Below, in pieces: positions 1-64,000 of a DNA stretch of 64,000 bases. How positions within the stretch are numbered: position 1 is the stretch's first letter; each line of letters begins with the position of its first letter. This stretch comes from an uncultured Eubacteriales bacterium (GTDB lineage Bacteria; Bacillota; Clostridia; UBA1381; UMGS1253), in NCBI GenBank assembly GCA_902492065.1, contig CABUKE010000001.1:257347-321346 (forward strand), read 5' to 3'. The translations under genes were made by a program, and so were the position numbers. Under the pieces are notes generated by a model, which was given only the letters and a program-made list of their open reading frames with translations, made no database searches and was not told where the DNA came from.

Positions 1-2380
1 TCCGGTCACTGATGTTGAACGCCGGATACACCGCAATCGAGTCGCCGGAGTGGATGCCCGCGCGCTCAATGTGCTCCATGATACCCGGGATAAGGATATC
101 CTCGCCGTCACAGATTGCATCGACCTCCAGCTCCGTTCCCATCAGGTATTTGTCGATCAGCACCGGGTTGGTGATGTTCTGCTCCAAAATAATGCCCATG
201 TATTCGACGATATCCTCGTCGTTAAAGGCGATAATCATATTCTGGCCGCCCAGCACGTACGACGGACGCATGAGCACAGGGTAGCCAATCTTGTTCGCAA
301 CCTCGAGCGCCTCCTCGCACGTCATGACCGTGAAGCCCTGTGGACGCTTGATTTGCAGCTCCTCGAGCAGCTCGTCGAACCGCTCACGGTCCTCCGCCAT
401 GTCAATGCTGTCTGCCGATGTACCGAGAATATTGACGCCCTGTTCGCTCAAGAAGTTGGTCAGCTTAATCGCCGTCTGCCCACCGAACGCCACTACAACG
501 CCGTACGGCTGTTCCGTGTGGATAATCTGCATGACGTCTTCTTTGGTGAGCGGCTCAAAGTAGAGCCGGTCCGCCGTGTCAAAGTCTGTCGAAACGGTCT
601 CCGGGTTGTTGTTGACGATGACAACCTCGTAGCCCGCCTCTTTGAGCGCCCAGACGCAGTGTACCGACGCATAGTCGAACTCAATTCCCTGCCCAATGCG
701 GATTGGGCCGGAACCAAATACGATAATCGTCTTTTTGCCGCTGTGCCGCTCGGCGATAAACTCCGCCGCCTCGTTTTCTTCGTCCCAAGTCGAGTAGAAG
801 TACGGCGTCTGCGCCGCAAATTCCGCCGCACAGGTGTCAACCATTTTATATGCCGCAACAAGCGGCGTTTCAATCTTCTGGCCGGACAGCCTTGTAATCA
901 CGCTGTCCAGAAAGCCGGTGTTTTTCGCTTCTACATAGAGCTCGTGCGTCAGCGTTTCTGTACGCAGGCGCTTCTCGACCTCTGCGATGTTTAACAGCTT
1001 GTATAAGAACCATTTATCAATTTTGGTGATGTCAAAAATGTGCTCACAGCTTACGCCGCGGCGCAGCGCCTCGTAGACCATGAACAGCCGCTCGTCGTTG
1101 CAGTCGTGCAGTGCAGCCTCGAGCTCGTCGTCCGTCAGTTCCATAGCTTTCGGCATGTTCATGCAGTCGAGCGATATCTCCGCGCCACGCACGGACTTCA
1201 TAATCGCCTCTTCAAAGGTCGGCGCAATGGACATAACCTCGCCCGTCGCCTTCATCTGGGTGCCGAGCGAGCGCTTTGCGTAAACAAATTTATCGAACGG
1301 CCACTTCGGGAACTTGACTACCACATAGTCGAGCGCAGGCTCGAAGCAGGCGTACGTCTTGCCTGTGACCGCGTTTTTGATTTCGTCGAGCGTATAGCCC
1401 ACCGCAATCTTCGCCGCCACCTTTGCAATCGGGTAGCCCGACGCCTTGGATGCGAGCGCGGATGAACGCGATACGCGCGGGTTTACCTCAATAACCGCGT
1501 ACTCAAAGCTGTCCGGATGGAGCGCAAACTGGCAGTTGCAGCCGCCCTCGATTTGCAGCTCGGACACGATACTGAGCGCCGCGCTGCGCAGCATCTGGTA
1601 CTCCTTGTCCGACAGTGTAACAGCAGGCGCGATTACAATGGAGTCGCCCGTATGTACGCCCACCGGGTCAAAGTTTTCCATGCTGCACACGGTGATGACG
1701 TTGCCCGCTCTGTCGCGGATGCACTCAAACTCAATCTCTTTCCAGCCGGAGATACATTTTTCCACCAATACCTGATGAATCGGCGAAAGCTCTAATCCGC
1801 CGTGCGTAATCTCGCGCAGTTCTTCTTCGTTATTGACAATGCCGCCGCCGCTGCCGCCGAGCGTAAACGCCGGACGGATAATGAGCGGATAACCGACCTC
1901 GCCGGCAAACTCGACCGCGCTTTCTACATCGGTCACGACGAGAGAGGGGATAACCGGCTGACCAATCGCGAGCATAGTATCCTTAAACATCTGGCGGTCC
2001 TCCGCCTTATCGATGGTGTCGACCCTTGCACCGAGCAGCTTCACGCCGTGCTTTTTCAAAAAGCCCTCTTTTTCAAGCTGCATCGAAAGTGTCAGCCCCG
2101 TCTGTCCGCCGAGCGTGGAGAGCAGGCTGTCCGGCTTTTCTTTCTCAATAATGCGCTTTACCGTCGTAAGCGTAAGCGGCTCAATGTAAATCTTGTCCGC
2201 CATAGCGTTGTCCGTCATGATGGTTGCCGGGTTGGAGTTGACGAGCACGACCTCGAGTCCATCCTCCTTGAGCGCGCGGCACGCCTGTGTACCCGCGTAG
2301 TCAAACTCCGCAGCCTGTCCGATTACAATTGGGCCGGAGCCAATTACCATTACTTTTTTGATATCTTCTCTCAGCGGCAT
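1..2380 (-). CDS. carB: carbamoyl-phosphate synthase large subunit (5' ~793 codons; runs off the window start)
   Basis: Reverse-strand reading from the ATG at 2380 gives [57 protein letters not shown], the canonical CarB N-terminus. The start abuts the carA stop (2381-2383). There is no stop before position 1, so it is missing from the ORF track. Confidence 0.93.
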
Positions 2381-3463
2381 TTACTTCCCCTCCTTATCTA
2401 TGAGCTCCATAAAGTCGTCAAACAAAAATTCTGTGTCGAGCGGGCCGCCCGCCGCCTCCGGGTGGAACTGTACCGAAAAGGCCGGCATGTCTGTGTAGAC
2501 AATTCCCTCGTTTGTGCCGTCGTTTCCGTTCCTGAAACTCTCTCGCGCATTGGACGGAAGCGTGTCGGACTTGAGCGCATAGCCGTGGTTCTGGCTCGTA
2601 ATGTATACACGTCCGGTTGCCGTATCTACAGCCGGCTGGTTCTCCCCGCGGTGGCCGTACTTGAGCTTCTCCGAGCCTGCCCCCTGCGACAGCGCCAAAA
2701 GCTGGTGCCCAAGGCAGATTCCAAACGTCGGTATCTTATGCTGCATGACCTTTTTGATTTCTTCTACGATTGGCAGGTTTGCTGCCGGGTCTCCAGGACC
2801 GTTGGACAGCATCAATCCGTCGGGCGCAAGCTCCAAAATCCGCTCTGCGCTCGTTTGTGCCGGTACGCGTACAACCTCGCAGCCGCGCTTTACCAGCTCA
2901 CGTACGATTGCTTCCTTTGCACCAAAGTCCCACATAACAACCCGGCGTTTTTTCTCCTCCGGCGTATAGGTACTCTCGTCCTCGCACGTCACATGCGGCA
3001 CCGCGTCAACAATCTGAAAGTTTTTCAGCTCCGTGAGCAGCTCGTCCGTAACAGCCGGGCCGGACGCGATCTTCGCGTTCATCACGCCGTGCTCGCGTAC
3101 AATTTTCGTCAGCGCGCGTGTGTCAATGCCGTACAGGCCGATAATCTTGTGCTCCTTTAAAAAAGTGTCAAGCAAGCCCTCACAGCGAAAGTTGGAAGGA
3201 TGCTGACACCATTGGCGGACAATATATGCGGTTAAATGCGGCTTTTTACTTTCAAAATCGGAAGGAATCACGCCATAGTTCCCAATCAAAGGAAACGTCT
3301 GCGTTACGATTTGTCCGTAAAAGCTCGGATCGGTCAATGTCTCGAGATAGCCGGTCATCGAAGTCGTAAAAACAACCTCGCCAATCGTCTCGCCCGCGTA
3401 TCCAAAGCTCTTGCCCGCGAAAACGGTGCCGTTTTCCAGAATCAAATAAGCGCTATCTTGCAT
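2381..3463 (-). CDS. carA: carbamoyl-phosphate synthase small (glutamine amidotransferase) subunit
   Basis: MQDSAYLILENGTVFAGKSFGYAGETIGEVVFTTSMTGYLETLTDPSFYGQIV... matches CarA, and a class I GATase Cys (ICLGHQLL) is present. I chose the ATG at 3463, preceded by AGGAGG at 3472-3477, over the TTG-initiated track start at 3487. Confidence 0.93.
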   Translation of the reverse strand: MQDSAYLILENGTVFAGKSFGYAGETIGEVVFTTSMTGYLETLTDPSFYGQIVTQTFPLIGNYGVIPSDFESKKPHLTAYIVRQWCQHPSNFRCEGLLDTFLKEHKIIGLYGIDTRALTKIVREHGVMNAKIASGPAVTDELLTELKNFQIVDAVPHVTCEDESTYTPEEKKRRVVMWDFGAKEAIVRELVKRGCEVVRVPAQTSAERILELAPDGLMLSNGPGDPAANLPIVEEIKKVMQHKIPTFGICLGHQLLALSQGAGSEKLKYGHRGENQPAVDTATGRVYITSQNHGYALKSDTLPSNARESFRNGNDGTNEGIVYTDMPAFSVQFHPEAAGGPLDTEFLFDDFMELIDKEGK

Positions 3464-3543
3464 GTGTGGCACTCCTCCTACAATCAAATTTTTATATTTT
3501 TCTCAATATTTAATAATACACTATTTTCAGACAAAATGCAAGC

Positions 3544-4113
3544 CTAAGATTCATAAGTTTTCAAAATTCCCTGTGCGACCTCCATCTTTGTCATACGCAT
3601 GTCCATGGCCTGCTTCTCGATATAGCGGTGCGCCTGCTGTTCCGTCATATTCAGGTATTGAATCAGCGCGCATTTAGCCCGGTCGACAAGACGGATTTCC
3701 TCAATTTTTGTTTGCAACTGGACGTTTTCCTTCCGCAGGCCGAGCAGCCTGCGGCGCGCCGTCACGGTCAGCCGCACTGCCTGGAAAAAGAATGCGCGGT
3801 TGACTGGTTTTGGCATGACAAAAACGCCGCTTTCCTCCACACGGCTGGACACTTCATCCGCGGCCTCCCCCTTTACAAGAAGCATAACGCTGGCATTTGC
3901 CTTCCGGCTGAGCGTTATGGCAAGGTCGTGCCCAAACTCGTCGGGGAGGGGGGCGTTGATAAATATGTAATCGAAATCCGTTTCATTGACAATTCGCCTT
4001 GACTCGCTTCCGCTTGCAACAGTTGTAACTGGCCCAAGATCGAGTGAAGACAAAAGCGAGGTCAACAGTTTGGCCGCTTTTTCCGACCCGGCAACGACAA
4101 GTACATGCTCCAT
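3544..4113 (-). CDS. ANTAR-domain RNA-binding antiterminator with an atypical receiver (NitR/AmiR-like)
   Basis: The C-terminus EEIRLVDRAKCALIQYLNMTEQQAHRYIEKQAMDMRMTKMEVAQGIL is an ANTAR domain. The N-terminus is receiver-like but lacks the DD pair and has N at the acceptor position (YIFINAPLPD). An RBS (AAGGGGGAAG) precedes the ATG. The gene lies 33 nt downstream of glnA. Confidence 0.85.
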   Translation of the reverse strand: MEHVLVVAGSEKAAKLLTSLLSSLDLGPVTTVASGSESRRIVNETDFDYIFINAPLPDEFGHDLAITLSRKANASVMLLVKGEAADEVSSRVEESGVFVMPKPVNRAFFFQAVRLTVTARRRLLGLRKENVQLQTKIEEIRLVDRAKCALIQYLNMTEQQAHRYIEKQAMDMRMTKMEVAQGILKTYES

Positions 4114-4146
4114 GAGGTGCTTCCCCCTTTCAACCGTTTTGAAACG

Positions 4147-5448
4147 CTATATCCGGTGAAAATAAAGGGCGTGCTCTGCCTTCTGCCGGTCTGTACCTGC
4201 TATCCGGGCAATCTCGCTTTGTTTTTGGGCAATATATGTTTTTAGCAGCAGTTCCGGGACGTGTGCAGAGACAAAAGCGCTGTCTTGTGCCAAGACGAGC
4301 GCTTCGTCCAAACGCTCCGGCAATATAGCTAAGGAAGTATCCTGCTCGCACAGGTTCCGGTCTGTTTCCGGCTGGAGCGGCATCTTTTGCTCAATTCCGT
4401 CGAGCCCGGCGTGCATAATAAGCGCCAGTGACAGATATGGGTTGCAAGCTGGGTCGGGCGAGCGCAGCTCGATCCGCTGCTGGTCGCCGGAGGCCGCAGG
4501 AATCCGGATAAGCTGGAAGCGGTTCTGGTGCGACCAGGTTACATACTGGGGCGCCTTGTTCCCGCCAAGCCGCAGATACGAGTTGGTCAGCGGGTTCAAA
4601 AATGCGGTGATTTCACAAATGCGCGCCAATATCCCAGCAGTAAAGCTGTCCGCCTCCGCCGTGTATTCGGCGTCCTTATCAAAAATATTACGTCCGCCGC
4701 ACAGCAGGGAGAGATTTATGTGCAGGCCGTTTCCACTGTGACTGGCGAGCGGCTTCGGCATAAAGGAAGCGTACAGGCCGTTTCCGGCGGCAGCCGTTTT
4801 GACTACGGTTTTAAAAGTAATCAGGTTATCCGCCGCCTCCAGTGCACCGCTGAAACGAAAGTCAATCTCGTTTTGTCCGGGACCCTGTTCGTGGTGCGAC
4901 GTTTCCGGCGCAATGCCCATTTCCTCAAGTGTGAGGCAGATTTCCCGCCGGATATTTTCTCCCTTGTCAGCAGGGGCAACGTCCATGTATCCGCCGATGT
5001 CGTGCGGCGTTTTGGTTGGCTCTCCGTTTTCATTTTGTTTGAACAGATAAAATTCGCACTCCGTTCCGACCTGGCATGTATAGCCCATACGTTCCGCACG
5101 TTCTACCGCGCCGCGCAAGATATGGCGGCAGTCGCCCTCGAACACGCTCCCGTCCGGATAGCGGATGTCGCAGTAGAGACGCGCAACCCGTCCCTGCGCG
5201 GGGCGCCAGGGCAGCACGGACAGGGTGGAAGGGTCGGGAAAGAGAAACAAATCCGAATGCGTAAGACTTTGAAACCCGCGGATTGCGCTTCCATCAAACG
5301 GGATTCCGGACGCAAATGCGTCTTCGAGCTTTTCCGGGAGGATGGATATATTTTTCTGCGTGCCAAAGATGTCGCAGAAGGCGAGCCGGATGAACTTCAC
5401 GTCGTTCTCCGCCACAAACTGCAACACTTCGGAAGCTTTGTATTTCAT
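4147..5448 (-). CDS. glnA: glutamine synthetase, type I
   Basis: MKYKASEVLQFVAENDVKFIRLAFCDIFGTQKNISI...GTECEFYLF...HHEQGPGQNEIDF...RIELRSPD are GSI signatures. The track ORF (to 5670) has a 74-codon extension with no homology. The ATG at 5448 is preceded by GGAAAGG. Confidence 0.9.
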   Translation of the reverse strand: MKYKASEVLQFVAENDVKFIRLAFCDIFGTQKNISILPEKLEDAFASGIPFDGSAIRGFQSLTHSDLFLFPDPSTLSVLPWRPAQGRVARLYCDIRYPDGSVFEGDCRHILRGAVERAERMGYTCQVGTECEFYLFKQNENGEPTKTPHDIGGYMDVAPADKGENIRREICLTLEEMGIAPETSHHEQGPGQNEIDFRFSGALEAADNLITFKTVVKTAAAGNGLYASFMPKPLASHSGNGLHINLSLLCGGRNIFDKDAEYTAEADSFTAGILARICEITAFLNPLTNSYLRLGGNKAPQYVTWSHQNRFQLIRIPAASGDQQRIELRSPDPACNPYLSLALIMHAGLDGIEQKMPLQPETDRNLCEQDTSLAILPERLDEALVLAQDSAFVSAHVPELLLKTYIAQKQSEIARIAGTDRQKAEHALYFHRI

Positions 5449-5496
5449 ACTGTCACCGTAACCTTTCCGCCGGAGCGCCGGCACTGCTTGCCTGTT

Positions 5497-5525
5497 TCTC
5501 AAAAGGGCAGAGGCTGGCTCTGCCC
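5497..5525 (-). terminator. terminator-like hairpin in the gltB3-glnA spacer (candidate attenuator)
   Basis: The minus-strand RNA reads GGGCAGAG-CCAGC-CUCUGCCC followed by UUUUGAG. An upstream GGCAG could compete for the CUGCC 3' arm. Confidence 0.45.
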
Positions 5526-5564
5526 GCTCAATGCTGTATCCTGCCGTTTCTATTGTACCATGTC

Positions 5565-6287
5565 TTAATTGTGTGTGTAAAGCTGCCGGTACGGATTTTT
5601 GGTGTTTGGCCGCAGAACATAAAAGGGATGCGGCAAAATTGCGGAGATATCCACGCCAAATTCTTTGCAAAATGTTTCAATATAGGGCCGGATTGCCGCC
5701 ATATCCCCCGATGTGGCGGGCGAAACCGACACCTGCGCGGGCAAATTGTCTGGTGCTTCTTTGCAGCGCAGATAGATTGCGCCGCCGTGCATACCCGTTC
5801 CGCAGAAAGGACCGATAGGGACGCTGCCGCCGCACCCAAGCCCTAAGACGATAATAACGCCGCCGGCCTGGTACTCGCCCAAAAAGCTTCCGGCTCTGCC
5901 GCCAACCACAAGAACAGGAAGTTTATCCTGATACGCTTTCATGTGGATGCCGGCGCGGTAGCCCACGTCGCCGCGTACATAGATGCTGCCGCCGCGCATG
6001 GCGTAGCCGGTTGCGTCGCCGCAGTTGCCGTTTATGAGGATGCGTCCCGCGTTCATGGTGTCGCCCGTCGCCTCCTGTGCGTTGCCGTTCACGATGATTT
6101 CTGCCCCGTTCAGGTAGGCACCGAGCGCGTTTCCGGGCGTGCCGTTTATGACGATTTTCTTACCGGCAAGTCCGTCTGCTATATACCGCTGTCCGACGCA
6201 TTGATCAATTACAATTTCTTTGTCCGGAGCGCGCCGAACAGCGTCGTTGAGCGTTTTAAAATGCATGTCATTTGCAGTAATGTTCAT
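5565..6287 (-). CDS. glutamate synthase GXGXG (alpha-subunit C-terminal, domain 3-like) protein
   Basis: Repeated beta-helix GXGXG motifs are present (INGTPGNALGAYLNGAEIIVNGNAQEATGDTMNAGRILINGNCGDATGYAMRGGSIYVRGDVGYRAG). An RBS (GAAGGAGTG) precedes the ATG at 6287. Confidence 0.8.
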   Translation of the reverse strand: MNITANDMHFKTLNDAVRRAPDKEIVIDQCVGQRYIADGLAGKKIVINGTPGNALGAYLNGAEIIVNGNAQEATGDTMNAGRILINGNCGDATGYAMRGGSIYVRGDVGYRAGIHMKAYQDKLPVLVVGGRAGSFLGEYQAGGVIIVLGLGCGGSVPIGPFCGTGMHGGAIYLRCKEAPDNLPAQVSVSPATSGDMAAIRPYIETFCKEFGVDISAILPHPFYVLRPNTKNPYRQLYTHN

Positions 6288-6342
6288 TGTACTTCACTCC
6301 TTCAAAAAAGGATGTTTCGTCCGCACGGATTACGACATAGCC

Positions 6343-7617
6343 TTACGGCATAGTAATATATGCCTCCCGCTCTGCGCCGACGGAAACATAGCGGATTGGG
6401 CAGCGAACTGCCTGTTCAATGTAGTGGATGTAGTCGAGCGCCTCTTTGGGTAAATTTTCCGCTTTGCGGCAGGTGCTGATGTCACACATCCAGCCTGGAA
6501 GCGTTTCAAACACCGGCTTTGCAATGTCGAGCGCGTGGCCTGTCGGGAACCGGTCGGTGACCGTGCCGTTGACCTCATATCCTGTGCAAACACGGATTTG
6601 CTTTAAAGACGAAAGGATGTCGAGCTTCGTCAAGGCGAGGCAGTCCGCCCCCTGTACGCGCACGCCGTAGCGCGACGCCACAACGTCAAACGGGCCGACA
6701 CGCCGCGGCCTACCAGTTGCAGCGCCGTATTCGCCGCCAGCTCGGCGAAGCTCCTCTGCCTCGTCGCCGAACAGCTCCGCCGTAAACGCCCCCTCGCCCA
6801 CGCAGGACGAGTACGCCTTCATGATTCCGACGGTTGTATCGAGCTTCCGGCCCGGTATCCCCGCGCCAATGGGCGCATAGGCCGCGATGGTCGAGGACGA
6901 GGACGTGTAAGGGTAAATGCCGAAATCAATGTCGCGCAATGCGCCGAGCTGCGCCTCGAACATGATCCGCTTGCCGTCTTCCGCCGCCTGCTCGAGATAT
7001 TCGCCCACGTCGCAGATATAGGGCTTGAGTATGTCGCCGTATTTTTTGAGCCAGGAAGCCATCTCCTCGTACTTGATTGGCTCTGCGCCGTACCCACCGG
7101 CAACGGTAAGGTTTTTCCACTCAACCACGCCCTTTAGATGCTCGAGCATCGGCTCCGGGTCGAGCAGGTCGCCCATGCGGATTCCTTTTTTCATATATTT
7201 ATCGGAATAGACCGGGGCGATCCCGCGCCGGGTCGAGCCGAACTTCGCGTCGCCGAGGCGGTCTTCCTCCAATCCGTCGAGCTGTACATGGTAAGGCATA
7301 CAGATAATCGCCTTGTCGCTGATTTTCAGGTTGTCAGGCGTTACCTTGACCCCTGCGGCGGTAAGACGCTCGATCTCTCCGCACAGGTGGGCAATATCGA
7401 TTACCATGCCATTGCCCATGACGTTGACGATTTCCTCGCGCAATATTCCGGAGGGGAGCAGGTTCAAAATAAACTTGCCCAGGTGGTTGATGACCGTGTG
7501 GCCGGCATTGTTGCCGCCCTGATAGCGTACGACGATGTCCTGCTCCTGCGCAAGCAGGTCGACCATGCGGCCCTTTCCCTCGTCACCCCAGTTAATTCCT
7601 ACAATTGCTGTTAACAT
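6343..7617 (-). CDS. purA: adenylosuccinate synthetase
   Basis: MLTAIVGINWGDEGKGRMVDLLAQEQDIVVRYQGGNNAGHTVI... shows a full-length PurA signature (GDEGKG P-loop, GGNNAGHT). Confidence 0.93.
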   Translation of the reverse strand: MLTAIVGINWGDEGKGRMVDLLAQEQDIVVRYQGGNNAGHTVINHLGKFILNLLPSGILREEIVNVMGNGMVIDIAHLCGEIERLTAAGVKVTPDNLKISDKAIICMPYHVQLDGLEEDRLGDAKFGSTRRGIAPVYSDKYMKKGIRMGDLLDPEPMLEHLKGVVEWKNLTVAGGYGAEPIKYEEMASWLKKYGDILKPYICDVGEYLEQAAEDGKRIMFEAQLGALRDIDFGIYPYTSSSSTIAAYAPIGAGIPGRKLDTTVGIMKAYSSCVGEGAFTAELFGDEAEELRRAGGEYGAATGRPRRVGPFDVVASRYGVRVQGADCLALTKLDILSSLKQIRVCTGYEVNGTVTDRFPTGHALDIAKPVFETLPGWMCDISTCRKAENLPKEALDYIHYIEQAVRCPIRYVSVGAEREAYITMP

Positions 7618-7770
7618 AGCACATTACTCCATTCCGCCGCCGATGGTCGCGGCATACGATTTTTCTTTTGACACGCCCTCCATCCGGGGCGCAAAGCAGA
7701 AAGTAAATATATAGACGGCCGTACGCGGCCGAAATATGCCCGGCGGCGACGGAAGTTTTTCCTCTTTGGA

Positions 7771-9276
7771 TTATTCGCCTGCGTGGAGGATACCAAGTAT
7801 ATCAAGCTCCTTCTGCGTCAGGCCAACTCCGCGCAGCATCAGCCGGTTACCGCGCAGCGCCTCAATGGAGTTAATCCCCATGCCGCCCATCATCTCGCGG
7901 ATTTCGTGGTCCCATGCGCGTACCAGATTGACAAGCCGCTCTGCCCCCACATCCGGGTCGAGCCGCGCCACCAGGTCAGGCCGCTGGGTCGCAATGCCCC
8001 AGTTGCATTTGCCGGCGTGGCAGCTCCGGCACAGATGGCAGCCGAGCGCCAGCAGGGCCGCGGTCGCAATATAGACGGCGTCCGCGCCGAGCGCAATGGC
8101 TTTTACGACATCCGCGCTGCTGCGGATGGAGCCGCCGCACAGGATGGAAACATTCCCACGGATGCCCTCGTCGCGCAGACGCTGGTCGACGCTCGCAAGC
8201 GCAAGCTCAATCGGGATGCCGACGTTGTCGCGAATCCGCGTCGGCGCAGCACCCGTCCCACCACGGTAGCCGTCGATTGCGATGATGTCCGCTCCGCTCC
8301 GCGCAATGCCGCTCGCAATCGCCGCGATGTTGTGGACGGCGGCAACCTTTACAATGATTGGCTTTGTATAGTTCGTTGCTTCCTTTAAAGAATAGACGAG
8401 CTGGAGTAAATCCTCGATGGAATAGATGTCGTGGTGCGGCGCAGGGGAAATCGCGTCCGAGCCCTCCGGTATCATACGGGTACGCGACACGTCCCCGACG
8501 ATTTTTGCGCCGGGTAAATGTCCGCCAATGCCGGGCTTTGCGCCCTGGCCCATTTTGATTTCAATCGCCGCACCCGCTGTCAGATACGCTTCATGGACGC
8601 CGAACCGGCCAGAGGCTACCTGGACAATTGTGTTTGCACCATAGGGGTAAAAATCTTCGTGGAGGCCGCCCTCGCCCGTGTTGTAGCAGATGCCAAGCTC
8701 CTGCGCCGCGCGGGCAAGGCTCGCATGCGCATTGTAGCTGATTGAGCCGTACGACATGGCCGAGAACAGCACCGGCACCGCAAGCTCGAGCTGCGGAGAG
8801 AGATTGTTTATCAGCTTCCCGTCTGTGCCGCGTTCGATTCGGTCCGGCTTTTTGCCGAGAAAGGTTCTGGTCTCCATTGGCTCGCGGAGCGGGTCAATGG
8901 AAGGATTCGTCACCTGCGACGCGTTGATTAGAATTTTATCCCAGTAAACAGGGAGCGGCTTCGGCGTACCCATGGACGAGAGCAATACGCCGCCGCTCTC
9001 CGCCTGCCGGTAGATTTCCGTAATGACCTGCCCGCTCCAGTTTGAATTGTCGCGGAAGGCGTGATCTGTTTTTACGATTTTCAGTGCGCGCGCCGGACAT
9101 ACGGCTACACAGCGGTGACAGTTGACGCACTTGCTCTCGTCGGCTACCATTTTGCCGCTTGCTTCGTCATAGCGGTGTACCTCGTTGGCGCACTGCTTCT
9201 CGCAGAGGCGGCAGTTGATACAGCGGTCGAAATTGCGAACGACCTCATAGGGCGGGTAAAAATAATCCAATGCCAT
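7771..9276 (-). CDS. glutamate synthase FMN-binding (domain 2-like) subunit with an N-terminal 2x[4Fe-4S] ferredoxin domain
   Basis: MALDYFYPPYEVVRNFDRCINCRLCEKQC...CVNCHRCVAVCP gives two CxxCxxCxxxC motifs. These are followed by the GltB FMN-domain core (...GQGAKPGIGGHLPG...GGTGAAP...). Its ATG overlaps the upstream stop (TAATG at 9274-9278). The track extension to 9684 overlaps the upstream gene. Confidence 0.85.
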   Translation of the reverse strand: MALDYFYPPYEVVRNFDRCINCRLCEKQCANEVHRYDEASGKMVADESKCVNCHRCVAVCPARALKIVKTDHAFRDNSNWSGQVITEIYRQAESGGVLLSSMGTPKPLPVYWDKILINASQVTNPSIDPLREPMETRTFLGKKPDRIERGTDGKLINNLSPQLELAVPVLFSAMSYGSISYNAHASLARAAQELGICYNTGEGGLHEDFYPYGANTIVQVASGRFGVHEAYLTAGAAIEIKMGQGAKPGIGGHLPGAKIVGDVSRTRMIPEGSDAISPAPHHDIYSIEDLLQLVYSLKEATNYTKPIIVKVAAVHNIAAIASGIARSGADIIAIDGYRGGTGAAPTRIRDNVGIPIELALASVDQRLRDEGIRGNVSILCGGSIRSSADVVKAIALGADAVYIATAALLALGCHLCRSCHAGKCNWGIATQRPDLVARLDPDVGAERLVNLVRAWDHEIREMMGGMGINSIEALRGNRLMLRGVGLTQKELDILGILHAGE

Positions 9277-10367
9277 TATAACACACCTCCGTCCAGTTTG
9301 ACAATAACGGGTTCTCCGCCGCGCGGCGAATAAACCCGGTCGAGCTCTGGCGCAATTACGCGGATTGCGCACTCTTCGCTCGCAATGTATACCATGTCGT
9401 CCTTTTCTCCAACCACCATGGAGCGTAGCTTGAGCCGGTCGTTGAGCGCCATCATGCCGCCCTCGAACCCCAGCAGGATCGAAAACGGCCCCGTGACCAG
9501 CAGGTTTGCGAATGCGTTGCGCAGGTAGGTCAGCCGCTCGCGTTCCGGCGCGGGCTTTGATTCGATCGTGCTCCAGAAGGGCGCGGCAATGACATTTGCC
9601 ATTTCCTCCAGCGTCAGCCCCTGTTTGCGCAGCAAGTAGTCGACCATATAGGTGATGACCTCCGTATCGGTCAGAAGCGTGCATTGGTAGCCGAACATCT
9701 CAATAAAGCGCCGGTTCGCGTCATAGGAAGAGATCTCCCCATTATGTACGACCGAATAGTCGAGCATGGCAAATGGGTGCGCGCCGCCCCACCAGCCCGG
9801 CGTGTTTGTCGGGTAGCGGCCGTGCGCCGTCCAGCAGTAGCCCTCGTACTCATCGAGCCGATAGAACGTCCCGACGTCCTCCGGAAAGCCCACCGCCTTG
9901 AACACGCCCATGTTCTTTCCGCTCGAGAACACATATGCACCGTCGATTTGCGTGTTGATGCGGATGACGCTGCGCACGACGAACTCCTTTTCGTCGAGCT
10001 GGCTGTCGGCCAGTTTCGTGTGCAGCGGGGTAACAAAGTAGCGCCAGATGAGCGGTTCGTCGGTGATTGCCTTTGTTTTCCGAATTGGTATCTTGGACAG
10101 ATTCACAACGTCGAAGTGGCGGTCTAAAAACTTTTCACACGTTTCCTTTGCCTCCGTGCTGTCATAAAAGACGTGAAACGCATACAAATCTTTGTATTCC
10201 GGATAGATGCCGTAGCCAGCAAAGCCGCCGCCCAGCCCATTTGAACGGTCGTGCATTACCGCGATGGATTTGATGATCGCCTCGCCGCTCTGCCTCCTGC
10301 CTGACTTGGAAAACAGGCCGGATATGGCGCAGCCGGAAGGAATTCGGATTTCGCCCTCTCGCTTCAT
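9276..10367 (-). CDS. class II glutamine amidotransferase (glutamate synthase domain 1-like) subunit
   Basis: MKREGEIRIPSGCAISGLFSK...NGLGGGFAGYG...HGRYPTNTPGWWGGAHPF...VHNGEISSY is Ntn-type GATase-2-like. The ATG at 10367 is preceded by GGAGGT. The upstream part of the track ORF lies inside the leader hairpin. Confidence 0.8.
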   Translation of the reverse strand: MKREGEIRIPSGCAISGLFSKSGRRQSGEAIIKSIAVMHDRSNGLGGGFAGYGIYPEYKDLYAFHVFYDSTEAKETCEKFLDRHFDVVNLSKIPIRKTKAITDEPLIWRYFVTPLHTKLADSQLDEKEFVVRSVIRINTQIDGAYVFSSGKNMGVFKAVGFPEDVGTFYRLDEYEGYCWTAHGRYPTNTPGWWGGAHPFAMLDYSVVHNGEISSYDANRRFIEMFGYQCTLLTDTEVITYMVDYLLRKQGLTLEEMANVIAAPFWSTIESKPAPERERLTYLRNAFANLLVTGPFSILLGFEGGMMALNDRLKLRSMVVGEKDDMVYIASEECAIRVIAPELDRVYSPRGGEPVIVKLDGGVL

Positions 10368-10385
10368 GGGTAAGACCTCCTTATT

Positions 10386-10444
10386 CAGAAAAGCAAAACG
10401 GCGCTCCACAGCAAAGAGAAAATGCTCTCTGCCGCGAACGCCGT
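10386..10444 (-). terminator. leader terminator/attenuator hairpin of the glutamate synthase operon
   Basis: The minus RNA reads ACGGCGUUC-(internal loop)-GCAGAGAG-CAUUUU-CUCUUUGC-(internal loop)-GGAGCGCCGU followed by UUUGCUUUUCUG. It lies between the consensus promoter and the RBS. Confidence 0.5.
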
Positions 10445-10457
10445 TGTTCTGTAATGT

Positions 10458-10486
10458 ATTATAGCCTGTTCACTTAATTTTGTCAA
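10458..10486 (-). promoter_or_regulatory. sigma-A type promoter for the glutamate synthase-purA-glnA operon
   Basis: The minus strand reads TTGACA (10486-10481), a 17-nt spacer, then TATAAT (10463-10458). Both hexamers are perfect. Confidence 0.55.
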
Positions 10487-10640
10487 GAGAAAAATGAAAA
10501 ATTTTGCAATTTATTATGTATTTGTTGCATTATACTCTTGTGTTGTCCGAGAACAGCTTAAAAAAACAGATAAAAATGAAACATAATAAAGAAAAACTTG
10601 CAAAACCGGCAAAAAAACTTGAGAAAATTTTAAAAAAGTC

Positions 10641-10669
10641 TTGACAAAGCGAAAAAATGGGTGTATACT
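10641..10669 (+). promoter_or_regulatory. sigma-A type promoter upstream of type III glutamine synthetase
   Basis: TTGACA (10641-10646), a 17-nt spacer, then TATACT (10664-10669). Confidence 0.55.
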
Positions 10670-10685
10670 TGCAAATGTAAACAGC

Positions 10686-10731
10686 AAAGGCGCTGTGAGG
10701 GTTGTTCTCACGGCGCTTTCTTTGTTTTTTT
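10686..10731 (+). terminator. promoter-proximal intrinsic terminator (leader attenuator or short sRNA end) before GSIII
   Basis: AAAGGCGCUGUGAG-GGUUGUU-CUCACGGCGCUUU followed by CUUUGUUUUUUU. It starts about 10 nt after the predicted TSS and lies 78 nt before the GSIII ATG. Confidence 0.6.
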
Positions 10732-10808
10732 GCACACGCTTTGTTTAACCGCTTAATATTATTAAGTGGGGGCGGTGTCTGTGGATAATTTTTGGAGGAG
10801 GTCTTTTT

Positions 10809-12899
10809 ATGAGCAACATACCGGAACTGTTTGGAAGCTTAGTGTTTGACGACAAGGTCATGCGCGAGCGGCTGCCAAAGGCAACGTATAAAGAACTGCA
10901 AAAAACGATCAAAGAAGGCAAAAACCTGGAGATCGGGGTTGCTAATGTTGTTGCAAACGCGATGAAGGACTGGGCGGTGGAAAAGGGCGCGACCCACTAC
11001 ACCCACTGGTTCCAGCCTATGACGGGGATTACGGCGGAAAAGCACGACAGCTTTATTACACCGGACGGCGACGATTCGGTTATCATGGAGTTTTCCGGCA
11101 AGGAACTCATCAAGGGCGAGCCGGATGCATCCTCCTTCCCGTCGGGCGGGCTGCGGGCGACGTTTGAGGCGCGCGGCTACACGGCGTGGGACCCGACCTC
11201 ATACGCATTTATTAAGGATGGAACACTCTGCATACCAACCGCGTTCTGTTCCTACAGCGGCGAGGTGCTCGACAAAAAGACGCCGCTTTTAAAGTCAATG
11301 GAGGAAATCGACAAGCAGGCGATGCGGATTCTGCGCCTGTTTGGCAATACGACGGCGAAGCACGTCATTACGACCGTCGGGCCGGAGCAGGAATACTTTC
11401 TGGTAGACAAAAAAATGTATGACCAGCGCAAGGATTTGATTTTTACCGGCCGGACGCTGTTCGGCGCAAAGGCGCCCAAAGGGCAGGAGCTTGAGGACCA
11501 CTATTTCGGCGCAATCAAGCCGCGCGTGGTTGCCTATATGAAGGAGCTGGATGAGGAGCTTTGGAAGCTGGGGATTCTGGCAAAGACGAAGCACAACGAG
11601 GTTGCGCCTGCCCAGCACGAGCTTGCGCCGATTTTTGGTACGACAAACGTGGCGACTGACCATAACCAGCTCACTATGGAAGTGATGAAAAAGGTTGCGC
11701 TTAGACACGGGCTGGTGTGTCTGCTGCATGAGAAGCCGTTTGCCGGCGTAAACGGCAGCGGCAAGCACAATAACTGGTCGCTGTCGACCGACGAGGGCGA
11801 AAACCTGCTCGACCCGGGGAAAACGCCGTATAAAAACACTCGGTTTTTGCTGTTCTTGGCTGCGGTCATCAAGGCAGTCGACGAATATCAGGATTTGCTC
11901 CGTCTCAGCGTGGCGAACGCGGGCAACGACCACCGCCTGGGCGCGAACGAAGCGCCGCCGGCGATTGTGTCGATGTTTATCGGCGACGAGCTGGAGGAGA
12001 TTCTGGACGCGATTGAGAACGGCACCCCCTACGAAAAAAGAGAGCGTCCGATCATGGAAACAGGCGTCCACGCTCTGCCGAATTTTACAAAGGATACGAC
12101 AGACCGGAACCGGACGTCGCCGTTCGCCTTTACCGGGAACAAGTTTGAGTTCCGGATGCTTGGCTCCACGTTTTCGGTGGCTGGGCCGAACATTCTGCTC
12201 AACACGATGGTAGCTGAGGAGCTGGAGCAGTTTGCCGGGAAACTGGAGCAGGCGGACGACTTTGAAGCAGCGGTTAAAGAGTTGATTAAAACGACAATCC
12301 ATGCGCACAAGCGTATTATTTTCAACGGCAATAACTATTCGGATGAATGGGTCAAAGAGGCGGAAAAACGCGGGCTTTTAAACCTCAAAACAACGCCGGA
12401 TGCACTTCCGTACTTTGTAGCGGAGAAAAATATCGAGCTGTTTGAAAAGCATGGGATTTTTACCGAGGCGGAGGTACGCTCGCGCTGCGAGATTATGCTG
12501 GAAAACTACAGCAAGGTCATCAATATCGAGGCTCTGACCATGATCGACATGGCGCGCAAGGAGATCATGCCTGCTGTGATGTCGTATACCAAAGACCTTG
12601 CCGAAACGGCAGCCGCGAAGAAAGCGCTGTTGGGCACGGCTGTATGCGAGGCGGAAGAGGCGCTCGTGACGAAGCTTTCGGCGCTGAGCGCAAGCCTGTA
12701 TAAACGGACAGAAGCGCTTGAACATGCGCTCATTGGCGTGAAGGACTATTCTGCCGCGGCGGAAACTGCCATGTATTACAAGGATAATGTTTTGTCGGCT
12801 ATGCAGGAGCTGCGCGTTGTGGCGGATGAGATTGAGACTCTGGTTGGGGAGAAATACTGGCCGTATCCGACCTACGGAGACCTGCTGTTCGGCGTGTAA
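10809..12899 (+). CDS. glutamine synthetase, type III
   Basis: The 696-aa product starts [41 protein letters not shown]...[12 protein letters not shown]...[10 protein letters not shown]. Both length and motifs are typical of GSIII. A GGAGGAGG RBS is present. Confidence 0.9.
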
Positions 12900-12928
12900 A
12901 AACAAAACTGCACCGTAGCATACACAAA

Positions 12929-12976
12929 GGCGTGTATTTCAGACATGGGAACGTGTCTGAAATACACGCCTTTTTA
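12929..12976 (+). terminator. intrinsic terminator after GSIII
   Basis: GGCGTGTATTTCAGACA-TGGGAACG-TGTCTGAAATACACGCC followed by TTTTTA. Confidence 0.8.
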
Positions 12977-13049
12977 TCTGTATAGGCAAACCGGATACGG
13001 CGGCAGTTTAACATAGATTTATACTTTTTATTTTTAAGGAGGAATTGCT

Positions 13050-14849
13050 ATGCCGGAAACAATCACATTGACGGGCAATGCTTTGGATTTGTTCAATGTA
13101 TTCAGCCCAGCGGTTGATACTATTTGGATTTTGCTGGGAGCGGCGCTCGTATTTTTTATGCAGGCGGGGTTCGCTATGGTGGAAACGGGGTTTACCCGGG
13201 CGAAAAACGCTGGAAACATCATTATGAAAAACCTGATGGACTTCGCGATTGGCACGCCGACCTACTGGCTGGTCGGATTCGGGATCATGTTTGGACCGTC
13301 TGTGGCGGGGCTGTTCGGCGTGCCAGGATTTGACACTATGTTTGTAACACCAAGCGGTGACTTTGACTTTGCAACGCTGATTTTCCAGACTGTATTCTGT
13401 GCAACGGCGGCAACCATTGTATCTGGTGCGATGGCAGAGCGTACAAAATTCAGCGCATATTGTTTGTACAGCTTTATCATCAGTTTGGTGGTATATCCGG
13501 TGTCCGGACATTGGATCTGGGGCGGCGGCTGGCTTTCGCAGCTGGGCTTCCATGATTTTGCCGGTTCTACGGCGGTACATATGGTCGGTGGTGTTGCGGC
13601 TCTGGTTGGTGCGGCAGTCCTCGGCCCGCGAATTGGCAAGTACGATAAAAACGGAAAGCCAAAAGCGATTCCGGGTCACAGCCTGACGCTCGGCGCGCTC
13701 GGCGTATTTATCCTGTGGTTCTGCTGGTTTGGGTTTAACGGCGGCTCATCAGTTTCTATGACAAACCTTGCTTCAGTAGAAGGCGCATCCAATATTTTTG
13801 AAGCGGTAAATACAACGGGCTGGACGGCAAGTATTTTTGTAACGACGAACCTTGCAGCGGCGGTAGCGACTGTGGCAACTATGTTGATTACGTGGATACG
13901 GTATAAAAAGCCGGACGTATCCATGACGCTCAACGGATCGTTGGCGGGCCTTGTTGCAATTACGGCGGGTTGTGATACGGTGGATCCTATGGGCGCTGCG
14001 ATTATAGGGCTGATTGCCGCGTTCGTTGTTGTATTTGGGATTGAGTTTGTAGACAAAAAGCTCCATGTGGACGACCCTGTTGGCGCAGTCGGCGTACACG
14101 GTATGTGTGGCGCGACGGGTACACTGCTTGTCGGCTTGTTCTCGACAGGCTACAGTACGGCGGCACCCGGCCTGTTCTACGGCGGCGGCTTTACACTTCT
14201 CGGTGTGCAGGCGCTCGGCGTGCTGGCTGTTATTGCATGGGTTGCAGTGACGATGACGCTTGTCTTCTTTGCAATCAAACACACGGTTGGCCTGCGCGTG
14301 TCGGCGGAGGAGGAAATTGCCGGGCTTGACAGTACAGAACATGGCCTTGTCAGCAGCTATGCAGACTTTATGCCTGCGGCTGACCTCGCGGTTCGGCCGA
14401 TGGCTGCAAAGATGGAAAAAGCCCCCGTTCCAGTTGAACAGGCGGTTCCGGTTGAGCTGCGGCAGATGCCAGAGGGAACGGCTTCTGCTTCAGATGTGAA
14501 GCTCACCAAAATTTCAATTGTGACAAAGCAAAGCATGTTTGAAGCCCTGAAGGAGGCAATGAACGACATCGGCGTAACGGGAATGACCGTCACGAACGTG
14601 CTCGGATGCGGTGTACAGAAGGGCGCGCCGGAGTATTACCGCGGCGTTGAAGTCGACATGCATCTGTTACCGAAAATCAAGGTAGAAATCGTAGTCTGCA
14701 AGGTGCCGGTCAAGACGGTGATTGAGGCGGCGAAGAAGGCGCTCTATACCGGCCATATTGGCGACGGCAAGATTTTTGTCTATGATGTGGAGGACGTTAT
14801 CAAGGTGCGTACTGGGGAATCGGGCTTTGATGCGCTCCAGGACGATTGA
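13050..14849 (+). CDS. amt: ammonium transporter fused to a C-terminal PII (GlnB/GlnK) domain
   Basis: The N-terminal ~430 aa are Amt (FFMQAGFAMVETGF, GHWIWGGGWL, AVHMVGG, VHGMCG). After a ~60-aa linker comes a PII domain, KLTKISIVTKQSMFEALKEAMNDIGVTGMTVTNVLGCGVQKGAPEYYRGVEVDMHLLPKIKVEIVV...GDGKIFVYDV (nt ~14499-14846). An AAGGAGG RBS is present. Confidence 0.9.
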   Translation: MPETITLTGNALDLFNVFSPAVDTIWILLGAALVFFMQAGFAMVETGFTRAKNAGNIIMKNLMDFAIGTPTYWLVGFGIMFGPSVAGLFGVPGFDTMFVTPSGDFDFATLIFQTVFCATAATIVSGAMAERTKFSAYCLYSFIISLVVYPVSGHWIWGGGWLSQLGFHDFAGSTAVHMVGGVAALVGAAVLGPRIGKYDKNGKPKAIPGHSLTLGALGVFILWFCWFGFNGGSSVSMTNLASVEGASNIFEAVNTTGWTASIFVTTNLAAAVATVATMLITWIRYKKPDVSMTLNGSLAGLVAITAGCDTVDPMGAAIIGLIAAFVVVFGIEFVDKKLHVDDPVGAVGVHGMCGATGTLLVGLFSTGYSTAAPGLFYGGGFTLLGVQALGVLAVIAWVAVTMTLVFFAIKHTVGLRVSAEEEIAGLDSTEHGLVSSYADFMPAADLAVRPMAAKMEKAPVPVEQAVPVELRQMPEGTASASDVKLTKISIVTKQSMFEALKEAMNDIGVTGMTVTNVLGCGVQKGAPEYYRGVEVDMHLLPKIKVEIVVCKVPVKTVIEAAKKALYTGHIGDGKIFVYDVEDVIKVRTGESGFDALQDD

Positions 14850-14888
14850 CCGTATCCAAACTTTACAGATACAGTGATTTTCCTAAGC

Positions 14889-14923
14889 AAAAAGAACTGT
14901 CTACAGGCAGTTCTTTTTGTTTT
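14889..14923 (+). terminator. intrinsic terminator after amt-PII
   Basis: AAAAAGAACTG-TCTACAGG-CAGTTCTTTTT followed by GTTTT. Confidence 0.75.
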
Positions 14924-14968
14924 ATATAGTCCCTGTTGCGTCGCGGCAATTTTGTTTGTTTTTTGCCT

Positions 14969-14997
14969 TTGACTTTTTGATTTTGGTATAGTATAAT
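14969..14997 (+). promoter_or_regulatory. sigma-A type promoter for the CarD-family gene
   Basis: TTGACT (14969-14974), a 17-nt spacer, then TATAAT (14992-14997). Confidence 0.5.
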
Positions 14998-15070
14998 ATA
15001 GGTATAGGCGGGGAATAATAGCATTTGTGGATAAGGATTGTTTTCCGCTTAAGCTTGGAGGGGATATAGA

Positions 15071-15571
15071 GTGAGTTACAAAATAGGAGACAGGGTATTG
15101 TATCCTATGCACGGCGCGGGGGTCATCGAGGCGATTGAAGACAAAGAGATATTGGGGGAGATACACTCGTATTATGTAATGCGTATCCCGGCTGGCGACA
15201 TGAAGGTCATGATACCGATGAAGAATGTTGACGAGATTGGCGTGCGTGACATTATTTCGACGCAGGAGGCGCGCGGCGTGCTTGAACGCTTCCGCGACCA
15301 TACGAGTGAAGAGGACACAAACTGGAACAAGCGCTTCCGCGACAATATGGCAAAGCTCAAGAGCGGGAATATTTTAGAGGTGCTTGATGTTGTGAAAAAT
15401 CTCATGTATCGCGACCGGAAGAAGGGACTTTCCACCGGTGAGCGGAAGATGCTTTCCAATGCGAAGCAGATTCTAATCAGTGAGCTTGTGCTTGCAGACG
15501 CAGCCGAAGTGGACGAGATTGAGCAAAGATTGACTGAGGCGGTTGACGTTGAGATTAAGACGGCTGGCTAA
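15071..15571 (+). CDS. CarD/CdnL-family RNA polymerase-binding transcriptional regulator
   Basis: MSYKIGDRVLYPMHGAGVIEAIEDKEILGEIHSYYVMRI... is a CarD_CdnL_TRCF N-domain. The start is GTG, with a GGAGGGG RBS. Confidence 0.85.
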   Translation: MSYKIGDRVLYPMHGAGVIEAIEDKEILGEIHSYYVMRIPAGDMKVMIPMKNVDEIGVRDIISTQEARGVLERFRDHTSEEDTNWNKRFRDNMAKLKSGNILEVLDVVKNLMYRDRKKGLSTGERKMLSNAKQILISELVLADAAEVDEIEQRLTEAVDVEIKTAG

Positions 15572-15588
15572 AAAGAGAGAACAAATGG

Positions 15589-15619
15589 GGCTTTGGCAGT
15601 TGCGAAAGCCTTATTTTTA
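15589..15619 (+). terminator. intrinsic terminator after the CarD-family gene
   Basis: GGCTTTGGC-AGTT-GCGAAAGCC followed by TTATTTTTA. Confidence 0.6.
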
Positions 15620-15777
15620 TGGCTGCGCAGCGAGAAAAAGCGTATAAATCCGCAGCAGAGATTGACATTGCTGCATATTTGATATAAAATAAATATGTTT
15701 TGGTTACAGATAGAATTTATACAAATATTTATTATAGAAGGCACGGCGCGCCGTGCCCGAAACGGAGGAAATTTGGC

Positions 15778-16902
15778 ATGAAGCTTCTTACACCCGACCG
15801 GTATGAGGAATACGAACAGTTTTTACAGGAGAATAAAAAGGGACACTTTTTGCAGTCGCTCCGGTGGGCGAAAGTCAAGGATATGTGGAAGAATGAAATC
15901 CTGATTGCGGAGGACAAGGAGGGCAAAATCAAGGGTTCGATGTCGCTTTTGATTCGGAAGATCCCGTTTTTCCCGCTCACGATTATGTATTCGCCGCGCG
16001 GCCCGGTTTGCGATATTTACGACCAGGACACGATTCGGGAGCTGGTAAACGGGGCAAAGGAGCTGGCGAAAAAGCACAGAAGCTATGTGCTCAAAATTGA
16101 CCCAGACGTGCCGGCGGACGACGAGAAATTCTGCAAACAGATGGCGGATATGGGCTTCCGCTTTAATAAATCGAAGAATTTTGAGGGCGTGCAGCCGCGT
16201 TTTGTATTCCGGAAAACAATTACGGATATGACCGAGGACGAGGTGCTGGCAAGCTTTGAGAGTAAAACGCGCTACAATGTCCGCGTCGCCATCCGGAAAG
16301 GTGTGACGTGCCGGATTGGAACGAGAGAGGATTTACCGGCATTTTGCAAGGTGATGATGGACACGGGCGTGCGCGACGGGTTTATTCCGCGTTCGCTGGA
16401 ATATTTTGAGAAGATGTACGACGAAATGGGCGACAGCCTGCGCCTGTATCTGATTTATCACGGCGACAAGCTGCTCTCCGGCGCGGTGGCGATTCTGTAC
16501 GGCAACAAAGTGTGGTATCTGTACGGTGCGAGCAGCAACGAGGACCGCAACCTGATGCCGAACTACTTGATGCAGTGGGAGATGATGAAATGGGCGGTGG
16601 AAAACCACTGCGATATCTACGACTTCCGCGGCGTGTCGGGCGACCTCAACAAAGGGCAGCCGCTCTACGGTTTGTACCGCTTCAAGAAGGGCTTCACGGG
16701 CGATTTTGTGGAGTTTGTAGGCGCGCTCGACTATGTGTTTAATCCGTTTATGTACTTCTTCATTGAAAAGGGCGAGCGGGCGTACCGTGAGCTGCGCAGA
16801 AGACTGTTTCTGCGCAAGAACAAGGATTTGCTACCGGATAAAGTGAAGACGGGTGAACAAAACCATGAAAAAGCTGATCATACAGAAAAAGCCGCTGACT
16901 GA
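15778..16902 (+). CDS. FemAB-family peptidoglycan interpeptide-bridge aminoacyltransferase
   Basis: MKLLTPDRYEEYEQFLQENKKGHFLQSLRWAKVK...MYSPRGPV...NYLMQWEMMKWA...YDFRGV...GLYRFKKGF are FemX/MurM-like motifs. The ATG at 15778 follows a GGAGGA RBS. The 26-codon track extension has no support. Confidence 0.8.
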   Translation: MKLLTPDRYEEYEQFLQENKKGHFLQSLRWAKVKDMWKNEILIAEDKEGKIKGSMSLLIRKIPFFPLTIMYSPRGPVCDIYDQDTIRELVNGAKELAKKHRSYVLKIDPDVPADDEKFCKQMADMGFRFNKSKNFEGVQPRFVFRKTITDMTEDEVLASFESKTRYNVRVAIRKGVTCRIGTREDLPAFCKVMMDTGVRDGFIPRSLEYFEKMYDEMGDSLRLYLIYHGDKLLSGAVAILYGNKVWYLYGASSNEDRNLMPNYLMQWEMMKWAVENHCDIYDFRGVSGDLNKGQPLYGLYRFKKGFTGDFVEFVGALDYVFNPFMYFFIEKGERAYRELRRRLFLRKNKDLLPDKVKTGEQNHEKADHTEKAAD

Positions 16903-17962
16903 GAATATACAAAAGATTGTATCACACGCCCAAAAGGGCGGCGCACAGGTTATTGCCATGCTCAAGGGCAACGGCTATGGGCTGGGCATTTGCGAGTTTG
17001 CACGCCTACTATTGCAAAACGGCGTGAAGCTGCTCGCTGTGAGTGAATTTTGTGAAGCAAAGCAGCTCCGTGACGGCGGCATCGACGCGGAGATTATCCT
17101 GCTTTCCCCGATGTGCGATTTACGCGAAGCAGAGGAGGCGGTGCGTCTCGGAATCATCTGCGCAGTCGGGAGCGAGGAGTCGGCGCTGGTGCTTGACCTT
17201 GCTGCGTCGCAGCAAAACAGGCGCGTACGCGCGCATGTTTGCCTGGATACGGGCTTTGGCCGGTTCGGCTTTTTGCCCCATGACATGGTGGCGGTAAAGC
17301 AGGTGCTGGCGCAGATGAAAAGCGTGGACATTGAGGGCGTATTTACGCACTTGTCCGACGCATTTGGTAAGGAGGAGCACTCTAGGGCGCAGTTTGCGCT
17401 GTTTCAACGCGCTGTGGCGGAGTTGGAGCAGGCGGGATATATGTTTAAGCTGAAGCATATCTGCAATTCGTGCGCGTTTTTACGCTTCCCGGACATGTAT
17501 CTGAATGCCGTGCGGGTCGGGTCAGCGTTTTTGGGCCGGCTACCCGTCCGCAATACGCTTGGACTTGAAAAGATTGCCTATCTGGAGAGCTGCATTTGTG
17601 AGAAAAAGACGCTCCCAAAGGGGCACAACATTGGCTATGCCAACACGTACCGGACAAAGCGGGAAACGACGGTCGCCGTCATACCGGTGGGGTATAAGGA
17701 CGGGTTCGGCGTACAAAAGAGCAACGATGCTTTCCGGCTTTTGGACATTTTACGCTACATTTACGCCGATGTCATGGCGTTTGTGCGTGACAATGCGATT
17801 TATGTGTCTGTGAACGGGAAACGGTGCCGCCTGCTTGGGCGGGTTAGCATGTTCAATGTAATTGCCGATATTACGGACGTCGAGGCCGAGGTGGGCGACC
17901 CGGTCCGCCTCGAGTGTAACCCGATTTTGATTGACAGCGCAATAGAGAGAGAATATATTTGA
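16865..17962 (+). CDS. alr: alanine racemase-family PLP enzyme
   Basis: [13 protein letters not shown] carries the PLP-lysine motif. [22 protein letters not shown] and [14 protein letters not shown] are also present. The start is uncertain (ATG 16865 or GTG 16853). Either start overlaps the fem gene's 3' end. Confidence 0.8.
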
Positions 17963-17997
17963 GTTTGCCTATCTTGCGGGCAGGAAGGAAGGATGCC

Positions 17998-19074
17998 ATG
18001 TTTGACAAGCTGGCCTTCATAGAAGAACGGTATGAGGAACTGAGCAAAAAGATCAGCGACCCGGATGTGATTGCTGACAATGAGGCGTGGCGCGGCTATT
18101 GCAAGGAACACTCCGACATTACGCCGATTGTGGAGAAGTACCGGGAATATAAGAAAGCAAAACAGACGATAGAAGAAGCACAGGAGATGCTCGGCGAAGG
18201 CGTGGACAAAGAGTTTGAGGAAATGCTGCGCGGCGAGATGGAGCAGGCGCGCTCTGACATTGCGCGCTGCGAGGACGAACTGAAGATTCTGCTCCTGCCA
18301 AAAGATCCGAACGACGATAAAAACGTCATTATCGAGATTCGCGGCGGAGCAGGCGGCGACGAGGCCGCACTGTTTGCGGCGGATTTGCTTCGGATGTACA
18401 GCATGTACGCGGAGGCGAAGAACTGGAAGGTCGATATCATGAACTCGAATGAAACCGACATTGGCGGTTATAAGGAGGTTTCGTTCAGCATAGAAGGGCA
18501 GGGGGCGTACAGCCGGCTCAAGTTTGAGAGCGGCGTCCACCGCGTCCAGCGCGTACCGGCGACCGAGTCAGGCGGGCGTATCCATACTTCGACAGTTACG
18601 GTGGCGGTTTTGCCGGAAGTGGAAGAAGTGGAAGTGGAAATCAACGCCAATGACCTGCGAATCGACGTGTTCCGCGCCGGCGGTCCGGGCGGACAGTGCG
18701 TTAATACGACGGATTCTGCCGTACGGATAACCCATCTTCCGACGGGACTTGTCGTTTCGTGCCAGGACGAGAAGTCGCAGCACAAAAACAAGGATAAGGC
18801 GATGAAGATTTTGCGCTCGCGCCTCTATGACCTAATCAGCTCGCAGCAGAATGCGGAAATTGCGCAGAACCGCAAGAGCCAGGTCGGCACGGGCGACCGG
18901 AGCGAGCGCATCCGCACGTATAATTTCCCGCAGGGGCGTGTGACGGATCACCGCATTGGATTGACGCTGCACAGGCTGGAGGCGGTGTTAAACGGCGATT
19001 TGGACGAAATTATTGACGCGCTCATTACTGCGGATCAGAGCGAGAAGCTGAAAGCAGGGGCAAATGACGAATAA
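17998..19074 (+). CDS. prfA: peptide chain release factor 1
   Basis: [22 protein letters not shown]..., a PAT tripeptide ([14 protein letters not shown]) and a GGQ motif ([23 protein letters not shown]). The ATG at 17998 follows a GGAAGGAAGG RBS. Confidence 0.95.
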
Positions 19075-19107
19075 AAAAGAAAGGCTTTTAAAGTCTTTCT
19101 TTTTTAT
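19075..19107. terminator. bidirectional terminator between prfA and the convergent TM2 gene
   Basis: AAAAAGAAAGGCTTT-TA-AAGTCTTTCTTTTTT, flanked by an A-run and a T-run. Confidence 0.7.
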
Positions 19108-19129
19108 ATTTATCTGATTATTGCCTTTG

Positions 19130-19471
19130 TCATGCCAACGGCTGGCCCTTTGCGTCGGTCTGCACGCTGCCGGTCAGAATCATCACGCCGTCAATGATGG
19201 GCCAGATTGCACCAAAACCCCCGGTGATAAACGTGACAAATATCTGTAATACGGCGGTGGTCACATAGCCGAGATAAAACCTACCCGCTCCTAAAAAACA
19301 TAAGAAAATTTGCAACAGCCCCGCAAGCAGGCGGGACTTGGCATGTACAAATTCATACTCCGGTTTAACGCGCCGAACTTCTTGCTTGGACGCATCGTGC
19401 GGGTTATTGCCGCACTGGCTGCACCTGGTTGCATCATCCGGAATTTCGGCGCCGCATGATTTACAATACAT
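19130..19471 (-). CDS. zinc-ribbon plus TM2-domain membrane protein
   Basis: MYCKSCGAEIPDDATRCSQCGN gives a CxxC...CxxC ribbon. Two TM helices with GRFYLG (TM2-like) follow. A GGAGGT RBS lies 7 nt upstream. Confidence 0.7.
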   Translation of the reverse strand: MYCKSCGAEIPDDATRCSQCGNNPHDASKQEVRRVKPEYEFVHAKSRLLAGLLQIFLCFLGAGRFYLGYVTTAVLQIFVTFITGGFGAIWPIIDGVMILTGSVQTDAKGQPLA

Positions 19472-19581
19472 GTATATACCTCCACATGGCTGTTCACTTC
19501 TGCGCTATATTCAGTATATACGATATTGGAGAAAAAACAATACAAAACGGCGCTAATTTACAATTTATTAAAAATTATAAC

Positions 19582-19851
19582 TTATACAATCAGCCATTTG
19601 CTGCATAGAAGGAGCAAAAAACCCGGTACGCCGAGCAGTCCGCACACAAGCGCGGAGTACAGGTTTACGCCAATGCTGAGGCCGAACAGGCTGCCCGCAT
19701 AGTTAAACAGGACTAAAAAGAGCGAGCCAACGGCGCTGTTAGCCGCAATTTTAAGCAAAAATTTTACCGGCTTAATGAATATCCACACAAGCAGATACAG
19801 CACGGCAAACCCCACAATCAGCAGTGCAATGGTTGTAAAATTCCACGTCAC
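19582..19851 (-). CDS. bofA: pro-sigma-K processing inhibitor BofA
   Basis: The 89-aa two-TM protein ...KPVKFLLKIAANSAVGSLFLVLFNYAGSLFGLSIGVNLYSALVCGLLGVPGFLLLL aligns with B. subtilis BofA. It has a GTG start with a GAGGGGG RBS and sits directly after a yaaL homolog, as in Bacillus. Confidence 0.78.
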   Translation of the reverse strand: MTWNFTTIALLIVGFAVLYLLVWIFIKPVKFLLKIAANSAVGSLFLVLFNYAGSLFGLSIGVNLYSALVCGLLGVPGFLLLLCSKWLIV

Positions 19852-19878
19852 AAAAATGCCCCCTCAGTTTATTCATTT

Positions 19879-20175
19879 CTATAGCTGTGCAGTACGCCCC
19901 GAAAAAGGCGCCTTTGTATACTCCTCCTGTGCGATGTTCAAAGTCCGCGCCTTTTGCAGCAGATAGCGGTATTTTGCCTGCGCGGCTTTAATTTGATAGG
20001 TATACACATCCACCAGGAGCGGGTCCGTCACATAGGAAAAGTTTTGTGTTGCAACCTCAAGCTCAAGCTTCGCCCGCGCAATGCTTTGCAGAAGCTCGGT
20101 ATGTTCCCGGTTCTGCCTCTGACGCTGTTCGGATTTTGCTGTGTTGGAATGCATGCTTCCCTGAAAGAAAAACAT
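19879..20175 (-). CDS. YaaL-like protein (DUF2508)
   Basis: ...LLQSIARAKLELEVATQNFSYVTDPLLVDVYTYQIKAAQAKYRYLLQKAR follows the DUF2508 pattern. The ATG at 20175 is preceded by AGAGGGGGA. Synteny with bofA supports the call. Confidence 0.65.
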   Translation of the reverse strand: MFFFQGSMHSNTAKSEQRQRQNREHTELLQSIARAKLELEVATQNFSYVTDPLLVDVYTYQIKAAQAKYRYLLQKARTLNIAQEEYTKAPFSGRTAQL

Positions 20176-20407
20176 AGATTGTCCCCCTCTTTGTTTCTTT
20201 TGTATCGTATTCATACGCTATAAGTATAGTCTGTAGCATGGATAAATATTCCTGGAACAAGAAAAAAGTACCAATTTTTTGACTGACAAATTGTGCAAAA
20301 TCCCACTTTGGAAAAATTTTGTAATTTTTGCCAAAAAACTATTGCATTTTAGAGTAACGTGTGATATTATACTGGCAGGAAAAATATTACAGTTAGGAGC
20401 GGGGAAA

Positions 20408-21223
20408 ATGGAGAACAGTATTTCGGTTTTATTGGCGGATGATTGTGAGGAATTTGTAAAATCTGTGAAGGATTATCTGGATAATCAAGAAGGCATTACG
20501 GTCACGGGGATTGCGCACGATGGGCGTGAGGCCTTTGAGATGATAAAAGAGACAAAACCCGACGTTGTTCTGCTCGACATGATTATGCCCTATATTGACG
20601 GGCTTGGCGTATTAAAGAAAATTAAAAATACAAACCTCGACAAAGAGCCGGTTTGTATGATGCTGTCCGGCGTGGGGCAGGAGCGTGCAACGCAAAAGGC
20701 GGCCGACCTTGGCGCACAGTATTTTATGCTCAAACCGTTTGAGCTTGATTCTCTGACGGAGCGGATTCGGGAATTTGGCGGAACGGCTCCGGCGCTTTCG
20801 TCTGATAAGGCGGTGTCTGCACCAAAGCGGGAGAAAACGGTATTCAGCGACGAGCCGAAAAAGCGGTACGACCGCGAAGACCTCGAAATGATTGTAACGA
20901 ATATTATCCACGAGGTTGGCGTACCGGCGCATATCAAGGGCTATCAGTTCATCCGCAGCGCAATTTTGATGGCGATTGACAATATGGAAGTGATTAACCA
21001 CATTACAAAGCAACTCTACCCCGACTTGGCTAAGAAGTTCAAAACAACGCCCAGCCGTGTAGAACGCGCAATCCGGCATTCGATTGAGGTTGCATGGAAC
21101 CGCGGCCGAACAGAAACAATGGAAAAGCTGTTTGGTTATACCATTAATTCAGAAAAGGGAAAGCCGACCAACAGCGAGTTTATTGCCATGATTGCGGATA
21201 ATGTACGGCTCCGCATGCGGTAA
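20408..21223 (+). CDS. spo0A: sporulation master regulator Spo0A
   Basis: The receiver reads [17 protein letters not shown]...[18 protein letters not shown]. The Spo0A-specific C-domain reads [23 protein letters not shown]...[20 protein letters not shown]...[17 protein letters not shown]. The ATG at 20408 follows AGGAG. Confidence 0.95.
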
Positions 21224-21245
21224 CCGAAATACGAATCATTCAAAA

Positions 21246-21277
21246 AGGGATTCCATACCGGAACCCCTTTTTTTGTA
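21246..21277 (+). terminator. intrinsic terminator after spo0A
   Basis: AAGGGATTCC-ATA-CCGGAACCCCTT followed by TTTTTG. Confidence 0.65.
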
Positions 21278-21356
21278 CAAATCGTATATTTTTTTCAAAA
21301 ATTCTTGCGTCTGTCTATATAGAGTGATACAATACAGCAAGAAGGAGGAGAATACC

Positions 21357-22160
21357 ATGAAAATATCTTTAAATCGTTACCCGGAGGGAAAAAAGCGCGC
21401 GCTTACGCTGAGCTATGATGATGGACCGTATGCCGACTACCGGTTAGTCGAGATGATGAACCGTTACGGCATAAGAGGGACGTTTCACTTAAATTCGGAC
21501 ACACTTTCATGCGAGGAAAGGCCGAATCCCGATAAGGTGAGGGAGGCTGACGTTAAGACGCTGTATACAGGTCATGAAGTTTCGTCCCATACGTCGACGC
21601 ATCCAGACCTGCGTTACGTTACACCCGGCACACTCCGGGAACAGATTATCTGTGACCGGGAAAAGCTGGAGCAGCTTACGGGGTATGTTGTCCGCGGCAT
21701 GTCTTATCCATTTGGTACATATAATGATACCGTGTTGACGGCGCTGCCGCTTCTGGGGATTGAGTACAGCAGAACGACGGCGGCACACCACACGCTGGCA
21801 CTGCCGGAAGATTTTTTGTGTTGGCATCCCACCTGCCATCACAAGCAGGCGATGGATTGTGTGGAAATGTTTGAAGAGCCGCGGTGGCAGAATATGCCTC
21901 TGTTTTATGTATGGGGACATAGTTATGAGTTTGACAATGACAAGAATTGGGATATGATGGAGGAGTTTTTGAAGCGCGTCAGCGGGAAAGATGACGTTTG
22001 GTATGCAACGAATATTGAAGTCGCAGACTATATCCGTGCTGTACGCAATCTGAAATTCCGCGTGGACAATAAAGGCGTCTACAATCCATCCGCGTGCAGC
22101 GTCTGGATTGAGGCAGACGGAGAGCCGGTTAAAATTGAAAGCGGCTACACAGCATTGTAA
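21357..22160 (+). CDS. polysaccharide deacetylase (NodB/CE4 family)
   Basis: MKISLNRYPEGKKRALTLSYDDGPYADYRLVEMMNRYGIRGTFHLN...HEVSSHTSTHPDL gives the DD and HxxxH metal motifs. An AAGGAGGAG RBS is present. The track start at 21192 overlaps the spo0A end. Confidence 0.8.
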   Translation: MKISLNRYPEGKKRALTLSYDDGPYADYRLVEMMNRYGIRGTFHLNSDTLSCEERPNPDKVREADVKTLYTGHEVSSHTSTHPDLRYVTPGTLREQIICDREKLEQLTGYVVRGMSYPFGTYNDTVLTALPLLGIEYSRTTAAHHTLALPEDFLCWHPTCHHKQAMDCVEMFEEPRWQNMPLFYVWGHSYEFDNDKNWDMMEEFLKRVSGKDDVWYATNIEVADYIRAVRNLKFRVDNKGVYNPSACSVWIEADGEPVKIESGYTAL

Positions 22161-22307
22161 AATTGCACAAAAAATAAAACGAATTAAATTTCGGTATTTA
22201 CTTTTTGGTGTAAATAATGTAAAATGATATCAATTTATATAAAATTTTTATAGGATATATATAGGAGAGTAAAGAATAAAAATATATAAGAAGGGTGGAA
22301 AAGGGAA

Positions 22308-23885
22308 ATGAAAAAGAGGAAGATTTTCATGTCTGCGGTTGCTGGCGGGCTTGCGGCGCTCATGCTGGCGGGGTGCAGCGGAGGGACAGACAGCGGCGGC
22401 AGTACGCAGGATGTAACAAAACTGGAGGGGACGCTGGCATCTGCGGAGCCGCTTACGCTGACGGTTCACATGCATTTCTGGAACACCAACGTATTTGATG
22501 ACGAATGGCCGATTTATCAGGAAGCGGCGAAACGGACGAATATTACGCTGCAAGGTACGGCTTCGAGCGCTTCGACGGACTCAAACCAGGTGTTTAATAC
22601 CATGCTGACGAACAGTCCGCTTCCCGATATTATACATGGGGAGTCAAAAAACTTAAATAAAGCGGGGTCTGAGGGTGCACTGATTCCTTTGCAGGATTTG
22701 ATTGATCAGTATGCGCCGCATATCAAGGCAATGTTTGACGAGCATCCGGAGTATGAAAAGGCTTCGCTGGCTGCGGACGGCAACTTGTACTACATACCGT
22801 GCCTGCGTGACGACTCCGGCCCGGCACAGGGCTGGTTTATCCGGCAGGATTGGCTGGATAAGCTGGGGCTGGAAGTGCCGACGACCATTGACGAGTATTA
22901 CAATGTGCTGAAGGCGTTCCGCGAGCAGGATCCGAACGGGAATGGACAGAAGGATGAGGTTCCATACTTTGATCGCCACCAGAGTGTAGATAAGCTCACA
23001 TCACTTTGGAATCCGGGCAACGGGGCGTATTCGACTGCCGGAGACTTCGCGATTGATAAGGATGGGAATGTGTTCTGCGTACGTACAACGGAAGGGTATA
23101 AGACTGCGATGAAGGAACTGGCGAAGTGGTATGCCGAGGGGTTGATTGACCAGGAAATCTTTACACGGCAGAACCCGCGTGAACAGCTTTTTGGAAATGA
23201 TAATGGCGGTGCGACCAACGACTGGTTCAGCTCGACGATGTCGTTTAACGAAATTGAAAAAGATAAGGTACCGGGCTTCCATATTGCGGTTATGGCGCCG
23301 ATAAAAAATATTGATGGCGACGTTAAGAATCAGTTTGCGCGCAATGCGACGGCAGGCATCGGTTGGGGCATTTCCAAAGACAATAAACATGTGCCGGAAA
23401 CCATGAAGTATTTTGACTTCTGGTATACGGAAGAGGGCAGCCTGCTCAACGCGATGGGTGTGGAAGGCACACATTATACGAATGAAAACGGCGAGCTGAA
23501 GTATACGGATTTGGTAATGAGCTACGAAGGCGGCGCGCCGAATTATATGCGTACGATTGGTGGACAGGAGATTGGTTACTTTGCAGAACTGGGGCCGGAA
23601 ATCGCCGGTATGACGGAAGAAGCGGCAGAAGGCTTTAAGGAGTATGCGGACAATAAGTGGACGGTAAAGGCGTTCCCGTCGCTGTCGTATACAACAGAGG
23701 AAGAGCGAATTATTGCTTCCAAGGGAACGGATATTTCAACATACACAAAGGAAACGCAGCAAAACTGGATTATGGGCAACAAGGACGTTGACGCGACATG
23801 GGATCAATATATTGCTGACCTGAAGTCGTTAGGGCTCGACGAGTTGCTTGCGGCATATCAGGCTGCATACGACAGACAGAAATAA
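22308..23885 (+). CDS. ABC-transporter extracellular solute-binding lipoprotein (family 1, large LplA-like sugar binder)
   Basis: The signal peptide and lipobox are MKKRKIFMSAVAGGLAALMLAGCSGG. The 525-aa length and WFIRQDWLDKLGL... are typical of large carbohydrate SBPs. Confidence 0.85.
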   Translation: MKKRKIFMSAVAGGLAALMLAGCSGGTDSGGSTQDVTKLEGTLASAEPLTLTVHMHFWNTNVFDDEWPIYQEAAKRTNITLQGTASSASTDSNQVFNTMLTNSPLPDIIHGESKNLNKAGSEGALIPLQDLIDQYAPHIKAMFDEHPEYEKASLAADGNLYYIPCLRDDSGPAQGWFIRQDWLDKLGLEVPTTIDEYYNVLKAFREQDPNGNGQKDEVPYFDRHQSVDKLTSLWNPGNGAYSTAGDFAIDKDGNVFCVRTTEGYKTAMKELAKWYAEGLIDQEIFTRQNPREQLFGNDNGGATNDWFSSTMSFNEIEKDKVPGFHIAVMAPIKNIDGDVKNQFARNATAGIGWGISKDNKHVPETMKYFDFWYTEEGSLLNAMGVEGTHYTNENGELKYTDLVMSYEGGAPNYMRTIGGQEIGYFAELGPEIAGMTEEAAEGFKEYADNKWTVKAFPSLSYTTEEERIIASKGTDISTYTKETQQNWIMGNKDVDATWDQYIADLKSLGLDELLAAYQAAYDRQK

Positions 23886-23899
23886 TTCGATAGACGAAT

Positions 23900-23932
23900 A
23901 AAAAGAAGGCGGAATTTTCCGCCTTCTTTTTT
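23900..23932. terminator. bidirectional terminator between the SBP gene and the GrpB gene
   Basis: AAAAAGAAGGCGG-AATTTT-CCGCCTTCTTTTTT. Confidence 0.8.
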
Positions 23933-23936
23933 GTAA

Positions 23937-24467
23937 TCAAATATTATATTTGGTTTTATATTCGGACAGCGCCAACGCTTCGATTCTTTTTACAAACGCT
24001 TCTTTCCCGTCGCAGTATCCGTCGATGTCCCATGGGAACCGGCGGGCAAGGTTCTTTTTCAGCCGGGAGTAGACTTCCCGTTCCTTTTCATGCGTCCGCA
24101 TATAATCGCGGAACGCAAGGTGGCGGTCTATATTTTCCGTATCGTTTTCGGCAAATATATGAATCTGGTGCGTCCGCTCGTCCCCGCCTTTTCGCAGATA
24201 CCGCCTTCCTTTTATCCCGAATTCCCCAAGGTATTCGTAGCCGATTTCCTCAAATTCGGCCGAAACGCGGTCGACCTCTGCCAGACTTTTTACAACAGGC
24301 ATGATGTCGATGATCGGCTTTGCCGCCAGGCCGGGGACGGCCGTGCTCCCGATATGATGGACAGCCACGCAGTTATCTTTCAGGATCGACTTGATTTTTC
24401 CCGCTTCTTCCTGAAAGCTTTTCCTCCATATAGGGTCATAATCTAACACAATGATATGCTGCGGCAC
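23937..24467 (-). CDS. GrpB-family (UPF0157) nucleotidyltransferase-fold protein
   Basis: MPQHIIVLDYDPIWRKSFQEEAGKIKSILKDNCVAVHHIGSTAVPGLAAKPIIDIM...HIHIF...FRDYMR. Confidence 0.8.
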   Translation of the reverse strand: MPQHIIVLDYDPIWRKSFQEEAGKIKSILKDNCVAVHHIGSTAVPGLAAKPIIDIMPVVKSLAEVDRVSAEFEEIGYEYLGEFGIKGRRYLRKGGDERTHQIHIFAENDTENIDRHLAFRDYMRTHEKEREVYSRLKKNLARRFPWDIDGYCDGKEAFVKRIEALALSEYKTKYNI

Positions 24468-24486
24468 GGTTTATCTCTCCATTTGC

Positions 24487-25500
24487 TCAATCGTCGTATC
24501 CGTTGGGATTGTTCTTCTGCCAGTTCCAGGCGTCACGGCACATGTCGACAATCGACTTTTTTGCTTCCCAGCCGAGCTCGGTTTTCGCTTTTGTCGGGTC
24601 TGCATAGCATACCGTCACATCGCCGGGGCGACGCGGTGCAAACTTGTATGGAATTGTTACACCGTTTGCTTCCTCAAAGGCCTTTACCAAATCCAGCACA
24701 CTGTAGCCAACGCCCGTGCCGAGATTGTGAATCAAAACGCCCTTCGTGGTATTAAGCTTGTCGAGCGCCTTGAGGTGACCGTCCGCTAAATCGACAACAT
24801 GGATGTAGTCGCGTACGCCGGTGCCGTCCTTTGTCGGGTAGTCGTTGCCGAAAATGCTGAGCTGCGGCAGCTTGCCGAGCGCGACCTGCGTGATATAGGG
24901 CATCAAATTGTTCGGAATCCCTTTCGGATTCTCACCAATCCTGCCGCTTTCGTGCGCACCCACAGGATTAAAGTAGCGCAGGAGCGAGATTGCCCAGTCC
25001 TTGTCCGATACGGCAAGGTCCTGCAAAATCTGCTCAATCATCAGCTTTGTCTGCCCGTAGGGGCTGTTTGCCGAGGTGGGAAGGTCTTCCGTCAGCGGCA
25101 TTTTATCCGTCATACCATACACGGTGGCCGACGAGCTGAACACAATTTTCTTTACGCCAAACTCCTGCATAACTTCAAGCAGATAGACCGTTCCAGCAAT
25201 GTTGTTCTCATAATACTTGAGCGGTACAGCCACGGATTCTCCAACGGCTTTCAGCCCGGCAAAATGAATCACCGAGTCGATTGTATTTTCTTTAAAAATC
25301 GTGCGCATACCTGCTTTATCCAGAATATCGCACTCGTAAAACCGGATTTTTTTCCCCGTGATTTCTTCCACCCGGCCAATTGCCTTCGGACTGCTGTTGG
25401 AGAGATTATCCAAAACAACAACGTCGTAGCCGGCCTCCAGTAGCTTGACACACGTATGCGAGCCGATATAACCGGCGCCGCCCGTTACTAAAACTGACAT
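24487..25500 (-). CDS. galE: UDP-glucose 4-epimerase
   Basis: [37 protein letters not shown]...SSSATVYG...YGQTKLMIE (YxxxK). Confidence 0.93.
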
Positions 25501-25618
25501 AAAAAATACCCTCCCGTAAATCGCATTTTCCAGTACAGGCCATACGGCCTTTTGAAACTATATTATAAACTTTTTTACCGAAAATAGCAAGAGAAATAAA
25601 CTAATTTTTACAATTAAA

Positions 25619-25650
25619 GGGCCAACAGGCGAGCGTTTCGCCTGTTGGCC
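25619..25650 (-). terminator. terminator after the 516-aa secreted protein gene
   Basis: GGCCAACAGGCGA-(loop)-TCGCCTGTTGGCC, followed on the minus strand by CTTTAATTGTAAAAATT. Confidence 0.6.
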
Positions 25651-25665
25651 TTACATGGTGCAAAA

Positions 25666-27216
25666 TTATTTGTAAATGATAATCTCCTTGACTGCGTTCC
25701 ACGCGCTCGAGCTGTTGCCCATGCAGTAAACGCGGAAGTAGCGGCCCTTCGCATTTTCAAGCGTATAATCTTCGTAACCCGCTGTCGTACCCGACGCTTT
25801 GCCGTCGTGTACGGTTGTAAAGTTTACCCCATCCTCAGACGTTTCGAGGCGGAAGATGGCCTGCCGCTGGTCGCCCTTGTTCCATACAATGGACACCTTG
25901 CTGATGGTGGTCGACTCGCCCAAATCGTAGCAAATCCACTGCGGGTTGCCTTCACAGGACCAGAGCGTATCCACATCGCCGTCATAGCTGAAGTAGCCCA
26001 GTTCATCCTCGAAGAAGGAGCTGAATGTGCAGTCTTTAATTTCGACTGCGCCCTCCGGCAGCGTATACGGCTTTTCCGTCTTGCTGACAATGATTACGGT
26101 AGTATTCGGCTCGTCCCAATATACGACCTGGTCGAGCGACTCAGATACGAACCGGATCGGTACAACGAACCGGTCACCGACAATGGTTGCCGCAACATCG
26201 AGCTCCACCGCTTCGCCGTTTAAGTACGCAGTTGTATTGTTTTCTGTAATGACAACGGTGTTGTCGCCTCTAACCGCTGTTGCAGTTGCTGTGTCTGCGT
26301 CCCAGGTGATGTCCGCATCGAGCGCCTCAAAGATTGCGCGGAACGGCACGAGCACGCGGTCGTCTATCATAACCGGCTCAGTATCTTCAAACTCCATATA
26401 GCTGCCGTTGAGCATAACGTCGATGTACTCCGGCTCCGGGCTTGGGTTTGCTTCCTGCTCGCGGTAATATTCCGTATATTCCGACGGCGTCATGAATACG
26501 GAATCCCGCTCCTTTAAGAAAGTAAGTACCTTCTTAAACTCGGACAAATCATTCTCATCCCACATGCCGGCATGCCCCTGCAAGATGATATAGGGAGAAC
26601 GCTTCAGCTTTTCATAATTTTCGAGAAAATGTTCATAGTCCACGTCGCCGGTCGCCGGCTCAATGTTGGCCCGGGTCGGCAGCCGCAGGAAGTCGTGCTC
26701 TCCATAATCGGCGGACAGCATCACATTCGTGATCTGCGGGAACTTCTCGTCAATCATCTGCGCCGTTGTCGCGTCGCTGTTGTTGTTCGGCGAGCCAAAA
26801 GACGTCACCGTGATTCCACACTTGTCTTTGAGAAGTTGTACTGTTTTGTTAAAGCTTTCATACAGCGAGTCATAGTCGCTGCCGTGGTATTCCGTTTCTG
26901 AATGGACATAGCCGTGGTGCCAGATTTCGATTCCGGCGTCGTGCCATTCCTTGATTTTGTCATAGTAGGACTGCTTCGTGCCATCGTCCTCGAGCGAGTT
27001 GCCGATGATGCCGAAGCTGGCCTTTACGCCCTCTTCCTGTACAATTTCAAACGCAGTCTGGAAACCGTTTGCCGTATTTGTGTTTAAATCGTCCAGCTTT
27101 AAAATGACGATTGGTTTGTAGCGGTCTGCCGTAGCTGCGCCGGCGGTGGCCGGAAACGCAGTCAGCGCCAGTAGAACGCATAAAAGCAATGCAATAATTT
27201 TTGCTCTCTTCTTCAT
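25666..27216 (-). CDS. secreted multidomain protein: deacetylase-fold (DUF2334/NodB-like) N-domain, copper-amine-oxidase-N-like domain, C-terminal F5/8 type C (discoidin/CBM32-like) domain
   Basis: The signal peptide is MKKRAKIIALLLCVLLALTAFPATAGA. The N-domain has ILKLDDL...IEIWHHGYVH. The middle domain has DDRVLVPFRAIFEALDADITWD...GDRFVVPIRFVSESL. The C-terminus has ...ISKVSIVWNKGDQRQAIFRLETSEDGVNFTTV...RYFRVYCMGNS. Confidence 0.75.
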   Translation of the reverse strand: MKKRAKIIALLLCVLLALTAFPATAGAATADRYKPIVILKLDDLNTNTANGFQTAFEIVQEEGVKASFGIIGNSLEDDGTKQSYYDKIKEWHDAGIEIWHHGYVHSETEYHGSDYDSLYESFNKTVQLLKDKCGITVTSFGSPNNNSDATTAQMIDEKFPQITNVMLSADYGEHDFLRLPTRANIEPATGDVDYEHFLENYEKLKRSPYIILQGHAGMWDENDLSEFKKVLTFLKERDSVFMTPSEYTEYYREQEANPSPEPEYIDVMLNGSYMEFEDTEPVMIDDRVLVPFRAIFEALDADITWDADTATATAVRGDNTVVITENNTTAYLNGEAVELDVAATIVGDRFVVPIRFVSESLDQVVYWDEPNTTVIIVSKTEKPYTLPEGAVEIKDCTFSSFFEDELGYFSYDGDVDTLWSCEGNPQWICYDLGESTTISKVSIVWNKGDQRQAIFRLETSEDGVNFTTVHDGKASGTTAGYEDYTLENAKGRYFRVYCMGNSSSAWNAVKEIIIYK

Positions 27217-27247
27217 ACTATTATTGGTCCTCCTTTCCTAACCAGTA

Positions 27248-29131
27248 TTATTTGCTGCCGTGGATCTCCACTTCCAGCAGAGAGTTCCAACTGGAGGAAG
27301 CGGCGGAGTCGTTCCCATTGCAGATTACGCGGACATATTTGCCTTTGACCGGTGTGAAGGTATAGGTTTCAAGCTGGTCGGTTGTACCGCCGCTCACACC
27401 TGTGAAGGCGGTCGTATAATCAACGCCGTTTTCTGATACGGCAATCTCAAAGTTGGATTTCCGTTCGTTGCCCTTATACCATGCGAGCGCTACGCTGTCA
27501 ATGTTGTATATGTCGTCAAGCTCGTACTGAATCCAAACGCCTTTGCCTTCTGCGTCCCAACGGTCGTCCGGAACAATCTGGCCGTCCATGGTAAACAGCT
27601 CTTTCGTATAATTTTTCAGCACGCTCTTAGTTGAAACAACCGGGAGACCGCCGCCCTTGAACTCGCCATCTTTGAGAATTGTATTAACCGGACCGGAGGT
27701 AATCTTCGCCGTGCGGGTTTCCTCATCCCATTTTACTGTTGCGCCAAAGTTTTCCGCGATGAAACGGAGCGGAACCAGCGTACGGTCGTCAATGACCGTT
27801 GCTGCAACGTCGAGCTCAACCGGCTTGCCATTCACATATGCGGTCGTGCTGTCAATCGGCAGGCTAACCGTTGTTTCGTCAAGCTGGCCCCCAGCGGTAT
27901 TATTTTCTTCGTCCCAGGTCACGGTCGCACCCATCTGCTCAAAAATCGCACGGAAGGGAACCATCGTCCGGTCGTTGATGATGGTCGGCTCTACGTCAAA
28001 TGTCATCATCTCGCCATCAAGAATGACCTTGACCGGCTCAGTGCTTGGGTCAATCACCTTCAGCGTAAGCACAGCGTCGTCCTTTGCGCTAAATTTGAAT
28101 GTAAATGTATAGGTATCCTTGTCAAGCGACATCAGATAGTCGGATTTAAGCAGTACGGTGTCGCCGTCTACGGTGTAATCCGTATCCTTGACAAGCTCTG
28201 TCCCGTTATTGGAAACAGAAGTGAGCGTGTTGCCGTTAAGCGTCATGGTAACAGCGAAGTCGCCCGGGTTAGCTGCCTTATTATATTTGCTGTTTTCCGG
28301 GAATACGCTCGACACACCGTTGAGCTGGTTATAATACTCGGTCGGCGTCATGAAGATGGTGTTTTTCTCCATCAGGTAGTCGATAATCTTTTCAAAGTTT
28401 GCCCAGCTCTCGTCGTTGAAGTTGCCCGGATGCCCCTGCAACACGAGATAGGGCTTATCCTTCTTTGAGGATTCGTACGTTTCTACGAACTTGTCGTAGT
28501 CTACAACGCCCGTGTCAGTCTCCAGGTTGCCGCTCTCACGCAGCATAAGCTGGTTCCCACCCTCAGTTACGGAAGGGAAGAAGAACACCTTCATCTGCGG
28601 CAGGTCGTTAAGCGCCTCGATCGTTACAGCGTCGGTTGCGTTGTACGGCGGGCCAAAGGTGCGGAGCGTAATCCCACACTTTTCCTGCATCAGGTCAATC
28701 GTATCCTTGAGCTGTTTATACTGTTGCTCATATGTACCGCCGGAAAATTCGACCTGATTCGCCTTGTCGTGGTAGTAGCCGTGGTGCCAAATTTCGATAT
28801 TGCCATCTGCTACAAAGCTTTTGATATCGTCGTAATACTCTTCTTTTTTACCGTCATCCTCCAATGAAATGCCGATTACACCAAAGCTTGCTTTAATTCC
28901 CTTTTCGTCAATAATACCTTTTGCCTTCTTAAATGCGTCCCGGGCGCCCGTACCTTCACGGATATCGTCGAGCTTGAGCAGGATGACCTGCTTGCCGTCA
29001 ATGGTCGTCGGCTCGGACGAGGGTTCCGCCGCACTTGCCGTAAACGGCATTGCAGCAGTCAAAAGCATTGCTGCCGACAGGGCGGCAGAAACGATTTTGG
29101 ACAAAAATTTTCCCTTTTTGTACATATCCAT
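27248..29131 (-). CDS. secreted paralog of the downstream gene with an extra Ig-like insert (deacetylase-fold, Ig-like, copper-amine-oxidase-N-like, discoidin domains)
   Basis: A signal peptide is present (...AMLLTAAMPFTASAAEP). LLKLDDI...IEIWHHGYYH, NDRTMVPFRAIFEQMGATVTWD and DDRTLVPLRFIAENFGATVKWD match the neighbour. The C-terminus reads IDSVALAWYKGNERKSNFEIAVSENGVDYTT...KYVRVICNGN. Confidence 0.75.
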   Translation of the reverse strand: MDMYKKGKFLSKIVSAALSAAMLLTAAMPFTASAAEPSSEPTTIDGKQVILLKLDDIREGTGARDAFKKAKGIIDEKGIKASFGVIGISLEDDGKKEEYYDDIKSFVADGNIEIWHHGYYHDKANQVEFSGGTYEQQYKQLKDTIDLMQEKCGITLRTFGPPYNATDAVTIEALNDLPQMKVFFFPSVTEGGNQLMLRESGNLETDTGVVDYDKFVETYESSKKDKPYLVLQGHPGNFNDESWANFEKIIDYLMEKNTIFMTPTEYYNQLNGVSSVFPENSKYNKAANPGDFAVTMTLNGNTLTSVSNNGTELVKDTDYTVDGDTVLLKSDYLMSLDKDTYTFTFKFSAKDDAVLTLKVIDPSTEPVKVILDGEMMTFDVEPTIINDRTMVPFRAIFEQMGATVTWDEENNTAGGQLDETTVSLPIDSTTAYVNGKPVELDVAATVIDDRTLVPLRFIAENFGATVKWDEETRTAKITSGPVNTILKDGEFKGGGLPVVSTKSVLKNYTKELFTMDGQIVPDDRWDAEGKGVWIQYELDDIYNIDSVALAWYKGNERKSNFEIAVSENGVDYTTAFTGVSGGTTDQLETYTFTPVKGKYVRVICNGNDSAASSSWNSLLEVEIHGSK

Positions 29132-29282
29132 AACCTCCTGTAAAAAATAACAATAAACAAATACAGCTACAGTTTACACGAAATCCAATAAAAAATCAAT
29201 ATCTTTTGACGTTATGGTTAGAATATTTATACAAATATAAAAATTTTTTTTAGCTGGAGTGAAAAGTTTATTTCTGCTCTAA

Positions 29283-29333
29283 AAAGGCCGAAAATAAAAG
29301 CGGCAATTACTCTTTTAAAATCGGGTAATTGCC
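29283..29333 (-). terminator. terminator after the flippase gene
   Basis: The minus strand has GGCAATTAC-(14-nt loop)-GTAATTGCC followed by GCTTTTATTTTCGGCCTTTTT. Confidence 0.55.
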
Positions 29334-29435
29334 ACTTTCAATCAAATATCCCTGCGGGAGCGGGCCCTTTTTTATTCAGAGAGCACTTTCTTGGTAAAAA
29401 ACGAGGTCACCAATTCAAATCTGGTTAGCAGATCC

Positions 29436-30821
29436 TTATCTCTTTATAAATCTTGCGCGCAGAACTGCGATTACATCTTTGAAATTCAACATCAATACAA
29501 ACAGAGTAAGTATAATGGAATAAACAAGATAGAATGGGCATTGGCTAATCATAATGGCGCATTCAGCGCTGAGCGCAATAATATTGCATACCAGCCTGCC
29601 TATATTCCAGCGGATGCGGACATACTTTCTCGTATGCACAGCACGTACGGCAAACATTACAAAATAGCTTACCAGTGTTGCAAACGATGCACCGTAAATT
29701 CCAAATAAGGGAATCCACAGAATATTGAACACAATATTGACCACAACGCCGAGAACGGTTGTCAACAGTGTGCAGACACTCTTTTTCTCCACCATGTAAA
29801 TGCTCGATAAAAACGTAGCAATGCAGGAAAAGGTCGTTGCCATGACGAGGAATGGGATATATTGCCACGCCTCGTAGTATTCCGGCGCGGCCAAGATCCG
29901 CGTGGAAAGCTGCGCCGTCACAATCAGGACGGCTGCAACGGAAAAGGCCAGAGCTTGGTATACGCTGCATACACGAGAGAAAAACTGATCGCGCCCTTCT
30001 TCCTCTGTAACAGCGCTGATTTGCCATGCTTCGGCAAAAATGTTCGCCACAATCATCAAGATTGTCGGAATTTTATTCGACACAGCATAGATACCGTTTG
30101 CCGCCTCACCCATCATATAGGTAATGATGTAACGGCCCGAGATGCTTACAATCAAAGAACATACCGTGTTTGGAATCAGCGGCATACAGTAGGCGAGCAT
30201 TTTGTAATACAGCGCCTTTGTGACTTTTTTGAAGCTGAGAAAGCGATGCAGCCGCGTCAGCAGGAACACAAGAACCGCACAGGTAAAGTCCGTAATAATG
30301 GTTGACCATATGTATCCTGCGATGCCCCAACGGAACACAACGAGAAACAAAATATTGAGCACAATGGTTAAAATAGTGGAAAAGACGCCGTCAATCGCAT
30401 AGAAACGTACATAGCCGATTGCCCGCGCAAACTGGGAACAAAGCCCATGAAGCGCTGACGCGAGCACAAACAGATACAGATATTGGGTGTATCCTTGTAA
30501 TACCGTTACCTTTGAAATGAGCGGGTCGCATAAAACCATGATGACAAACCCAAGCAGAATCGTCATCAGGCCAATCGTAAACACGCCTTTCTTACTTGTG
30601 GAACGCTCCAGCCCAAAGCGAATAATTGCATTATTGATCCCAATTGTGGCAAACGGAATCAATAGGTTGCACGTTTGTACCAGTACGTCAACGAGGCCAA
30701 AGTCGCTCGTTGACATGACCCTTGTGTATAAGGGCATCATTAAAAAGATTAATACTTTCGAGCTGAACGCCGCAATTGCGAATACAAACGTATTGCTGAC
30801 CAGCCGCTTATATTTATCCAT
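29436..30821 (-). CDS. polysaccharide biosynthesis protein / oligosaccharide flippase (MOP superfamily, Wzx-like)
   Basis: The 461-aa protein has about 12-14 TM helices. MDKYKRLVSNTFVFAIAAFSSKVLIFLMMPLYTRVMSTSDFGLVDVLVQTCNLLIPFATIGINNAIIRFG is typical of the Wzx/polysacc_synt N-terminus. Confidence 0.8.
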   Translation of the reverse strand: MDKYKRLVSNTFVFAIAAFSSKVLIFLMMPLYTRVMSTSDFGLVDVLVQTCNLLIPFATIGINNAIIRFGLERSTSKKGVFTIGLMTILLGFVIMVLCDPLISKVTVLQGYTQYLYLFVLASALHGLCSQFARAIGYVRFYAIDGVFSTILTIVLNILFLVVFRWGIAGYIWSTIITDFTCAVLVFLLTRLHRFLSFKKVTKALYYKMLAYCMPLIPNTVCSLIVSISGRYIITYMMGEAANGIYAVSNKIPTILMIVANIFAEAWQISAVTEEEGRDQFFSRVCSVYQALAFSVAAVLIVTAQLSTRILAAPEYYEAWQYIPFLVMATTFSCIATFLSSIYMVEKKSVCTLLTTVLGVVVNIVFNILWIPLFGIYGASFATLVSYFVMFAVRAVHTRKYVRIRWNIGRLVCNIIALSAECAIMISQCPFYLVYSIILTLFVLMLNFKDVIAVLRARFIKR

Positions 30822-30916
30822 ATCTCCAAAACCACCATATCATCAGTTTCCCATAACTTGTATCATTATAGCATGAAAAAAACGTATGGGCAAGTAGGCC
30901 CGGCAAATCCACGCCA

Positions 30917-30950
30917 GACAAAAGGAAAATCCCCGCTATACGCGGGGATT
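30917..30950 (-). terminator. terminator after the 65-aa ORF
   Basis: The minus strand has AATCCCCGC-GTATA-GCGGGGATT followed by TTCCTTTTG. Confidence 0.65.
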
Positions 30951-30961
30951 GAAAACTGCGG

Positions 30962-31159
30962 TCAATTGTCGCCGCCCGCCGCCTCCGGCGGGGCATAATC
31001 ATAGACCGCCTTATACGACTCCACTTCAGCCTCCGAACGCGGTGGCGTAGGCATCAGACCGGTGCAGTCCATGGCAGAGCTCGCATTGCAGGGGTCGATT
31101 TCTTCTACATAGTCGCTTACATAATTTGTTTTGCGTCGTTTGGGTGCTCTGTTTCGCAT
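30962..31159 (-). CDS. small hypothetical protein (65 aa; basic N-terminus, acidic/Pro-rich C-terminus)
   Basis: A GAGGAG RBS lies 8 nt before the ATG at 31159 and the ORF has its own terminator. I recognise no family. Confidence 0.5.
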   Translation of the reverse strand: MRNRAPKRRKTNYVSDYVEEIDPCNASSAMDCTGLMPTPPRSEAEVESYKAVYDYAPPEAAGGDN

Positions 31160-31240
31160 GCTATCAACTCCTCGGTATTAATTTGGCTGCTGTAAGCGCC
31201 AAATATACACGAGACGAGCCGGGAATATCCACAGCTTTCA

Positions 31241-31879
31241 TTAAATTTTGTCAAAAACCAATTGAACAGACGCCGGTAATTCCCGTATGGTAGCAATCGA
31301 CGCTTCTGCTGCATCCACATTGCCAAACCCGTACGAGGCATGGATAAACGGAATCCCGGCCTGCCGTGCTGCATCGCAGTCGCTTTGCGTGTCACCGACA
31401 TATACGGCCTTTTCTATACCGTTTCGTTCCATTACCATACGAATGTTTTCGCCCTTGCTTTTCTTTGTCCGCCCGGAATATTCAAAGTCGGCAAACAGCC
31501 GTTCAAAGCCATGATACGATAGAAACGCTTCTGCATAGCCTGCCTCGCAGTTGCTTACTAGGCATAACATATAATGCTGCGCCAAACGCTCAAGCGTATC
31601 GGCAAGGCCATCGTAGAGCTCCGCACCGTGAGCGGCCAGGTATTCCGCCTCCTCCCGGACACATTCATTTGCAATTTTGAGTCCTTCCTCCTGCGTCATA
31701 TCCGTAAAATACAGAGCAACAATCTGCGACAGCGTCTTTCCCATAAAGCTTTCTACAGTCTTTCTTGTGATCTGCGGAAGATCGTGCCGTTTTAGCACTG
31801 CATTCCAGGAAATCATTACCGGCCCGCATGCGTTCCACATTGTGCCGTCCAAGTCAAAAATTACCGCATTATTTTTCAT
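31241..31879 (-). CDS. HAD-superfamily phosphatase (phosphoglycolate phosphatase-like, subfamily IA)
   Basis: MKNNAVIFDLDGTMWNA carries the DxDGT motif I. LVSNC and VGDTQSDCDAARQAGIPFI are motifs II-IV. The ATG at 31879 is preceded by GAGAGGG. Confidence 0.85.
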   Translation of the reverse strand: MKNNAVIFDLDGTMWNACGPVMISWNAVLKRHDLPQITRKTVESFMGKTLSQIVALYFTDMTQEEGLKIANECVREEAEYLAAHGAELYDGLADTLERLAQHYMLCLVSNCEAGYAEAFLSYHGFERLFADFEYSGRTKKSKGENIRMVMERNGIEKAVYVGDTQSDCDAARQAGIPFIHASYGFGNVDAAEASIATIRELPASVQLVFDKI

Positions 31880-31958
31880 ATTGTAACCCTCTCGCATTTT
31901 AGTATATGTATTATATCACAGAATGTGGATACCGTCTATTATCTTTTGTGAATAAAAT

Positions 31959-31987
31959 TTGACACGTTTGGACAAGTTTGCTATACT
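31959..31987 (+). promoter_or_regulatory. sigma-A type promoter in front of the decayed MATE gene
   Basis: TTGACA (31959-31964), a 17-nt spacer, then TATACT (31982-31987). Confidence 0.45.
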
Positions 31988-32045
31988 GATTTATTATACA
32001 AAGCGTAGCATCGCTTACAAGGACAATGCAAGGGGAAGCGATTGT

Positions 32046-32510
32046 ATGAAGGCAGACAACAGGACACATATTTTTGAGACCATGCCGGTCAGACAGGCCG
32101 TACTGCGGCAGATTCTGCCAGACGATTGCGCTGATTGATAATTTGGCGGACACGTATTTTGTTGGGATGCTCAACGACCCGAGGCAGACCGCGGACTTCA
32201 ACCTGTTCTGCGCCGGCGGCGCGAGTATGCTTGCCCAAGCGTTGGGCCGCCGGGAAGCCGGGTACGCAAAGCGAATTTCGTCAGGTTCGTTTTAGGGCGG
32301 GTGCGTAAGCGGTTGTCTGCCTTCTATTCTGTTTCTCGCGGTAGCGCCGCCGATTTTATCCCGATGGTTTTTCTCTGCCGCGCGTCCTTTGCTGTGAGCT
32401 TTTCGGGTTCTGTTTATCGACGATACGGTTATGCTTCAAGGCAATGGATACATGCCGTTTTTTATTTTTGCAACTACTTAATAAGAATATTTACAAAGAG
32501 TTCATAGAAT
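32046..32510 (+). pseudogene. frameshifted, truncated remnant of a MATE-family efflux transporter
   Basis: The ATG at 32046 gives MKADNRTHIFETMPVRQAVLRQILP, then hits a stop at 32136. The next frame continues ..TIALIDNLADTYFVGMLNDPRQTADFNLFCAGGASMLAQALGRREAGYAKRIS. That matches the MATE N-terminal pattern (P..l..l..lvDt.FVG.LG...lAa..l......l..alG.G), then hits further stops. Only ~0.45 kb is present, against an expected ~1.35 kb. Confidence 0.45.
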
Positions 32511-32609
32511 TTATAAATTAAGATATAGACACTCCCATCTATATATACTATACTGTAAAAGGAGACGAAAGTATTTATAATTCTTCTGAGTTAGAGGAGG
32601 TACGTATAT

Positions 32610-33851
32610 ATGTTTGTTTTGGATGTATTAAGGCTTTTGCTCGCCATTGGTATTGCCTATCTGGCAGGCCGCTTGGTCGCAAAACTCAAACTTCCCGCCA
32701 TACTGGGCTGGCTGATTGCGGGTATGGTTCTCGGACCGCATGCGTTTGGGCTTATGAGCGACTCACTGATGAGTGCGCAGTGGTATGGAATAGCAGAAAG
32801 CATTTTGGAGTGTACGGTCGGTCTCATGATTGGAACAGAATTGATTTGGCGTAAAATGAAACGCGCCGGAAACCAAATTGTTGTAACGACAATTATGGAA
32901 TCGCTTGGAACTTTTCTGGTTGTGAGCCTTGTCTTTGGTGTAATATTCTGGTTTACTGGTATCCCGGTTTATCTCGCGTTTCTGTTTGGCGGGATTGCAT
33001 TAGCCACTGCGCCTGCTCCGTCGTTGTCCATCGTTAATGAAATGAAAACGTCCGGCCCCGTTACGCAGACGTTGATACCTATGGCAGCGCTGGACGATTT
33101 AGTTGGCGCGCTGGTGTTTTTTACGGTTGTAGCCATTGTAAGTGCAAATATTTCAGAGCAGAGCATTCCGGCTGCAGCAATTCTGCTTCTTGTTTTTCTT
33201 CCGGTTCTGCTGGGAGCGGTTACGGGGTTTCTCACAGGTAAAATGATGCAAAAGGCCAAAGGAGTAAAAGCGTCGCTTATTATTTTAATCGTTATGCTAC
33301 TTGTTTCCTGCGCCATTGGTATTTTTCTCAATGAGATGGTTCTGCCTGCGCCGGCGCTGAACTTTTTGTTGCTTGGAATGGCGTTTTCCACGGTTTTTTC
33401 GAATATGATATCGGAAGAGCAACTCAACGATATTATGAAAGTAATGAATCCGGTTATTGGATTCGGATTAATTGTAGTAATTTTGAATTTGGGGGCTCCG
33501 CTGGACTATCATCTGATTTTTGGCGCAGGAATTTATACGACTGTGTATATTATTGCACGTGCAATTGGAAAATATAGCGGGGCTTATTTTGGCGCGGCAG
33601 TTACCCATGCTCCGGTTACCGTAAAGCGGTATTTGGGTTTTACACTTTTGCCGCATTCCGGCGTATCGCTGGTATTTACCGGAATTGCTGTATCGGTTTT
33701 GAGCGGGCCTGCTCCGGAATGTGCGTCGGTTTTACAGGGAACGATAGCTGCTGCGGCTGTTATTAATGAGATAATAGCTGTATTCATGGCAAAAAAAGGA
33801 TTTGAATGGGCAGGAGAACTCCATAAAGCGCAGGAAGTGACTGAAAAATGA
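32610..33851 (+). CDS. cation:proton antiporter (CPA2/Na+-H+ exchanger family)
   Basis: The 413-aa polytopic protein starts MFVLDVLRLLLAIGIAYLAGRLVAKLKLPAILGWLIAGMVLGPHAFGL, typical of a KefB/NapA-like N-terminus. A GGAGG RBS is present. Confidence 0.85.
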   Translation: MFVLDVLRLLLAIGIAYLAGRLVAKLKLPAILGWLIAGMVLGPHAFGLMSDSLMSAQWYGIAESILECTVGLMIGTELIWRKMKRAGNQIVVTTIMESLGTFLVVSLVFGVIFWFTGIPVYLAFLFGGIALATAPAPSLSIVNEMKTSGPVTQTLIPMAALDDLVGALVFFTVVAIVSANISEQSIPAAAILLLVFLPVLLGAVTGFLTGKMMQKAKGVKASLIILIVMLLVSCAIGIFLNEMVLPAPALNFLLLGMAFSTVFSNMISEEQLNDIMKVMNPVIGFGLIVVILNLGAPLDYHLIFGAGIYTTVYIIARAIGKYSGAYFGAAVTHAPVTVKRYLGFTLLPHSGVSLVFTGIAVSVLSGPAPECASVLQGTIAAAAVINEIIAVFMAKKGFEWAGELHKAQEVTEK

Positions 33852-35173
33852 CCCAAAAGGAGCAGCGGACACTGTTTGACCGGAATGACGCACAGCCGCT
33901 GGCGGCGCGGCTGCGGCCGCAGACCATAGAAGAATATGTCGGACAGACGCATTTGATGGGCGAGGGGAAGGTTCTGCGCCGTTTAATTGAGAGCGACCAG
34001 ATTTCTTCCATGATTTTCTGGGGGCCGCCCGGCGTGGGGAAGACGACGCTTGCACGCGTTATCGCGAATCACACAAAGGCCGCCTTTATTGACTTTTCCG
34101 CCGTGACGAGTGGAATCAAGGAAATCCGCGCTGTGATGGAACAGGCGGAGAGCAACCGCAGGTTCGGGGACAAAACGATTGTGTTCGTCGACGAAATTCA
34201 CCGCTTCAACAAAGCGCAGCAGGACGCGTTTCTGCCCTTTGTGGAGAAGGGAAGTATTATTTTAATTGGTGCGACGACGGAAAATCCCTCTTTTGAGGTG
34301 AACGGGGCGCTTTTGTCCCGGTGTAAGGTGTTTGTGCTTCATGCACTGACGACAGAGGATTTAAAGGTTTTGCTCACTCGCGCGCTGAAGGACCCGCGCG
34401 GCTTTGGAAACCAGACGGTACGTATCGAGCCGGATATGCTTGACGCGATTGCAAATTTTGCAAACGGCGACGCGCGCACCGCGCTTTCCACCTTGGAGAT
34501 GGTCGTGCTAAACGGTACGGTTGAGGGCGATTCCATCACAGTGACAGAGGAAACGCTCGAGCAATGTACGTCCAAGAAATCCTTGCTTTACGATAAACAG
34601 GGTGAGGAACATTACAATCTGATTTCTGCCCTGCATAAATCCATGCGCAATTCCGACCCGGATGCGGCGGTCTATTGGCTGGCGCGGATGCTGGAGGCGG
34701 GGGAGGACCCGCTCTACATTGCGCGGCGGGTAACGCGCTTTGCAAGCGAGGACGTCGGCCTTGCCGACCCGAAGGCGCTGGAGATTGCGGTGGCGGCATA
34801 CCAGGCGTGCCACTTTATCGGGATGCCGGAATGCTCGGTACATTTGACCGAGGCGGTCGTCTACCTGTCGCTTGTTCCAAAGTCCAATGCACTCTATATT
34901 GCCTACGAGCGGGCCAAAAAGGACGCCCTGACGCAGCTTTCCGAGCCGGTGCCGCTTGTGATTCGCAACGGCGTGACAAAGCTGATGAAGGAGCTTGACT
35001 ACGGGAAGGGGTATCAGTACGCGCACGATACGGCTGAAAAGCTGACCGATATGCGGTGTCTGCCTGATTCGCTTCTGGGACGGGAATATTACCAGCCGAC
35101 AGAGCAGGGGGCAGAAGCCAAATTCAAAACCCGCTTTGAACAGATTAAAGCCTGGAAACAGCAAAAAAAGTAG
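33848..35173 (+). CDS. rarA: replication-associated recombination protein A (AAA+ ATPase)
   Basis: [51 protein letters not shown]...[19 protein letters not shown]...[30 protein letters not shown]. An ATGA start/stop overlap joins it to the antiporter gene. Confidence 0.93.
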
Positions 35174-35176
35174 GAA

Positions 35177-35215
35177 ACGGACGGTGGAACGTGATTCCGC
35201 CGTCCGTCTTTATAT
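35177..35215. terminator. bidirectional terminator between rarA and the convergent GH140-like gene
   Basis: ACGGACGGTGGAA-CGTGA-TTCCGCCGTCCGT followed by CTTTATATTTATTTTTT. Confidence 0.7.
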
Positions 35216-36499
35216 TTATTTTTTATACGCAAGCAGCAATATATCCTCGTTTTGGCTTGTTCTTGTGATATTTGTTTCACCGTTTACCACTTGCGCCTCA
35301 ACCTGCAAAATCCGTCGGCTTTCCAGCGCGATTGCAAAAACTGTATATCCGCTTAAATCCCGTTTAATGGTGATATCGTCGTTATAGGGCAGGTACACGG
35401 CGATCTGGCTGCTGTTCGCAGCCATACAAATAGCGCTGCTCCGTGCGGCATAATCATTGCAGGGGCAGAGCTGGCCCATATTGTATTGTTCATACAGGTA
35501 TTTCAAGTAGCCGACATCCCATGCCCCGGCAAAATTCAGTGTGTCATACCATGAATATGGCATACTGGAGTAGCCGGCATTATTAAACTGCTCACCTGCT
35601 GTATAAAGCTGCCACATGCCGTGCGCGCCGTAGCTTACGCCTGCGCTTGCGCCGGAGAGGACGCTCTGCCATGCGGCACGGCGCACATCCCTCGCACCAA
35701 ACCGCCCGTATATGCCCCCGAAGCCATGTCCTTCATAGCACGGCTCTGTATTTACAATCGGCTTTTTTGTTTTTTTGTCCAAAAACTGCTTGGAATAGGC
35801 CAGCATGGATTGTTGTCCTTCGTTTTCTTCCGTGCTGAGGTTGTGCCCCGACTGATACGCGTAAAAGTGGTACTGGGGATGTTCGCACAGACGGTCGGAA
35901 GGGTCGGCGCCCGGGAACAGGTGCAATGTGGTCAGTCCTTGCGGGTCAATCTGTAACAGCGTATCAAGAATATGGAGGTAATGTGCCTCAATTTGTTCAG
36001 TTTGCAGTCTTGTGTCGCCGGAAACGGAGTAGATAGGGGCGTATTTTTGGAACCGTTTCAGCATGTATTCTGTGAGCGGCCCCAGCCGGTCATATGGAAT
36101 AATCTTAGAATTTGTCCATGCAGCGGCCTCAGGATCCACATAGTCGTTCCAAAAGAGATGTAGAAACGGAATCAGACCATTTTTACACATGATTTCCAAC
36201 AAATTTTCTGCACGGTTAAAATATGCCTCGTTAATTGCTGAATAGTCATAGACTCCTTCTTTTTTAAAAAATGGGTCGATGCCGCGCTCGTCTGTGCTGT
36301 TGTCGTGCAAAATCGGTAACACGCTGATTTGCAGCGCGCTAAATCCCTGCTCGCGGCGCTTGCGGACGACTTGCGTCCAATCCGTTTCCGACATCTTTTG
36401 AAACGCCATCCAGTTTGTGTCGGATAACAGGAAAAACGGCCTGCCTTCCCGTTCGAATCCTGTCCCTGAAGGTGCAATTGCAATTCTGCTGTTTTTCAT
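35216..36499 (-). CDS. DUF4038 / GH140-like (clan GH-A) glycoside hydrolase
   Basis: GRPFFLLSDTNWMAFQKMSETDWTQVVRKRREQGFSALQISVLP...VNTEPCYEGHG... resembles the DUF4038 apiosidase-like family. No signal peptide is present. Confidence 0.65.
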   Translation of the reverse strand: MKNSRIAIAPSGTGFEREGRPFFLLSDTNWMAFQKMSETDWTQVVRKRREQGFSALQISVLPILHDNSTDERGIDPFFKKEGVYDYSAINEAYFNRAENLLEIMCKNGLIPFLHLFWNDYVDPEAAAWTNSKIIPYDRLGPLTEYMLKRFQKYAPIYSVSGDTRLQTEQIEAHYLHILDTLLQIDPQGLTTLHLFPGADPSDRLCEHPQYHFYAYQSGHNLSTEENEGQQSMLAYSKQFLDKKTKKPIVNTEPCYEGHGFGGIYGRFGARDVRRAAWQSVLSGASAGVSYGAHGMWQLYTAGEQFNNAGYSSMPYSWYDTLNFAGAWDVGYLKYLYEQYNMGQLCPCNDYAARSSAICMAANSSQIAVYLPYNDDITIKRDLSGYTVFAIALESRRILQVEAQVVNGETNITRTSQNEDILLLAYKK

Positions 36500-36708
36500 A
36501 AGAACCCCCCCATTACACTACTATGATAAATAATATTTTACTAAATGATTATTGTTTGTCAAGTATATTTTTTACTTTTTAAATATGACTGAATTATTTT
36601 TCTAAAAATTACAGAAAAAAACGGACGAGAAGGTATTTACAAGCGCGCCGTACTGTGCTATGATACGCGTGTGTTTTATGGTGCAAAATACGGCATGGAG
36701 GAAATCAT

Positions 36709-38847
36709 ATGATTACAGTCAAGGATGGAATGTTTCATTTGCAGGGGAAAAACATCAGTTATATTATGGAAATTTCAAAGGAAGGAAACCTGTATCACCG
36801 CTATTTCGGCAGAAAGGTTCATTATTTGCCCGCGCCTTATCAGCCTTGGACACCGGTCTGGGGCTGTTACGACGCAAAGACTGGGATTAGCCTGGAGGCC
36901 GCGCCGCAGGAGTACCCTTCCTACGGCGTGACAGATTTGAAAACGCCGGCCTATGTGGTCAAAAATCCGCAGGGCAACACGCTTTGTACACCCACGTACC
37001 GCTCTCATACCATCTATGAGGGGAAGAGGCCGCTGCCCGGACTCCCTGCTGTATATGACAATGCGCATACGGCACGCACGCTGGAGATCGTAATGGAGGA
37101 CTCTCTGGCGGGTGTTCGCCTTATCCACAGCTATTCGGTATTTAAAGAGTTCGACATCGTGTGCCGGAGCACGCGCATTGAAAATATGGGCGAGGGGACG
37201 CTTTTGTTACAGGCGGCTGGGTCGGCGTGCTTAGAGCTGCCGGATAGCGGCTATGAGGCCGTCTATCTGGCCGGGCGCTGGTCGCAGGAGCGGAGGCCAA
37301 TCAAGGTTCCAATCCAGCAGGGAAAGGTCGAGGTTTCCAATGCACGCGGCGGGAGCGGGCACCAGATCAATCCGTTTGTAATGCTCGCCAAACAAGGCGC
37401 GACGGAAACATCCGGCGAGGTCTACGGGTTTGCGCTCGTTTACAGCGGCGACCATGCGACGGTTGCAGAGGAGTCGCAGTATGGCACGACCCGCGTCATT
37501 ATGGGAATCAATCCGCAGGGGTTCGAGGCGGAAGTGCGCGATTCCTTCCAGACGCCGGAGTGCATTTTGGCCTATAGTCCGACCGGATTTGGATGTCTGT
37601 CGCGGACGTACCACGACGTATTCCGCAATAACCTTTGCCGCGGCAAGTGGAAGAACAAAAGACGGCCTATTGTCGTAAATAACTGGGAGGCGACAGTGTA
37701 TGACTTTGACGAAGAAAAGCTGCTCGCCATTGTGGAAAAGGCCGGCCAGACCGGAATTGAAATGTTTGTGCTCGACGATGGCTGGTTCGGAAAGCGAAAC
37801 GATGAGAACTGTTCGCTGGGTGACTGGGTTGTAAACAAGCAGAAGCTGCCGAGTGGTATCAAGGGCTTTGCCGAAAAGGTGAAGAGTCGTGGCATGGCGT
37901 TTGGGCTTTGGTTTGAGCCGGAGATGATCAGCCCGGACAGCGATTTGTACCGCGCGCACCCGGACTGGGCCATACACGCAGCAGGACGGGAGCCGGCGCA
38001 GTCGCGCTATCAGCTTGTGCTTGACCTGACGCGGCCGGAGGTCTGCGATTATGTGATTGAGAGCGTCAGCGCCGTACTGCGGGAGGCGGATATCTCCTAT
38101 GTAAAATGGGACATGAACCGGCATATCAGCGACATGCCGTATCCCGGCTATAACCATGCATATATTCTGGGCCTGTACCGCATTATGGAAACGCTGACGG
38201 AGCGCTTCCCGGATGTACTGTTTGAGAGCTGCAGCGGGGGAGGCGGCCGGTTCGACGCAGGGATGTTATATTACATGCCGCAGGTATGGACCAGCGACAA
38301 CACCGACGCGATCGACCGGTGCAGGATTCAGTACGGGACGTCGTTTGCTTATCCGCCCGCGGTGATGGCAGCACATGTGTCCTCGGCAGAGAGCAACCGG
38401 CACAAAGCATCGTTTAAGACGCGCGCGGACGTTGCATATGGCGCGGTGTTCGGCTATGAGCTCGATTTGACAAAGTTGACGGAGACAGAACTGGAAGAAA
38501 TCCGGGGGCAAATCGAATTTTATAAGCAGATTCAGCCGCTTGTCATGCAGGGCGACTTTTACCGCCTACGCAGCCCGTTTGAAGGGGATTTGTGTGCGTG
38601 GGAGATTGCCGCAAAGGATGGGAGCGAGGCGTTTGCCTGTGCGGTCGTTTCTTTGGCGGATTTGTATACAGCAAAGCCGGTTCTGCGGTTTGCCGGGCTG
38701 GATGCGGACGCAGTGTATCGGGATACGCAGACGGGCCGGCTTTACGGCGGCGACTTGTTGATGTACATGGGGCTGGAGGTGGAGCTTCCGCCGGAGGACG
38801 CTGCATCTGTGATTTATCATTTTGTAAAACAGGAGTCTAAAGAATGA
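36709..38847 (+). CDS. alpha-galactosidase (GH36)
   Basis: At 712 aa, it carries VNNWEATVYDFDEEKL, FVLDDGWFGKRNDE, YVKWDMNR and FESCSGGGGRFD, which are GH36 AgaA-type motifs. Confidence 0.9.
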   Translation: MITVKDGMFHLQGKNISYIMEISKEGNLYHRYFGRKVHYLPAPYQPWTPVWGCYDAKTGISLEAAPQEYPSYGVTDLKTPAYVVKNPQGNTLCTPTYRSHTIYEGKRPLPGLPAVYDNAHTARTLEIVMEDSLAGVRLIHSYSVFKEFDIVCRSTRIENMGEGTLLLQAAGSACLELPDSGYEAVYLAGRWSQERRPIKVPIQQGKVEVSNARGGSGHQINPFVMLAKQGATETSGEVYGFALVYSGDHATVAEESQYGTTRVIMGINPQGFEAEVRDSFQTPECILAYSPTGFGCLSRTYHDVFRNNLCRGKWKNKRRPIVVNNWEATVYDFDEEKLLAIVEKAGQTGIEMFVLDDGWFGKRNDENCSLGDWVVNKQKLPSGIKGFAEKVKSRGMAFGLWFEPEMISPDSDLYRAHPDWAIHAAGREPAQSRYQLVLDLTRPEVCDYVIESVSAVLREADISYVKWDMNRHISDMPYPGYNHAYILGLYRIMETLTERFPDVLFESCSGGGGRFDAGMLYYMPQVWTSDNTDAIDRCRIQYGTSFAYPPAVMAAHVSSAESNRHKASFKTRADVAYGAVFGYELDLTKLTETELEEIRGQIEFYKQIQPLVMQGDFYRLRSPFEGDLCAWEIAAKDGSEAFACAVVSLADLYTAKPVLRFAGLDADAVYRDTQTGRLYGGDLLMYMGLEVELPPEDAASVIYHFVKQESKE

Positions 38848-40775
38848 AGAAAGTAGTATCAATTTGTATTGCATTATTAACTTTTATAGGTACATGTCCG
38901 GCCTATGCCTATGAGCTGCCGAGCAGCTTCTGGCCGATCAACGACCAGTATGCGGCGGCGCTGGAAGCGGGCGACGACTGGCGCATCATTGATTTGGCTT
39001 CCCAGTCGCTTGCCATTATCCAAAATGAGCCGGATAACGAACAGACAACGTCCATCCGCGCAACGCGGCTCGAGCAGATGGCGCTTGCATATGCGCGCCA
39101 GCAGATGTATCCAGAAGCGGCGGATACATTCCGGACCTATATCCCCTATGCTGAGAAGATGGGCTGGGCAGATGCGGTAAAGATTGCACAGGCAAAAGTG
39201 CTGCAATATACGCCGGAGGTGTCAATGTATACGCCGACGCAGGAAACAGTACGCGACTATAACGCCCGGCTTGAGCCGGATAAGGGTGTGTACTACGGCG
39301 TTACGTCGGACAGTGAGATGCGCGACAGTCTGCCGCAGGCGTCTATGGCTTTGCTGTATTTGGAATTTGGCGACACGTATTTTGACTGGATTGAGCATGT
39401 GCTGTCTACTGCACAGGAGGAAGGGCGCGCCGTCGAGCTTGCATGGAATGTACCGGGCCAAGGCAGCCAAATTCCTGACATTGTCAACCAGACGGCCTAC
39501 ATTGAGCAGGTGCTTGCCATGCTCAATAAATATCCGGATGTTCCAATCTTTATCCGCTTTGGCGCAGAGGTGGATATCTGGGGCGACCGGGCCGATCCGA
39601 CGCAGTTTATCGAGGCGTTTCGCCATGTGGCAAATTTGGTCCATGAAAAAACGACCAACACTGCTATGGTATGGAGCGTTAATGCAGTATCCACGTGGGA
39701 TATCCATATGGAGGACTACTATCCCGGCGATGAATACGTCGACTGGGTTGGCGTGTCGCTGTATTTGAAAAAGTATTTTTTAGGCCGCAATGACTGGCCG
39801 GAGGCGGAAAAGTTTAACGAGGTTGTATTCCTGTGCGGCGACAACGCCGACCCGGTTAAGAGTCTTGACGAAGTGATACGCAAGTTTGGGGACAGAAAGC
39901 CAATCATGCTTGCCGAGTCCGGCGCCTCGCACTACAGCCGCTCGCTGGGGGAGGATACGTCCGCCTTTGCACTCAGTCACCTGCGCGAGCTTTACTATAA
40001 CGTGCCGATGGTATACCCGCAGGTGAAGCTGATTGCTTATTTTGATAAGGTGATTGAGTCTGAAACAGAGGAGTATGCGCTCTCCACATCGCCACTGTTG
40101 GCACAGGAGTATAAAAGTCTGGTACAGCTTCCGCACTTTATCCAAAAGGACGGCGGAAGCCCGGTTGCCTACAAAAAGCTGGCAGACAGCGTTTCTCTGG
40201 ATAATTCGACTATGACGGTCCAATCCTATGTACACCTTTACCGTACCGACGAGGCGCGAGTCGACTACTATATCGACGGCGTATGGGCCGGGCGTTCGGA
40301 GCAGATGCCCTATACGTGTACGCTGGATTTCAGCTCTTTTGGCCCCGGCACGCATGCGGTTACGGCTGTGGCGGAATATAACGGTGGAACGAAACAGGCG
40401 GCCGGTTCGGGCACGGTAACAGTACAGCCGGCAATAACTCTGTATGTCAACGGACAGCAGCAGGAAACCGACACGGCCCCCATGCTCGTAAACGAACGTA
40501 CCTTTGTGCCGATTCGTGTTGTGTCGGAAGCACTGGGCGCACAGGTTGGCTGGGATGAAGCCACGCAGACCGTTACGCTGACACGGAGCGGAGATACAAT
40601 CTCTTTGCAGATTGGGAGCAATGTCCTTACAAAAAATGGCGCAGAGACGCCGCTTGACGCAATGCCCTTTTTGGAAGGGGACCGGACAATGGTGCCTGTC
40701 AGGGCGATTTCGGAGGCATTTTCCGCCGCTGTGGAGTGGAATGCAGAAACAAGAAGTGTCTGGATTGCGCTTTAA
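38844..40775 (+). CDS. secreted GH26-like (clan GH-A) glycosidase with a C-terminal copper-amine-oxidase-N-like wall-associated domain
   Basis: The signal peptide is MKKVVSICIALLTFIGTCPAYA. The core has IFIRFGAEVDIWG (acid/base-like E), PGDEYVDWVGVSLY and KPIMLAESGASH (nucleophile-like E). The C-terminus has NERTFVPIRVVSEALGAQVGWD...GDRTMVPVRAISEAFSAAVEWN. An ATGA overlap joins it to the GH36 gene. Confidence 0.6.
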   Translation: MKKVVSICIALLTFIGTCPAYAYELPSSFWPINDQYAAALEAGDDWRIIDLASQSLAIIQNEPDNEQTTSIRATRLEQMALAYARQQMYPEAADTFRTYIPYAEKMGWADAVKIAQAKVLQYTPEVSMYTPTQETVRDYNARLEPDKGVYYGVTSDSEMRDSLPQASMALLYLEFGDTYFDWIEHVLSTAQEEGRAVELAWNVPGQGSQIPDIVNQTAYIEQVLAMLNKYPDVPIFIRFGAEVDIWGDRADPTQFIEAFRHVANLVHEKTTNTAMVWSVNAVSTWDIHMEDYYPGDEYVDWVGVSLYLKKYFLGRNDWPEAEKFNEVVFLCGDNADPVKSLDEVIRKFGDRKPIMLAESGASHYSRSLGEDTSAFALSHLRELYYNVPMVYPQVKLIAYFDKVIESETEEYALSTSPLLAQEYKSLVQLPHFIQKDGGSPVAYKKLADSVSLDNSTMTVQSYVHLYRTDEARVDYYIDGVWAGRSEQMPYTCTLDFSSFGPGTHAVTAVAEYNGGTKQAAGSGTVTVQPAITLYVNGQQQETDTAPMLVNERTFVPIRVVSEALGAQVGWDEATQTVTLTRSGDTISLQIGSNVLTKNGAETPLDAMPFLEGDRTMVPVRAISEAFSAAVEWNAETRSVWIAL

Positions 40776-40792
40776 ACTTTAGATAAAGAGAT

Positions 40793-40818
40793 AAGGCCCA
40801 GTATGGGGCCTTTTTTCT
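40793..40818 (+). terminator. intrinsic terminator after the GH26-like gene
   Basis: AAGGCCC-AGTAT-GGGGCCTT followed by TTTTCTTT. Confidence 0.7.
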
Positions 40819-40829
40819 TTACAAAGTTA

Positions 40830-40858
40830 TCATATCTGGTTTTTACAGCGCATATAGT
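40830..40858 (+). promoter_or_regulatory. candidate sigma-E-type sporulation promoter for cwlJ-gerQ
   Basis: TCATATC (40830-40836), a 14-nt spacer, then CATATAGT (40851-40858). This compares with the Bacillus sigma-E consensus as I recall it, about TCATATT-N14-CATACA-T. Confidence 0.35.
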
Positions 40859-40891
40859 AAAAATACACCAGAACTACAGAAGGGGGCTTAG

Positions 40892-41332
40892 GTGGTGGCG
40901 TTTTCCGAATTGGAGCTTTTGGCAAGAACGATCAAATGCGAGGCCGGCGGCGAGGGTGAAAATGGGATGAAGGGCGTTGCCAGTGTAATCATGAACCGGG
41001 TGCATATTACCTACGGCGAATACGGGCGGCTTCAGAAAAATATCCGCTCTATCCTCTTTCAGCCTTTGCAGTTTGACTGTGTGCGGGATACGCTGCGGGG
41101 ACAGTATAATCCACAGAATATTTACAATATGCGGCCAGAACAGGTTCACTATGACATCGCAAACTGGGCAATTGCCGGAAACCGGCTTACCAACCTCGGT
41201 TTCGCGCTCTGGTACTTTAATCCGTTCCAGCCATCCTGCCGGCAGAATTTTCCTTCCGAGGTGGGACGGTTTGTTATCCGGATTGGAGACCATTGTTTCT
41301 ATAATCCGACCGAGGCATACGCAAATACATAA
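40892..41332 (+). CDS. spore cortex-lytic cell wall hydrolase (CwlJ/SleB catalytic domain)
   Basis: ELELLARTIKCEAGGEGENGMKGVASVIMNRV...ILFQPLQFDCV...ALWYFNP is a Hydrolase_2 family pattern. The start is GTG, with an AAGGGGG RBS. Confidence 0.8.
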   Translation: MVAFSELELLARTIKCEAGGEGENGMKGVASVIMNRVHITYGEYGRLQKNIRSILFQPLQFDCVRDTLRGQYNPQNIYNMRPEQVHYDIANWAIAGNRLTNLGFALWYFNPFQPSCRQNFPSEVGRFVIRIGDHCFYNPTEAYANT

Positions 41333-41348
41333 TTTTAGGAGGTAGATT

Positions 41349-41861
41349 ATGGACAGCGAGAACTTCACGAACAGCGGGTTTATTCCACAAAATGAGAACC
41401 AGGCTGGCGGAAACAACAATATGGGAAATGCATCTTCCGCACCGACGAGTAATTACATGCGGACGGCAGACGGCGGAAGCAGAATGTTTGGATTTACGTC
41501 CCCGCCGCAGGAAAACTTTAATACCGAGGAAATGCGCGGCTCTATGCAGAACATCCTTTCTCAGAATGTTGGAGAATATGTTGTTGCAGAGTTTCTGATT
41601 GGAACTACGCTTATCATGCGAAAGCAGGGGATTCTGTACGACGTCGGGACGAGTTTTGTTACACTTTTCGACGACCGGGAACGTAATTTCATTGTTTGTG
41701 ATATATTCTCCATTAAGTTTGTATACTTCTATTATCCGGGAGACCGGCCCAACAATGTAAATTTTAATATCTTTTCCAATGAAGGGGCGATCCTCGGAAA
41801 CGGAGCCGCCGGCAGTGCCAGCGACACCGGGAATACCAGGGGAAGAGGAATGCGCAGATAG
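41349..41861 (+). CDS. GerQ-like spore coat protein
   Basis: The N-terminus is low-complexity and N/Q/G-rich. The C-domain QNILSQNVGEYVVAEFLIGTTLIMRKQGILYDVGTSFVTLFDDRERNFIVCDIFSIKFVYF resembles B. subtilis GerQ. It sits immediately after a cwlJ-like gene, and GerQ is needed for CwlJ deposition in Bacillus. Confidence 0.62.
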   Translation: MDSENFTNSGFIPQNENQAGGNNNMGNASSAPTSNYMRTADGGSRMFGFTSPPQENFNTEEMRGSMQNILSQNVGEYVVAEFLIGTTLIMRKQGILYDVGTSFVTLFDDRERNFIVCDIFSIKFVYFYYPGDRPNNVNFNIFSNEGAILGNGAAGSASDTGNTRGRGMRR

Positions 41862-41864
41862 AAT

Positions 41865-41900
41865 AAAAAAGGAAATGTGCATTTGCACATTTCCTTTTTT
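41865..41900. terminator. bidirectional terminator (gerQ-like gene / convergent 159-aa gene)
   Basis: A perfect 17-bp stem: AAAAAAGGAAATGTGCA-TT-TGCACATTTCCTTTTTT. Confidence 0.85.
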
Positions 41901-42378
41901 ATATGTCCTCCAAGTCTGCGTCCAGTTCTGGTGAGGCTGATCCACTTCGAGCGGGAGCTTCGTTTGCATCCAGCAAAAGCCCGAACCGGATCAGAGTGAC
42001 CAATATGACAAGAAGTCCCATCAACACCTCGGTATCTGCCGCAAAGGTATCGCCGCCTGCCGCCTCTGTCTGTACTGCGATACCCTGCGCCTGTTTAGAA
42101 AATCCGATCAGGGCATAGAAAGTTAGGATAGACGCGACAACTTGCATGACAAAGGGGTCTGGGTATTCACCCGCGTCAAAATCCCCGGGAGAAAAAGCCT
42201 CCGCAAGCAGCAAGCCGCGCTGGGTTTGCAGCGTTTGGAAACGAAGTATGATTCCCACCAGAATAAATAGCAGATTATACTCCGCTTTATCAAGCAGCGC
42301 AAGCTGGGTGCGGATTTCCTCCGGAAGCTGGTCAAAATAATACGAGTCAAGTTGATTTTTACTTTTGATTCTATTCAC
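41899..42378 (-). CDS. hypothetical membrane protein
   Basis: The 159-aa ORF has about 3 hydrophobic helices and an acidic tail. It uses a GTG start crowded against a GGGGAGG sequence, so the start is uncertain. I recognise no family. Confidence 0.45.
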   Translation of the reverse strand: MNRIKSKNQLDSYYFDQLPEEIRTQLALLDKAEYNLLFILVGIILRFQTLQTQRGLLLAEAFSPGDFDAGEYPDPFVMQVVASILTFYALIGFSKQAQGIAVQTEAAGGDTFAADTEVLMGLLVILVTLIRFGLLLDANEAPARSGSASPELDADLEDI

Positions 42379-42515
42379 CTCCCCGGCATATCAAGTTTCT
42401 ATCATTTTATTATATGTTGTTTGTGGCTGTTTTGTTTCTGAGACGGCATAAGGCCATCTGTTTTTGAACTACAAATGCGGGCAAGTGAAAAAAGCAGGAA
42501 AAAGATGAAAAGCCC

Positions 42516-42544
42516 TTGAAAATTACAGATTTTTGTAGTAAAAT
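42516..42544 (+). promoter_or_regulatory. sigma-A type promoter upstream of the cobalamin riboswitch
   Basis: TTGAAA (42516-42521), a 17-nt spacer, then TAAAAT (42539-42544). Confidence 0.45.
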
Positions 42545-42599
42545 AACAATCTGAAAAATATATCATGAATTCGTACAATGTGTCGTATATTGCGTATGG

Positions 42600-42775
42600 C
42601 AATATATGGTGAAAAGGGAATCAGGTGAGAAACCTGAACGGTACTGCCGCTGTATGCGTCAAAGTTTTATGTTTGACGGTGAAAGCCGGTCACTGGGAAA
42701 CTGGGAAGGCAAAGCATAAAACGCAGAGTACGTAGCTCTATAAGGCGCAAGTCAGAAGACCTGCATTGATACTGC
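42600..42775 (+). promoter_or_regulatory. cobalamin (B12) riboswitch aptamer
   Basis: The conserved blocks occur in the canonical order. They are AAAAGGGAAUCAGGUGAGAAACCUGAACGGUACUGCCGCUGUA, then GGUCACUGGGAAACUGGGAAGGC, then the B12 box GCAAGUCAGAAGACCUGC. Confidence 0.9.
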
Positions 42776-42818
42776 ACCGTGTTTACCCGGCCCGGGTATA
42801 GGTGCGGTAGCTTTTTTG
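42771..42818 (+). terminator. riboswitch expression-platform terminator
   Basis: ACUGCACC-GUGUUU-ACCCGG-C-CCGGGU-AUA-GGUGCGGU followed by AGCUUUUUUG. Its 5' arm abuts the B12 box. Confidence 0.7.
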
Positions 42819-42850
42819 TGTTGCAAAAAAGTGCGAGGTCGCAGGAACAC

Positions 42851-42890
42851 AGCTGTGGCGTAAGATAAATCTTATGCCGCAGCTTTTTTG
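42851..42890 (+). terminator. second terminator-like hairpin in the same leader
   Basis: GCUGUGGCGUAAGA-UAAA-UCUUAUGCCGCAGC (two G-U pairs) followed by UUUUUUG. It lies 77 nt before the giant ORF's ATG. Confidence 0.6.
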
Positions 42891-42966
42891 TTGGCAATAT
42901 GGGAGGCCGAGGCATGTAAGCAAATTTATAAACAAAAATTAAACTGTAAAAGGAAGGGTGAAACAT

Positions 42967-45900
42967 ATGCGTACAAATAAAACAAATCGTTTCTTTGCTT
43001 TGCTACTGACCGCCATGATGGTATTTAGCCTGCTTCCTGCCAATGCAGGCGCGGCCGTTCCTGACGATGTAGGACAATCGGAAAACGCGGGGCCGCAGGT
43101 TCAGGAGCCTGTGAATCAGGATGGAGTGTATCAAATATCCTCCGGCAGCGAGCTTGCGTGGATAGCGCAGGAGGTCAACGCGGGAAGGGCGGCGGATTGT
43201 AGCGCTGTGCTTACCGCGGACATCGACCTGGGCGGACAAAGCTGGATTCCAATTGGAAAAGGAAGCAGCTATGCCTGGAGGGGAAGCTTTGATGGACAAG
43301 GCCACACCATATCCGGACTGTATGTCGATTCAACAAACTATGACCAGGGGCTTTTCGGCTACATAAACGGAGGAACGGTTCAAAATATTACTGTAAAAGG
43401 GCAAGTGACGGGCGGCGGCAGCGGCAACAGCGGCGGCGTCGGCGGCATTGCCGGAACGCTGAACAGTTCATACAGCAGTGAAAGCGCTATCAGAAACTGT
43501 ATCAGTTATGTCACTGTGTCCGGCGGAAATAACGTCGGCGGCATTGTGGGACTGGTGACAGGCTCTTACGGCAAGACGATTGCATGCTGTGCAAACTATG
43601 GGACAGTTTCCGGCAATAACAGTGTCGGCGGTCTGGTTGGTAATTTTTATTACAAAGGCCAATTAACGGACAGCTATAACCGCGGCGACATTACGGCAAA
43701 CGTGAGCAAAGCGGGCGGCCTTGTCGGCTACATGAGCGACAGCGGCGCTTCCGTTTTCAACTGTTATACGACAGGGACTGTGCTCGGGACTAATTCTGCG
43801 CCTGCAATTGGACAGATGGAGCGCGGGACGGCAGAAAATGTATATTATCTTGACACCCTGGGCAGCGACGCCAACGCTGTTCCAAAACAGGAAGCGGAAA
43901 TGAAGGGTGCGGCATTCCCGGGCCTTTTGGGGGAAGCATTCTCACAGGATATGGCCATACCGATAAACGACGGTTATCCGATTTTTGCTTTTCAGGATAC
44001 TACGCCGAAGTATGATGTTACCGTTACGGTTTCTCCGGCGGATGCAAACTTTGCATTGTCCGATGATACCGGAGCGGCAATTGCTGGGGAAAAAGAAGAA
44101 CTTGAGCAGTCCGCCGTTTGGCGTTTCAGCCTGCGGGACGGGAGCTACCACTATACTGCATCTGCTTTTGGAAAGGTTGAGCAGAGTGGCGAGTTGACGG
44201 TGAGCGGACAGGCTGTTACCCAGGAGATCGCACTATTGGACGCTCCGGCAAAGGAAATAACATTTGACATCACCTTTGAAGACGGCAATCCCGATGGGGT
44301 AACGCCATCCATTATAGTGACGTACGACAAAGACGGCAGGGAAATTGCTGCGGCAGACGGGGTCTATACCCTGCCCTACGGCGATTATCATTATACGGTA
44401 AAGGCCAAAGGGTACAGCAAGATGGCGGGGGCATTTGCGGTTACTGCTGACAGTACTGCTATATCCGTATTGTTAACGCCGTCTGCCGCATGGGACGGCG
44501 AAAGCATGGAGCCGGTCGCGCCGAATGCGGAAGGTATTTATGAGATTGGCTCGGGTGAGGAGCTTGCCTGGTTTGCAGCGCAGGTAAACAGCGGGACAGG
44601 AAAAGAGTACCGCGTCCTGCTCACAGATGATATTGATTTGGGGGAAAACCCGTGGACGCCCATTGGAACGGGCCTTACCTATAATGTTGATTTCTTTAGC
44701 GGGAGCTTTGACGGAGCGGGCCATACGATTACCGGATTAAATGTTTCCGGCGCGGAATACGCCGGGTTGTTCGGCTATATCAAGGGGGCTTCACTTTCTC
44801 CGGCAGAGGTCAAAAACATTGTCGTACAGGGCAGCGTAAATGGAACCGAAAATGCAGGCGGCATTACAGGCCGCGCTGATAACGCGGTAATTGAAAACTG
44901 TGGCAATGAGGCTGCTGTGTCGGGCAAGGAAGCAGGCGGAATCGTCGGACGGCAGCATAGCTACGGTTCTCCCATTACCATAACAGGCTGCTACAACATT
45001 GGTGCTATAACGGCACAGTCCCGGGCCGGCGGTATTCTGGGCTATGTCAATGACACAGCAGAAATCAGCAATTGCTATAATACGGGCGCGATTGAAAGCA
45101 GCGATTATGCCGGCGGCCTCCGGGGGATGGGCGGCTCGTTTGCGGGCGACATTACAAACTGTTATAATGCTGCCGCTGTCAGTGGCAAGACTGCCGGCGC
45201 CCTTGTTGCAGGCAGCGGAAGCCTTGAAAACTGCTACTACTTAAGCGGCGGTGCGAGTGATACAAACGGCAGTACGGAAGTGTCCGCAGATGAGCTGAAA
45301 AACCTGGCGCAGCGGCTTAACGCAGGGGCTGTTCCCGCTTTGTGGGTAAGCGGCGGTACGCAAAACAACGGCTATCCTATCTTGGAGTGGCAAAAGGAAG
45401 AAGCTGGCGAAACAGGCATCCCGCTGAACAAAGTGACAAATGCTGTTTGGCAAACGGATTTGGAAACCGGCCTGCTCACCGGCGTGGCTACATGGGATGC
45501 TGTGCCAAATGCGGAAAGCTATACGGTTATCCTTTGGGATTACTGGGCGGAAGAAACCGAATACGGGTCAGTAAGTGGTATGTCGGCGCGTAAAACGGTT
45601 ACTGGTGTTACAGAAACCCAATACGACTTTACACAGGATATTGAAGAGAATGGGGCAAGCTGGTATTACTTTACTGTGACGCCCATTGCGGAGGAAAACA
45701 GTGGGTACATCAGCGGTGAGCTACCCATATGGGATGAAGAAACACAGGAGGGCAACCTCTACGATTATTTGGACTATTCCAATGACGATATTTGTTACCG
45801 CTACTATGAGCAACTCGACCAGCCGACCGGACTCAGTTGGTCAGGTCCGTTTGCCCGGTGGGAGTTTGTGGACGGCGCGGCAGGTTATCTTGTCACGATC

Positions 45901-48900
45901 TATCGGTTAGATGATACAAATGCCATCTATTATACGGCAAGCAGCCTTGCAGATGCGGCCACAAACCAGGTCGACTGTCAGAACTATTTCGCGGTTGGAG
46001 GCCGCTATGTATTCACAGTGACAGCCCTTTCGGAGGAATATCTGCTCACAGGTGTGGGGGACAAAAACAGTCCGGCATCCCGCCTCAGCAGCGACGAGAG
46101 TAATGGCGGCGCGGAATACGGTATTTACACAGCCGTTTCTGTTCCGGATCCGGAGCCTGGCGACGAGGTGGACCGGACGGACTGGATTGCCATTTCTACA
46201 GCAGAACAGTGGGTGGAATTGGCCAATGTAGAGGATATCCCCGTCGGAGATGGCGACAACAGCAGTCAACAGAGCGTTGCATGGGGAAAGAAATACTATT
46301 TAACGGCAGACCTTGATTTTTCCAGCCTTTCATCGGCTGACCAAGTCCGTACCAAGTCGATTGGCAACACAACCAACCGCTTTACCGGTATCATGGACGG
46401 AAACGGGCACAAAATTACCGGTCTTACGCTCAGCAACAATGATTCGGGATTGTTTGCCTATATCGGCGCTGCGGGGCAAGTGTACGACCTTACCATTGAA
46501 GATGCGAACGTCCTGTTTTCCGACAATGCGGCGGTGCTGGCGCTTTATAATTATGGAACCATCCGCGACTGCGCCGTTATCAATTGCAATATCACGGCCG
46601 ATACCGGGGCCGTGCTGGGCGGTATGGTGAGCCGTAACTACGGCGTTGTACGCGAGAGCTTTGTACAGGGGGGAACGCTGACTTCAAACAGTAGCACGGC
46701 CACAGGCCACGCTGGATTTGTCGGGTCAAATGAATCCGGCGGCCTGATTGAACGCTGCTGGACTTCCATGGATGTACATACCAGCAGCGAGTACGCGGGT
46801 GGCTTTGTGGGCTTGGGCTATGGCGGCACAATCCGGGACTGCTTTGCTTTGGGAGATGTTTCGGCGCGGAGCTATTCCGGCGGTTTTGCGGGACGCTCCG
46901 TCTATGACGGGAACCGTTATGAAAACTGCTATGCGGCTGGCACGGTCGCCGTATCCGGAGAGGTGGGGCATGGTTTTATTGGCGGCAGCAGTCCGGACTC
47001 CGCTTTTCAGCCCGATTTATCAAAGGAAATTAAGAATTGTTATTACAACAGCGCATCGCCGGCCGACGGCTATGCAGCCGGGAAGAGCCTGGAGGAGATG
47101 CGCAGCGCGGCATTTTTGACCGCACTTGGCGGTACGCAGGGCGTTTGGACACAGTCGCCGGACAAAAACAATGGCCTCCCATATTTGACCGACGTTCCGG
47201 CACCGGAGGGAACGCCGGTGGAAAGCATTACCGTTGAGATTGCGCTGGCAGTTTATGATAAGGAGACTTACACCTTCTCGCAGCTGGGAGAAACGGTATC
47301 GGTAACATTGGAAAGTAACGGCAACACGCGGATAACCGATTTGATGGATGCGGCGGCCTCCCAGGGGAAACTGACGTATACCTATGAAACGACGCCCTCG
47401 TTCGGACGCTATATCCACACCATCAATGGATATGCGGTGGAGGAGCCGGACGGCTGGATGTTTACCGTTAACGATAAACTTTCCAATTTGAGCGCATCTC
47501 TCGCTACGGTTCAGGACGGAGACCGTCTGCTGTGGTTTGAAGGAACAACGGAGAACCATTTCCAGGGTCCGGCATGGGACGAGCTTACAGGCGTTGAAGT
47601 CGAATGGGTGGATATTGGGACGGCAGAGGAGCTGTTACGGCTCGCGCAGAGCGCCGCTCCTGCGGATATGGAAAAGAATTACCGCCTTACAGCGGATATC
47701 GACTTAAACGGCGTTGATTTCAGCGGCATAGGGACTGATGCGCAGCCATTTGCCGGCATGTTTGACGGCCAGGGGCATACAATTTCCAACTTGTCCATGT
47801 CGGGCGGCGACAATGTTGGTTTCTTTGGCGTCATCAAAGGCGCGGTTGTTAAAAATTTGAATCTGGAAAACGCTGTTGTAAATGGCAGCGGCAAGAATAT
47901 AGGCACACTGGTAGGTTGGGCGCAGGTGGAACTGGATCAGGAAAATATAGCAGAAAATTTGGCAAACCTGATCGGCAATTGCACCGTGTCCGGGACAGTG
48001 TCGGGCACAAACACCGTAGGAGGGCTTGTCGGCCTTAACGACGGAAAAGAGGACCCGGACACGCTGTTTTCCATTGCGTCTTCTATTGATAAGTGTACAG
48101 CGGATGTAGAAGTGCTCGGCACGGGCAAGGGCGGCAACGTCGGCGGCCTGGTTGGTGAGAACAACGGCGTTATCACAAAGAGTGTGGCTGTGGGCGATGT
48201 AAAGGCAGAGGGCGCTTACGGCGTGGGCGGCTTTGCTGGGGAATCCTACGGAGACATTTATGACAGCCATGCAGACGGTGACGTTACCGGGCAGAGCACG
48301 GTCGGCGGTTTTGCCGGAGCCTCGAGTGGAATTCTGAAAAATAGTTACAGCTTGGGAAGTGTTATGGGCGAGTCCTATACGGGCGGTTTTGCCGGCTCCA
48401 TCAGCATGGCAGAGTATGTAATTGGAGCAGGGCAGGTAACAGTTACCGGAAGCAGCACGACCGGCTACAATGGCGGCTTTGCAGGACATATGAGCGGATG
48501 GATTACCGGCCCTGAAAACCAGATTGCAATCAAAGACGCTTTTGCAAATTGTACCCAGACAGACGGTTCCCTGATCGGGATTATCGGGAATACGGTGGAT
48601 TATGCCTCGGAGGAACAGCAATCCGTGTTGTTGGATATGACACTGAAAACAGTCGGAGAAACAGCCGATAAGCTGTATGAGATGTTTGGCGTAAATATGA
48701 AAGTTTCCGAGAGTTTGATGGCGGAAGCGGAAAAATACGCAGACAGTTTGGCTTCTTCACAGAGCGGGGGAGAGATTTCGCTTTTAAAGGAGAACCAGAC
48801 CGCTTCGGAAGGGATTTCCGTCAGCTATGAAGTGTCGGGCGACTATCTGACCGGCGGAAGCAGCTTGACAATAGCAAAGGCAAACGATACTTCAGCGACC

Positions 48901-51036
48901 TTGTCCGTTCCGGTGACAATTGTTCTTAGCGATACGGAAAGCGGAACCGTTTACCGCAAGGAGGCGCAGGTACTGCTGTCTGTAACACCCGCACAGCGCG
49001 AGAAACTGATGGACAGCATAGCGGGCGGATACACGGAAAGCAAGGATAGCTGGAGCGTCATGGATATGGCCGTTTACGAGACCATTGACGGAAAGACCTA
49101 TAGTGTGACGGATGCGGCGAAGCAAAACGTCTTGAATTTGCTGATTGGTGAAGCGGACAGCGAAACGGCGACAGTAAGCGACCGTGCGAGGATTGAGATT
49201 GTTCTCAGGGCTATGGGAATTGACAGCAGCAGGCTGTATCCTGTTAACAGCAACGACGCAATCAATAATGCAGAAATTTTGTCGGAGATGGACCTTACAT
49301 CAGGCGGATATTACGCCGCACCGTGGCTGCTGCTGGCCGATATGCAGGGCAATCTGTCCCTTTCGGAAGAACAAATCCAGACGCTTATTGTGATGCTGTA
49401 TGACAACATGGGAGACGGACTGTTCGGCTATACTTATGGCGGCGTCAGCTATTCCGACCCCGATACGGCAGGCGTAGCTTTGGCGGCGCTGGCGCGCTTT
49501 ACAGAAACGGATGAGCATGCAAAAGCTGTTGTAGATAAAATCCTGTCCGCTCTGCCAGATGCCATGAACAACACAGGCTCCTTTGGAAGCGTAAACTCCG
49601 ATGCAATGGTTCTCATTGGTTTGCTCGCCAATGGGATAGAACCGGCAAGCATAAAAGTTGAGTCGGGCGCGACGATTGTAGACGGCATGCTCTCCTATGT
49701 AAATGTTGACACGAACAAATTCCAATTTAGCGGAGTGGATAACGACCTTGCTACGGAGCAGGGCTTCCGGGCGTTGATTGCGTTAAGTAAAGCAAATGGA
49801 ACGGCATACAACATTTATGATTTCAGCGGCAATGCGGTAACGCCGGGGCGGGCGACCGGGGACGGGGAAACGGAAGTCCCAGATGAACCAAGCCCAGGCA
49901 ACCCCGACATTACTGTGAGCGTTACCATTAAAGCGGATAAAGGCTATTGGCTGCGGGATAAATCGGTTCGTGTAAAACGTGGTTCCACCGTATACCATGC
50001 CTTTATTAAGGCGCTTGAGGGCAGCGGTATTACGCAGGTGGGTGCAGAGGACGGCTATGTAAAGTCCATGAGCAAAGATGGGAAAACACTGGCGGAGTTT
50101 TCCGACGGACCGCAGTCCGGCTGGTTGTATCAAGTAAACGATGTTCTTCCGGACGTTGGGCTGACCGCGTACCAGATTAAAAACGGCGATGCAATTGAGT
50201 TTTACTATACGGCGGATTGGACGTCGGAGCCGGGCATTGGCGGCGGAGACAATGCCAGCAGCACGAAATATACCGTTACCTTTGACACACAGGGCGGCAG
50301 TCTGATTGATAAAGTTACTGTGTCTAAAAACGGCACTGTAACAAAACCAGCTGACCCGACAAAAGAAGGGTATACATTTGGCGGCTGGTTTACGGATAAA
50401 GGCTGCACACTTGCGTATGACTTTTCATCTAAAGTTACGAAGAATCTTACTTTATATGCAAAATGGGAAAAAACATCAGAGGAACCGGACAAGCTTCCCT
50501 TTGAAGATGTAGACGAGACCGACTGGTTCTACGAAGCGGTAAAGTATGCCTATGAAAACGGACTGTTTAATGGAACAGACGACACCACGTTTGCTCCTGA
50601 CGAGCAGATGACGCGTGCCATGTTGGTTGCTGTGCTCTACCGCATAGAGGGTGAACCCGCGGCCGGACAGGAAAACAGCTTTCAAGATGTAGCCGCAGAC
50701 GCATATTATGCCGGTGCGGCGGCATGGGCAAACGAAAATGGGATTGTGCTCGGCTACGGCGAAAATACATTTGGCCCGGATGATTTCATTTCGCGGGAAC
50801 AGCTTGCGGCGATATTGCAGCGGTATACAGCGTATAAAAATGTTACAGTAGAGGAAACAGGTGATTTGTCGCAGTTTGTGGACGCGGGTGAGATTTCGCC
50901 CTGGGCACAGGACAGCATAGAATGGGCTGTTGGGGCGGAACTTTTGTCCGGAAAGGACGGGGGAAGGCTCGACCCGCAAGGCGGCACTACCCGTGCAGAA
51001 GTTGCGACAATCCTACAGAGATTTTTAGAAAAGTAA
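42967..51036 (+). CDS. giant (2,689 aa) SLH-anchored cell-surface protein with four GLUG-repeat blocks, Ig/FN3-like spacers, two DUF4430 (transcobalamin-like beta) domains, an alpha/alpha-toroid domain, a Listeria-Bacteroides repeat and three SLH domains
   Basis: The signal peptide is MRTNKTNRFFALLLTAMMVFSLLPANAGA. GLUG-type repeats are present (GLFGYI.G.V.N..V.G.V.G....GGI.G). DUF4430-like segments lie at ~47218-47550 and ~49906-50225, and a helical toroid at ~48975-49830. YTVTFDTQGGSLID...GYTFGGWFTD...LYAKW lies at ~50266-50470. The three SLH domains are FEDVDETDWFYEAVKYAYENGLFNG, FQDVAADAYYAGAAAWANENGIVLG and FVDAGEISPWAQDSIEWAVGAELLSG. I preferred the ATG at 42967 (AGGAAGGG RBS 8 nt upstream) over the GTG at 42958. 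Confidence 0.9.
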   Translation: MRTNKTNRFFALLLTAMMVFSLLPANAGAAVPDDVGQSENAGPQVQEPVNQDGVYQISSGSELAWIAQEVNAGRAADCSAVLTADIDLGGQSWIPIGKGSSYAWRGSFDGQGHTISGLYVDSTNYDQGLFGYINGGTVQNITVKGQVTGGGSGNSGGVGGIAGTLNSSYSSESAIRNCISYVTVSGGNNVGGIVGLVTGSYGKTIACCANYGTVSGNNSVGGLVGNFYYKGQLTDSYNRGDITANVSKAGGLVGYMSDSGASVFNCYTTGTVLGTNSAPAIGQMERGTAENVYYLDTLGSDANAVPKQEAEMKGAAFPGLLGEAFSQDMAIPINDGYPIFAFQDTTPKYDVTVTVSPADANFALSDDTGAAIAGEKEELEQSAVWRFSLRDGSYHYTASAFGKVEQSGELTVSGQAVTQEIALLDAPAKEITFDITFEDGNPDGVTPSIIVTYDKDGREIAAADGVYTLPYGDYHYTVKAKGYSKMAGAFAVTADSTAISVLLTPSAAWDGESMEPVAPNAEGIYEIGSGEELAWFAAQVNSGTGKEYRVLLTDDIDLGENPWTPIGTGLTYNVDFFSGSFDGAGHTITGLNVSGAEYAGLFGYIKGASLSPAEVKNIVVQGSVNGTENAGGITGRADNAVIENCGNEAAVSGKEAGGIVGRQHSYGSPITITGCYNIGAITAQSRAGGILGYVNDTAEISNCYNTGAIESSDYAGGLRGMGGSFAGDITNCYNAAAVSGKTAGALVAGSGSLENCYYLSGGASDTNGSTEVSADELKNLAQRLNAGAVPALWVSGGTQNNGYPILEWQKEEAGETGIPLNKVTNAVWQTDLETGLLTGVATWDAVPNAESYTVILWDYWAEETEYGSVSGMSARKTVTGVTETQYDFTQDIEENGASWYYFTVTPIAEENSGYISGELPIWDEETQEGNLYDYLDYSNDDICYRYYEQLDQPTGLSWSGPFARWEFVDGAAGYLVTIYRLDDTNAIYYTASSLADAATNQVDCQNYFAVGGRYVFTVTALSEEYLLTGVGDKNSPASRLSSDESNGGAEYGIYTAVSVPDPEPGDEVDRTDWIAISTAEQWVELANVEDIPVGDGDNSSQQSVAWGKKYYLTADLDFSSLSSADQVRTKSIGNTTNRFTGIMDGNGHKITGLTLSNNDSGLFAYIGAAGQVYDLTIEDANVLFSDNAAVLALYNYGTIRDCAVINCNITADTGAVLGGMVSRNYGVVRESFVQGGTLTSNSSTATGHAGFVGSNESGGLIERCWTSMDVHTSSEYAGGFVGLGYGGTIRDCFALGDVSARSYSGGFAGRSVYDGNRYENCYAAGTVAVSGEVGHGFIGGSSPDSAFQPDLSKEIKNCYYNSASPADGYAAGKSLEEMRSAAFLTALGGTQGVWTQSPDKNNGLPYLTDVPAPEGTPVESITVEIALAVYDKETYTFSQLGETVSVTLESNGNTRITDLMDAAASQGKLTYTYETTPSFGRYIHTINGYAVEEPDGWMFTVNDKLSNLSASLATVQDGDRLLWFEGTTENHFQGPAWDELTGVEVEWVDIGTAEELLRLAQSAAPADMEKNYRLTADIDLNGVDFSGIGTDAQPFAGMFDGQGHTISNLSMSGGDNVGFFGVIKGAVVKNLNLENAVVNGSGKNIGTLVGWAQVELDQENIAENLANLIGNCTVSGTVSGTNTVGGLVGLNDGKEDPDTLFSIASSIDKCTADVEVLGTGKGGNVGGLVGENNGVITKSVAVGDVKAEGAYGVGGFAGESYGDIYDSHADGDVTGQSTVGGFAGASSGILKNSYSLGSVMGESYTGGFAGSISMAEYVIGAGQVTVTGSSTTGYNGGFAGHMSGWITGPENQIAIKDAFANCTQTDGSLIGIIGNTVDYASEEQQSVLLDMTLKTVGETADKLYEMFGVNMKVSESLMAEAEKYADSLASSQSGGEISLLKENQTASEGISVSYEVSGDYLTGGSSLTIAKANDTSATLSVPVTIVLSDTESGTVYRKEAQVLLSVTPAQREKLMDSIAGGYTESKDSWSVMDMAVYETIDGKTYSVTDAAKQNVLNLLIGEADSETATVSDRARIEIVLRAMGIDSSRLYPVNSNDAINNAEILSEMDLTSGGYYAAPWLLLADMQGNLSLSEEQIQTLIVMLYDNMGDGLFGYTYGGVSYSDPDTAGVALAALARFTETDEHAKAVVDKILSALPDAMNNTGSFGSVNSDAMVLIGLLANGIEPASIKVESGATIVDGMLSYVNVDTNKFQFSGVDNDLATEQGFRALIALSKANGTAYNIYDFSGNAVTPGRATGDGETEVPDEPSPGNPDITVSVTIKADKGYWLRDKSVRVKRGSTVYHAFIKALEGSGITQVGAEDGYVKSMSKDGKTLAEFSDGPQSGWLYQVNDVLPDVGLTAYQIKNGDAIEFYYTADWTSEPGIGGGDNASSTKYTVTFDTQGGSLIDKVTVSKNGTVTKPADPTKEGYTFGGWFTDKGCTLAYDFSSKVTKNLTLYAKWEKTSEEPDKLPFEDVDETDWFYEAVKYAYENGLFNGTDDTTFAPDEQMTRAMLVAVLYRIEGEPAAGQENSFQDVAADAYYAGAAAWANENGIVLGYGENTFGPDDFISREQLAAILQRYTAYKNVTVEETGDLSQFVDAGEISPWAQDSIEWAVGAELLSGKDGGRLDPQGGTTRAEVATILQRFLEK
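50266..51033 (+). repeat. C-terminal anchoring cassette (Listeria-Bacteroides repeat plus 3 SLH), copy A of an inverted diverged pair
   Basis: It is paralogous to 51469-52266 on the opposite strand. In the repeat domain, 46 of 66 residues are identical in my by-eye alignment. The SLH part is roughly half identical. Confidence 0.75.
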
Positions 51037-51196
51037 AGAAATATCAATACGATTCACGGAGCCGCTATCAACAACGGTGGAAACCATGAAAATAGACCGG
51101 CAAAGAATACGGCGGCACTACTGGCTCTCACTCGAAGAGGAAAACTGCAAGATGGAGTGGGACGAGGAAATTACGCAATTTGTTCCTCAAAATTAA

Positions 51197-51228
51197 AAAG
51201 GCTGGCATTCGCTAGCCTTTTCTTTTAT
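51197..51228 (+). terminator. intrinsic terminator downstream of giant gene 1
   Basis: AAGGCTGGC-ATTC-GCTAGCCTT followed by TTCTTTTAT. Confidence 0.6.
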
Positions 51229-51375
51229 ACTTGAAAACGGAGGGGAAAATAAATGCAAGCCTCTCTTTGGATTTTTTGGTTAATCAGTGATAACCAATAT
51301 CCGTTAACCGTGTTATTCCCTAAAATACTGCCTGTTTGTATCCGATATACTGCTATTATGGCAGTGGTAGGTTAT

Positions 51376-51410
51376 AAAAATACGCATACCATTTGGTATG
51401 CGTATTTTTT
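51376..51410. terminator. bidirectional terminator (serves giant gene 2 on the minus strand)
   Basis: A perfect 16-bp stem, AAAAATACGCATACCA-TT-TGGTATGCGTATTTTT, with flanking A and T runs. Confidence 0.85.
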
Positions 51411-51465
51411 CATAATTGCATTATGATAGCGTGGTTGATTAATCTGTAGGTTTTTTACTTTTTGC

Positions 51466-54400
51466 CTATTTCAAATTTTCAAAAAACCGTTGCAGCATTG
51501 CTGCCATTTCCGCACGCGTCGCATTGCCCTGTGGATCGAGCTGACTATTCTCCTTGCCGGAAAGCAGCCCATATCCAACCGCCCACGACACGTTCTCTTT
51601 TGCCCAATCGGAAATCTGTGCTTCATCAGCAAATTTTGTCAAATCGCCGCGTGCACTTGTGTCAATGCTCTTATAGTTTGCGTACCGCTCCAGAATTGCG
51701 GCAATTTCTTCTCGTGTAATCGTCTGATCCGGTGCAAACTCAGTATCTGAGTACCCCTTCACGATACCCTCGCTTGCTGCCCAACGGACAGCCTCTCCAT
51801 AATATGCTGCTTGGTCAACATCGTCAAACATCATGAGATAGTTTACGACTGGCTTTTCTTCTGCACGCCAGAGTACCGTCACCAGCATCCCGCGGGAGAG
51901 TGTTCCATCCGGCGCAAACTCCGTTTCGCTTACGCCGCTGAAAAGTCCGTTTTCTGTTGCATATTTCACTGCATCATAGAACCATGCTTGCTCGGAAACG
52001 TCGCTGTACGGGTTCTTCCAGTCGTCTGGGTCAACCGGTTCCTCTGGGATAGTAGGTTCTATGCTCCACTTTGCATACAGCGTGATGTCCGACGTTACTT
52101 TTGTATCAAAATCGTATGCCGTTTTGCACGCCGCATCTGTAAACCAACCTTCAAAAGTATACCCCGCCCGGGTCGGCGCAGCCGGCTTGGGAACCACACC
52201 GTTTTTAATCACGCGGACACTGCCGATTTTGCTTCCGCCCTGCGTATCAAAGGTTACGGTATAGCGTGTCGCTACAGTTTCGCCACCGCCAGACGACGGA
52301 CGGTATACCGTTACGGTGATATCCGCTGCCTCTACCGGAGCGTAATTGGAATCCGCCGGCGTAAAGACAGCCATTTCCTTATAGAACCCTTCTTCTGCCA
52401 TCTCGCGGTCATTCTTCCAAGACCATGTGCCTGCCAACTCTGTCCCGTCGAGGCCCGTCACAACGCCGCCGGAAAGGGTGGACGCAGAGAGCTGTTCGCC
52501 GACTTGGATGCGGCTTGCTTTCGGCGCTGTTACAAGGGTCGCCGTCGCAGAGGTGACAGCATATGCGACTTCATTTGACCGAACAATTTCATAGCTTTCC
52601 GTACCTGCAAATACTGCCTCAAAGGTGTAGTCTGCTACTTCCGGCGCATTCAGCGTCAGTGTAGCCACGCCGCCCGCAGTGTCGGCCGTGCCGAGCAGCA
52701 CCGGCGTTTCGCCTGCATTATTATAGAACTGTATTGTGTTACCGTTTGGACTGCTTACACCCTCAAGCGTAGCTGTCAGCGTTACATCAGCGCCATATAC
52801 GGACGTTTCTGCTGGAGAAGCTGCAAGCGTGATGGTTTGTAACCGGCTGAGAATCATCTGTTTCTGGCCGTCTGCTGTATCAATTTCTTTTACTTCAAAG
52901 TTTCCGCTGTTGTTGATAAAGTTACTTGCCGCCGCCTTGCCACTTGCGTAAGGAGCGGTAAACGCCTGTCCAAACGTAAAATTACGGCTGTTGATATAGA
53001 TACCGATTTTTGCCGTTTCGTCAAGGCCGTTTTCACCGATTGTCAGCGTGTTTCCGTTCAGCGTATCTATCCAGAGGTCACAGTCGCCGTCCATTCCGGT
53101 ATTTCCGGTAATGACAGCAGTTCCGGAAACCTCGACAAAGCTGCCGTTAGCCGCGTCGACGCCTGCCTGCGGATTGTCAGAGGTGTTACCGGTGATGGAG
53201 CCACCGTTCATGATAAACTTAGCGTTGCGCATGAGTTTTACACCACCGGGGCTGGTGCCGCCGTGATTTTTTGTAATTGTGCCGCCATTCATAATAAAGG
53301 TGCCGCCGCCCATGACCTGAACGGCGCTGCGGCTGCCGTCACTCTGGTGTCCGGTAACGGTGCCGGTCTTTGCGGCGCTGCTGTCCTCAAGCTGTAAAGT
53401 CGCGCTGTCATTGATATACAAGAAGGTGTCGTTGGTCTGGGAGGCTGTCAGCGTATAGCCCGCCAGATCGAACACGAGCGTTTTTTCGCTCGGTACGCTA
53501 AGGGAGGTATCAAGCTGTGCGTCGCCCAGCAGTCTGGCATAAACAGGCTCCGCACTGCTGCCGATTGCAGTCCGTAAATCGGCAAATGTACCGGAATTGC
53601 CGTATGCTTCACCATCTGTTCCCCATTCAACAACATTGCTTATCTGGGCATGGAAATATTTGGTCTGTGCCGCAAGGCCCGCAGTTTCCGAACTGTAATA
53701 CGCAATTGCAGCCGATACCGCATCATCTCCTGATGCTACCTTATAAAGCTTACCCGCAGCGGGAGATACAGTGAATCCCTGTCTGCCAAATGCCGCCGCT
53801 GAAACAATTTCTACGTCGGCCTGATTGCTGATGAGAACGGGCAGTGTGCAGTAAATACCGTTGGTCGTTGCACCCTGTACGTTCACCTTTGCCTCATCCT
53901 GAATGGTCAGCCCTACATTGCTCTGTGCAAAAATACCATATGCACCATTTGTTGCAATATTAACCTGCGCCTGCTCTTTCAAGATGATATTGTCTTTTTT
54001 GCACCAGATACCGCCGCCGTTTGTATCATGAATCCGAATGACTGCATTTCCACCAATGCTGATACCGGACGCAGAATTATAAATTGCATAGTTTTCCAGT
54101 CCGGAAATATCCACTTCTGCGTTTCCGTCGATCACCATATTCGCAAGGCCGTAAGGATAAAGTCCGTACTTTCCCTTTGTAATGGTTACCTTCGCGTTAT
54201 CCCCGATTACAATGCCGTTCGTATCCTTGTGCTCGCCGGTATTGTTACCGCTCATGATGGCCGTTTGTTCTTTACCAGCAGCTGCAGTTACTTGAGCATT
54301 CTCTTTAATTGTAATTAGTCCGCAATTATTAATGGCATTATGCTGTTCGCTTGTTGCTTTAACGACTGCATTGCCCTGGACGGTAAGATTCGTACCGTTT

Positions 54401-57400
54401 TCCGCATGTATTGCAGCGTTGAGCCCGGTATTGGAAACATTGAGCTCGCCGCCGTCTTCGCTTGTAATCGTCAGGCTTTCGTTGTAATACCGGAGAGCAT
54501 GACCATACTGGTATTCACCTCTCAGCGTGGAAGTCCCCTTCAGTCGGAGCGTACAAGGGGCATATGTGTCTGCTTCCTGACTTTTTGTAATCAGGATCGC
54601 CTGCCACTTTTCAGTTGTATGGATATTGACGTTGTCAAGCGTTATGTCCGCCGTGCCTTTGTCTGTCAAAATCCGAATGGTACTGTCGGTAGCGGCGCCT
54701 TCCTGCCTCATGGAAACCGTTACTGGCGTCGTCGTGTTAATAGTCAGTTCTTTCTCTGCCTCGGAATAGGAGTAGTCCGTACCCCCTGCGCCACCGGTCA
54801 CGATAAATGGTCCCATTGCTGACGGCCCCGCGGTTATAGTCGCGTCGTCGCCCATGCTTTCGATAAATGCATTTGCCGCCGCGTCTGCCTCTTCGGTTGT
54901 CGCGAAGCTCCATTCATTAGAGCCATACAGTTTGGTGTCGTCAACCAATGTATTGTCTAAAACGGTAAGCGAGGTGTTTGAGTCGCTTCCGAGCGCAATG
55001 CCGTTATACAGGCATACCGCCATGTAAGCGTCAACGGTGTTCCCCTGGAACGATACCGCGCCGTTGATATGGCCTACAAGCTGCAGGGCAACCTCTTTTT
55101 GCAGATGCTTCTGCAAATCGGTGTTGTGGTTTTGCCCGTCGCCTTCATAGGCCGCCTCCTGATTCAGCGTAAAGGTGTTGTTATCTACGTTGATATCAGC
55201 CTGCCCGCTGCGCGTTTCAACATGTACGCCGCGGTAGCCGGTCACCGTGTTGCCGTCAAAGACAAAATCGAGCGTGCCGTCCACTTTGTACCATACAGCA
55301 TACGCATTGTGCGAATAGAATCCGTCCGGATTGCCCTTAAAATCAAACACGTTGTCGATAAACGATACCGACGCCGCTGTGGGATACCCCGACTGCGAGC
55401 CGTTAAAGGTACAATTCTGCATGGTAACGCTGCCGCCGTTCGAGTCAAACAGCAAATCGTTGGCAAACGTCAGCCCGTCTACAACCAGCGACGCACCTGC
55501 CGGCAGCTTGATGTTGAGAACCGGGCAGTAAACCGGCCCGTCAATACCGTTTCCGTCAATGCCGCTCGTAATGCCTGCACCGTCTGTGGACGAAGTAATC
55601 GTCAAGGAGGTCAGCTCCGAGCCGGACAGGTCAAAGTATTTGCTGTAGCTGCTGGATACGGTACCATTTTCTTCGAGCATATATGCAATATTCACATCGC
55701 CCAGCAGGCTAACCGTTACGTCGCCGGACAGCTCGCCCGCCGCTGCAACTGCGCCTTCCAGACACGCATATTTTGTTTCGCCAATCTGTGCGACCCAATC
55801 CGTGCCGTTTTGTACAACTGCAAATACATCACCGGCGGAATTGTTATTATATGCATACTGGTCGGTGCAATTGCCGCTGATATTTTCGATTGCTGTCTGC
55901 GAAACATTGTTCTTTACTGTAATCTCCTGTGCATCGTAGAAGAGATTCGACTTCTCACTTTGCAAATTGCCGACAACGCCTGCGGCAAACGTGCCACCCG
56001 TAACCGAAGAAGCCGTGTTCGTGTTCCCGGTTACGATACCTGCGTTGTAAATGGTTCCTGCAATACCGCCGAAACCAAGCGTGCTGCCGCCGGCAGAAGT
56101 ACAGAGGATGTTGCCCGCGTTGGTGTTGTTCTTCACTGTGATGATTGCCGACTTTGCATAGCTTGCGCTGTTTTGATAGCGTACCCAACCGACAATACCG
56201 CCCGCGTTCGAACCGCCGTTGATTGCAGCCGTGTTTTCGTTATCCGAAATCGTGCCGTAATTCGTCTGTTCGCCGACGATGCCGCCCGCTGAGTTTCCAG
56301 CCGTGATGACGCCGCTGTTGGTGCAGCCGGAAATGTCTGCGGCGGAGAAGCCCGCGATGCCTGCGGCATGATAACTGCCCGAGGTAATTGGGCCGTCGTT
56401 TACACAATTCGTAATCCGCATATCCTTGCCGTCCGCCGTGTAGTACGCCTTGCTGACAATACCGCCCGCTACACCGGTGGAAGTGTGAACCGTGGCATGG
56501 TTGATGCAGTTTTTAATCTCGCCTTCCAAAACGATACGTCCGGCAACGCCGCCGCCGTCCGCCATTGCAACCGTGCCGGATACCGTGCAGCCGTCAAGAG
56601 TTGCATCTTGCAGCATACCGGCTACTGCGCCGGTCAGTTCATTGGCCGGAAGATTGATTGCAACATTGCTGAGCGTAAGATTTTTCACAACGCCGCCGTT
56701 TGCAACAATACCGAACAGGCCCGCCGCACTGTCGGCATTTGCGTTTGCAGGATTGCTTTCCGTGATGGTCAGATTTGCAATCGTCTGCCCGTTGCCGTCA
56801 AATACGCCGTTAAACGATGCGCCGGTGTATCCGCTGCCGTCGCGCGCACCATTGCCGATTGCTGTCCAGTCCTCAGCGGACAGGTCATACGAACCTTCTG
56901 CAAGCTGGATATACATGCCCGCATAGGTTACACCCTTATTGACGCTGTCGCGGAAGCCCTTCAGCCCATCGACGTTTGCAATGATGTATGGGTCAGCTTC
57001 TGTGCCTGTACCACCGGCAAAAAAGCTGTCGTCCAGTTCTACTTCATATTTTCCGTCCTCATTTGGTACCAAATCCATTCCAGGCGCAAGGTAACTGTTG
57101 TCTGAAATTGCAGTATCGGTAAAGGTACCGCCGGAGATAAAGCCCGTCTTGTCCTCGCTGTATACAGTGCCTTCAAAGCTGCCGCCCTGTACGGCAACCT
57201 GCACATCGTCAATCGATTCCTGCGGGTTCTTCTGCGGATTTGACTCGTACAGAGCCGCGCCGCCCTTCAAAGTGCTGTTTCCACTGATTGTAACTTCAAT
57301 CGGCAGCTTTGTTGTATGCTGTGCAATCGAAATTGCAGCGTTCACGGTTGTTGAGCCGCTCCCGTTCGGGTCGGAAACGACCTCGCCGCTGCCGCCTATG

Positions 57401-59193
57401 AGTGTGCTGTCAATAATATCGAGTTTTCCAGCGCGGATTTCAATCGCTGTTCCGCGGTCGACAGAACAATCAATCGTCGAGTTCCGCACTGTAGTTTCTG
57501 CATATCCAGCCAGATACATCCCCGTCGGAGTTGTTACCGGGCCGGTGCTCTCGGTGCGCAAGGTTGCACCGTCGAGCAGTATTTTCGGAACATTCCCCGT
57601 GCTGACGGTGTTTTGCCCGTTGATATAGAGCGAGTGGCCCGACCAGTCGGAACTATCCTTCATGGATACAAGCGTGCCATATACATCGGCACGGATACCA
57701 TAGCTTAAAGGCTGGTTTTGTTCGTTAGTTGCATAACTGATAAACAGCCCTGTCCAGCCTTTCAGCGTAATGTCTTCTCCTACTGTCACAACGCTGTAAT
57801 CTGCAACGTCCTCCGCCGAGCCGAACATTACAACTGGGCCATAAAGCGGCGATTCCTCATAAGCCGTGCCTGTCCCGGTCAGGTGCAGCGTCCCGTGCTG
57901 AATCTGGAATCGGCACGACTCTAAAAAGCCAACGCTGTGTCCGTTAAAGTCCACGGTAATCTCCCTGCCGTCTGTGAGAGGGATATTAGCGCAGTTTGTA
58001 ATATCGTCAAGCAGCTTAATTGTTTGCTTGTCCTTTGCCGCCGTAAATGCTTTTGGCAAGGACGCAAACGGCGTGCCATTTACTTCTGCAACGGGAGAGG
58101 AACCGTTGAAAATCGTCGTTCCCTCCTCGTCCGATACCGTAGCTCCGGTATTGGTTCCGGTTGTGCAGAGATTGTCCACCGTAGCAGGCGGCGCAATGTC
58201 GCCGCGAAGAGTGCCCGTGACATATCCCATTTTTGCATATTCTGCGATGTCGCTGCTGCATGCCAGCGTAATGCTGTCGACATAACAATCTTCCAGCACG
58301 CCGCCTTCGCCGCCGTTATTGTTGGTATATGTGCCGACAATGCCGCCGAGGCCCATGCTGCTGGCGTTCTGCGCTGCATAGTCGGCTGTGGCTGTGCTTG
58401 TCACTTGGGCACTGGATACGGAACAGTCTGTGATTTCGTTGTTGTTAAAGGCGGAACCAATCAGGCCGCCCACTTTACGGGTACCGCTTACGGAAAGATT
58501 TTTTACCGAGCAGCCAACCGTGGAAATTCCAGCGCCTTCCCCGCGAAAACCAATTAATCCGCCTATATTATCGCCCTCGAGGTCGGCTTCTTTATAAATG
58601 CCTGTCACCGTACTGCCGCTGTTTCCAATCACGGAGCAGTCTATCAAATCGGCATAGCCGCTGCCTGCAAGTCCACCAATCATATAGTGGCCCTCAATGG
58701 AGATATCTCCCTTTACGGTACAGTTTGTCACTGTGCCGGTAAAGGCACTGCCTACCAGCGCGCCTGCGTAACTTTCTGCTTTCACAGAAGCGTTCTCAAG
58801 CGTGAGATTTTGGATTGTTCCCGTTTTCGCTATGTAGCCAAACAAACCTGCTCCGGAAAGGGTTTCATCCTCGATAAACAGGTTTTTGACGGTTTTGCTC
58901 TGACCGTCAAACGTACCGGCAAACGCCGCAGAAGAAGCCAGGTCGCCAATCGGCGTCCATGCTTCGTTTTGCAGGTTGACGTCTGCGCCCAAAAGTATTG
59001 TTTTCCCAGCAAAGTCGTTCCCACCTGCTACAAGCTGGGCCAGCCCCATCAGCTCGGCTGCACTGTCCAACGTAAAGGATGAATCCTGTCCGTTGTACCA
59101 GCCTGTGTCCGGTTCGGCCGCGGATACCGCCGCCGGCAGCAGGGCGCAGACCATGCTAAGGGCTAAAAATAGTGCTAACAAGCGCCTTTTCAT
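51466..59193 (-). CDS. giant (2,575 aa) SLH-anchored cell-surface protein with GLUG blocks, long parallel beta-helix-like repeats, Ig-like domains, a Listeria-Bacteroides repeat and three SLH domains
   Basis: The signal peptide is MKRRLLALFLALSMVCALLPAAVSAAEP. An AAGGAG RBS lies 9 nt upstream. GLUG-type blocks are present (GLFGYIAKTGTIQNLTLENASV..., GLFGIVANGGVVKNLTLSNVAI...). G/N/T-rich beta-helix repeats are present (GGTFIMNGGTITKNHGG...FIMNGGSITGNTS...). Ig-like segments follow, then the shared C-terminal cassette. Confidence 0.9.
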   Translation of the reverse strand: MKRRLLALFLALSMVCALLPAAVSAAEPDTGWYNGQDSSFTLDSAAELMGLAQLVAGGNDFAGKTILLGADVNLQNEAWTPIGDLASSAAFAGTFDGQSKTVKNLFIEDETLSGAGLFGYIAKTGTIQNLTLENASVKAESYAGALVGSAFTGTVTNCTVKGDISIEGHYMIGGLAGSGYADLIDCSVIGNSGSTVTGIYKEADLEGDNIGGLIGFRGEGAGISTVGCSVKNLSVSGTRKVGGLIGSAFNNNEITDCSVSSAQVTSTATADYAAQNASSMGLGGIVGTYTNNNGGEGGVLEDCYVDSITLACSSDIAEYAKMGYVTGTLRGDIAPPATVDNLCTTGTNTGATVSDEEGTTIFNGSSPVAEVNGTPFASLPKAFTAAKDKQTIKLLDDITNCANIPLTDGREITVDFNGHSVGFLESCRFQIQHGTLHLTGTGTAYEESPLYGPVVMFGSAEDVADYSVVTVGEDITLKGWTGLFISYATNEQNQPLSYGIRADVYGTLVSMKDSSDWSGHSLYINGQNTVSTGNVPKILLDGATLRTESTGPVTTPTGMYLAGYAETTVRNSTIDCSVDRGTAIEIRAGKLDIIDSTLIGGSGEVVSDPNGSGSTTVNAAISIAQHTTKLPIEVTISGNSTLKGGAALYESNPQKNPQESIDDVQVAVQGGSFEGTVYSEDKTGFISGGTFTDTAISDNSYLAPGMDLVPNEDGKYEVELDDSFFAGGTGTEADPYIIANVDGLKGFRDSVNKGVTYAGMYIQLAEGSYDLSAEDWTAIGNGARDGSGYTGASFNGVFDGNGQTIANLTITESNPANANADSAAGLFGIVANGGVVKNLTLSNVAINLPANELTGAVAGMLQDATLDGCTVSGTVAMADGGGVAGRIVLEGEIKNCINHATVHTSTGVAGGIVSKAYYTADGKDMRITNCVNDGPITSGSYHAAGIAGFSAADISGCTNSGVITAGNSAGGIVGEQTNYGTISDNENTAAINGGSNAGGIVGWVRYQNSASYAKSAIITVKNNTNAGNILCTSAGGSTLGFGGIAGTIYNAGIVTGNTNTASSVTGGTFAAGVVGNLQSEKSNLFYDAQEITVKNNVSQTAIENISGNCTDQYAYNNNSAGDVFAVVQNGTDWVAQIGETKYACLEGAVAAAGELSGDVTVSLLGDVNIAYMLEENGTVSSSYSKYFDLSGSELTSLTITSSTDGAGITSGIDGNGIDGPVYCPVLNIKLPAGASLVVDGLTFANDLLFDSNGGSVTMQNCTFNGSQSGYPTAASVSFIDNVFDFKGNPDGFYSHNAYAVWYKVDGTLDFVFDGNTVTGYRGVHVETRSGQADINVDNNTFTLNQEAAYEGDGQNHNTDLQKHLQKEVALQLVGHINGAVSFQGNTVDAYMAVCLYNGIALGSDSNTSLTVLDNTLVDDTKLYGSNEWSFATTEEADAAANAFIESMGDDATITAGPSAMGPFIVTGGAGGTDYSYSEAEKELTINTTTPVTVSMRQEGAATDSTIRILTDKGTADITLDNVNIHTTEKWQAILITKSQEADTYAPCTLRLKGTSTLRGEYQYGHALRYYNESLTITSEDGGELNVSNTGLNAAIHAENGTNLTVQGNAVVKATSEQHNAINNCGLITIKENAQVTAAAGKEQTAIMSGNNTGEHKDTNGIVIGDNAKVTITKGKYGLYPYGLANMVIDGNAEVDISGLENYAIYNSASGISIGGNAVIRIHDTNGGGIWCKKDNIILKEQAQVNIATNGAYGIFAQSNVGLTIQDEAKVNVQGATTNGIYCTLPVLISNQADVEIVSAAAFGRQGFTVSPAAGKLYKVASGDDAVSAAIAYYSSETAGLAAQTKYFHAQISNVVEWGTDGEAYGNSGTFADLRTAIGSSAEPVYARLLGDAQLDTSLSVPSEKTLVFDLAGYTLTASQTNDTFLYINDSATLQLEDSSAAKTGTVTGHQSDGSRSAVQVMGGGTFIMNGGTITKNHGGTSPGGVKLMRNAKFIMNGGSITGNTSDNPQAGVDAANGSFVEVSGTAVITGNTGMDGDCDLWIDTLNGNTLTIGENGLDETAKIGIYINSRNFTFGQAFTAPYASGKAAASNFINNSGNFEVKEIDTADGQKQMILSRLQTITLAASPAETSVYGADVTLTATLEGVSSPNGNTIQFYNNAGETPVLLGTADTAGGVATLTLNAPEVADYTFEAVFAGTESYEIVRSNEVAYAVTSATATLVTAPKASRIQVGEQLSASTLSGGVVTGLDGTELAGTWSWKNDREMAEEGFYKEMAVFTPADSNYAPVEAADITVTVYRPSSGGGETVATRYTVTFDTQGGSKIGSVRVIKNGVVPKPAAPTRAGYTFEGWFTDAACKTAYDFDTKVTSDITLYAKWSIEPTIPEEPVDPDDWKNPYSDVSEQAWFYDAVKYATENGLFSGVSETEFAPDGTLSRGMLVTVLWRAEEKPVVNYLMMFDDVDQAAYYGEAVRWAASEGIVKGYSDTEFAPDQTITREEIAAILERYANYKSIDTSARGDLTKFADEAQISDWAKENVSWAVGYGLLSGKENSQLDPQGNATRAEMAAMLQRFFENLK
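51469..52266 (-). repeat. C-terminal anchoring cassette, copy B (inverted relative to 50266-51033)
   Basis: YTVTFDTQGGSKIGSVRVIKNGVVPKPAAPTRAGYTFEGWFTDAACKTAYDFDTKVTSDITLYAKW plus three SLH domains (YSDVSEQAWFYDAVKYATENGLFSG, FDDVDQAAYYGEAVRWAASEGIVKG, FADEAQISDWAKENVSWAVGYGLLSG). Confidence 0.75.
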
Positions 59194-59489
59194 GTACTAC
59201 AACTCCTTTAAAATAAGATTGTAATTTGGAAGGATTGAGAATTTAGTTTTATCCTAAATATATCCTATCACAAAAACTTATAAAGGGCAATAAACTGACA
59301 ATTTACAAAATAAGTTAGATTTACCAATTATCAAAAATTAATAATATTATACCAAAACAGGTAAAGAAAGCAAACGCATTATAAAAAATACGAAAAGAAA
59401 AATAGTTTCAAAAAAACTTGATAGCAACGAACAATGTGCGCTATACTATTTACAGCATAAAAAGTGAACCGATATAAGGAGGAAGGAAA

Positions 59490-60422
59490 ATGGCAAACAT
59501 ATATCAAAGCGTAACGGAACTGGTCGGGAAAACGCCCCTGTTGGAGATGAAGCAGTTTGGTGCAGCGGGCGGAGCCGGCGCACGGATTCTTGCAAAGCTG
59601 GAATACTTTAATCCGGCGGGAAGCGTGAAAGACCGCATTGCATTGGCAATGATACGGGATGCGGAACAGCGCGGCACGCTAAAGCCCGGCGCAGTCATCA
59701 TTGAGCCGACAAGCGGCAATACAGGCATTGGGCTTGCCAGCATTGCGTCCGCGCGCGGCTACCGCGTTATCCTGACCATGCCGGAGACGATGAGTGTCGA
59801 ACGGCGCAACCTGCTCAGAGCATACGGGGCAGAGCTTGTTCTCACGGAGGGCAAGCTTGGCATGTCGGGTGCAATTGCAAAGGCAAACGAACTGGCGGAG
59901 GAGATAGAAGGTGCGTTTATTCCGGGGCAGTTTGATAACCCGGCAAACCCGAAAGCGCATATGGAGACAACTGGGCCAGAAATCTGGGCCGACACGGACG
60001 GCAAAGTGGATATTTTTGTTGCCGGTATCGGCACGGGCGGCACGCTGACCGGTGTGGGGACGTATTTAAAAGAAAAAAATCCGGCGGTCAAGATCATTGG
60101 CGTGGAACCGGCAAAGTCGCCCGTTCTCACAGAGGGAACGGCGGGGCCACACGGCCTGCAGGGCATCGGCGCGGGCTTTGTGCCGAAGGTGCTCGACACG
60201 AACGTGTACGACACAGTCATCCCTGTGCAGGAGGAGGATGCGTACCGTGCGGCGCGCCTGATTGCGAAAAAGGAAGGTGTTTTGGTCGGTATTTCATCCG
60301 GCGCGGCGGCCCATGCGGCGCTCGAAACTGCAAAACAGCCGGAAAACGCGGGAAAGACGATCGTCGTCCTGCTTCCCGACACGGGCGACAGATATCTATC
60401 CACGCCTTTGTTTGATGAATAA
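59490..60422 (+). CDS. cysK: cysteine synthase A (O-acetylserine sulfhydrylase)
   Basis: [20 protein letters not shown]...[19 protein letters not shown] (PLP Lys)...[14 protein letters not shown]...[10 protein letters not shown]. An AAGGAGGAAGG RBS is present. Confidence 0.93.
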
Positions 60423-60448
60423 AATTACATTTTGTGAGGTATGGGGTC

Positions 60449-61114
60449 ATGGTAAAGATTGAAATGTGGATAAAAACCTTACAGGAGCGGCTGCTGGCCG
60501 CATTTGGCGACAGACTGGCCTATATTGGCTTACAGGGGAGCTACCGCCGCGGCGAGGCGGACGAGGCGAGCGACATTGACGTGATGGTGGTGCTCGACAC
60601 GGTGACAGCGGAGGACTTACGGAAGTACCGGGCTATTATCGCACAGATGGAGGAAGCGGAAAAGGCGTGCGGCTTCATCGGCGGGCGAGAGGAGCTGCTG
60701 CATTGGCCGAAGCACGAACTGTTTTTACTTGTGCAGGAGACGCAGGATTGCTATGGTCATCTGCGGGACATGGTGCCGGCGTACGGGCGCGCAGATATAG
60801 AAGCGTTTGTCCGGATTAACACGGCGAACCTCTATCATGCGCTCTGCCACGGATATTTGTATTCCGAGGATACAATGGCGCACCTTGCGGGGTGCTACAA
60901 GGCCGTATTTTATATTTTGCAAAACCTACACTATTTGCAAACGGGCGCATTTGCCGCAACGAAGCGCGGCCTGCTTGCGGTTTTGCGCGATGAGGATAAG
61001 GCCGTTCTGGAAACAGCTCTGCGCCTGCGCGCCGGGGAATGTGTAGATATGGAGGAGGCATTTTCGCGCCTGCTTGGCTGGTGCCAGAAAACGCTTGCCG
61101 GCCTGCCGCAGTGA
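60449..61114 (+). CDS. nucleotidyltransferase-domain protein (Pol-beta superfamily, aminoglycoside-NTase-like)
   Basis: YIGLQGSYRRGEADEASDIDVMVVLD is the GS-x(n)-DxD NTase motif. The start is uncertain (ATG 60449 or 60464; the track start is 60434). Confidence 0.62.
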   Translation: MVKIEMWIKTLQERLLAAFGDRLAYIGLQGSYRRGEADEASDIDVMVVLDTVTAEDLRKYRAIIAQMEEAEKACGFIGGREELLHWPKHELFLLVQETQDCYGHLRDMVPAYGRADIEAFVRINTANLYHALCHGYLYSEDTMAHLAGCYKAVFYILQNLHYLQTGAFAATKRGLLAVLRDEDKAVLETALRLRAGECVDMEEAFSRLLGWCQKTLAGLPQ

Positions 61115-61133
61115 TAGAATTTTCTTTTTGTTT

Positions 61134-61166
61134 AACCCGTCAATCCAAATTGGCGGGTTTTTCTTT
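61134..61166 (+). terminator. intrinsic terminator after the nucleotidyltransferase gene
   Basis: AACCCG-T-CAAT-CCAA-ATTG-G-CGGGTT followed by TTTCTTT. Confidence 0.65.
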
Positions 61167-61192
61167 ACAAACGAATCGAAAAACAGTATAAT
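61164..61192 (+). promoter_or_regulatory. sigma-A type promoter for mnmA (and possibly metNI)
   Basis: TTTACA (61164-61169), a 17-nt spacer, then TATAAT (61187-61192). Confidence 0.5.
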
Positions 61193-61238
61193 GAATACCA
61201 TATCAAATACATGGATTTGTAAGAATTGGGGAAAAACT

Positions 61239-62312
61239 ATGGGTAAAAAGGTTATGGTTGCCATGAGCGGCGGGGTGGACAGCTCCGTTGCAGCGGCGCT
61301 TTTGAAAGAGGAAGGCTTCGACGTATGCGGCGCGACGCTCAAGCTCTTTGCGGGAGAAGATGACGCGGAAAGCGCGACGCGCACGTGCTGCTCGCTTTCC
61401 GATGTGGAGGATGCGCGCCGCGTGGCGCACCGGATGGGGTTTGAACACTTTGTATTCAACTTCAAAGACGACTTTCGGCATTGTGTGATGGATAAATTTG
61501 TGGAGGCGTACCTGCATGGCGAAACGCCGAACCCGTGCATCGACTGTAACCGCTATATCAAGTTTTCCAAGCTGCTCGCGCGGGCGCGCCTGCTCGAGAA
61601 TGAATACATTGCGACCGGGCACTACGCCCGGATCGAATACGACGCGGAGCGCGGTCGTTGGCTGCTGAAAAAAGCGGCGGACAAGAGTAAGGACCAGACG
61701 TATGTGCTCTATGCTATGACACAGGACGAGCTGGCGCATACGCTGCTGCCGCTCGGCGGCCTGACAAAAGCCGAGGTGCGGGCGATGGCGGAGGCGCGCG
61801 GCCTCGTCAATGCGCGCAAGCCGGACAGCCAGGATATCTGCTTTGTCCCGGACGGCGACTATGCCGCGTTTATCGAGCGTACGACGGGTGAGCGTGCGCA
61901 GGCAGGCGACTTTATTGATACGCAGGGCCATGTATTGGGCCGACACGCGGGCGTTATCCGCTACACGATTGGCCAGCGCAAGGGGCTGGGCGTGACGTTT
62001 GGGGAACCGCGCTACGTTGTGGCAAAGGATGCGGCGGCAAATACGGTTACGCTTGGGCAGCATGAGGAACTGTTTTCCGATATGCTTGTCGCAAAGGATG
62101 TAAACTGGATTATGATTGAGGCGCTGACCGAGCCGATGCAGGTGCGTGCAAAGGCGCGCTACAAGCAGCCCGAGGTAGAGGCGACCATTTCGCCGCTTGA
62201 CGGCGAGCGGGTGTTGTGCCGCTTTGCCGAGCCGCAGCGCGCGGTGGCGCGCGGGCAGGCTGTCGTGTTCTACCAAGGCGACTGTGTGGTTGGCGGTGGT
62301 ACAATTGAATAG
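61239..62312 (+). CDS. mnmA: tRNA-specific 2-thiouridylase
   Basis: MGKKVMVAMSGGVDSSVAAALLKEEGFDVCGATLKLF carries the PP-loop SGGxDS. ...NPCIDCNRYIKF...ATGHYAR...DKSKDQTYVLY follow. The ATG at 61239 follows GGGGA. The track extension from 61074 overlaps the previous gene and its terminator. Confidence 0.93.
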   Translation: MGKKVMVAMSGGVDSSVAAALLKEEGFDVCGATLKLFAGEDDAESATRTCCSLSDVEDARRVAHRMGFEHFVFNFKDDFRHCVMDKFVEAYLHGETPNPCIDCNRYIKFSKLLARARLLENEYIATGHYARIEYDAERGRWLLKKAADKSKDQTYVLYAMTQDELAHTLLPLGGLTKAEVRAMAEARGLVNARKPDSQDICFVPDGDYAAFIERTTGERAQAGDFIDTQGHVLGRHAGVIRYTIGQRKGLGVTFGEPRYVVAKDAAANTVTLGQHEELFSDMLVAKDVNWIMIEALTEPMQVRAKARYKQPEVEATISPLDGERVLCRFAEPQRAVARGQAVVFYQGDCVVGGGTIE

Positions 62313-62383
62313 GCAGGCTATATCGTGTAAAACCATATAAAAATATACGCCGGGCTATGCGGCCCGGAAACAAATAAGGGGGG

Positions 62384-63406
62384 ATGGCGATGGAGCGCGA
62401 AAACCCGATTATCCGGTTTCGCGGGCTTGGGAAAACCTTTCATACGAAAAACGGTGAAGTCACAGCGCTGCGCGGGATTGAGTTCGATATCCATGCAGGC
62501 GAGATTTTCGGCATCATTGGGATGAGCGGCGCGGGCAAGAGCACGCTCGTGCGGTGTATTAACTTCCTGGAGCGGCCGACGGAGGGGACGGTCATCTTTG
62601 ATGGAAAGGACCTCGGCTCTTTGCGGCCCAAAGAGCTGCGCCAGACGCGGCGCAGTATGGGGATGATTTTTCAGCAGTTTAATCTTTTGATGCAGAAAAC
62701 CGCATTTGACAACGTTTGCTTCCCTATGCAGATTGCGGGTGTGCCAAAGGCGGAGGCGCACGCGCGCGCGGCGGAGCTGCTCCGCGTCGTAGGGCTGGAG
62801 GAGCGCGCGCAATCCTATCCGGCACAGCTTTCCGGCGGGCAGAAGCAGCGCGTGGCGATTGCGCGCGCCCTTGCGACGAACCCGAAGGTGCTCTTATGCG
62901 ACGAGGCGACGAGCGCGCTCGACCCGACGACGACGACATCCATCCTCGCACTGCTAAAAGACATCAACCAGCGCATGGGAATCACAATTGTCGTGATTAC
63001 GCATGAGATGAGCGTGGTGGAGGAGATATGCAGCCGTGTCGCCATCATCGACGACAGCCGGATTGCGGAGATTGGAAAAATCGAGGACATTTTTGCCAGT
63101 CCGAAGTCGGACGCAGCACGCCGGCTCGTGTTCCACGACACGAAAAGTGTGGAGCATTTCACGGGGAAACGCTGTATCCGGATTGTGTTCGACGGCCGCT
63201 CGTCGTTTGAGCCGGTCGTATCGAATATGGTCATGGAGTGTAAGGTCCCGGTCAACATTATGTTTGCCGACTTGAAAGATATAGACGGCAAGGCGGCGGG
63301 GCAGCTTGTCTTGCAGCTTCCGGACGAGGAAACGGGCGCGGCAAAAGTGAAAAACTATCTGGCCGGGCACGGCTTAAGTGTCGAGGAGGTGGGCGGCTAT
63401 GTTTGA
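62384..63406 (+). CDS. metN: methionine ABC transporter ATP-binding protein (with C-terminal NIL domain)
   Basis: GIIGMSGAGKSTLVRCINFLERPTEG is Walker A. LSGGQKQRVAIARAL and LLCDEATSALD are also present. The C-terminal NIL-like segment reads ...VVSNMVMECKVPVNIMFADLKDIDGKAAGQLVLQL. Confidence 0.9.
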   Translation: MAMERENPIIRFRGLGKTFHTKNGEVTALRGIEFDIHAGEIFGIIGMSGAGKSTLVRCINFLERPTEGTVIFDGKDLGSLRPKELRQTRRSMGMIFQQFNLLMQKTAFDNVCFPMQIAGVPKAEAHARAAELLRVVGLEERAQSYPAQLSGGQKQRVAIARALATNPKVLLCDEATSALDPTTTTSILALLKDINQRMGITIVVITHEMSVVEEICSRVAIIDDSRIAEIGKIEDIFASPKSDAARRLVFHDTKSVEHFTGKRCIRIVFDGRSSFEPVVSNMVMECKVPVNIMFADLKDIDGKAAGQLVLQLPDEETGAAKVKNYLAGHGLSVEEVGGYV

Positions 63407-64000
63407 TTGGCTGACAGGACTTTTCACGCCGGAGGTCATGGGCATGATTGGGCAGGGGATTGTCGAAACGCTGTACATGACGCTCGCTTCGACAGTGCTG
63501 TCGTACGTGTTCGGCCTGCCGCTCGGGATTTTGCTCGTCGTAACGGACAGGGACGGCATTTTCCCCATGCGGATATTAAACGGCGTGATTGGTGTAATTG
63601 TCAACATTTTGCGCTCTGTGCCGTTTCTGATTCTGCTGGTGGCGGTGATTCCGCTCACGCGCGCCCTTGTCGGTACGTCGATCGGTTCGACGGCGACGAT
63701 TGTTCCGCTCGTGATTGCGGCGGCGCCGTTTATCGCGCGGCTGGTGGAGTCGTCCATTAAGGAGGTCGACAAGGGCGTAATTGAGGCGGCGCAGTCCATG
63801 GGTGCTTCACCATTTCAAATTATCTGGAAAGTAATGCTGCCGGAGGCGCGTCCGTCGCTCGTTGTCGGGAGTGCAATTGCCATTACGACAATTTTGAGCT
63901 ATTCGGCTATGGCGGGCTTTGTCGGCGGCGGCGGGCTCGGCGACCTTGCAATCAAATATGGGTATTACCGCTATCAGAATGACGTGATGCTGATTACGGT
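63399..64000 (+). CDS. metI: methionine ABC transporter permease (5' part; runs off the window end)
   Basis: From the ATG at 63399 (8-nt overlap with metN) it reads MFDWLTGLFTPEVMGMIGQGIVETLYMTLAST...VIGVIVNILRSVPFLILLV...IEAAQSMGASPFQIIWKVMLPEARPSL, which includes the EAA loop. There is no stop before position 64000, so it is absent from the track. Confidence 0.87.
   Translation, partial: MFDWLTGLFTPEVMGMIGQGIVETLYMTLASTVLSYVFGLPLGILLVVTDRDGIFPMRILNGVIGVIVNILRSVPFLILLVAVIPLTRALVGTSIGSTATIVPLVIAAAPFIARLVESSIKEVDKGVIEAAQSMGASPFQIIWKVMLPEARPSLVVGSAIAITTILSYSAMAGFVGGGGLGDLAIKYGYYRYQNDVMLIT

Follow-up and report, generated by a model that had tools for sequence, protein, structure and literature searches.

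The glutamate synthase (glt) operon, the type III glutamine synthetase gene (GSIII, glnN) and an AmtB-PII fusion gene of this uncultured Eubacteriales bacterium are each preceded by a leader that is very probably an ANTAR-type attenuator, the three forming the nitrogen regulon of a single ANTAR protein encoded at 3544-4113. The window is the whole stretch of DNA that was analysed, 64,000 nucleotides long, and all coordinates are counted from its first letter. The first bases of each terminator's 5' arm can alternatively pair upstream, which yields a hairpin of 4-6 bp, hereafter P1. The attenuators belong to the NitR/GnfR type but carry one hexaloop only; the kind of control is known and the single hexaloop is what distinguishes it.

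The glt and glnN units diverge from a region of 441 nt in which two predicted promoters lie back to back. The minus-strand genes are, in order, the amidotransferase domain, the FMN/Fe-S subunit, purA, the GXGXG subunit, type I glutamine synthetase (GS-I) and the ANTAR gene. The glutamate synthase on this strand is split, with its GXGXG subunit at 5565-6287. The genes that matter for the argument are:

3544-4113, minus strand: gene for an ANTAR protein of 189 aa, the proposed NitR-like antiterminator (PF03861 at 8e-16, and PF00072)
4147-5448, minus strand: GS-I, directly upstream of the ANTAR gene, candidate nitrogen sensor
9276-10367, minus strand: glutamate synthase amidotransferase-domain gene, with which the regulated minus-strand operon begins
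10809-12899, plus strand: GSIII (glnN), downstream of the plus-strand leader
13050-14849, plus strand: AmtB-PII fusion gene, downstream of the third attenuator

In the last of these, a single ORF of 599 aa (13050-14849) encodes both the ammonium channel and PII. The predicted regulatory elements are:

10458-10486, minus strand: sigma-A promoter for the glt operon, TTGACA-17-TATAAT, 12/12 consensus matches
10436-10449, minus strand: P1 antiterminator hairpin in the glt leader, GAAC-AACGGC-GUUC, with its hexaloop at 10445-10440
10386-10445, minus strand: intrinsic terminator in the glt leader, its stem at 10445-10399 followed by a U tract at 10398-10386
10641-10669, plus strand: sigma-A promoter of the GSIII (glnN) unit, TTGACA-17-TATACT, 11/12 consensus matches
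10681-10696, plus strand: P1 antiterminator hairpin of the glnN leader, ACAGC-AAAGGC-GCUGU, hexaloop 10686-10691 with A1 and G4
10686-10731, plus strand: intrinsic terminator of the glnN leader, 15-bp stem 10687-10719, U tract to 10731
12920-12937, plus strand: P1 hairpin of the amtB leader, the third copy, between glnN and amtB, AUACAC-AAAGGC-GUGUAU, model match at E 0.01
12926-12980, plus strand: terminator that overlaps this P1, with a stem of 20 bp and its U tract at 12971-12980
5552-5581, minus strand: internal promoter-like site, TTTACA-18-TGgTACAAT (extended -10), 10/12 matches

A consensus scan placed the minus-strand -35 and -10 boxes at 10486-10481 and 10463-10458 and the plus-strand boxes at 10641-10646 and 10664-10669; promoter-like sites numbered five against 1.3 expected from shuffles. 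Both terminators consist of a G+C-rich stem-loop followed by a U tract, and their folds are far more stable than those of shuffled sequences, at -31.2 kcal/mol (z -4.55) on the plus strand and -35.1 kcal/mol (z -5.32) on the minus strand, with 0 of 200 shuffles equally stable in either case. Between the end of the -10 box and the first paired base lie 11 nt on the plus and 8 nt on the minus strand, so transcripts would start about 1-6 nt ahead of the structure. The original prediction of near-perfect promoters that each run into a strong terminator is thus borne out by the hexamer matches and z-scores, and its reading as apparently constitutive initiation with conditional termination is supported, since the consensus promoters abut the terminators and this layout is kept in dozens of Clostridia. 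Its further statement that both terminators lie well upstream of the ribosome binding site holds for the plus strand, where the U tract ends at 10731 and the RBS GGAGGAGG stands at 10794-10801, but fails for the minus strand, where the U tract ends at 10386, only 4 nt from the SD AAGGAGG at 10382-10376. Downstream of the glnN leader terminator, ahead of the GSIII start, an AT-rich palindrome, CTTAATATTATTAAG, occupies 10752-10766 and folds as an RNA hairpin of 9 bp.

The P1 loops of the glnN, glt and amtB leaders (AAAGGC, AACGGC and AAAGGC) all carry A at position 1 (A1) and G at position 4 (G4), in keeping with the ANTAR recognition rule; these two bases are the determinants of hexaloop recognition (PMC3369936). 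In the glnN leader the 5' arm of the terminator consists of the hexaloop and the 3' arm of P1. The amtB attenuator differs in that it has no promoter of its own. The two folds were compared by their predicted free energies: the terminator and the P1-forced fold stand at -27.5 and -13.7 kcal/mol in the glnN leader, -35.1 and -21.9 in the glt leader and -37.9 and -20.2 in the amtB leader, an advantage of 13-18 kcal/mol for the terminator throughout. P1 alone ranges from -3 to -6.5 kcal/mol, the extremes being glt (-3.0, only 4 bp) and glnN (-6.5). With a terminator so much more stable and a P1 so weak, termination should be the default, and read-through would require something that stabilises P1.

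When the whole genome (2.14 Mb) was scanned for the structure, the three window sites were the only clean ones. Covariance model R1 likewise ranked them first to third, with E-values of 2.6e-7 (glnN), 0.003 (glt) and 0.01 (amtB), the next match being at 0.25. Two further matches in the same genome (E 0.25 and 0.35) did not pass the structural scan and were rejected. Rfam, searched with permissive E-values, returned nothing beyond chance matches to terminator-like sRNAs, all far below the gathering scores.

Conservation was examined in other Clostridia at 80 loci surrounding GSIII homologues; in about 50 of them the P1-terminator element lies ahead of GSIII, of divergent gltB and of amtB. About 65 sites of the single-hexaloop type were collected from about 50 Clostridia genomes. 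In order to avoid circularity, P1 was also sought among 88 terminators picked solely for an AANGG[CT]G start: a P1 stem of at least 4 bp was present at the exact 6-nt-loop register in 55 of the 88, against at most 2 at any shifted register, which argues that P1 is not an ascertainment artefact.

The covariation was evaluated in alignment A1, which holds 42 sequences. For P1, 92.9% of the cells are paired, 49 double-sided changes occur and the covariation score is 0.69 versus 0.235 in shuffled alignments (0/500 as high). The lower stem of the terminator, a structure predicted independently by RNAalifold, is paired in 93.6% of the cells, with 61 double changes and a covariation of 0.60 versus 0.29. 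Columns 16-20 take part in both pairings, with columns 5-9 in P1 or with columns 52-56 in the terminator, and compensatory changes are found in both. A three-way covariation of this kind among aligned sequences is the signature expected of a terminator/antiterminator switch. Loop positions A1, A2 and G4 are invariant across the 42 aligned sites. The third base of the hexaloop varies freely (A, C, G or U) and yet its column 12 covaries with column 60, a terminator base; judging from the alignment, it seems to be the terminator fold, not the protein, that limits this loop position.

The promoters are conserved along with the hairpins. Of 67 related sites, 52 have a promoter ahead of the hairpin, all with at least 5/6 matches in the -35 box and 43 with at least 11/12 overall; the promoterless sites are mostly the internal amtB ones. 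The end of the -10 box is 5-15 nt from P1 in 50 of these 52 (mode 10-11) and 21 nt in the other two. The back-to-back layout is seen again in 13 further species, the loops lying 112-224 nt apart. Such recurrence, together with promoters at 52/67 sites, shows that the arrangement is not due to chance.

The genes downstream of 95 sites include GSIII (42), gltB (14), amtB (10) and GS-I (3), and besides these asnA and pyrG (both read by eye), an argD-like aminotransferase and a class I amidotransferase. In several relatives, C. methylpentosum among them, a protein of 335 aa is encoded between leader and GSIII, which by eye we take to be an AsnA-type asparagine synthetase; such an AsnA-like protein stands ahead of GSIII at loci L001, L002, L009, L035, L103 and L109. 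The protein in this pre-GSIII place in Ruminococcus flavefaciens (L075) is presumably a CTP synthase. The regulon thus seems to take in enzymes that consume glutamine or ammonia as well. At one locus, L123 (G114:C15), tandem attenuators with loops AAGGGC and AAAGGA were seen at 3760 and 3809, between the ANTAR gene and GSIII.

The genome (2.14 Mb) has no ANTAR gene besides that at 3544-4113, which lies 6 kb from the divergent leaders, inside the regulated operon itself. Across 150 genomes sampled over the class, R1 matches occur in 63 and an ANTAR gene in 81. Both are present in 56 genomes and both missing in 62, while 25 have the ANTAR gene only and 7 the motif only, hence the motif was found in 56/81 ANTAR-positive versus 7/69 ANTAR-negative genomes (Fisher p 5e-14, a value that overstates the support because the genomes are related and motif and ANTAR gene share one gene cluster). 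With a threshold of E<=1e-3 an ANTAR gene accompanies the motif in 41 of 43 motif-positive genomes, the two exceptions being 83% and 93% complete. In at least 27 genomes the motif lies less than 10 kb from the ANTAR gene on the same contig, as read by eye and not by script from the coordinates. The co-occurrence of motif and ANTAR gene amounts to strong support for the link, not to proof.

Loops AACGAC and AAUGAC, in which G4 is kept and G5 replaced by A, were observed ahead of glnA-ANTAR gene pairs at two loci negative by the model, L132 and L134 (G149 and G122). Since R1 misses such loop variants, the model undercounts the family, which explains at least some of the 25 ANTAR-positive genomes without motif.

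Control by something other than an ANTAR protein, whether a riboswitch, another RNA-binding protein or effects of nucleotide pools or Nus factors on a leaky terminator, with P1 as a mere stabiliser of the 5' end, is quite improbable. Hairpins at the 5' terminus do stabilise mRNAs in Firmicutes, and seven motif-positive genomes lack an ANTAR match, but five of the latter are weak matches (E>0.005) and two are incomplete genomes. A hairpin of 14-18 nt, moreover, offers no ligand pocket and has no matching Rfam family, the intergenic region contains no TnrA/GlnR box (TGTNAN7TNACA), and the core C-AANGGC-G, which does not vary, is identical to a site that an ANTAR protein has been proven to bind.

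That site is the one of GnfR from Geobacter, which binds in vitro to RNA with CAGGCAANGGCGCC overlapping the terminators of nitrogen-fixation leaders (Ueki and Lovley 2010, PMC2995071); without GnfR, nifH transcripts terminate prematurely (PMC2995071). Matches to an ANTAR RNA element have furthermore been listed before GS, glt and amt genes of several Firmicutes (Table S2, PMC3369931). A 2025 review gives every ANTAR target as a dual hairpin and mentions neither NitR nor GnfR (PMC12591593). By the dual-hexaloop definition (Ramesh et al. 2012) an A1/G4 hexaloop, its overlap with the 5' arm of a terminator and an ANTAR gene in the genome are all found here, while the tandem of P1 and P2 is missing. 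A second A1/G4 hexaloop was sought in the apical loops and both downstream and upstream of P1, and none was found. The apical loops of the terminators measure 3-10 nt without conserved sequence, and 0 of 11 apical hexaloops have A1/G4; any second A..G.. hexaloop hairpin exists at only 3/67 sites. The -10 box is so near to P1 that it leaves no room for a second hairpin upstream.

These counts render it quite improbable that the leaders are canonical dual-hexaloop sites in which an apical or an upstream hairpin partners P1, in spite of a weak upstream candidate in the amtB leader (UGC-ACCGUA-GCA) and of the span of 45-55 nt of the GS and amt matches in Firmicutes reported by Ramesh et al., which would fit P1 plus an apical hairpin. 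The original prediction was right that the textbook two-hairpin ANTAR site is absent, as there is no second A1/G4 hexaloop. It had also judged the leaders too short for a classical riboswitch or such a two-hairpin site and the read-through mechanism unclear. That leader length excludes ANTAR, or that the mechanism is unclear, finds no support: P1 covaries with both of its partners and co-occurs with ANTAR genes, and its core equals the GnfR RNA site (PMC2995071). Besides, the structure of EutV with RNA has redefined the minimal ANTAR binding unit as one hexaloop (PMC8934654).

A consensus promoter followed by a terminator would yield abundant short RNAs, and the plus-strand unit had been suggested to be a stand-alone sRNA of about 55 nt. 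We consider it highly improbable that functional sRNAs of about 50-60 nt are the purpose of these units, for example in titrating the ANTAR protein like EutX/Rli55, as the hexaloop is fully paired in the terminated fold and hence cannot be bound, and as the element also occurs within operons without a promoter, such as the copy before amtB, and always immediately ahead of nitrogen genes in the same orientation. The two leaders do share a complementarity of 9 nt (ACAGCAAAG / CUUUGCUGU, 10681-10689 versus about 10414-10406 of the minus-strand leader), but this is missing from the 13 other back-to-back pairs, and pairing of the leaders in trans was dismissed as chance. That ordinary terminators or insulators happen to lie near promoter-like sequence is hardly credible, since even if a consensus scan alone is no evidence of function, a module of promoter, P1, terminator and nitrogen gene kept in dozens of species, with compensatory changes in both alternative pairings, already contradicts it.

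Having thus returned to ANTAR-type attenuation, we consider the regulator and its signal. Similarity of the 3544-4113 protein is highest to Rv1626 (2.6e-12), followed by EutV (2e-5), AmiR (6e-5) and NasR (2e-4). According to the alignment, Asn occupies the phospho-acceptor position of its receiver-like domain, where Asp would be expected (DYIFINAPLP), and the domain lacks the N-terminal acidic pair; no kinase signature was found in the regulator. Because the acceptor Asp is missing, phosphorylation is unlikely as an input. The phosphorylatable receiver of the GnfK/GnfR case is not seen here, and the domain is instead like the AmiR-type pseudo-receivers. Pseudo-receivers of the Asn type are common to most orthologues that follow a GS-I gene, and the pair of GS-I and ANTAR gene is kept in 16 of 20 ANTAR loci. 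In AmiC/AmiR of Pseudomonas aeruginosa a non-phosphorylated ANTAR pseudo-receiver is sequestered by a ligand-binding partner encoded alongside. Our protein resembles AmiR as a pseudo-receiver ANTAR protein whose neighbouring gene is a candidate controller; AmiC, however, is an amide sensor similar to periplasmic binding proteins, whereas the neighbour here is a glutamine synthetase, and their interaction is a proposal. Gene adjacency and the missing Asp suggest, on the model of AmiC-AmiR and of GS-TnrA in Bacillus, that GS-I (or PII) may sequester or release the ANTAR protein.

Of two promoter-like sites found versus 0.2 expected, the one at 5581-5552, within the 3'-terminal part of the GXGXG gene and ahead of GS-I, may give GS-I and the ANTAR gene a basal expression that is independent of the glt leader. 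The spacer before GS-I (5449-5564, minus strand) contains a hairpin, GGGCAGAG-CCAGC-CUCUGCCC, followed by UUUUGAG. This spacer was rejected as a fourth site, because it lacks a C-AANGGC-G hairpin and was not called by the terminator scan.

Among the known systems, GnfR of Geobacter sulfurreducens is alike in that an ANTAR regulator acts on a C-AANGGC-G core with complementary arms at the 5' side of a terminator (CAGGCAANGGCGCC). The same core is present in the window and in the 42 aligned sites, and as with GnfR and NitR several nitrogen-gene leaders occur per genome. The differences are that GnfR has a phosphorylatable receiver and a kinase, GnfK, in contrast to the Asn acceptor position and the pairing with GS-I found here; that the Geobacter promoters are RpoN-dependent and regulated, whereas those in the window are near-consensus sigma-A promoters; and that the targets are nif genes there but glnN, gltB and amtB here. 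NitR of C. saccharobutylicum, as far as it is described in PMC6316151 (citing Stutz 2007) and PMC4676874, is reported to act by GS/GOGAT antitermination under nitrogen limitation. In those accounts it is a clostridial ANTAR protein encoded beside glnA, thus the same glnA-ANTAR gene pair as in the window, but antisense RNAs belong to the C. saccharobutylicum system as it is described there, and no sign of any was found here. In EutV/EutW of Enterococcus faecalis an A1/G4 hexaloop is likewise bound and the hairpin excludes the terminator (Ramesh 2012, PMC3369931), with the dimer touching one hexaloop at a time in the EutV structure (Walshe 2022, PMC8934654). The eut leaders, however, have two hexaloop hairpins, of which P1 is always formed and P2 competes, whereas here it is the single hairpin that competes; and EutV is a true response regulator, with only modest similarity to our protein (E 2e-5).

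For the mechanism we infer binding by the 3544-4113 protein, the direction of the nitrogen response and the path of the signal. RNA polymerase would start at the near-consensus sigma-A promoter, and P1, with its stem of 4-6 bp, a closing C-G pair and the hexaloop AA(A/C)GGC, would be made within the first 20 nt. If the loop stays unbound, the downstream 3' arm would displace P1, the P1 loop and 3' arm would become the 5' arm of the terminator, and termination would free a leader of about 50-60 nt. Under nitrogen limitation an ANTAR dimer on the A1/G4 hexaloop would keep P1 closed; only the apical hairpin could then form, at least 10 nt from the U tract, with read-through as the result and transcription of gltB and the genes that follow it, glnN and amtB-PII delivered. 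We put forward only tentatively, as a possibility that is rather doubtful at present, that this represents a distinct clostridial design with a single hexaloop antiterminator at the 5' end, constitutive promoters and a pseudo-receiver set by contact with GS-I instead of phosphorylation.

If true, such a circuit with glutamine synthetase as the sensor would be the RNA-level counterpart of GS-TnrA/GlnR in Bacillus and a natural proof that one hexaloop suffices for co-transcriptional antitermination. The control logic would be one of strong, unregulated initiation, with the whole decision taken at a terminator a few dozen nt downstream. About 65 natural cases in which a single ANTAR hexaloop appears to be sufficient bear on the one-hexaloop model of EutV-RNA recognition. 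The element has no Rfam entry, and the alignment and model can be used for its annotation. The attenuators would account for the joint switch-on of GSIII, glutamate synthase and the ammonium channel in this bacterium and in many gut and rumen Clostridia.

Follow-up and report, generated by a model that had tools for sequence, protein, structure and literature searches.

A cobalamin riboswitch precedes the gene for a giant SLH protein with a transcobalamin-like module in Clostridia

Introduction

Why should a cobalamin riboswitch stand in front of a gene for a 2,689-aa cell-surface protein? The question is raised by a 64-kb stretch of DNA from an uncultured member of the Clostridia (hereafter the window), for which an earlier sequence-only reading had proposed that a B12 riboswitch controls a wall-anchored giant protein. 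Gut communities are shaped by competition for corrinoids, and the step at which these compounds are captured at the cell surface is understood only in the Bacteroidota, where it involves BtuG, BtuH and BtuJ. The genes for these three proteins belong to B12-riboswitch-regulated loci, and the proteins themselves we take to be Gram-negative outer-membrane lipoproteins whose folds are unrelated to the module described below. A 2026 review calls corrinoid surface capture in Gram-positive bacteria 'entirely uncharacterized' (PMC13616437), while Burroughs, Balaji, Iyer and Aravind predicted in 2007 that bacterial surface proteins combining a toroid with an SLBB domain scavenge B12 (PMC1796856).

A full-length cobalamin riboswitch in the leader

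When the whole window was searched with cmscan and Rfam 15, RF00174 (Cobalamin) was the sole match at the gathering threshold, scoring 75.0 bits against a gathering score of 31.5 (E = 1.2e-16) and spanning model positions 1-189 of 189 without truncation (Table 1). The five conserved core blocks, including the B12 box, occur once each on the plus strand and in canonical order between 42614 and 42764, as the sequence-only reading had described, and its identification of the element is borne out by the covariance model. The start that it gave for the element, 42600, requires correction, however, as the aptamer begins about 40 nt farther upstream.

Several properties are shared with class I riboswitches (AdoCbl-type, with a GCCACUG-like J6/3 region and a B12 box). 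The window's riboswitch is a full-length covariance-model match well over the curated threshold, it lies in the 5' leader of a gene that plausibly serves B12 acquisition, and its aptamer is followed by intrinsic terminator hairpins, as is usual in the Bacillota. The leader differs, however, in that a second terminator-like hairpin follows the first, preceded by a sequence-conserved motif. Judged by its sequence, the leader is a genuine class-I-type cobalamin riboswitch that is predicted to bind its ligand. Four strain variants of the same species (L168-L171) share the aptamer sequence and show no change anywhere between the candidate promoter and the start codon, their two substitutions lying farther upstream; they therefore provide no covariation. 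An exact-pattern scan of metagenome contigs with the window's aptamer gave no match.

Table 1 Features of the riboswitch leader and the giant gene, in window coordinates.
Feature	Position	Strand	Basis
Candidate sigma-70-type promoter, TTGAAA, 17-nt spacer, TAAAAT	42516..42544	+	10/12 hexamer matches, consensus only
Cobalamin riboswitch aptamer (RF00174)	42561..42782	+	cmscan, motif positions
Riboswitch block AAGGGAA	42614-42620	+	found once
Riboswitch block GGTGAGAAACCTG	42624-42636	+	found once
Riboswitch block CTGCCGCTGTA	42644-42654	+	found once
Riboswitch block GTCACTGGGAAACTGGGAAGGC	42689-42710	+	found once
B12 box AAGTCAGAAGACCTGC	42749-42764	+	found once
P1 3' strand GCAUUG	42763-42768	+	within aptamer region
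T1, terminator-like hairpin, then GC + U6	42770..42817	+	folding, dG -22.4 kcal/mol
Small hairpin UGCG/CGCA with 'CGCAG' motif	42832..42844	+	sequence conservation
T2, second intrinsic-terminator-like hairpin + U6	42851..42890	+	terminator scan, folding
Shine-Dalgarno-like AGGAAGGGUG, then ATG 42967	42951..42969	+	read from sequence
Gene for 2,689-aa secreted SLH-anchored giant protein	42967..51036	+	ORF, Pfam
Sec-type signal peptide (MRTNKTNR, hydrophobic core, ANAGA)	42967..43053	+	inspection by eye
DUF4430 no. 1 (~aa 1457-1523), solitary, no adjoining toroid	47335..47535	+	PF14478, E 1.1e-10
Alpha/alpha toroid of transcobalamin-like module (~aa 2005-2295)	48979..49851	+	AF2, Foldseek
DUF4430 no. 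2 (~aa 2314-2415), beta domain of module	49906..50211	+	PF14478, E 5e-13
Listeria-Bacteroides repeat (Flg_new)	50269..50463	+	Pfam
Three SLH domains	50497..51033	+	Pfam, E 3.8e-34, 3 stretches
Terminator-like hairpin closing the giant-gene transcription unit	51196..51231	+	terminator scan

Two terminator-like hairpins between aptamer and start codon

Promoter, aptamer, two hairpins (T1 and T2), ribosome-binding site and giant gene follow one another on the same strand. The candidate promoter is the best sigma-70-like site between 42000 and 43200 and lies just before the aptamer, with a predicted, consensus-based transcription start at approximately 42551, just 5' of the aptamer. The hairpin and U6 tract that had been reported to follow the aptamer are real and correspond to T1, which begins 2 nt past the 3' strand of P1 and is built from a 9-bp outer helix (42770-42778 with 42801-42809) and an inner 6-bp helix, with the U6 tract at 42812-42817. 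T1 was left unlisted by a simple terminator scanner because of its internal loop. In the leaders of related genes, hairpins with a U-run are found at the equivalent position, directly after ...GACCUGCnUUGAU.

T2 lies between T1 and the ATG, 77 nt before the start codon, and is the stronger of the two, being a 15-bp hairpin (42851-42884, dG approximately -25) followed by U6 at 42885-42890. Its stem, GCUGYGG...CCRCAGC, is kept in related leaders with compensatory changes in 9 of 13 pairs, and the small hairpin listed in Table 1 corresponds to a motif, UUGYG-N-CRCAG-AAAAAC, that these leaders carry just 5' of T2. Across the leader of the window and 43 related ones, at least one intrinsic-terminator-like hairpin follows the aptamer in 42 of the 44. 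T2 does not figure in the sequence-only reading.

In the minimum-energy fold of the leader both T1 and T2 are formed. Duplex energies between the arms of T1 or T2 and the aptamer, examined for an antiterminator, were no better than those of shuffled controls, and no specific switching fold is therefore claimed. Similarly, a candidate pairing of the CGCAG motif with the 5' arm of T2 did not exceed shuffled controls, covariation statistics lent no support to any specific alternative fold, and the loops of T1 and T2 contained no evident partner for an L5-L13 kissing loop. A switch in which CRCAG pairs with CUGYG was rejected, as this pairing was not significantly enriched with G-U pairs allowed (mean run 6.4 versus 5.5 expected). 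Two reading frames were also set aside: a possible leader peptide of 16 codons, which would start at GUG 42819 and end at a stop codon within the T2 loop, has a frame that is not conserved in the related leader L085 and lacks proper Shine-Dalgarno spacing, and a minus-strand ORF of 99 aa (42667-42966), which overlies the 3' region of the aptamer, T1 and T2, was treated as spurious.

These folds bear on whether the riboswitch controls the giant gene at all. Were T2 to act constitutively, transcription begun at the riboswitch promoter would stop short of the gene, and the riboswitch, though real, could be an orphan leader or a short stable RNA, with T1 and/or T2 ending nearly all transcripts and the giant gene served by its own B12-independent promoter past T2. 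Two strong terminator-like hairpins in series, both present in the minimum-energy fold, and antiterminator pairings no better than shuffled controls are consistent with such an arrangement. However, the promoter scan found no promoter-like site on the plus strand between 42819 and 42966, and the succession of aptamer, terminator(s) and ribosome-binding site recurs, without exception on the strand of the gene, ahead of homologues in dozens of species, which gives it the look of a cis-regulatory element. T2 and its upstream motif, moreover, were found only behind riboswitches in the DNA examined, and we consider an orphan leader quite unlikely.

The same hairpins could make the leader an ON switch or a two-input switch, in which T2 and its motif would form a separate attenuator for a further signal, be it a protein or a small ligand, with low B12 also needed. 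Conservation of the T2 stem and of the upstream motif among leaders whose proteins are only approximately 40% identical is unusual for a plain terminator, and the motif presumably bears a loose resemblance to the hairpin/terminator overlaps of protein-dependent antiterminators. On the other side, no Rfam family matched between 42760 and 42980, where a relaxed scan returned miRNA-hairpin noise only, no specific alternative fold is favoured by the covariation statistics, and the confinement of the motif to riboswitch leaders in the DNA examined fits a single extended expression platform. An ON switch or a two-input switch of this kind is judged very unlikely.

Domain architecture of the giant protein

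The giant gene is monocistronic and its transcription unit is closed by a terminator (51196-51221), beyond which lies a convergent gene, in agreement with the earlier claim that it is the only gene downstream of the riboswitch before the next terminators. The exact 2,689-aa protein occurs in public assemblies. Approximately 75% of its length, or roughly 2,000 aa, is a GLUG/Ig-like scaffold with four GLUG-rich blocks (approximately aa 50-340, 515-810, 1075-1400 and 1540-1870) separated by Ig/FN3-like spacers, and the only Pfam families matched in the protein were SLH, Flg_new, DUF4430 and Glug. The two DUF4430 domains scored 42.2 and 49.7 bits against the PF14478 cutoff of 23.8; the first of these is transcobalamin-beta-like and stands alone, while the second belongs to the module considered below. 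The description of the protein as wall-anchored holds in the sense of non-covalent attachment through the SLH domains, a region that gave profile matches to the SLH structures of Sap and SbsB, but not in the sense of covalent attachment, as the LPXTG motif is absent from the giant protein.

When the 30 larger ORFs of the window were scanned with Pfam, nothing belonging to btuFCD, cbi or ECF systems turned up, which upholds the earlier statement on btuFCD and cbi, and no transporter, cob/cbi gene or B12-dependent enzyme was found in the 64 kb. A paralogous giant gene on the minus strand (51466-59193) carries neither DUF4430 nor a riboswitch.

A module with the fold of vertebrate B12 carriers

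In the AF2 model of aa 2005-2418 (pLDDT 93.4), an alpha/alpha toroid is joined to a beta domain. The top 15 Foldseek matches to this model in the PDB were all transcobalamin, haptocorrin or intrinsic factor (E = 5.6e-12 to 2e-8, approximately 450 columns), followed by the isolated beta domain of human transcobalamin (5np4/5no0, TM 0.71-0.76) and then by squalene-hopene cyclase (E = 1e-3). TM-scores for the whole module were low (0.35-0.45) because the orientation of the two domains in the ligand-free bacterial model differs from that in the vertebrate carriers. The best structural matches in the PDB (2bb5, 2pmv and 4kki) share the two-domain architecture of the bacterial module, and in both the C-terminal domain falls into PF14478; DUF4430 is the C-terminal domain of vertebrate transcobalamins (PMC4350170). 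In the vertebrate family a single corrinoid lies between the two domains. Those carriers are, however, soluble, whereas the bacterial module forms one part of a giant protein anchored to the wall, and they show no detectable sequence similarity to the bacterial toroid, with 12-16% identity in structural alignments.

Searches by sequence gave a different picture from those by structure. PF01122 (transcobalamin, intrinsic factor and haptocorrin) had no match in the giant protein even at E <= 10, phmmer against the PDB returned nothing meaningful for the module and no chain of these three carriers, and a profile of 28 homologues matched SLH structures and squalene-hopene-cyclase repeats in the PDB but no transcobalamin. 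As sequence searches fail to reach transcobalamin, the link to it rests on fold and architecture.

The riboswitch accompanies the module across species

The module is present in at least 158 GTDB species representatives within the Clostridia. A cobalamin riboswitch was found upstream, on the same strand, at 44 of the 57 module loci with a readable 5' region; in 20 of the closest relatives the ORF runs past the fetched locus, and their leaders fall outside these 57. RF00174 matches at the Rfam gathering threshold were obtained for L001, L002, L005, L006 and L007, and on re-checking 11 riboswitch matches, the weakest included, the threshold was reached by 9. No riboswitch match was found at the remaining 13 evaluable loci, 12 of which were re-scanned with Rfam without any reaching the gathering score, while the thirteenth (L031, Evtepia), scanned in its copy L003, gave only 20.9 bits, which is below the threshold. 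Riboswitch-led homologues include giant versions such as L020 (2,792 aa, 78.8 bits) and L041 (2,320 aa, 41.9 bits; from Oscillospiraceae bacterium 50-16), in both of which DUF4430 and SLH were confirmed, and short versions of 620-730 aa that consist only of toroid, DUF4430 and SLH.

This distribution helps to separate the contribution of the module from that of the scaffold. Given the share of the protein that is GLUG/Ig-like, it might be mainly an adhesin or an enzyme-like scaffold (GLUG as in IgA-protease-type proteins), for which B12 would be an environmental cue and DUF4430 an accessory; a neighbouring gene encodes a paralogous scaffold protein that lacks DUF4430, and homologues of the GLUG N-terminus are common in gut metagenomes. 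The riboswitch nevertheless tracks the DUF4430/toroid module: in a control set of 80 loci picked solely by similarity to the GLUG N-terminus (the search for close N-terminal homologues gave only GLUG proteins with 29-52% identity), a riboswitch-like match occurred at one, and the protein at that locus carries DUF4430. The short versions, which are riboswitch-led too, likewise speak against a mainly scaffolding role, and we hold it to be highly improbable.

In some relatives the homologue is followed by genes for Prenyltrans-like, DUF4430, CbiQ and fused ABC-ABC-ECF-S proteins, and a transporter neighbourhood of the CbiO/CbiQ type (ECF) occurs in L003/L004 and L006, but not at the gene in the window. 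Taken together, the module, the riboswitch-led homologues and the CbiQ/ECF operons of relatives indicate that the gene fits the uptake branch of the B12 regulon, and the pairing of riboswitch and giant gene makes sense because the protein contains a transcobalamin-like module. The earlier view of the gene as one for an S-layer-type, adhesin-like protein that is not a standard member of the regulon can accordingly be kept only in part. Its size and GLUG scaffold are unusual, but its two DUF4430 domains, the module and the riboswitches before homologues of that module in approximately three-quarters of the species examined are not those of an outsider.

The nearest described proteins are those of Burroughs et al., which share with the window protein a signal peptide, a toroid N-terminal to a DUF4430 beta-grasp domain, fusion to extracellular or cell-surface domains and paralogous solitary SLBB domains, and with its relatives the association with CbiQ/CbiO-type transporters. 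In contrast, the module of the window lies at the end of a 2,689-aa protein with no transporter gene nearby, and riboswitch control, SLH anchoring and GLUG mega-scaffolds are not mentioned in that paper (PMC1796856).

The ligand itself could be another one. The module might bind heme or another tetrapyrrole, or a corrinoid precursor such as cobinamide, in place of complete cobamides, with B12 regulating indirectly. In the Gram-positive L. sakei, secreted transcobalamin-beta- and alpha-like proteins (Lsa1839/Lsa1840) are encoded with an ECF importer (Lsa1836-1838), and this split pair and its importer have been tied experimentally to the uptake of heme and not of B12, deletion in lsa1836-1840 being reported to affect heme uptake (bioRxiv 10.1101/864751). 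By sequence, the bacterial toroid also has a closer affinity with the prenyltransferase/terpene cyclase repeat than with transcobalamin, and Burroughs et al. allowed for 'B12 or its precursors' (PMC1796856). The L. sakei system differs, however, in that its alpha and beta parts are made as two small proteins and a riboswitch is not described, whereas a cobalamin riboswitch at approximately 75% of homologous loci is a signature of corrinoid-related genes and the whole-module fold matches are three B12 carriers. Binding of cobinamide or of other cobamides would, moreover, still be corrinoid scavenging, and a ligand outside that class is considered unlikely.

A proposed role in corrinoid capture

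The giant protein is probably a B12-repressed, wall-anchored corrinoid scavenger of a Gram-positive gut bacterium, a predicted counterpart of BtuG and BtuH. The analysis establishes what the riboswitch is, which domains the protein has, how its fold compares and that riboswitch and module go together across species; corrinoid binding, repression by B12 and delivery to a transporter are inferred. The riboswitch would be transcribed from the candidate promoter just upstream and would probably control the giant gene by making transcription end prematurely within the leader when B12 is bound. With plentiful B12, the aptamer would be bound, the terminator(s) would form and the costly giant protein would not be made; with low intracellular B12, the protein would capture corrinoids at the cell surface and hand them on to an importer in the membrane, whose genes would lie elsewhere in the genome and which in related species may be the ECF-type system encoded beside the homologue. 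The three SLH domains would hold the protein on the Gram-positive wall, with the module near the wall-proximal C-terminus and the solitary DUF4430 mid-chain, and the GLUG/Ig scaffold may act as an adhesin part or as a stalk, either projecting the binding sites or setting their position.

The proposed role resembles that of the Bacteroides surface cobamide-binding lipoproteins BtuG, BtuH and BtuJ, namely extracellular corrinoid capture ahead of a membrane transporter (PMC13616437). The comparison is an analogy of role only, and a Pfam scan of the giant protein found no match to DUF4465 (BtuJ).

A bolder version of this proposal can be drawn, though we regard it as doubtful. The SLH-anchored mega-protein would have two corrinoid sites, the module near the wall and the solitary beta domain approximately 800 residues farther out, with an intramolecular relay to an ECF importer; one aptamer would govern two successive terminators through a conserved hairpin cascade, forming a previously undescribed extended expression platform; and the protein would be a living representative of the Bacillota lineage proposed as the source of animal transcobalamin.

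Together with its relatives in other species, the locus offers a concrete Gram-positive candidate for corrinoid surface capture with regulatory support. The module, at approximately 415 aa and confidently modelled, is small enough to be expressed and assayed, and corrinoid binding, if true, would have implications for the idea that animal B12 carriers are of bacterial origin. Similarly, the paired terminators and the conserved motif between them make the leader a tractable case of one aptamer driving a multi-hairpin expression platform. Cultured relatives exist, among them Oscillospiraceae bacterium 50-16, Neglectibacter caecimuris and Senimuribacter sp. DSM 106208.

Cobalamin riboswitch and transcription unit

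At the Rfam 15 gathering thresholds the whole 64-kb window yielded a single match, to RF00174 (Cobalamin), scoring 75.0 bits against a gathering score of 31.5 (E 1.2e-16) and covering the full model length with no truncation. A sequence-only reading had recognised a B12 riboswitch here from five blocks, each of which occurs once and in the order it gave, and the covariance model bears this out: the RNA is an ordinary RF00174 member, with an aptamer starting about 40 nt 5' of the start that reading assigned. The hairpin and U6 tract that it placed behind the aptamer are real, forming a two-tier terminator (T1), and the giant gene, which it named as the only one downstream, is monocistronic, being followed by a terminator-like hairpin and then a convergent gene. 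The region's best sigma-70-like promoter lies directly 5' of the aptamer. A minus-strand ORF, almost certainly no real gene, spans the aptamer's 3' part, the two leader terminators and the remaining leader as far as the start codon; automatic annotation could call it and so mask the leader.

Features of the window (nucleotide positions, or residues of the giant protein where marked aa)
Feature	Position	Strand	Details
ANTAR response regulator	3547-4113		nitrogen cluster
Type I glutamine synthetase	4150-5670		nitrogen cluster
GOGAT-like genes	5568-9684		nitrogen cluster
Type III glutamine synthetase	10809-12896		nitrogen cluster
Amt/P-II fusion	13050-14846	+	single ORF, 599 aa
Secreted carbohydrate-active proteins	25669-29131	-
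Secreted carbohydrate-active proteins	38844-40772	+
Sigma-70-like promoter	42516-42544		TTGAAA-17-TAAAAT
Cobalamin aptamer (RF00174)	42561-42782	+
Five B12-riboswitch blocks	42614-42764
Minus-strand ORF	42667-42966	-	99 aa
T1, two-tier hairpin	42770-42809, then GC and U6 at 42812-42817	+	dG -22.4 kcal/mol; begins 2 nt past P1 3' strand
U6/A6 pairing	42810-42832		GCUUUUUUGUGUUGCAAAAAAGU, dG -8.8
Counterpart of upstream motif	42832-42844	+	comparison with related leaders
T2, terminator-like hairpin	42851-42884, U6 to 42890	+	15 bp, dG about -25; 77 nt before ATG
Giant gene	42967-51036	+	ATG at 42967, stop at 51036; 2,689 aa
DUF4430 no. 1	about aa 1457-1523		Pfam
DUF4430 no. 2	about aa 2339-2415		Pfam
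Terminator-like hairpin	51196-51221
Convergent paralogue	51466-59193	-	2,575 aa

A transcobalamin-like module in the giant protein

The giant protein, which occurs in exactly this form in public assemblies, contains GLUG motifs, one Listeria-Bacteroides repeat, three C-terminal SLH domains and two DUF4430 domains according to Pfam. Its N-terminus reads on inspection as a Sec signal peptide and, as it has no LPXTG motif, anchoring is via the SLH domains. Vertebrate transcobalamins end in a DUF4430 (PF14478) domain (PMC4350170), and the family has been described as the 'transcobalamin-like clade' within the SLBB beta-grasp superfamily (PMC1796856). The ~300 residues preceding the second DUF4430 have no Pfam match, and their homologues are labelled 'terpene cyclase/mutase' or 'prenyltransferase/squalene oxidase repeat' by the source databases. 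Proteins of both these kinds are alpha/alpha toroids.

The structure predicted for residues 2005-2418, aligned with 27 homologues, had a mean pLDDT of 93.4, and its top 15 Foldseek matches in the PDB were all transcobalamin, haptocorrin or intrinsic factor (~450 columns, E 5.6e-12 to 2e-8), followed by the isolated human transcobalamin beta domain (TM 0.71-0.76) and, after these, by squalene-hopene cyclase (E about 1e-3). Whole-module TM-scores were low (0.35-0.45), which we attribute to a probable difference in inter-domain orientation in the ligand-free model. PF01122 gave no match in the giant protein, a phmmer search of the PDB found no transcobalamin, and the PDB matches of the family profile were limited to SLH structures and one squalene-hopene cyclase repeat; the giant protein thus resembles transcobalamin in its fold and architecture without belonging to the eukaryotic family at the sequence level. 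The sequence-only reading had considered it a surprising, non-standard member of a B12 regulon, and that surprise is largely resolved because the protein bears the fold that animals use as a B12 carrier, while its size is indeed unusual.

The riboswitch accompanies the module across species

Database homologues of the module are mostly 620-730-aa proteins composed of toroid, DUF4430 and SLH domains. Among the loci of five homologous proteins, RF00174 matches at or above the gathering score were found just upstream and on the same strand in L001, L002, L005, L006 and L007; the loci of the fifth protein, L003 and L004 (Evtepia), had none at this score, with a sub-threshold match of 20.9 bits in L003. 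Screening a single genome for each GTDB species identified the module in at least 158 species, all annotated as Clostridia-type Bacillota or uncultured gut bacteria, and 80 loci were retained. Our own covariance model, made from four of the riboswitches, gave 48 matches in the module loci, all upstream of the module gene and on the same strand. Once loci in which the ORF is cut off on the 5' side of the retrieved sequence (20; protein >2,300 aa) or with too little upstream sequence (3) had been set aside, 44 of the 57 evaluable loci had a match, either within 400 nt of the ORF (34 loci) or with an intervening gene of about 1.4-1.7 kb (10 loci). When 11 matches, including the weakest, were re-checked with Rfam at the gathering score, 9 were upheld. 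The association extends to giant proteins carrying DUF4430 and SLH domains, one of 2,792 aa (L020, 78.8 bits) and one of 2,320 aa from Oscillospiraceae bacterium 50-16 (L041, 41.9 bits), both with a confirmed riboswitch directly upstream.

The remaining 13 evaluable loci had no match to the riboswitch model. An Rfam re-scan of 12 of them gave nothing at the gathering score, and L031, the other one, had a sub-threshold match only, so a minority of the module family may be under different control or expressed constitutively. Module loci without a match include L084 (Eubacterium nodatum ATCC 33099), L077-L079, L046, L060 and L074.

In 80 control metagenome loci picked solely by similarity to the GLUG N-terminal 520 aa, one riboswitch-like match was found (L088; 28.6 bits with our model and 23.6 bits, under the gathering score, in Rfam), and there the ORF exceeds 2,180 aa and includes DUF4430. 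The convergent neighbour of the giant gene encodes a paralogous GLUG/Flg_new/SLH scaffold with three SLH domains and an additional Big_3_5 domain, 54% identical to the giant protein over the C-terminal 270 aa, and has neither DUF4430 (Pfam) nor a riboswitch (Rfam). The difference in frequency between module and control loci, together with this paralogue, indicates that the riboswitch goes with the transcobalamin-like module and not with the giant scaffold.

A conserved leader with two terminators

The leader is more complex than the initial description of one hairpin, as a second and stronger terminator-like hairpin (T2) is located 3' of T1. In related leaders of other species (L047, L049, L052, L053, L056, L063, L069, L071, L075, L076, L080, L083 and L085), the order of elements is aptamer ...GACCUGCnUUGAU, hairpin with U-run, variable hairpin, a conserved motif (UUGYG-N-CRCAG-AAAAAC) and a terminator with a conserved stem (GCUGYGG...CCRCAGC). 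Both the T2 stem and the upstream motif have kept their sequence in species with proteins only about 40% identical. Strain variants do not differ anywhere in the leader between the candidate promoter and the start codon. The strict form of the motif has 10 occurrences among the module loci, each just 3' of a riboswitch, and is absent from 492 kb of control loci; the window's own copy deviates from this form, which thus has no match there. This confinement to sites downstream of riboswitches speaks for T2 as a component of an inherited, extended expression platform and against its being a chance terminator. Candidate antiterminator pairings for its switching were no better than shuffles, and the leader around T1 and T2 gave no match to any Rfam family. 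Were T2 constitutive, the giant gene would have to be driven by an independent promoter, but this seems improbable given that a search found no plus-strand promoter-like site between T1 and the start codon and that the leader layout is conserved.

An A6 tract 10 nt past the U6 tract of T1 can also pair with it, and in related leaders the U-run behind the first hairpin is likewise complementary to an A-rich segment further 3'. Such pairing could modulate termination efficiency at T1.

Proposed role in corrinoid capture

The most likely reading is that the giant protein is a B12-repressed surface scavenger. When B12 is sufficient, the aptamer would bind its ligand and transcription would end in the leader (OFF polarity), and when B12 is limiting the giant gene would be read through; the secreted, SLH-anchored product would then display corrinoid-binding sites and scavenge B12, which would be handed over to an importer encoded elsewhere. 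Of this scheme, the identity and position of the riboswitch, the terminators, the domains, the fold and the association across species are shown, and binding of ligand by RNA and protein, the OFF polarity and the transfer to a transporter are inferred. The main rival for the identity of the module's ligand is heme, since a split transcobalamin-like pair in L. sakei, with an ECF transporter, has been linked to heme uptake (bioRxiv 10.1101/864751).

Scavenging of B12 or its precursors was predicted for bacterial toroid + SLBB surface proteins by Burroughs et al. 2007 (PMC1796856), and the giant protein is a member of this transcobalamin-like class. Riboswitch control, SLH anchoring and GLUG mega-fusions are not mentioned in that study. 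In two relatives (L003/L004 and L006) the genes after the homologue encode a prenyltransferase-like or SLH protein, a small DUF4430 protein, CbiQ/EcfT and a fused ABC-ABC-ECF-S protein, an order that agrees with the ECF-type importer predicted in 2007 to be supplied by such proteins. The transcobalamin-like gene heads this operon, and the fusion at its end (L003 11403-13823; L006 11580-14178) is one 806-880-aa EcfA-EcfA'-S product, with two ABC ATPase domains and an ECF S-component-like domain, beside CbiQ/EcfT and the small DUF4430 protein.

Among characterised systems, the BtuG/H/J surface binders of Bacteroides come closest in function, and a 2026 review states that the presence of Gram-positive cell-wall-associated cobamide binders 'remains entirely uncharacterized' (PMC13616437). 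A full-text literature search found no paper joining cobalamin riboswitches with SLH proteins. As a candidate for corrinoid capture at a Gram-positive surface the giant protein is well supported and testable, with an unusually large, two-site architecture, and the conserved dual-terminator leader is the second point of remaining interest.

Other genes of the window

The PurA protein encoded in the window groups at 90% identity with 'Candidatus Aphodoplasma excrementigallinarum', a Clostridia MAG with a species epithet indicating chicken excreta. Beyond the giant genes, the window carries a gene for Spo0A and a nitrogen-assimilation cluster, in which a single ORF fuses an ammonium transporter (Amt) to a C-terminal P-II nitrogen-regulatory domain. 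In two further regions, several secreted proteins active on carbohydrates, comprising polysaccharide deacetylases with F5/8 type C domains and a GH26-like enzyme, carry 'copper amine oxidase N-terminal' type domains, suggesting that this domain type is a second wall- or surface-association module beside SLH in this organism.

Follow-up and report, generated by a model that had tools for sequence, protein, structure and literature searches.

Both the toroid plus SLBB architecture and a role in scavenging B12 have already been predicted for bacterial proteins by sequence analysis, which also described fusions of the two domains and their operons with CbiO and CbiQ (Burroughs, Balaji, Iyer & Aravind 2007, Biol Direct 2:4; PMC1796856). 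One operon of this type has been studied experimentally, Lsa1836-1840 of Lactobacillus sakei, and was read as a heme importer (bioRxiv 10.1101/864751). By its description it comprises an exported toroid protein, an exported or membrane-anchored DUF4430 protein, EcfT/CbiQ, ATPases and an S component. Among eukaryotic proteins the same order of α6/α6 toroid, linker and β-grasp domain is found in transcobalamin (TC), intrinsic factor (IF) and haptocorrin (HC) (PF01122 + PF14478; PDB 2bb5, 4zrp, 2pmv, 4kki), which are soluble 45-kDa carriers. The β domain of TC belongs to the same Pfam family as the bacterial β domain described below (PMC4350170).

We have analyzed a stretch of DNA of 64 kb (the window), in which a giant surface-protein gene occupies positions 42958-51036 of the forward strand, the strand of all features described here. 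The ORF list and translation give 2692 codons counted from a GTG; the true start is likely the ATG at 42967, with AGGAAGGG before it. The next gene is convergent, which makes this one monocistronic. The product begins with a Sec signal peptide, MRTNKTNRFFALLLTAMMVFSLLPANAGA, having a hydrophobic N-terminus and ending ANA-GA, from which a lipobox cysteine is absent. It ends with three tandem SLH domains at 50497-51033 (PF00395, 116.8 bits in three stretches), a non-covalent cell-wall anchor, and the family profile also matched the SLH structures of Sap and SbsB in a search of the PDB. The protein thus carries an export signal and, as the original prediction had proposed, the wall anchor of an SLH-anchored surface protein. 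A Listeria-Bacteroides repeat (Flg_new, PF09479, 79.7 bits) lies at 50269-50463. Collinear orthologues of 2200-3700 aa are present in other Clostridia, one of them (L009) having 57.8% identity over aa 48-2691. No transporter gene was found near the giant gene or elsewhere in the window.

The leader of this gene indicates how it may be controlled. Directly upstream on the same strand is a cobalamin riboswitch aptamer at 42561-42782, which matches the full RF00174 model (positions 1-189) with 75 bits and E 1.2e-16, the gathering score being 31.5 bits. An intrinsic terminator at 42851-42884, identified by terminator scan and by reading the sequence, separates the aptamer from the start codon; it has a 15-bp stem, a 4-nt loop and a T-run and is likely to be the expression platform of an OFF switch. 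The distance from the end of the aptamer is 176 nt to the ORF start at 42958 and 185 nt to the likely ATG at 42967, with no significant ORF between the riboswitch and the start of the giant. A putative sigma-70-like promoter, TTGAAA-17-TAAAAT (42516-42544; 10/12 matches in a consensus scan, by pattern match only), is located a short distance upstream of the aptamer. The riboswitch control claimed earlier is supported by the aptamer and the terminator that follows it, and the giant is most likely shut off by B12 when the cofactor is plentiful.

Toward the C-terminal end of the protein, a two-domain module at 48988-50211 lies entirely within the 2692-aa ORF. The peptides on which its original description was based (GGYYAAPWLLLADMQG, GLFGYTYGGVSYSDPDTAGVALAALARF, TGSFGSVNSDAMVLIGLLANG, DNDLATEQGFRALIAL, ITVSVTIKADKG..., SGWLYQVND and NGDAIEFYYT) are all encoded in frame 1 of ORF 42958-51036. 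The domain limits originally given hold to within a few codons; the start given as 48975 misses the reading frame by one base, since the codon begins at 48976. The module was modeled by AlphaFold2 with pLDDT 93.5 and pTM 0.76, giving 12 helices followed by a β-grasp domain.

The first domain of the module, at 48988-49830 (aa 2011-2291), is an α/α toroid that we place as the counterpart of the TC α domain from the AlphaFold2 model, Foldseek and sequence conservation. The 12 helices of the model span aa 2011-2278 (nt 48988-49791), and a conserved YNIYDF strand closes the toroid at about nt 49830. This strand is one of its most conserved motifs, the others being W-x3-DM-x2-Y, YxAPW, DPDT, GSFG-x-NSDA and ATEQGFRAL. 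A direct match to the Pfam toroid models, which had been suggested as a check, was not obtained at E<=0.1 for any of PF01122, PF00432, PF13243 and PF13249, so that the assignment rests on fold and transitive homology. The family profile matches squalene-hopene cyclase (SHC 1gsz) with E 4.5e-4 over SHC 357-419. It also matches, with E 5.6e-34, a toroid protein encoded by a neighboring gene at a related locus (L005), which itself passes the Pfam thresholds for SQHop_cyclase_C (34.4 vs 26.1) and Prenyltrans (27.1 vs 26.5). Together with the 12-helix fold, these matches sustain the claim of a helical toroid.

The toroid is connected by a Pro/Gly/Glu-rich linker of about 25 aa (49831-49905; pLDDT 76-81), which contains a single short strand and otherwise lacks regular secondary structure in the model, to a DUF4430/SLBB β-grasp domain at 49906-50211 (aa 2317-2418), the counterpart of the TC β domain. 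The module alone gives a PF14478 match of 46.5 bits (E 5e-12, aa 2340-2416) against a gathering threshold of 23.8 bits, so the DUF4430 claim for this segment is well founded, and the motifs SGWLY-x-VN and GD-x-I-x-(F/W)-YY are present. In Foldseek comparisons the domain has TMt 0.75 to the TC β domain 5np4 and TMt 0.65 to the DUF4430 structure 3u7z. An extra β-hairpin inserted after the helix of the β-grasp core is a trait of the transcobalamin-like SLBB clade (Burroughs 2007, PMC1796856). DSSP assignment of our model gives two strands, a helix at 341-349, short strands at 355-357, 366-369 and 372-375, and strands at 384-389 and 408-414 (model numbering); the modeled strands after the helix are consistent with such an insert. 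This is the second domain of its kind in the protein, PF14478 scoring 79.3 bits in two stretches over the whole giant. The first lies at 47335-47535 (PF14478, 41.6 bits vs 23.8; Pfam stretch aa 1460-1526, the whole domain about aa 1424-1530) and has no adjoining toroid.

How close is the complete module to the eukaryotic carriers? The 15 best PDB matches of the two-domain model found by Foldseek are all TC, HC or IF. These span both domains, with 439-464 aligned columns, E values of 2.8e-11 to 5.4e-8 and probability 1.00, in keeping with the transcobalamin-like order of domains that had been put forward. Sequence similarity is low, with identities of 11-16% in the Foldseek alignments and 20% to TC by hhalign. 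The family profile aligns collinearly with human TC across both domains by hhalign with E about 1e-4, at a probability of only 53-60%; neither phmmer nor hmmsearch against the PDB matched TC. Despite the full-length alignment, the ligand-free model compared with holo-TC has a whole-chain TM of 0.35-0.47 and an rmsd of about 20 Å, and its interdomain pose does not superpose on that of holo-TC. The module further differs from TC, IF and HC in that its α domain has no match to PF01122 (Cobalamin_bind) at E<=0.1. In the low-confidence hhalign alignment YSDPDT, containing no histidine, lies opposite the TC loop that we take to be the source of the Co-coordinating histidine. Moreover, the module is a wall-anchored part of a 2692-aa protein under riboswitch control, whereas the eukaryotic proteins are free in solution. 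From sequence and modeled fold together, we conclude that this bacterial module is a homologue of the TC/IF/HC fold, having an α6/α6 toroid, a flexible linker and an SLBB domain.

Toroids of this kind also occur in enzymes. It could be supposed that the domain is an extracellular terpenoid cyclase, prenyltransferase or lyase/hydratase, or a TED-like thioester domain, with DUF4430 as an accessory binder of carbohydrate or another ligand. The Foldseek list does contain linalool dehydratase, squalene-hopene cyclase, terpene cyclase MstE, GH88 and α2-macroglobulin at E 4e-3 to 2e-2 (enzyme toroids only from about 5e-3), and the profile match to squalene-hopene cyclase falls around the DxDD repeat. 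However, these structural matches fall short of those to the B12 carriers by about 8 orders of magnitude and extend over the toroid only. Neither DxDD nor DDxxD occurs anywhere in the 2692 aa of the giant, and HExxH is absent too; from the sequence alignment, the conserved DPDT appears to occupy the site of the DxDDT motif of SHC. Since aa 1866-2482 contain no cysteine at all, a CGEQ thioester is impossible. Prenyl-diphosphate substrates would be unexpected outside the cell for an exported protein, and an enzymatic function would leave the riboswitch without explanation. We regard it as very improbable.

The module recurs in gut Clostridia: at E<=1e-30 it is found in 193 species genomes and in 249 cluster representatives. 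It is conserved at 35-77% identity across hundreds of proteins. A cobalamin riboswitch was detected by nhmmer upstream of the module gene at 48 of the 61 related loci for which upstream sequence exists. Rfam confirmed it at the gathering score for 37 loci, among them the orthologous giants L007, L019, L024 and L040. The association with transporters varies with the length of the protein. Short forms stand first in ECF-transporter operons, such an operon following the module gene directly in 7/8 short forms and 10/36 medium forms; the giants usually stand alone, only 1/11 being followed by such an operon. One metagenome-assembled genome has two copies, of which L043 is linked to an ECF operon and L044 stands alone. 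The original expectation of a transporter encoded elsewhere thus fits the family. The ECF operons encode a second toroid protein, a small membrane-anchored DUF4430 protein, EcfT/CbiQ and a fusion of two ATPases with an S component, and the small DUF4430 proteins match the first DUF4430/SLBB domain of the giant by phmmer. These split α and β genes are matched by the behavior of TC, whose separately expressed α and β domains assemble on cobalamin (PMC5599065).

The same parts in the ECF operon reported for heme uptake in L. sakei (bioRxiv 10.1101/864751) raise the possibility that the ligand of the module is a different tetrapyrrole, for instance heme, which was proposed for the split transcobalamin-like proteins Lsa1839 and Lsa1840. 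There the α and β components are separate proteins and heme was assigned; here a single SLH-anchored chain contains both, and its gene has no transporter beside it. Each of the solved proteins nearest in structure is a cobalamin carrier, and the riboswitch before the gene, here and across most of the family, is specific for cobalamin. A heme-binding module is accordingly an improbable reading.

The N-terminal part of the giant is made up largely of four GLUG β-helix modules, at 43108-44001, 44518-45402, 46177-47187 and 47590-48537, delimited by Pfam Glug and by an HMM built from the four paralogues (E 1.6e-114 for module 1). Module 2 was modeled by AlphaFold2 (pLDDT 80.2, pTM 0.82), and the fold of module 1 is assigned by homology to that model. 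In Foldseek, module 2 comes closest to 3n6z (BACOVA_03286, named 'putative IgA1 protease'; E 1.5e-8, TMq 0.75), and IgA1 proteases of streptococci come next. The modules share the fold and the Pfam Glug motif with the β-helix of IgA1 proteases (PDB 3n6z, 6xjb, 7uvk), but a motif scan of all 2692 aa found no metalloprotease HExxH domain. This IgA1-protease-like fusion is present in 54 of the 81 ORFs of the module family. The literature searched yielded no report that links GLUG β-helices to B12-regulated genes.

Such modules invite a different view of the protein, namely that it binds B12 mainly to hoard it or to deny it to competitors, or uses GLUG to strip host or dietary carriers, with no dedicated hand-off to an importer. 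Two SLBB domains and four IgA1-protease-like β-helix modules at the distal end would suit this role, as would the near absence of transporters next to the giants, and at least eight loci have separate GLUG-protein genes under the same riboswitch as the module gene. BtuG of Bacteroides, moreover, is able to take B12 off intrinsic factor. Yet repression by a B12 riboswitch is the usual mark of acquisition genes, and the genes for the closest short homologues lead ECF importer operons. GLUG modules are also carried by the neighboring giant, which has neither riboswitch nor SLBB domain, and may therefore be generic surface building blocks. Sequestration or competition thus seems to us unlikely, though the least so of the alternatives considered.

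BtuG and BtuH, reportedly surface B12-capture lipoproteins of Bacteroides, resemble the giant by functional analogy only, as surface-exposed and riboswitch-regulated corrinoid capture ahead of a transporter in gut commensals. Their folds are unrelated, that of BtuG being a β-propeller, and they are Gram-negative outer-membrane lipoproteins that work with the TonB-dependent BtuB. Of the structural comparisons suggested at the outset, that with transcobalamin gave a match in Foldseek (E 3e-11), whereas no structure named BtuG or BtuH is among the 50 best matches listed. From these 50 matches, and from the lack of a lipobox cysteine, we do not assign the module to the BtuG/BtuH group.

The closest described proteins remain those of Burroughs et al. 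(2007). The toroid precedes the SLBB domain here as it does in the Desulfotomaculum example, and the resemblance extends to surface location with a signal peptide, the existence of 'large multidomain' versions, paralogous SLBB proteins within one operon, linkage to CbiO/CbiQ and occurrence in low-GC Gram-positives. By a term search, cobalamin riboswitches, SLH anchoring and GLUG β-helix fusions are unmentioned in that paper, which reports neither a structural model of a bacterial toroid nor giants of 2200-3700 aa (PMC1796856). The literature searched contained no corrinoid-binding study of any bacterial family member. Nor did it describe riboswitch control as a nearly universal trait, anchoring by SLH domains or the systematic IgA1-protease-like GLUG fusion.

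We consider that the giant probably captures corrinoids at the cell surface, being made when B12 is limiting and feeding an importer encoded elsewhere. When adenosylcobalamin is high in the cell, it would bind the aptamer, the terminator at 42851-42884 would form and the giant would not be made; when B12 is scarce, transcription would read through. The 2692-aa product would then be exported by means of its Sec signal peptide and stay attached to the wall through the three SLH domains at its C-terminus. The additional SLBB domain and the four GLUG β-helices at the distal end may also have some role. Near the wall, the toroid and its SLBB partner would close around a corrinoid in the manner of transcobalamin, concentrating the scarce corrinoid at the cell surface, from where it would be handed to an importer whose genes lie elsewhere on the chromosome or genome, likely an ECF-type system such as that found after the short forms in other Clostridia.

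The flagged stretch is spanned whole by a single open reading frame, 42958-51036 on the plus strand (2692 codons). All the peptides quoted in the original prediction are found in this reading frame, whereas the start coordinate given there for the helical region, 48975, is out of frame by one base. Translation likely begins at an ATG at 42967 (+), with the ribosome-binding site AGGAAGGG ahead of it. The gene had been described as riboswitch-controlled, and Rfam places a cobalamin aptamer at 42561-42782 (+), with 75 bits against a gathering threshold of 31.5; this is the sole Rfam element within the 64-kb window. A promoter-like site (42516-42544, +) lies upstream of the aptamer, and a strong intrinsic terminator with a 15-bp stem and a T-run (42851-42884, +) separates the aptamer from the start codon. 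The transcription unit is monocistronic, since the gene that follows is convergent with it.

The product is a giant SLH-anchored surface protein. Pfam finds at least five Glug stretches, two stretches of DUF4430 (PF14478; the best at aa 2342-2418), Flg_new at aa 2438-2502 and three SLH stretches at aa 2514-2692. The DUF4430 domain had been proposed from its motifs; when only the toroid-SLBB module is searched, PF14478 has a score of 46.5 bits (E = 5e-12), its cut-off being 23.8. A second SLBB/DUF4430 domain (47335-47535, +; 41.6 bits) lies between GLUG modules 3 and 4. The domain as a whole covers about aa 1424-1530. It has no adjoining toroid and may offer another site at which corrinoid is bound or handed on. 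Along the protein, the B12-type module is proximal to the wall and the beta-helices are distal to it.

Homologues of the module (aa 2005-2426, nt 48970-50235) were collected and aligned (alignment A1) for structure prediction. Conserved residues of the module include W2032, D2036, Y2040, D2169, T2170, N2213, E2267, Q2268, R2271 and Y2287, and, further on, W2331, Y2367, S2387, W2389, Y2391 and N2394. The predicted structure has a mean pLDDT of 93.5 and a pTM of 0.76. Residues 7-274 of the model form 12 helices in an alpha6/alpha6 toroid, followed by a linker of about 25 residues and, at residues 313-414, a beta-grasp fold with additional strands following its helix. The best 15 Foldseek matches in the PDB are transcobalamin (human, rat and bovine), haptocorrin and intrinsic factor, with alignments of 439-464 columns that cover both domains (E = 2.8e-11 to 5.4e-8). 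Next come 5np4, which is the beta domain of transcobalamin in isolation (TMt 0.75), and 3u7z, a DUF4430 structure; toroids of enzymes (linalool dehydratase, squalene-hopene cyclase, MstE and GH88) and alpha2-macroglobulin have E values of 4e-3 or worse. Whole-chain TM-scores against the B12 carriers are 0.35-0.47, with an rmsd of ~20 Å. As modeled, the domains individually resemble those of transcobalamin, and their relative pose in the unliganded prediction differs from that in holo-transcobalamin.

By sequence, a phmmer search of the PDB with the module gave no meaningful match. The helical stretch matched no family of Pfam or NCBIfam at E ≤ 0.1, and the toroid and Cobalamin_bind families of Pfam that had been put forward for the window's helical domain did not match it. 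Human transcobalamin was aligned with the module family by hhalign, using a sequence 100% identical to PDB 7qbf_A. In local mode module residues 32-414 are collinear with transcobalamin 33-407 (E = 1.4e-4 to 8.9e-5, probability 53-60%); in this alignment the conserved YSDPDTAGVALAAL of the module is aligned to HHSVDTAAMAGL of transcobalamin, and GD-x-IEFYY to DGETIELRL. In global mode the alignment was a meaningless one of 5 columns.

The profile of the module family also matches squalene-hopene cyclase (E = 4.5e-4), around the DxDDTA-bearing repeat of that enzyme. A profile of the toroid only, made from 82 family members, finds a 357-aa toroid protein beside the Evtepia homologue (E = 5.6e-34), which itself exceeds the thresholds that Pfam sets for SQHop_cyclase_C and Prenyltrans. 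We have weighed a rival in which the toroid is enzymatic or carries a thioester, and it seems to us scarcely credible, the last of three in order of likelihood. The giant contains no DxDD, DDxxD or HExxH motif and no cysteine within aa 1866-2482, which argues against a role as cyclase, prenyl synthase, protease or thioester protein. The thioester form, of the alpha2-macroglobulin TED kind, is rejected for the lack of cysteine in the module, and the enzymatic form for the missing catalytic motifs together with the fold ranking in favor of the B12 carriers.

The leaders of related loci from other genomes were searched by nhmmer with a model derived from six aptamers that Rfam had defined, counting only loci with at least 250 nt of upstream sequence. 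A cobalamin-riboswitch-like element lies upstream of the module gene on the same strand in 48 of the 61 loci. All 31 nhmmer-positive loci that were re-tested were confirmed at the Rfam gathering threshold and, with earlier matches, this brings the Rfam-verified loci to 37, the window included; the orthologous giants at L007, L019, L024 and L040 are among them. The aptamers of L009, the closest orthologue of the giant (533-762, 23.6 bits), and of the Evtepia locus L005 (7751-7879, 20.9 bits) fall below the threshold of 31.5, and these leaders may be divergent variants. Two further orthologous-giant loci, L017 and L020, have no Rfam match at gathering level; nonetheless nhmmer detects aptamer-like elements in both (E = 3.5e-16 and 5e-4, respectively).

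The module is a mobile, conserved unit. A phmmer search of 1.84 billion cluster representatives gave 249 proteins at E ≤ 1e-30; relaxing the limit to 1e-10 raises the number to 1348. The proteins that contain the module are 488-3494 aa long. With one genome per species and the motif [AS]TEQ[GA]FRAL, relatives are present in 193 genomes, and the best 80 come almost without exception from Clostridia of the gut or rumen (Oscillospiraceae, Eubacteriales, Peptococcaceae, Neglectibacter caecimuris, Senimuribacter and Evtepia). The top identity in this collection is 63%, indicating that the species of the window is absent from it. The module is invariably found close to the C-terminus, and SLH domains usually come after it. 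Its closest relatives (57-63% identity) all lie in giants of 2200-3700 aa that are collinear with the window protein almost end to end (57.8% over aa 48-2691 for L009). Evidently the giant belongs to an orthologous family and is not an artefact of assembly; a cultured relative, N. caecimuris M00184 (L024), carries an orthologous giant, as does Senimuribacter DSM 106208 (L015). SLH-anchored toroid-SLBB genes were also seen on contigs assigned to MAGs labelled Sutterella (L063), Alloprevotella (L071) and Absicoccus (L010); these contigs are probably mis-binned and of Clostridia origin.

The short forms of the family (<900 aa) comprise a signal peptide, toroid, SLBB and SLH, and their gene heads a conserved ECF operon. 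This encodes a second exported toroid protein (optional), a small DUF4430 protein with an N-terminal membrane helix, EcfT/CbiQ, and two ABC ATPases fused to an ECF S-component. Of the short forms, 7 of 8 have the operon directly downstream of the gene; among the medium forms this holds for 10 of 36 and among the giants for 1 of 11. In one MAG a copy linked to the ECF operon (L043) coexists with one that stands alone (L044), and another MAG has a giant (L009) and a 1434-aa form (L052). Five giants (L018, L019, L020, L031 and L041) match the second toroid protein of the operon (E = 1e-66 to 1e-94); to judge from these matches they have apparently absorbed it into one polypeptide, whereas the giant of the window has not. 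No ECF or Btu transporter genes are present within the 64-kb window, where the only ABC ATPase (62384-63403) is MetN-like with a NIL domain.

The window is from the chromosome of a spore-forming member of the Clostridia, with Spo0A at 20279-21220. A nitrogen-assimilation cluster (3544-14849) contains an ANTAR response regulator, glutamine synthetase, a GXGXG protein, a glutamate-synthase domain protein, a type III glutamine synthetase and an ammonium transporter fused to P-II. Three secreted proteins with wall-associated Cu_amine_oxidN1 ('copper amine oxidase N-terminal') domains are encoded at 25666-29131 (-) and 38844-40775 (+), their other domains being polysaccharide deacetylase/F5_F8 type C or GH26, and a GH36 alpha-galactosidase lies at 36709-38847. 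The 1.7 kb between the GH26 gene and the riboswitch (40800-42500) hold only short overlapping ORFs; the three tested on the minus strand have no Pfam match, and 40892-41332 (+) looks by eye like a SleB-type cell-wall hydrolase.

Homology, regulation, localization signals and family context support the original prediction, and a corrinoid-capture surface protein is the best-supported reading of the giant. B12 would repress its synthesis through the transcription-terminating riboswitch. The protein would be exported by its signal peptide and retained at the wall by the SLH domains. We infer that corrinoid would be sandwiched by toroid and SLBB domain in the manner of transcobalamin, and then handed to an ECF-type importer encoded elsewhere. 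A published finding lends support: the alpha and beta domains of transcobalamin, expressed separately, come together on cobalamin, which the beta domain can also bind by itself (PMC5599065). In the ECF operons, alpha and beta are likewise split into separate genes. The first of the rivals in order of likelihood, hoarding or piracy of corrinoid with no dedicated hand-off, is unlikely. The second, in which the module binds another tetrapyrrole such as heme, is very unlikely, with a claim of heme for the L. sakei system in its favor.

The four paralogous Glug-motif modules of the giant (43108-44001, 44518-45402, 46177-47187 and 47590-48537, all +; ~300 aa each) were delineated by alignment and HMM. 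Self-BLAST of the giant at 1e-5 reveals no internal repeats, and the modules have no match in the PDB by sequence. Module 2, modeled from the four copies that the window itself provides (pLDDT 80, pTM 0.82), is a right-handed beta-helix. Its best PDB match by Foldseek is 3n6z, the 'putative IgA1 protease' BACOVA_03286 (E = 1.5e-8, TMq 0.75), followed by streptococcal and Gemella IgA1 proteases. The resemblance is to the N-terminal domain of these enzymes. The giant itself lacks a protease motif.

Of the 81 ORFs that carry the toroid-SLBB module, 54 have at least one beta-helix N-terminal to it, and the mean number is 0 below 900 aa, ~0.6 at 900-1300 aa, 1.7 at 1300-2000 aa and 4.3 in the giants, which have 3-5 each. 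In at least eight loci (L073, at 5293-6693, L077, L084, L069, L081, L066, L058 and L049) the riboswitch is 1.35-1.75 kb upstream of the module gene, and the intervening space holds a separate gene for a 440-490-aa GLUG protein. This secreted beta-helix protein has no Pfam match at 1e-3. It thus shares the regulation of the B12-type module while being encoded by a gene of its own.

The fusions, the scaling with length, the co-regulated separate genes and the distal position of the beta-helices suggest a reading in which the GLUG modules are dedicated partners of the B12 module and the giant is a piracy device induced by B12 starvation. The beta-helices would dock on host or dietary B12 carriers (haptocorrin, intrinsic factor) or on B12-producing cells, and the corrinoid, once released, would pass to the two SLBB sites. 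The wall-proximal position of the B12 module would argue against the beta-helices being a simple outward-projecting stalk. Against this, a second SLH-anchored giant of 2575 aa (51466-59193, -), convergent with the first, has two GLUG-type modules by HMM (one Glug stretch by Pfam) with Big_3_5, Flg_new and three SLH domains, and neither a DUF4430/SLBB domain nor a riboswitch by Rfam; GLUG may therefore be a generic building block of surface proteins. The searched literature contained no link between GLUG and cobalamin, and we regard the piracy device as decidedly unlikely. If true, Gram-positive bacteria would have an equivalent of BtuG, made from the ancestor of the host's own carrier.

The core idea of corrinoid capture has been published. 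The SLBB superfamily and its transcobalamin-like clade were defined by Burroughs, Balaji, Iyer and Aravind in 2007 (PMC1796856). According to that paper, bacterial members often have a fused alpha/alpha toroid (N-terminal in Desulfotomaculum), are secreted or at the surface, and are in some cases large and multidomain; their operons contain CbiO, CbiQ and paralogous SLBB proteins, and their hosts usually lack B12 synthesis. A role in scavenging B12 was predicted for them. The original prediction is thus correct but rediscovers a published one. Nothing here is mechanistically surprising. The giant is an elaborate architecture within a known, uncharacterized kind. The near-universal riboswitch control and the SLH anchoring of toroid-SLBB proteins were not found described in the literature within reach of our search, nor in the searchable literature was the systematic coupling to IgA1-protease-like beta-helices, up to conserved 3000-aa giants. 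Nor was an experimental test of B12 binding by the bacterial family found there; searches for experimental work brought up nothing beyond the 2007 analysis and the preprint on L. sakei.

The ways in which Gram-positive gut anaerobes compete for corrinoids, which are scarce, are far less well known than the BtuG/BtuB system of Bacteroides. This surface-anchored homologue of the host B12 carriers, with its riboswitch at 37 or more loci and its presence in 193 species genomes, mostly of gut Clostridia, is a concrete, widespread and testable candidate for B12 capture in such organisms, and the orthologous giant of a cultured relative makes the 2007 prediction directly testable. The unexplained link to IgA1-protease-like beta-helices could be a pointer to a new step in corrinoid capture. 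Binding of B12, if demonstrated, would bear on the proposed acquisition of transcobalamin by animals from Firmicutes.
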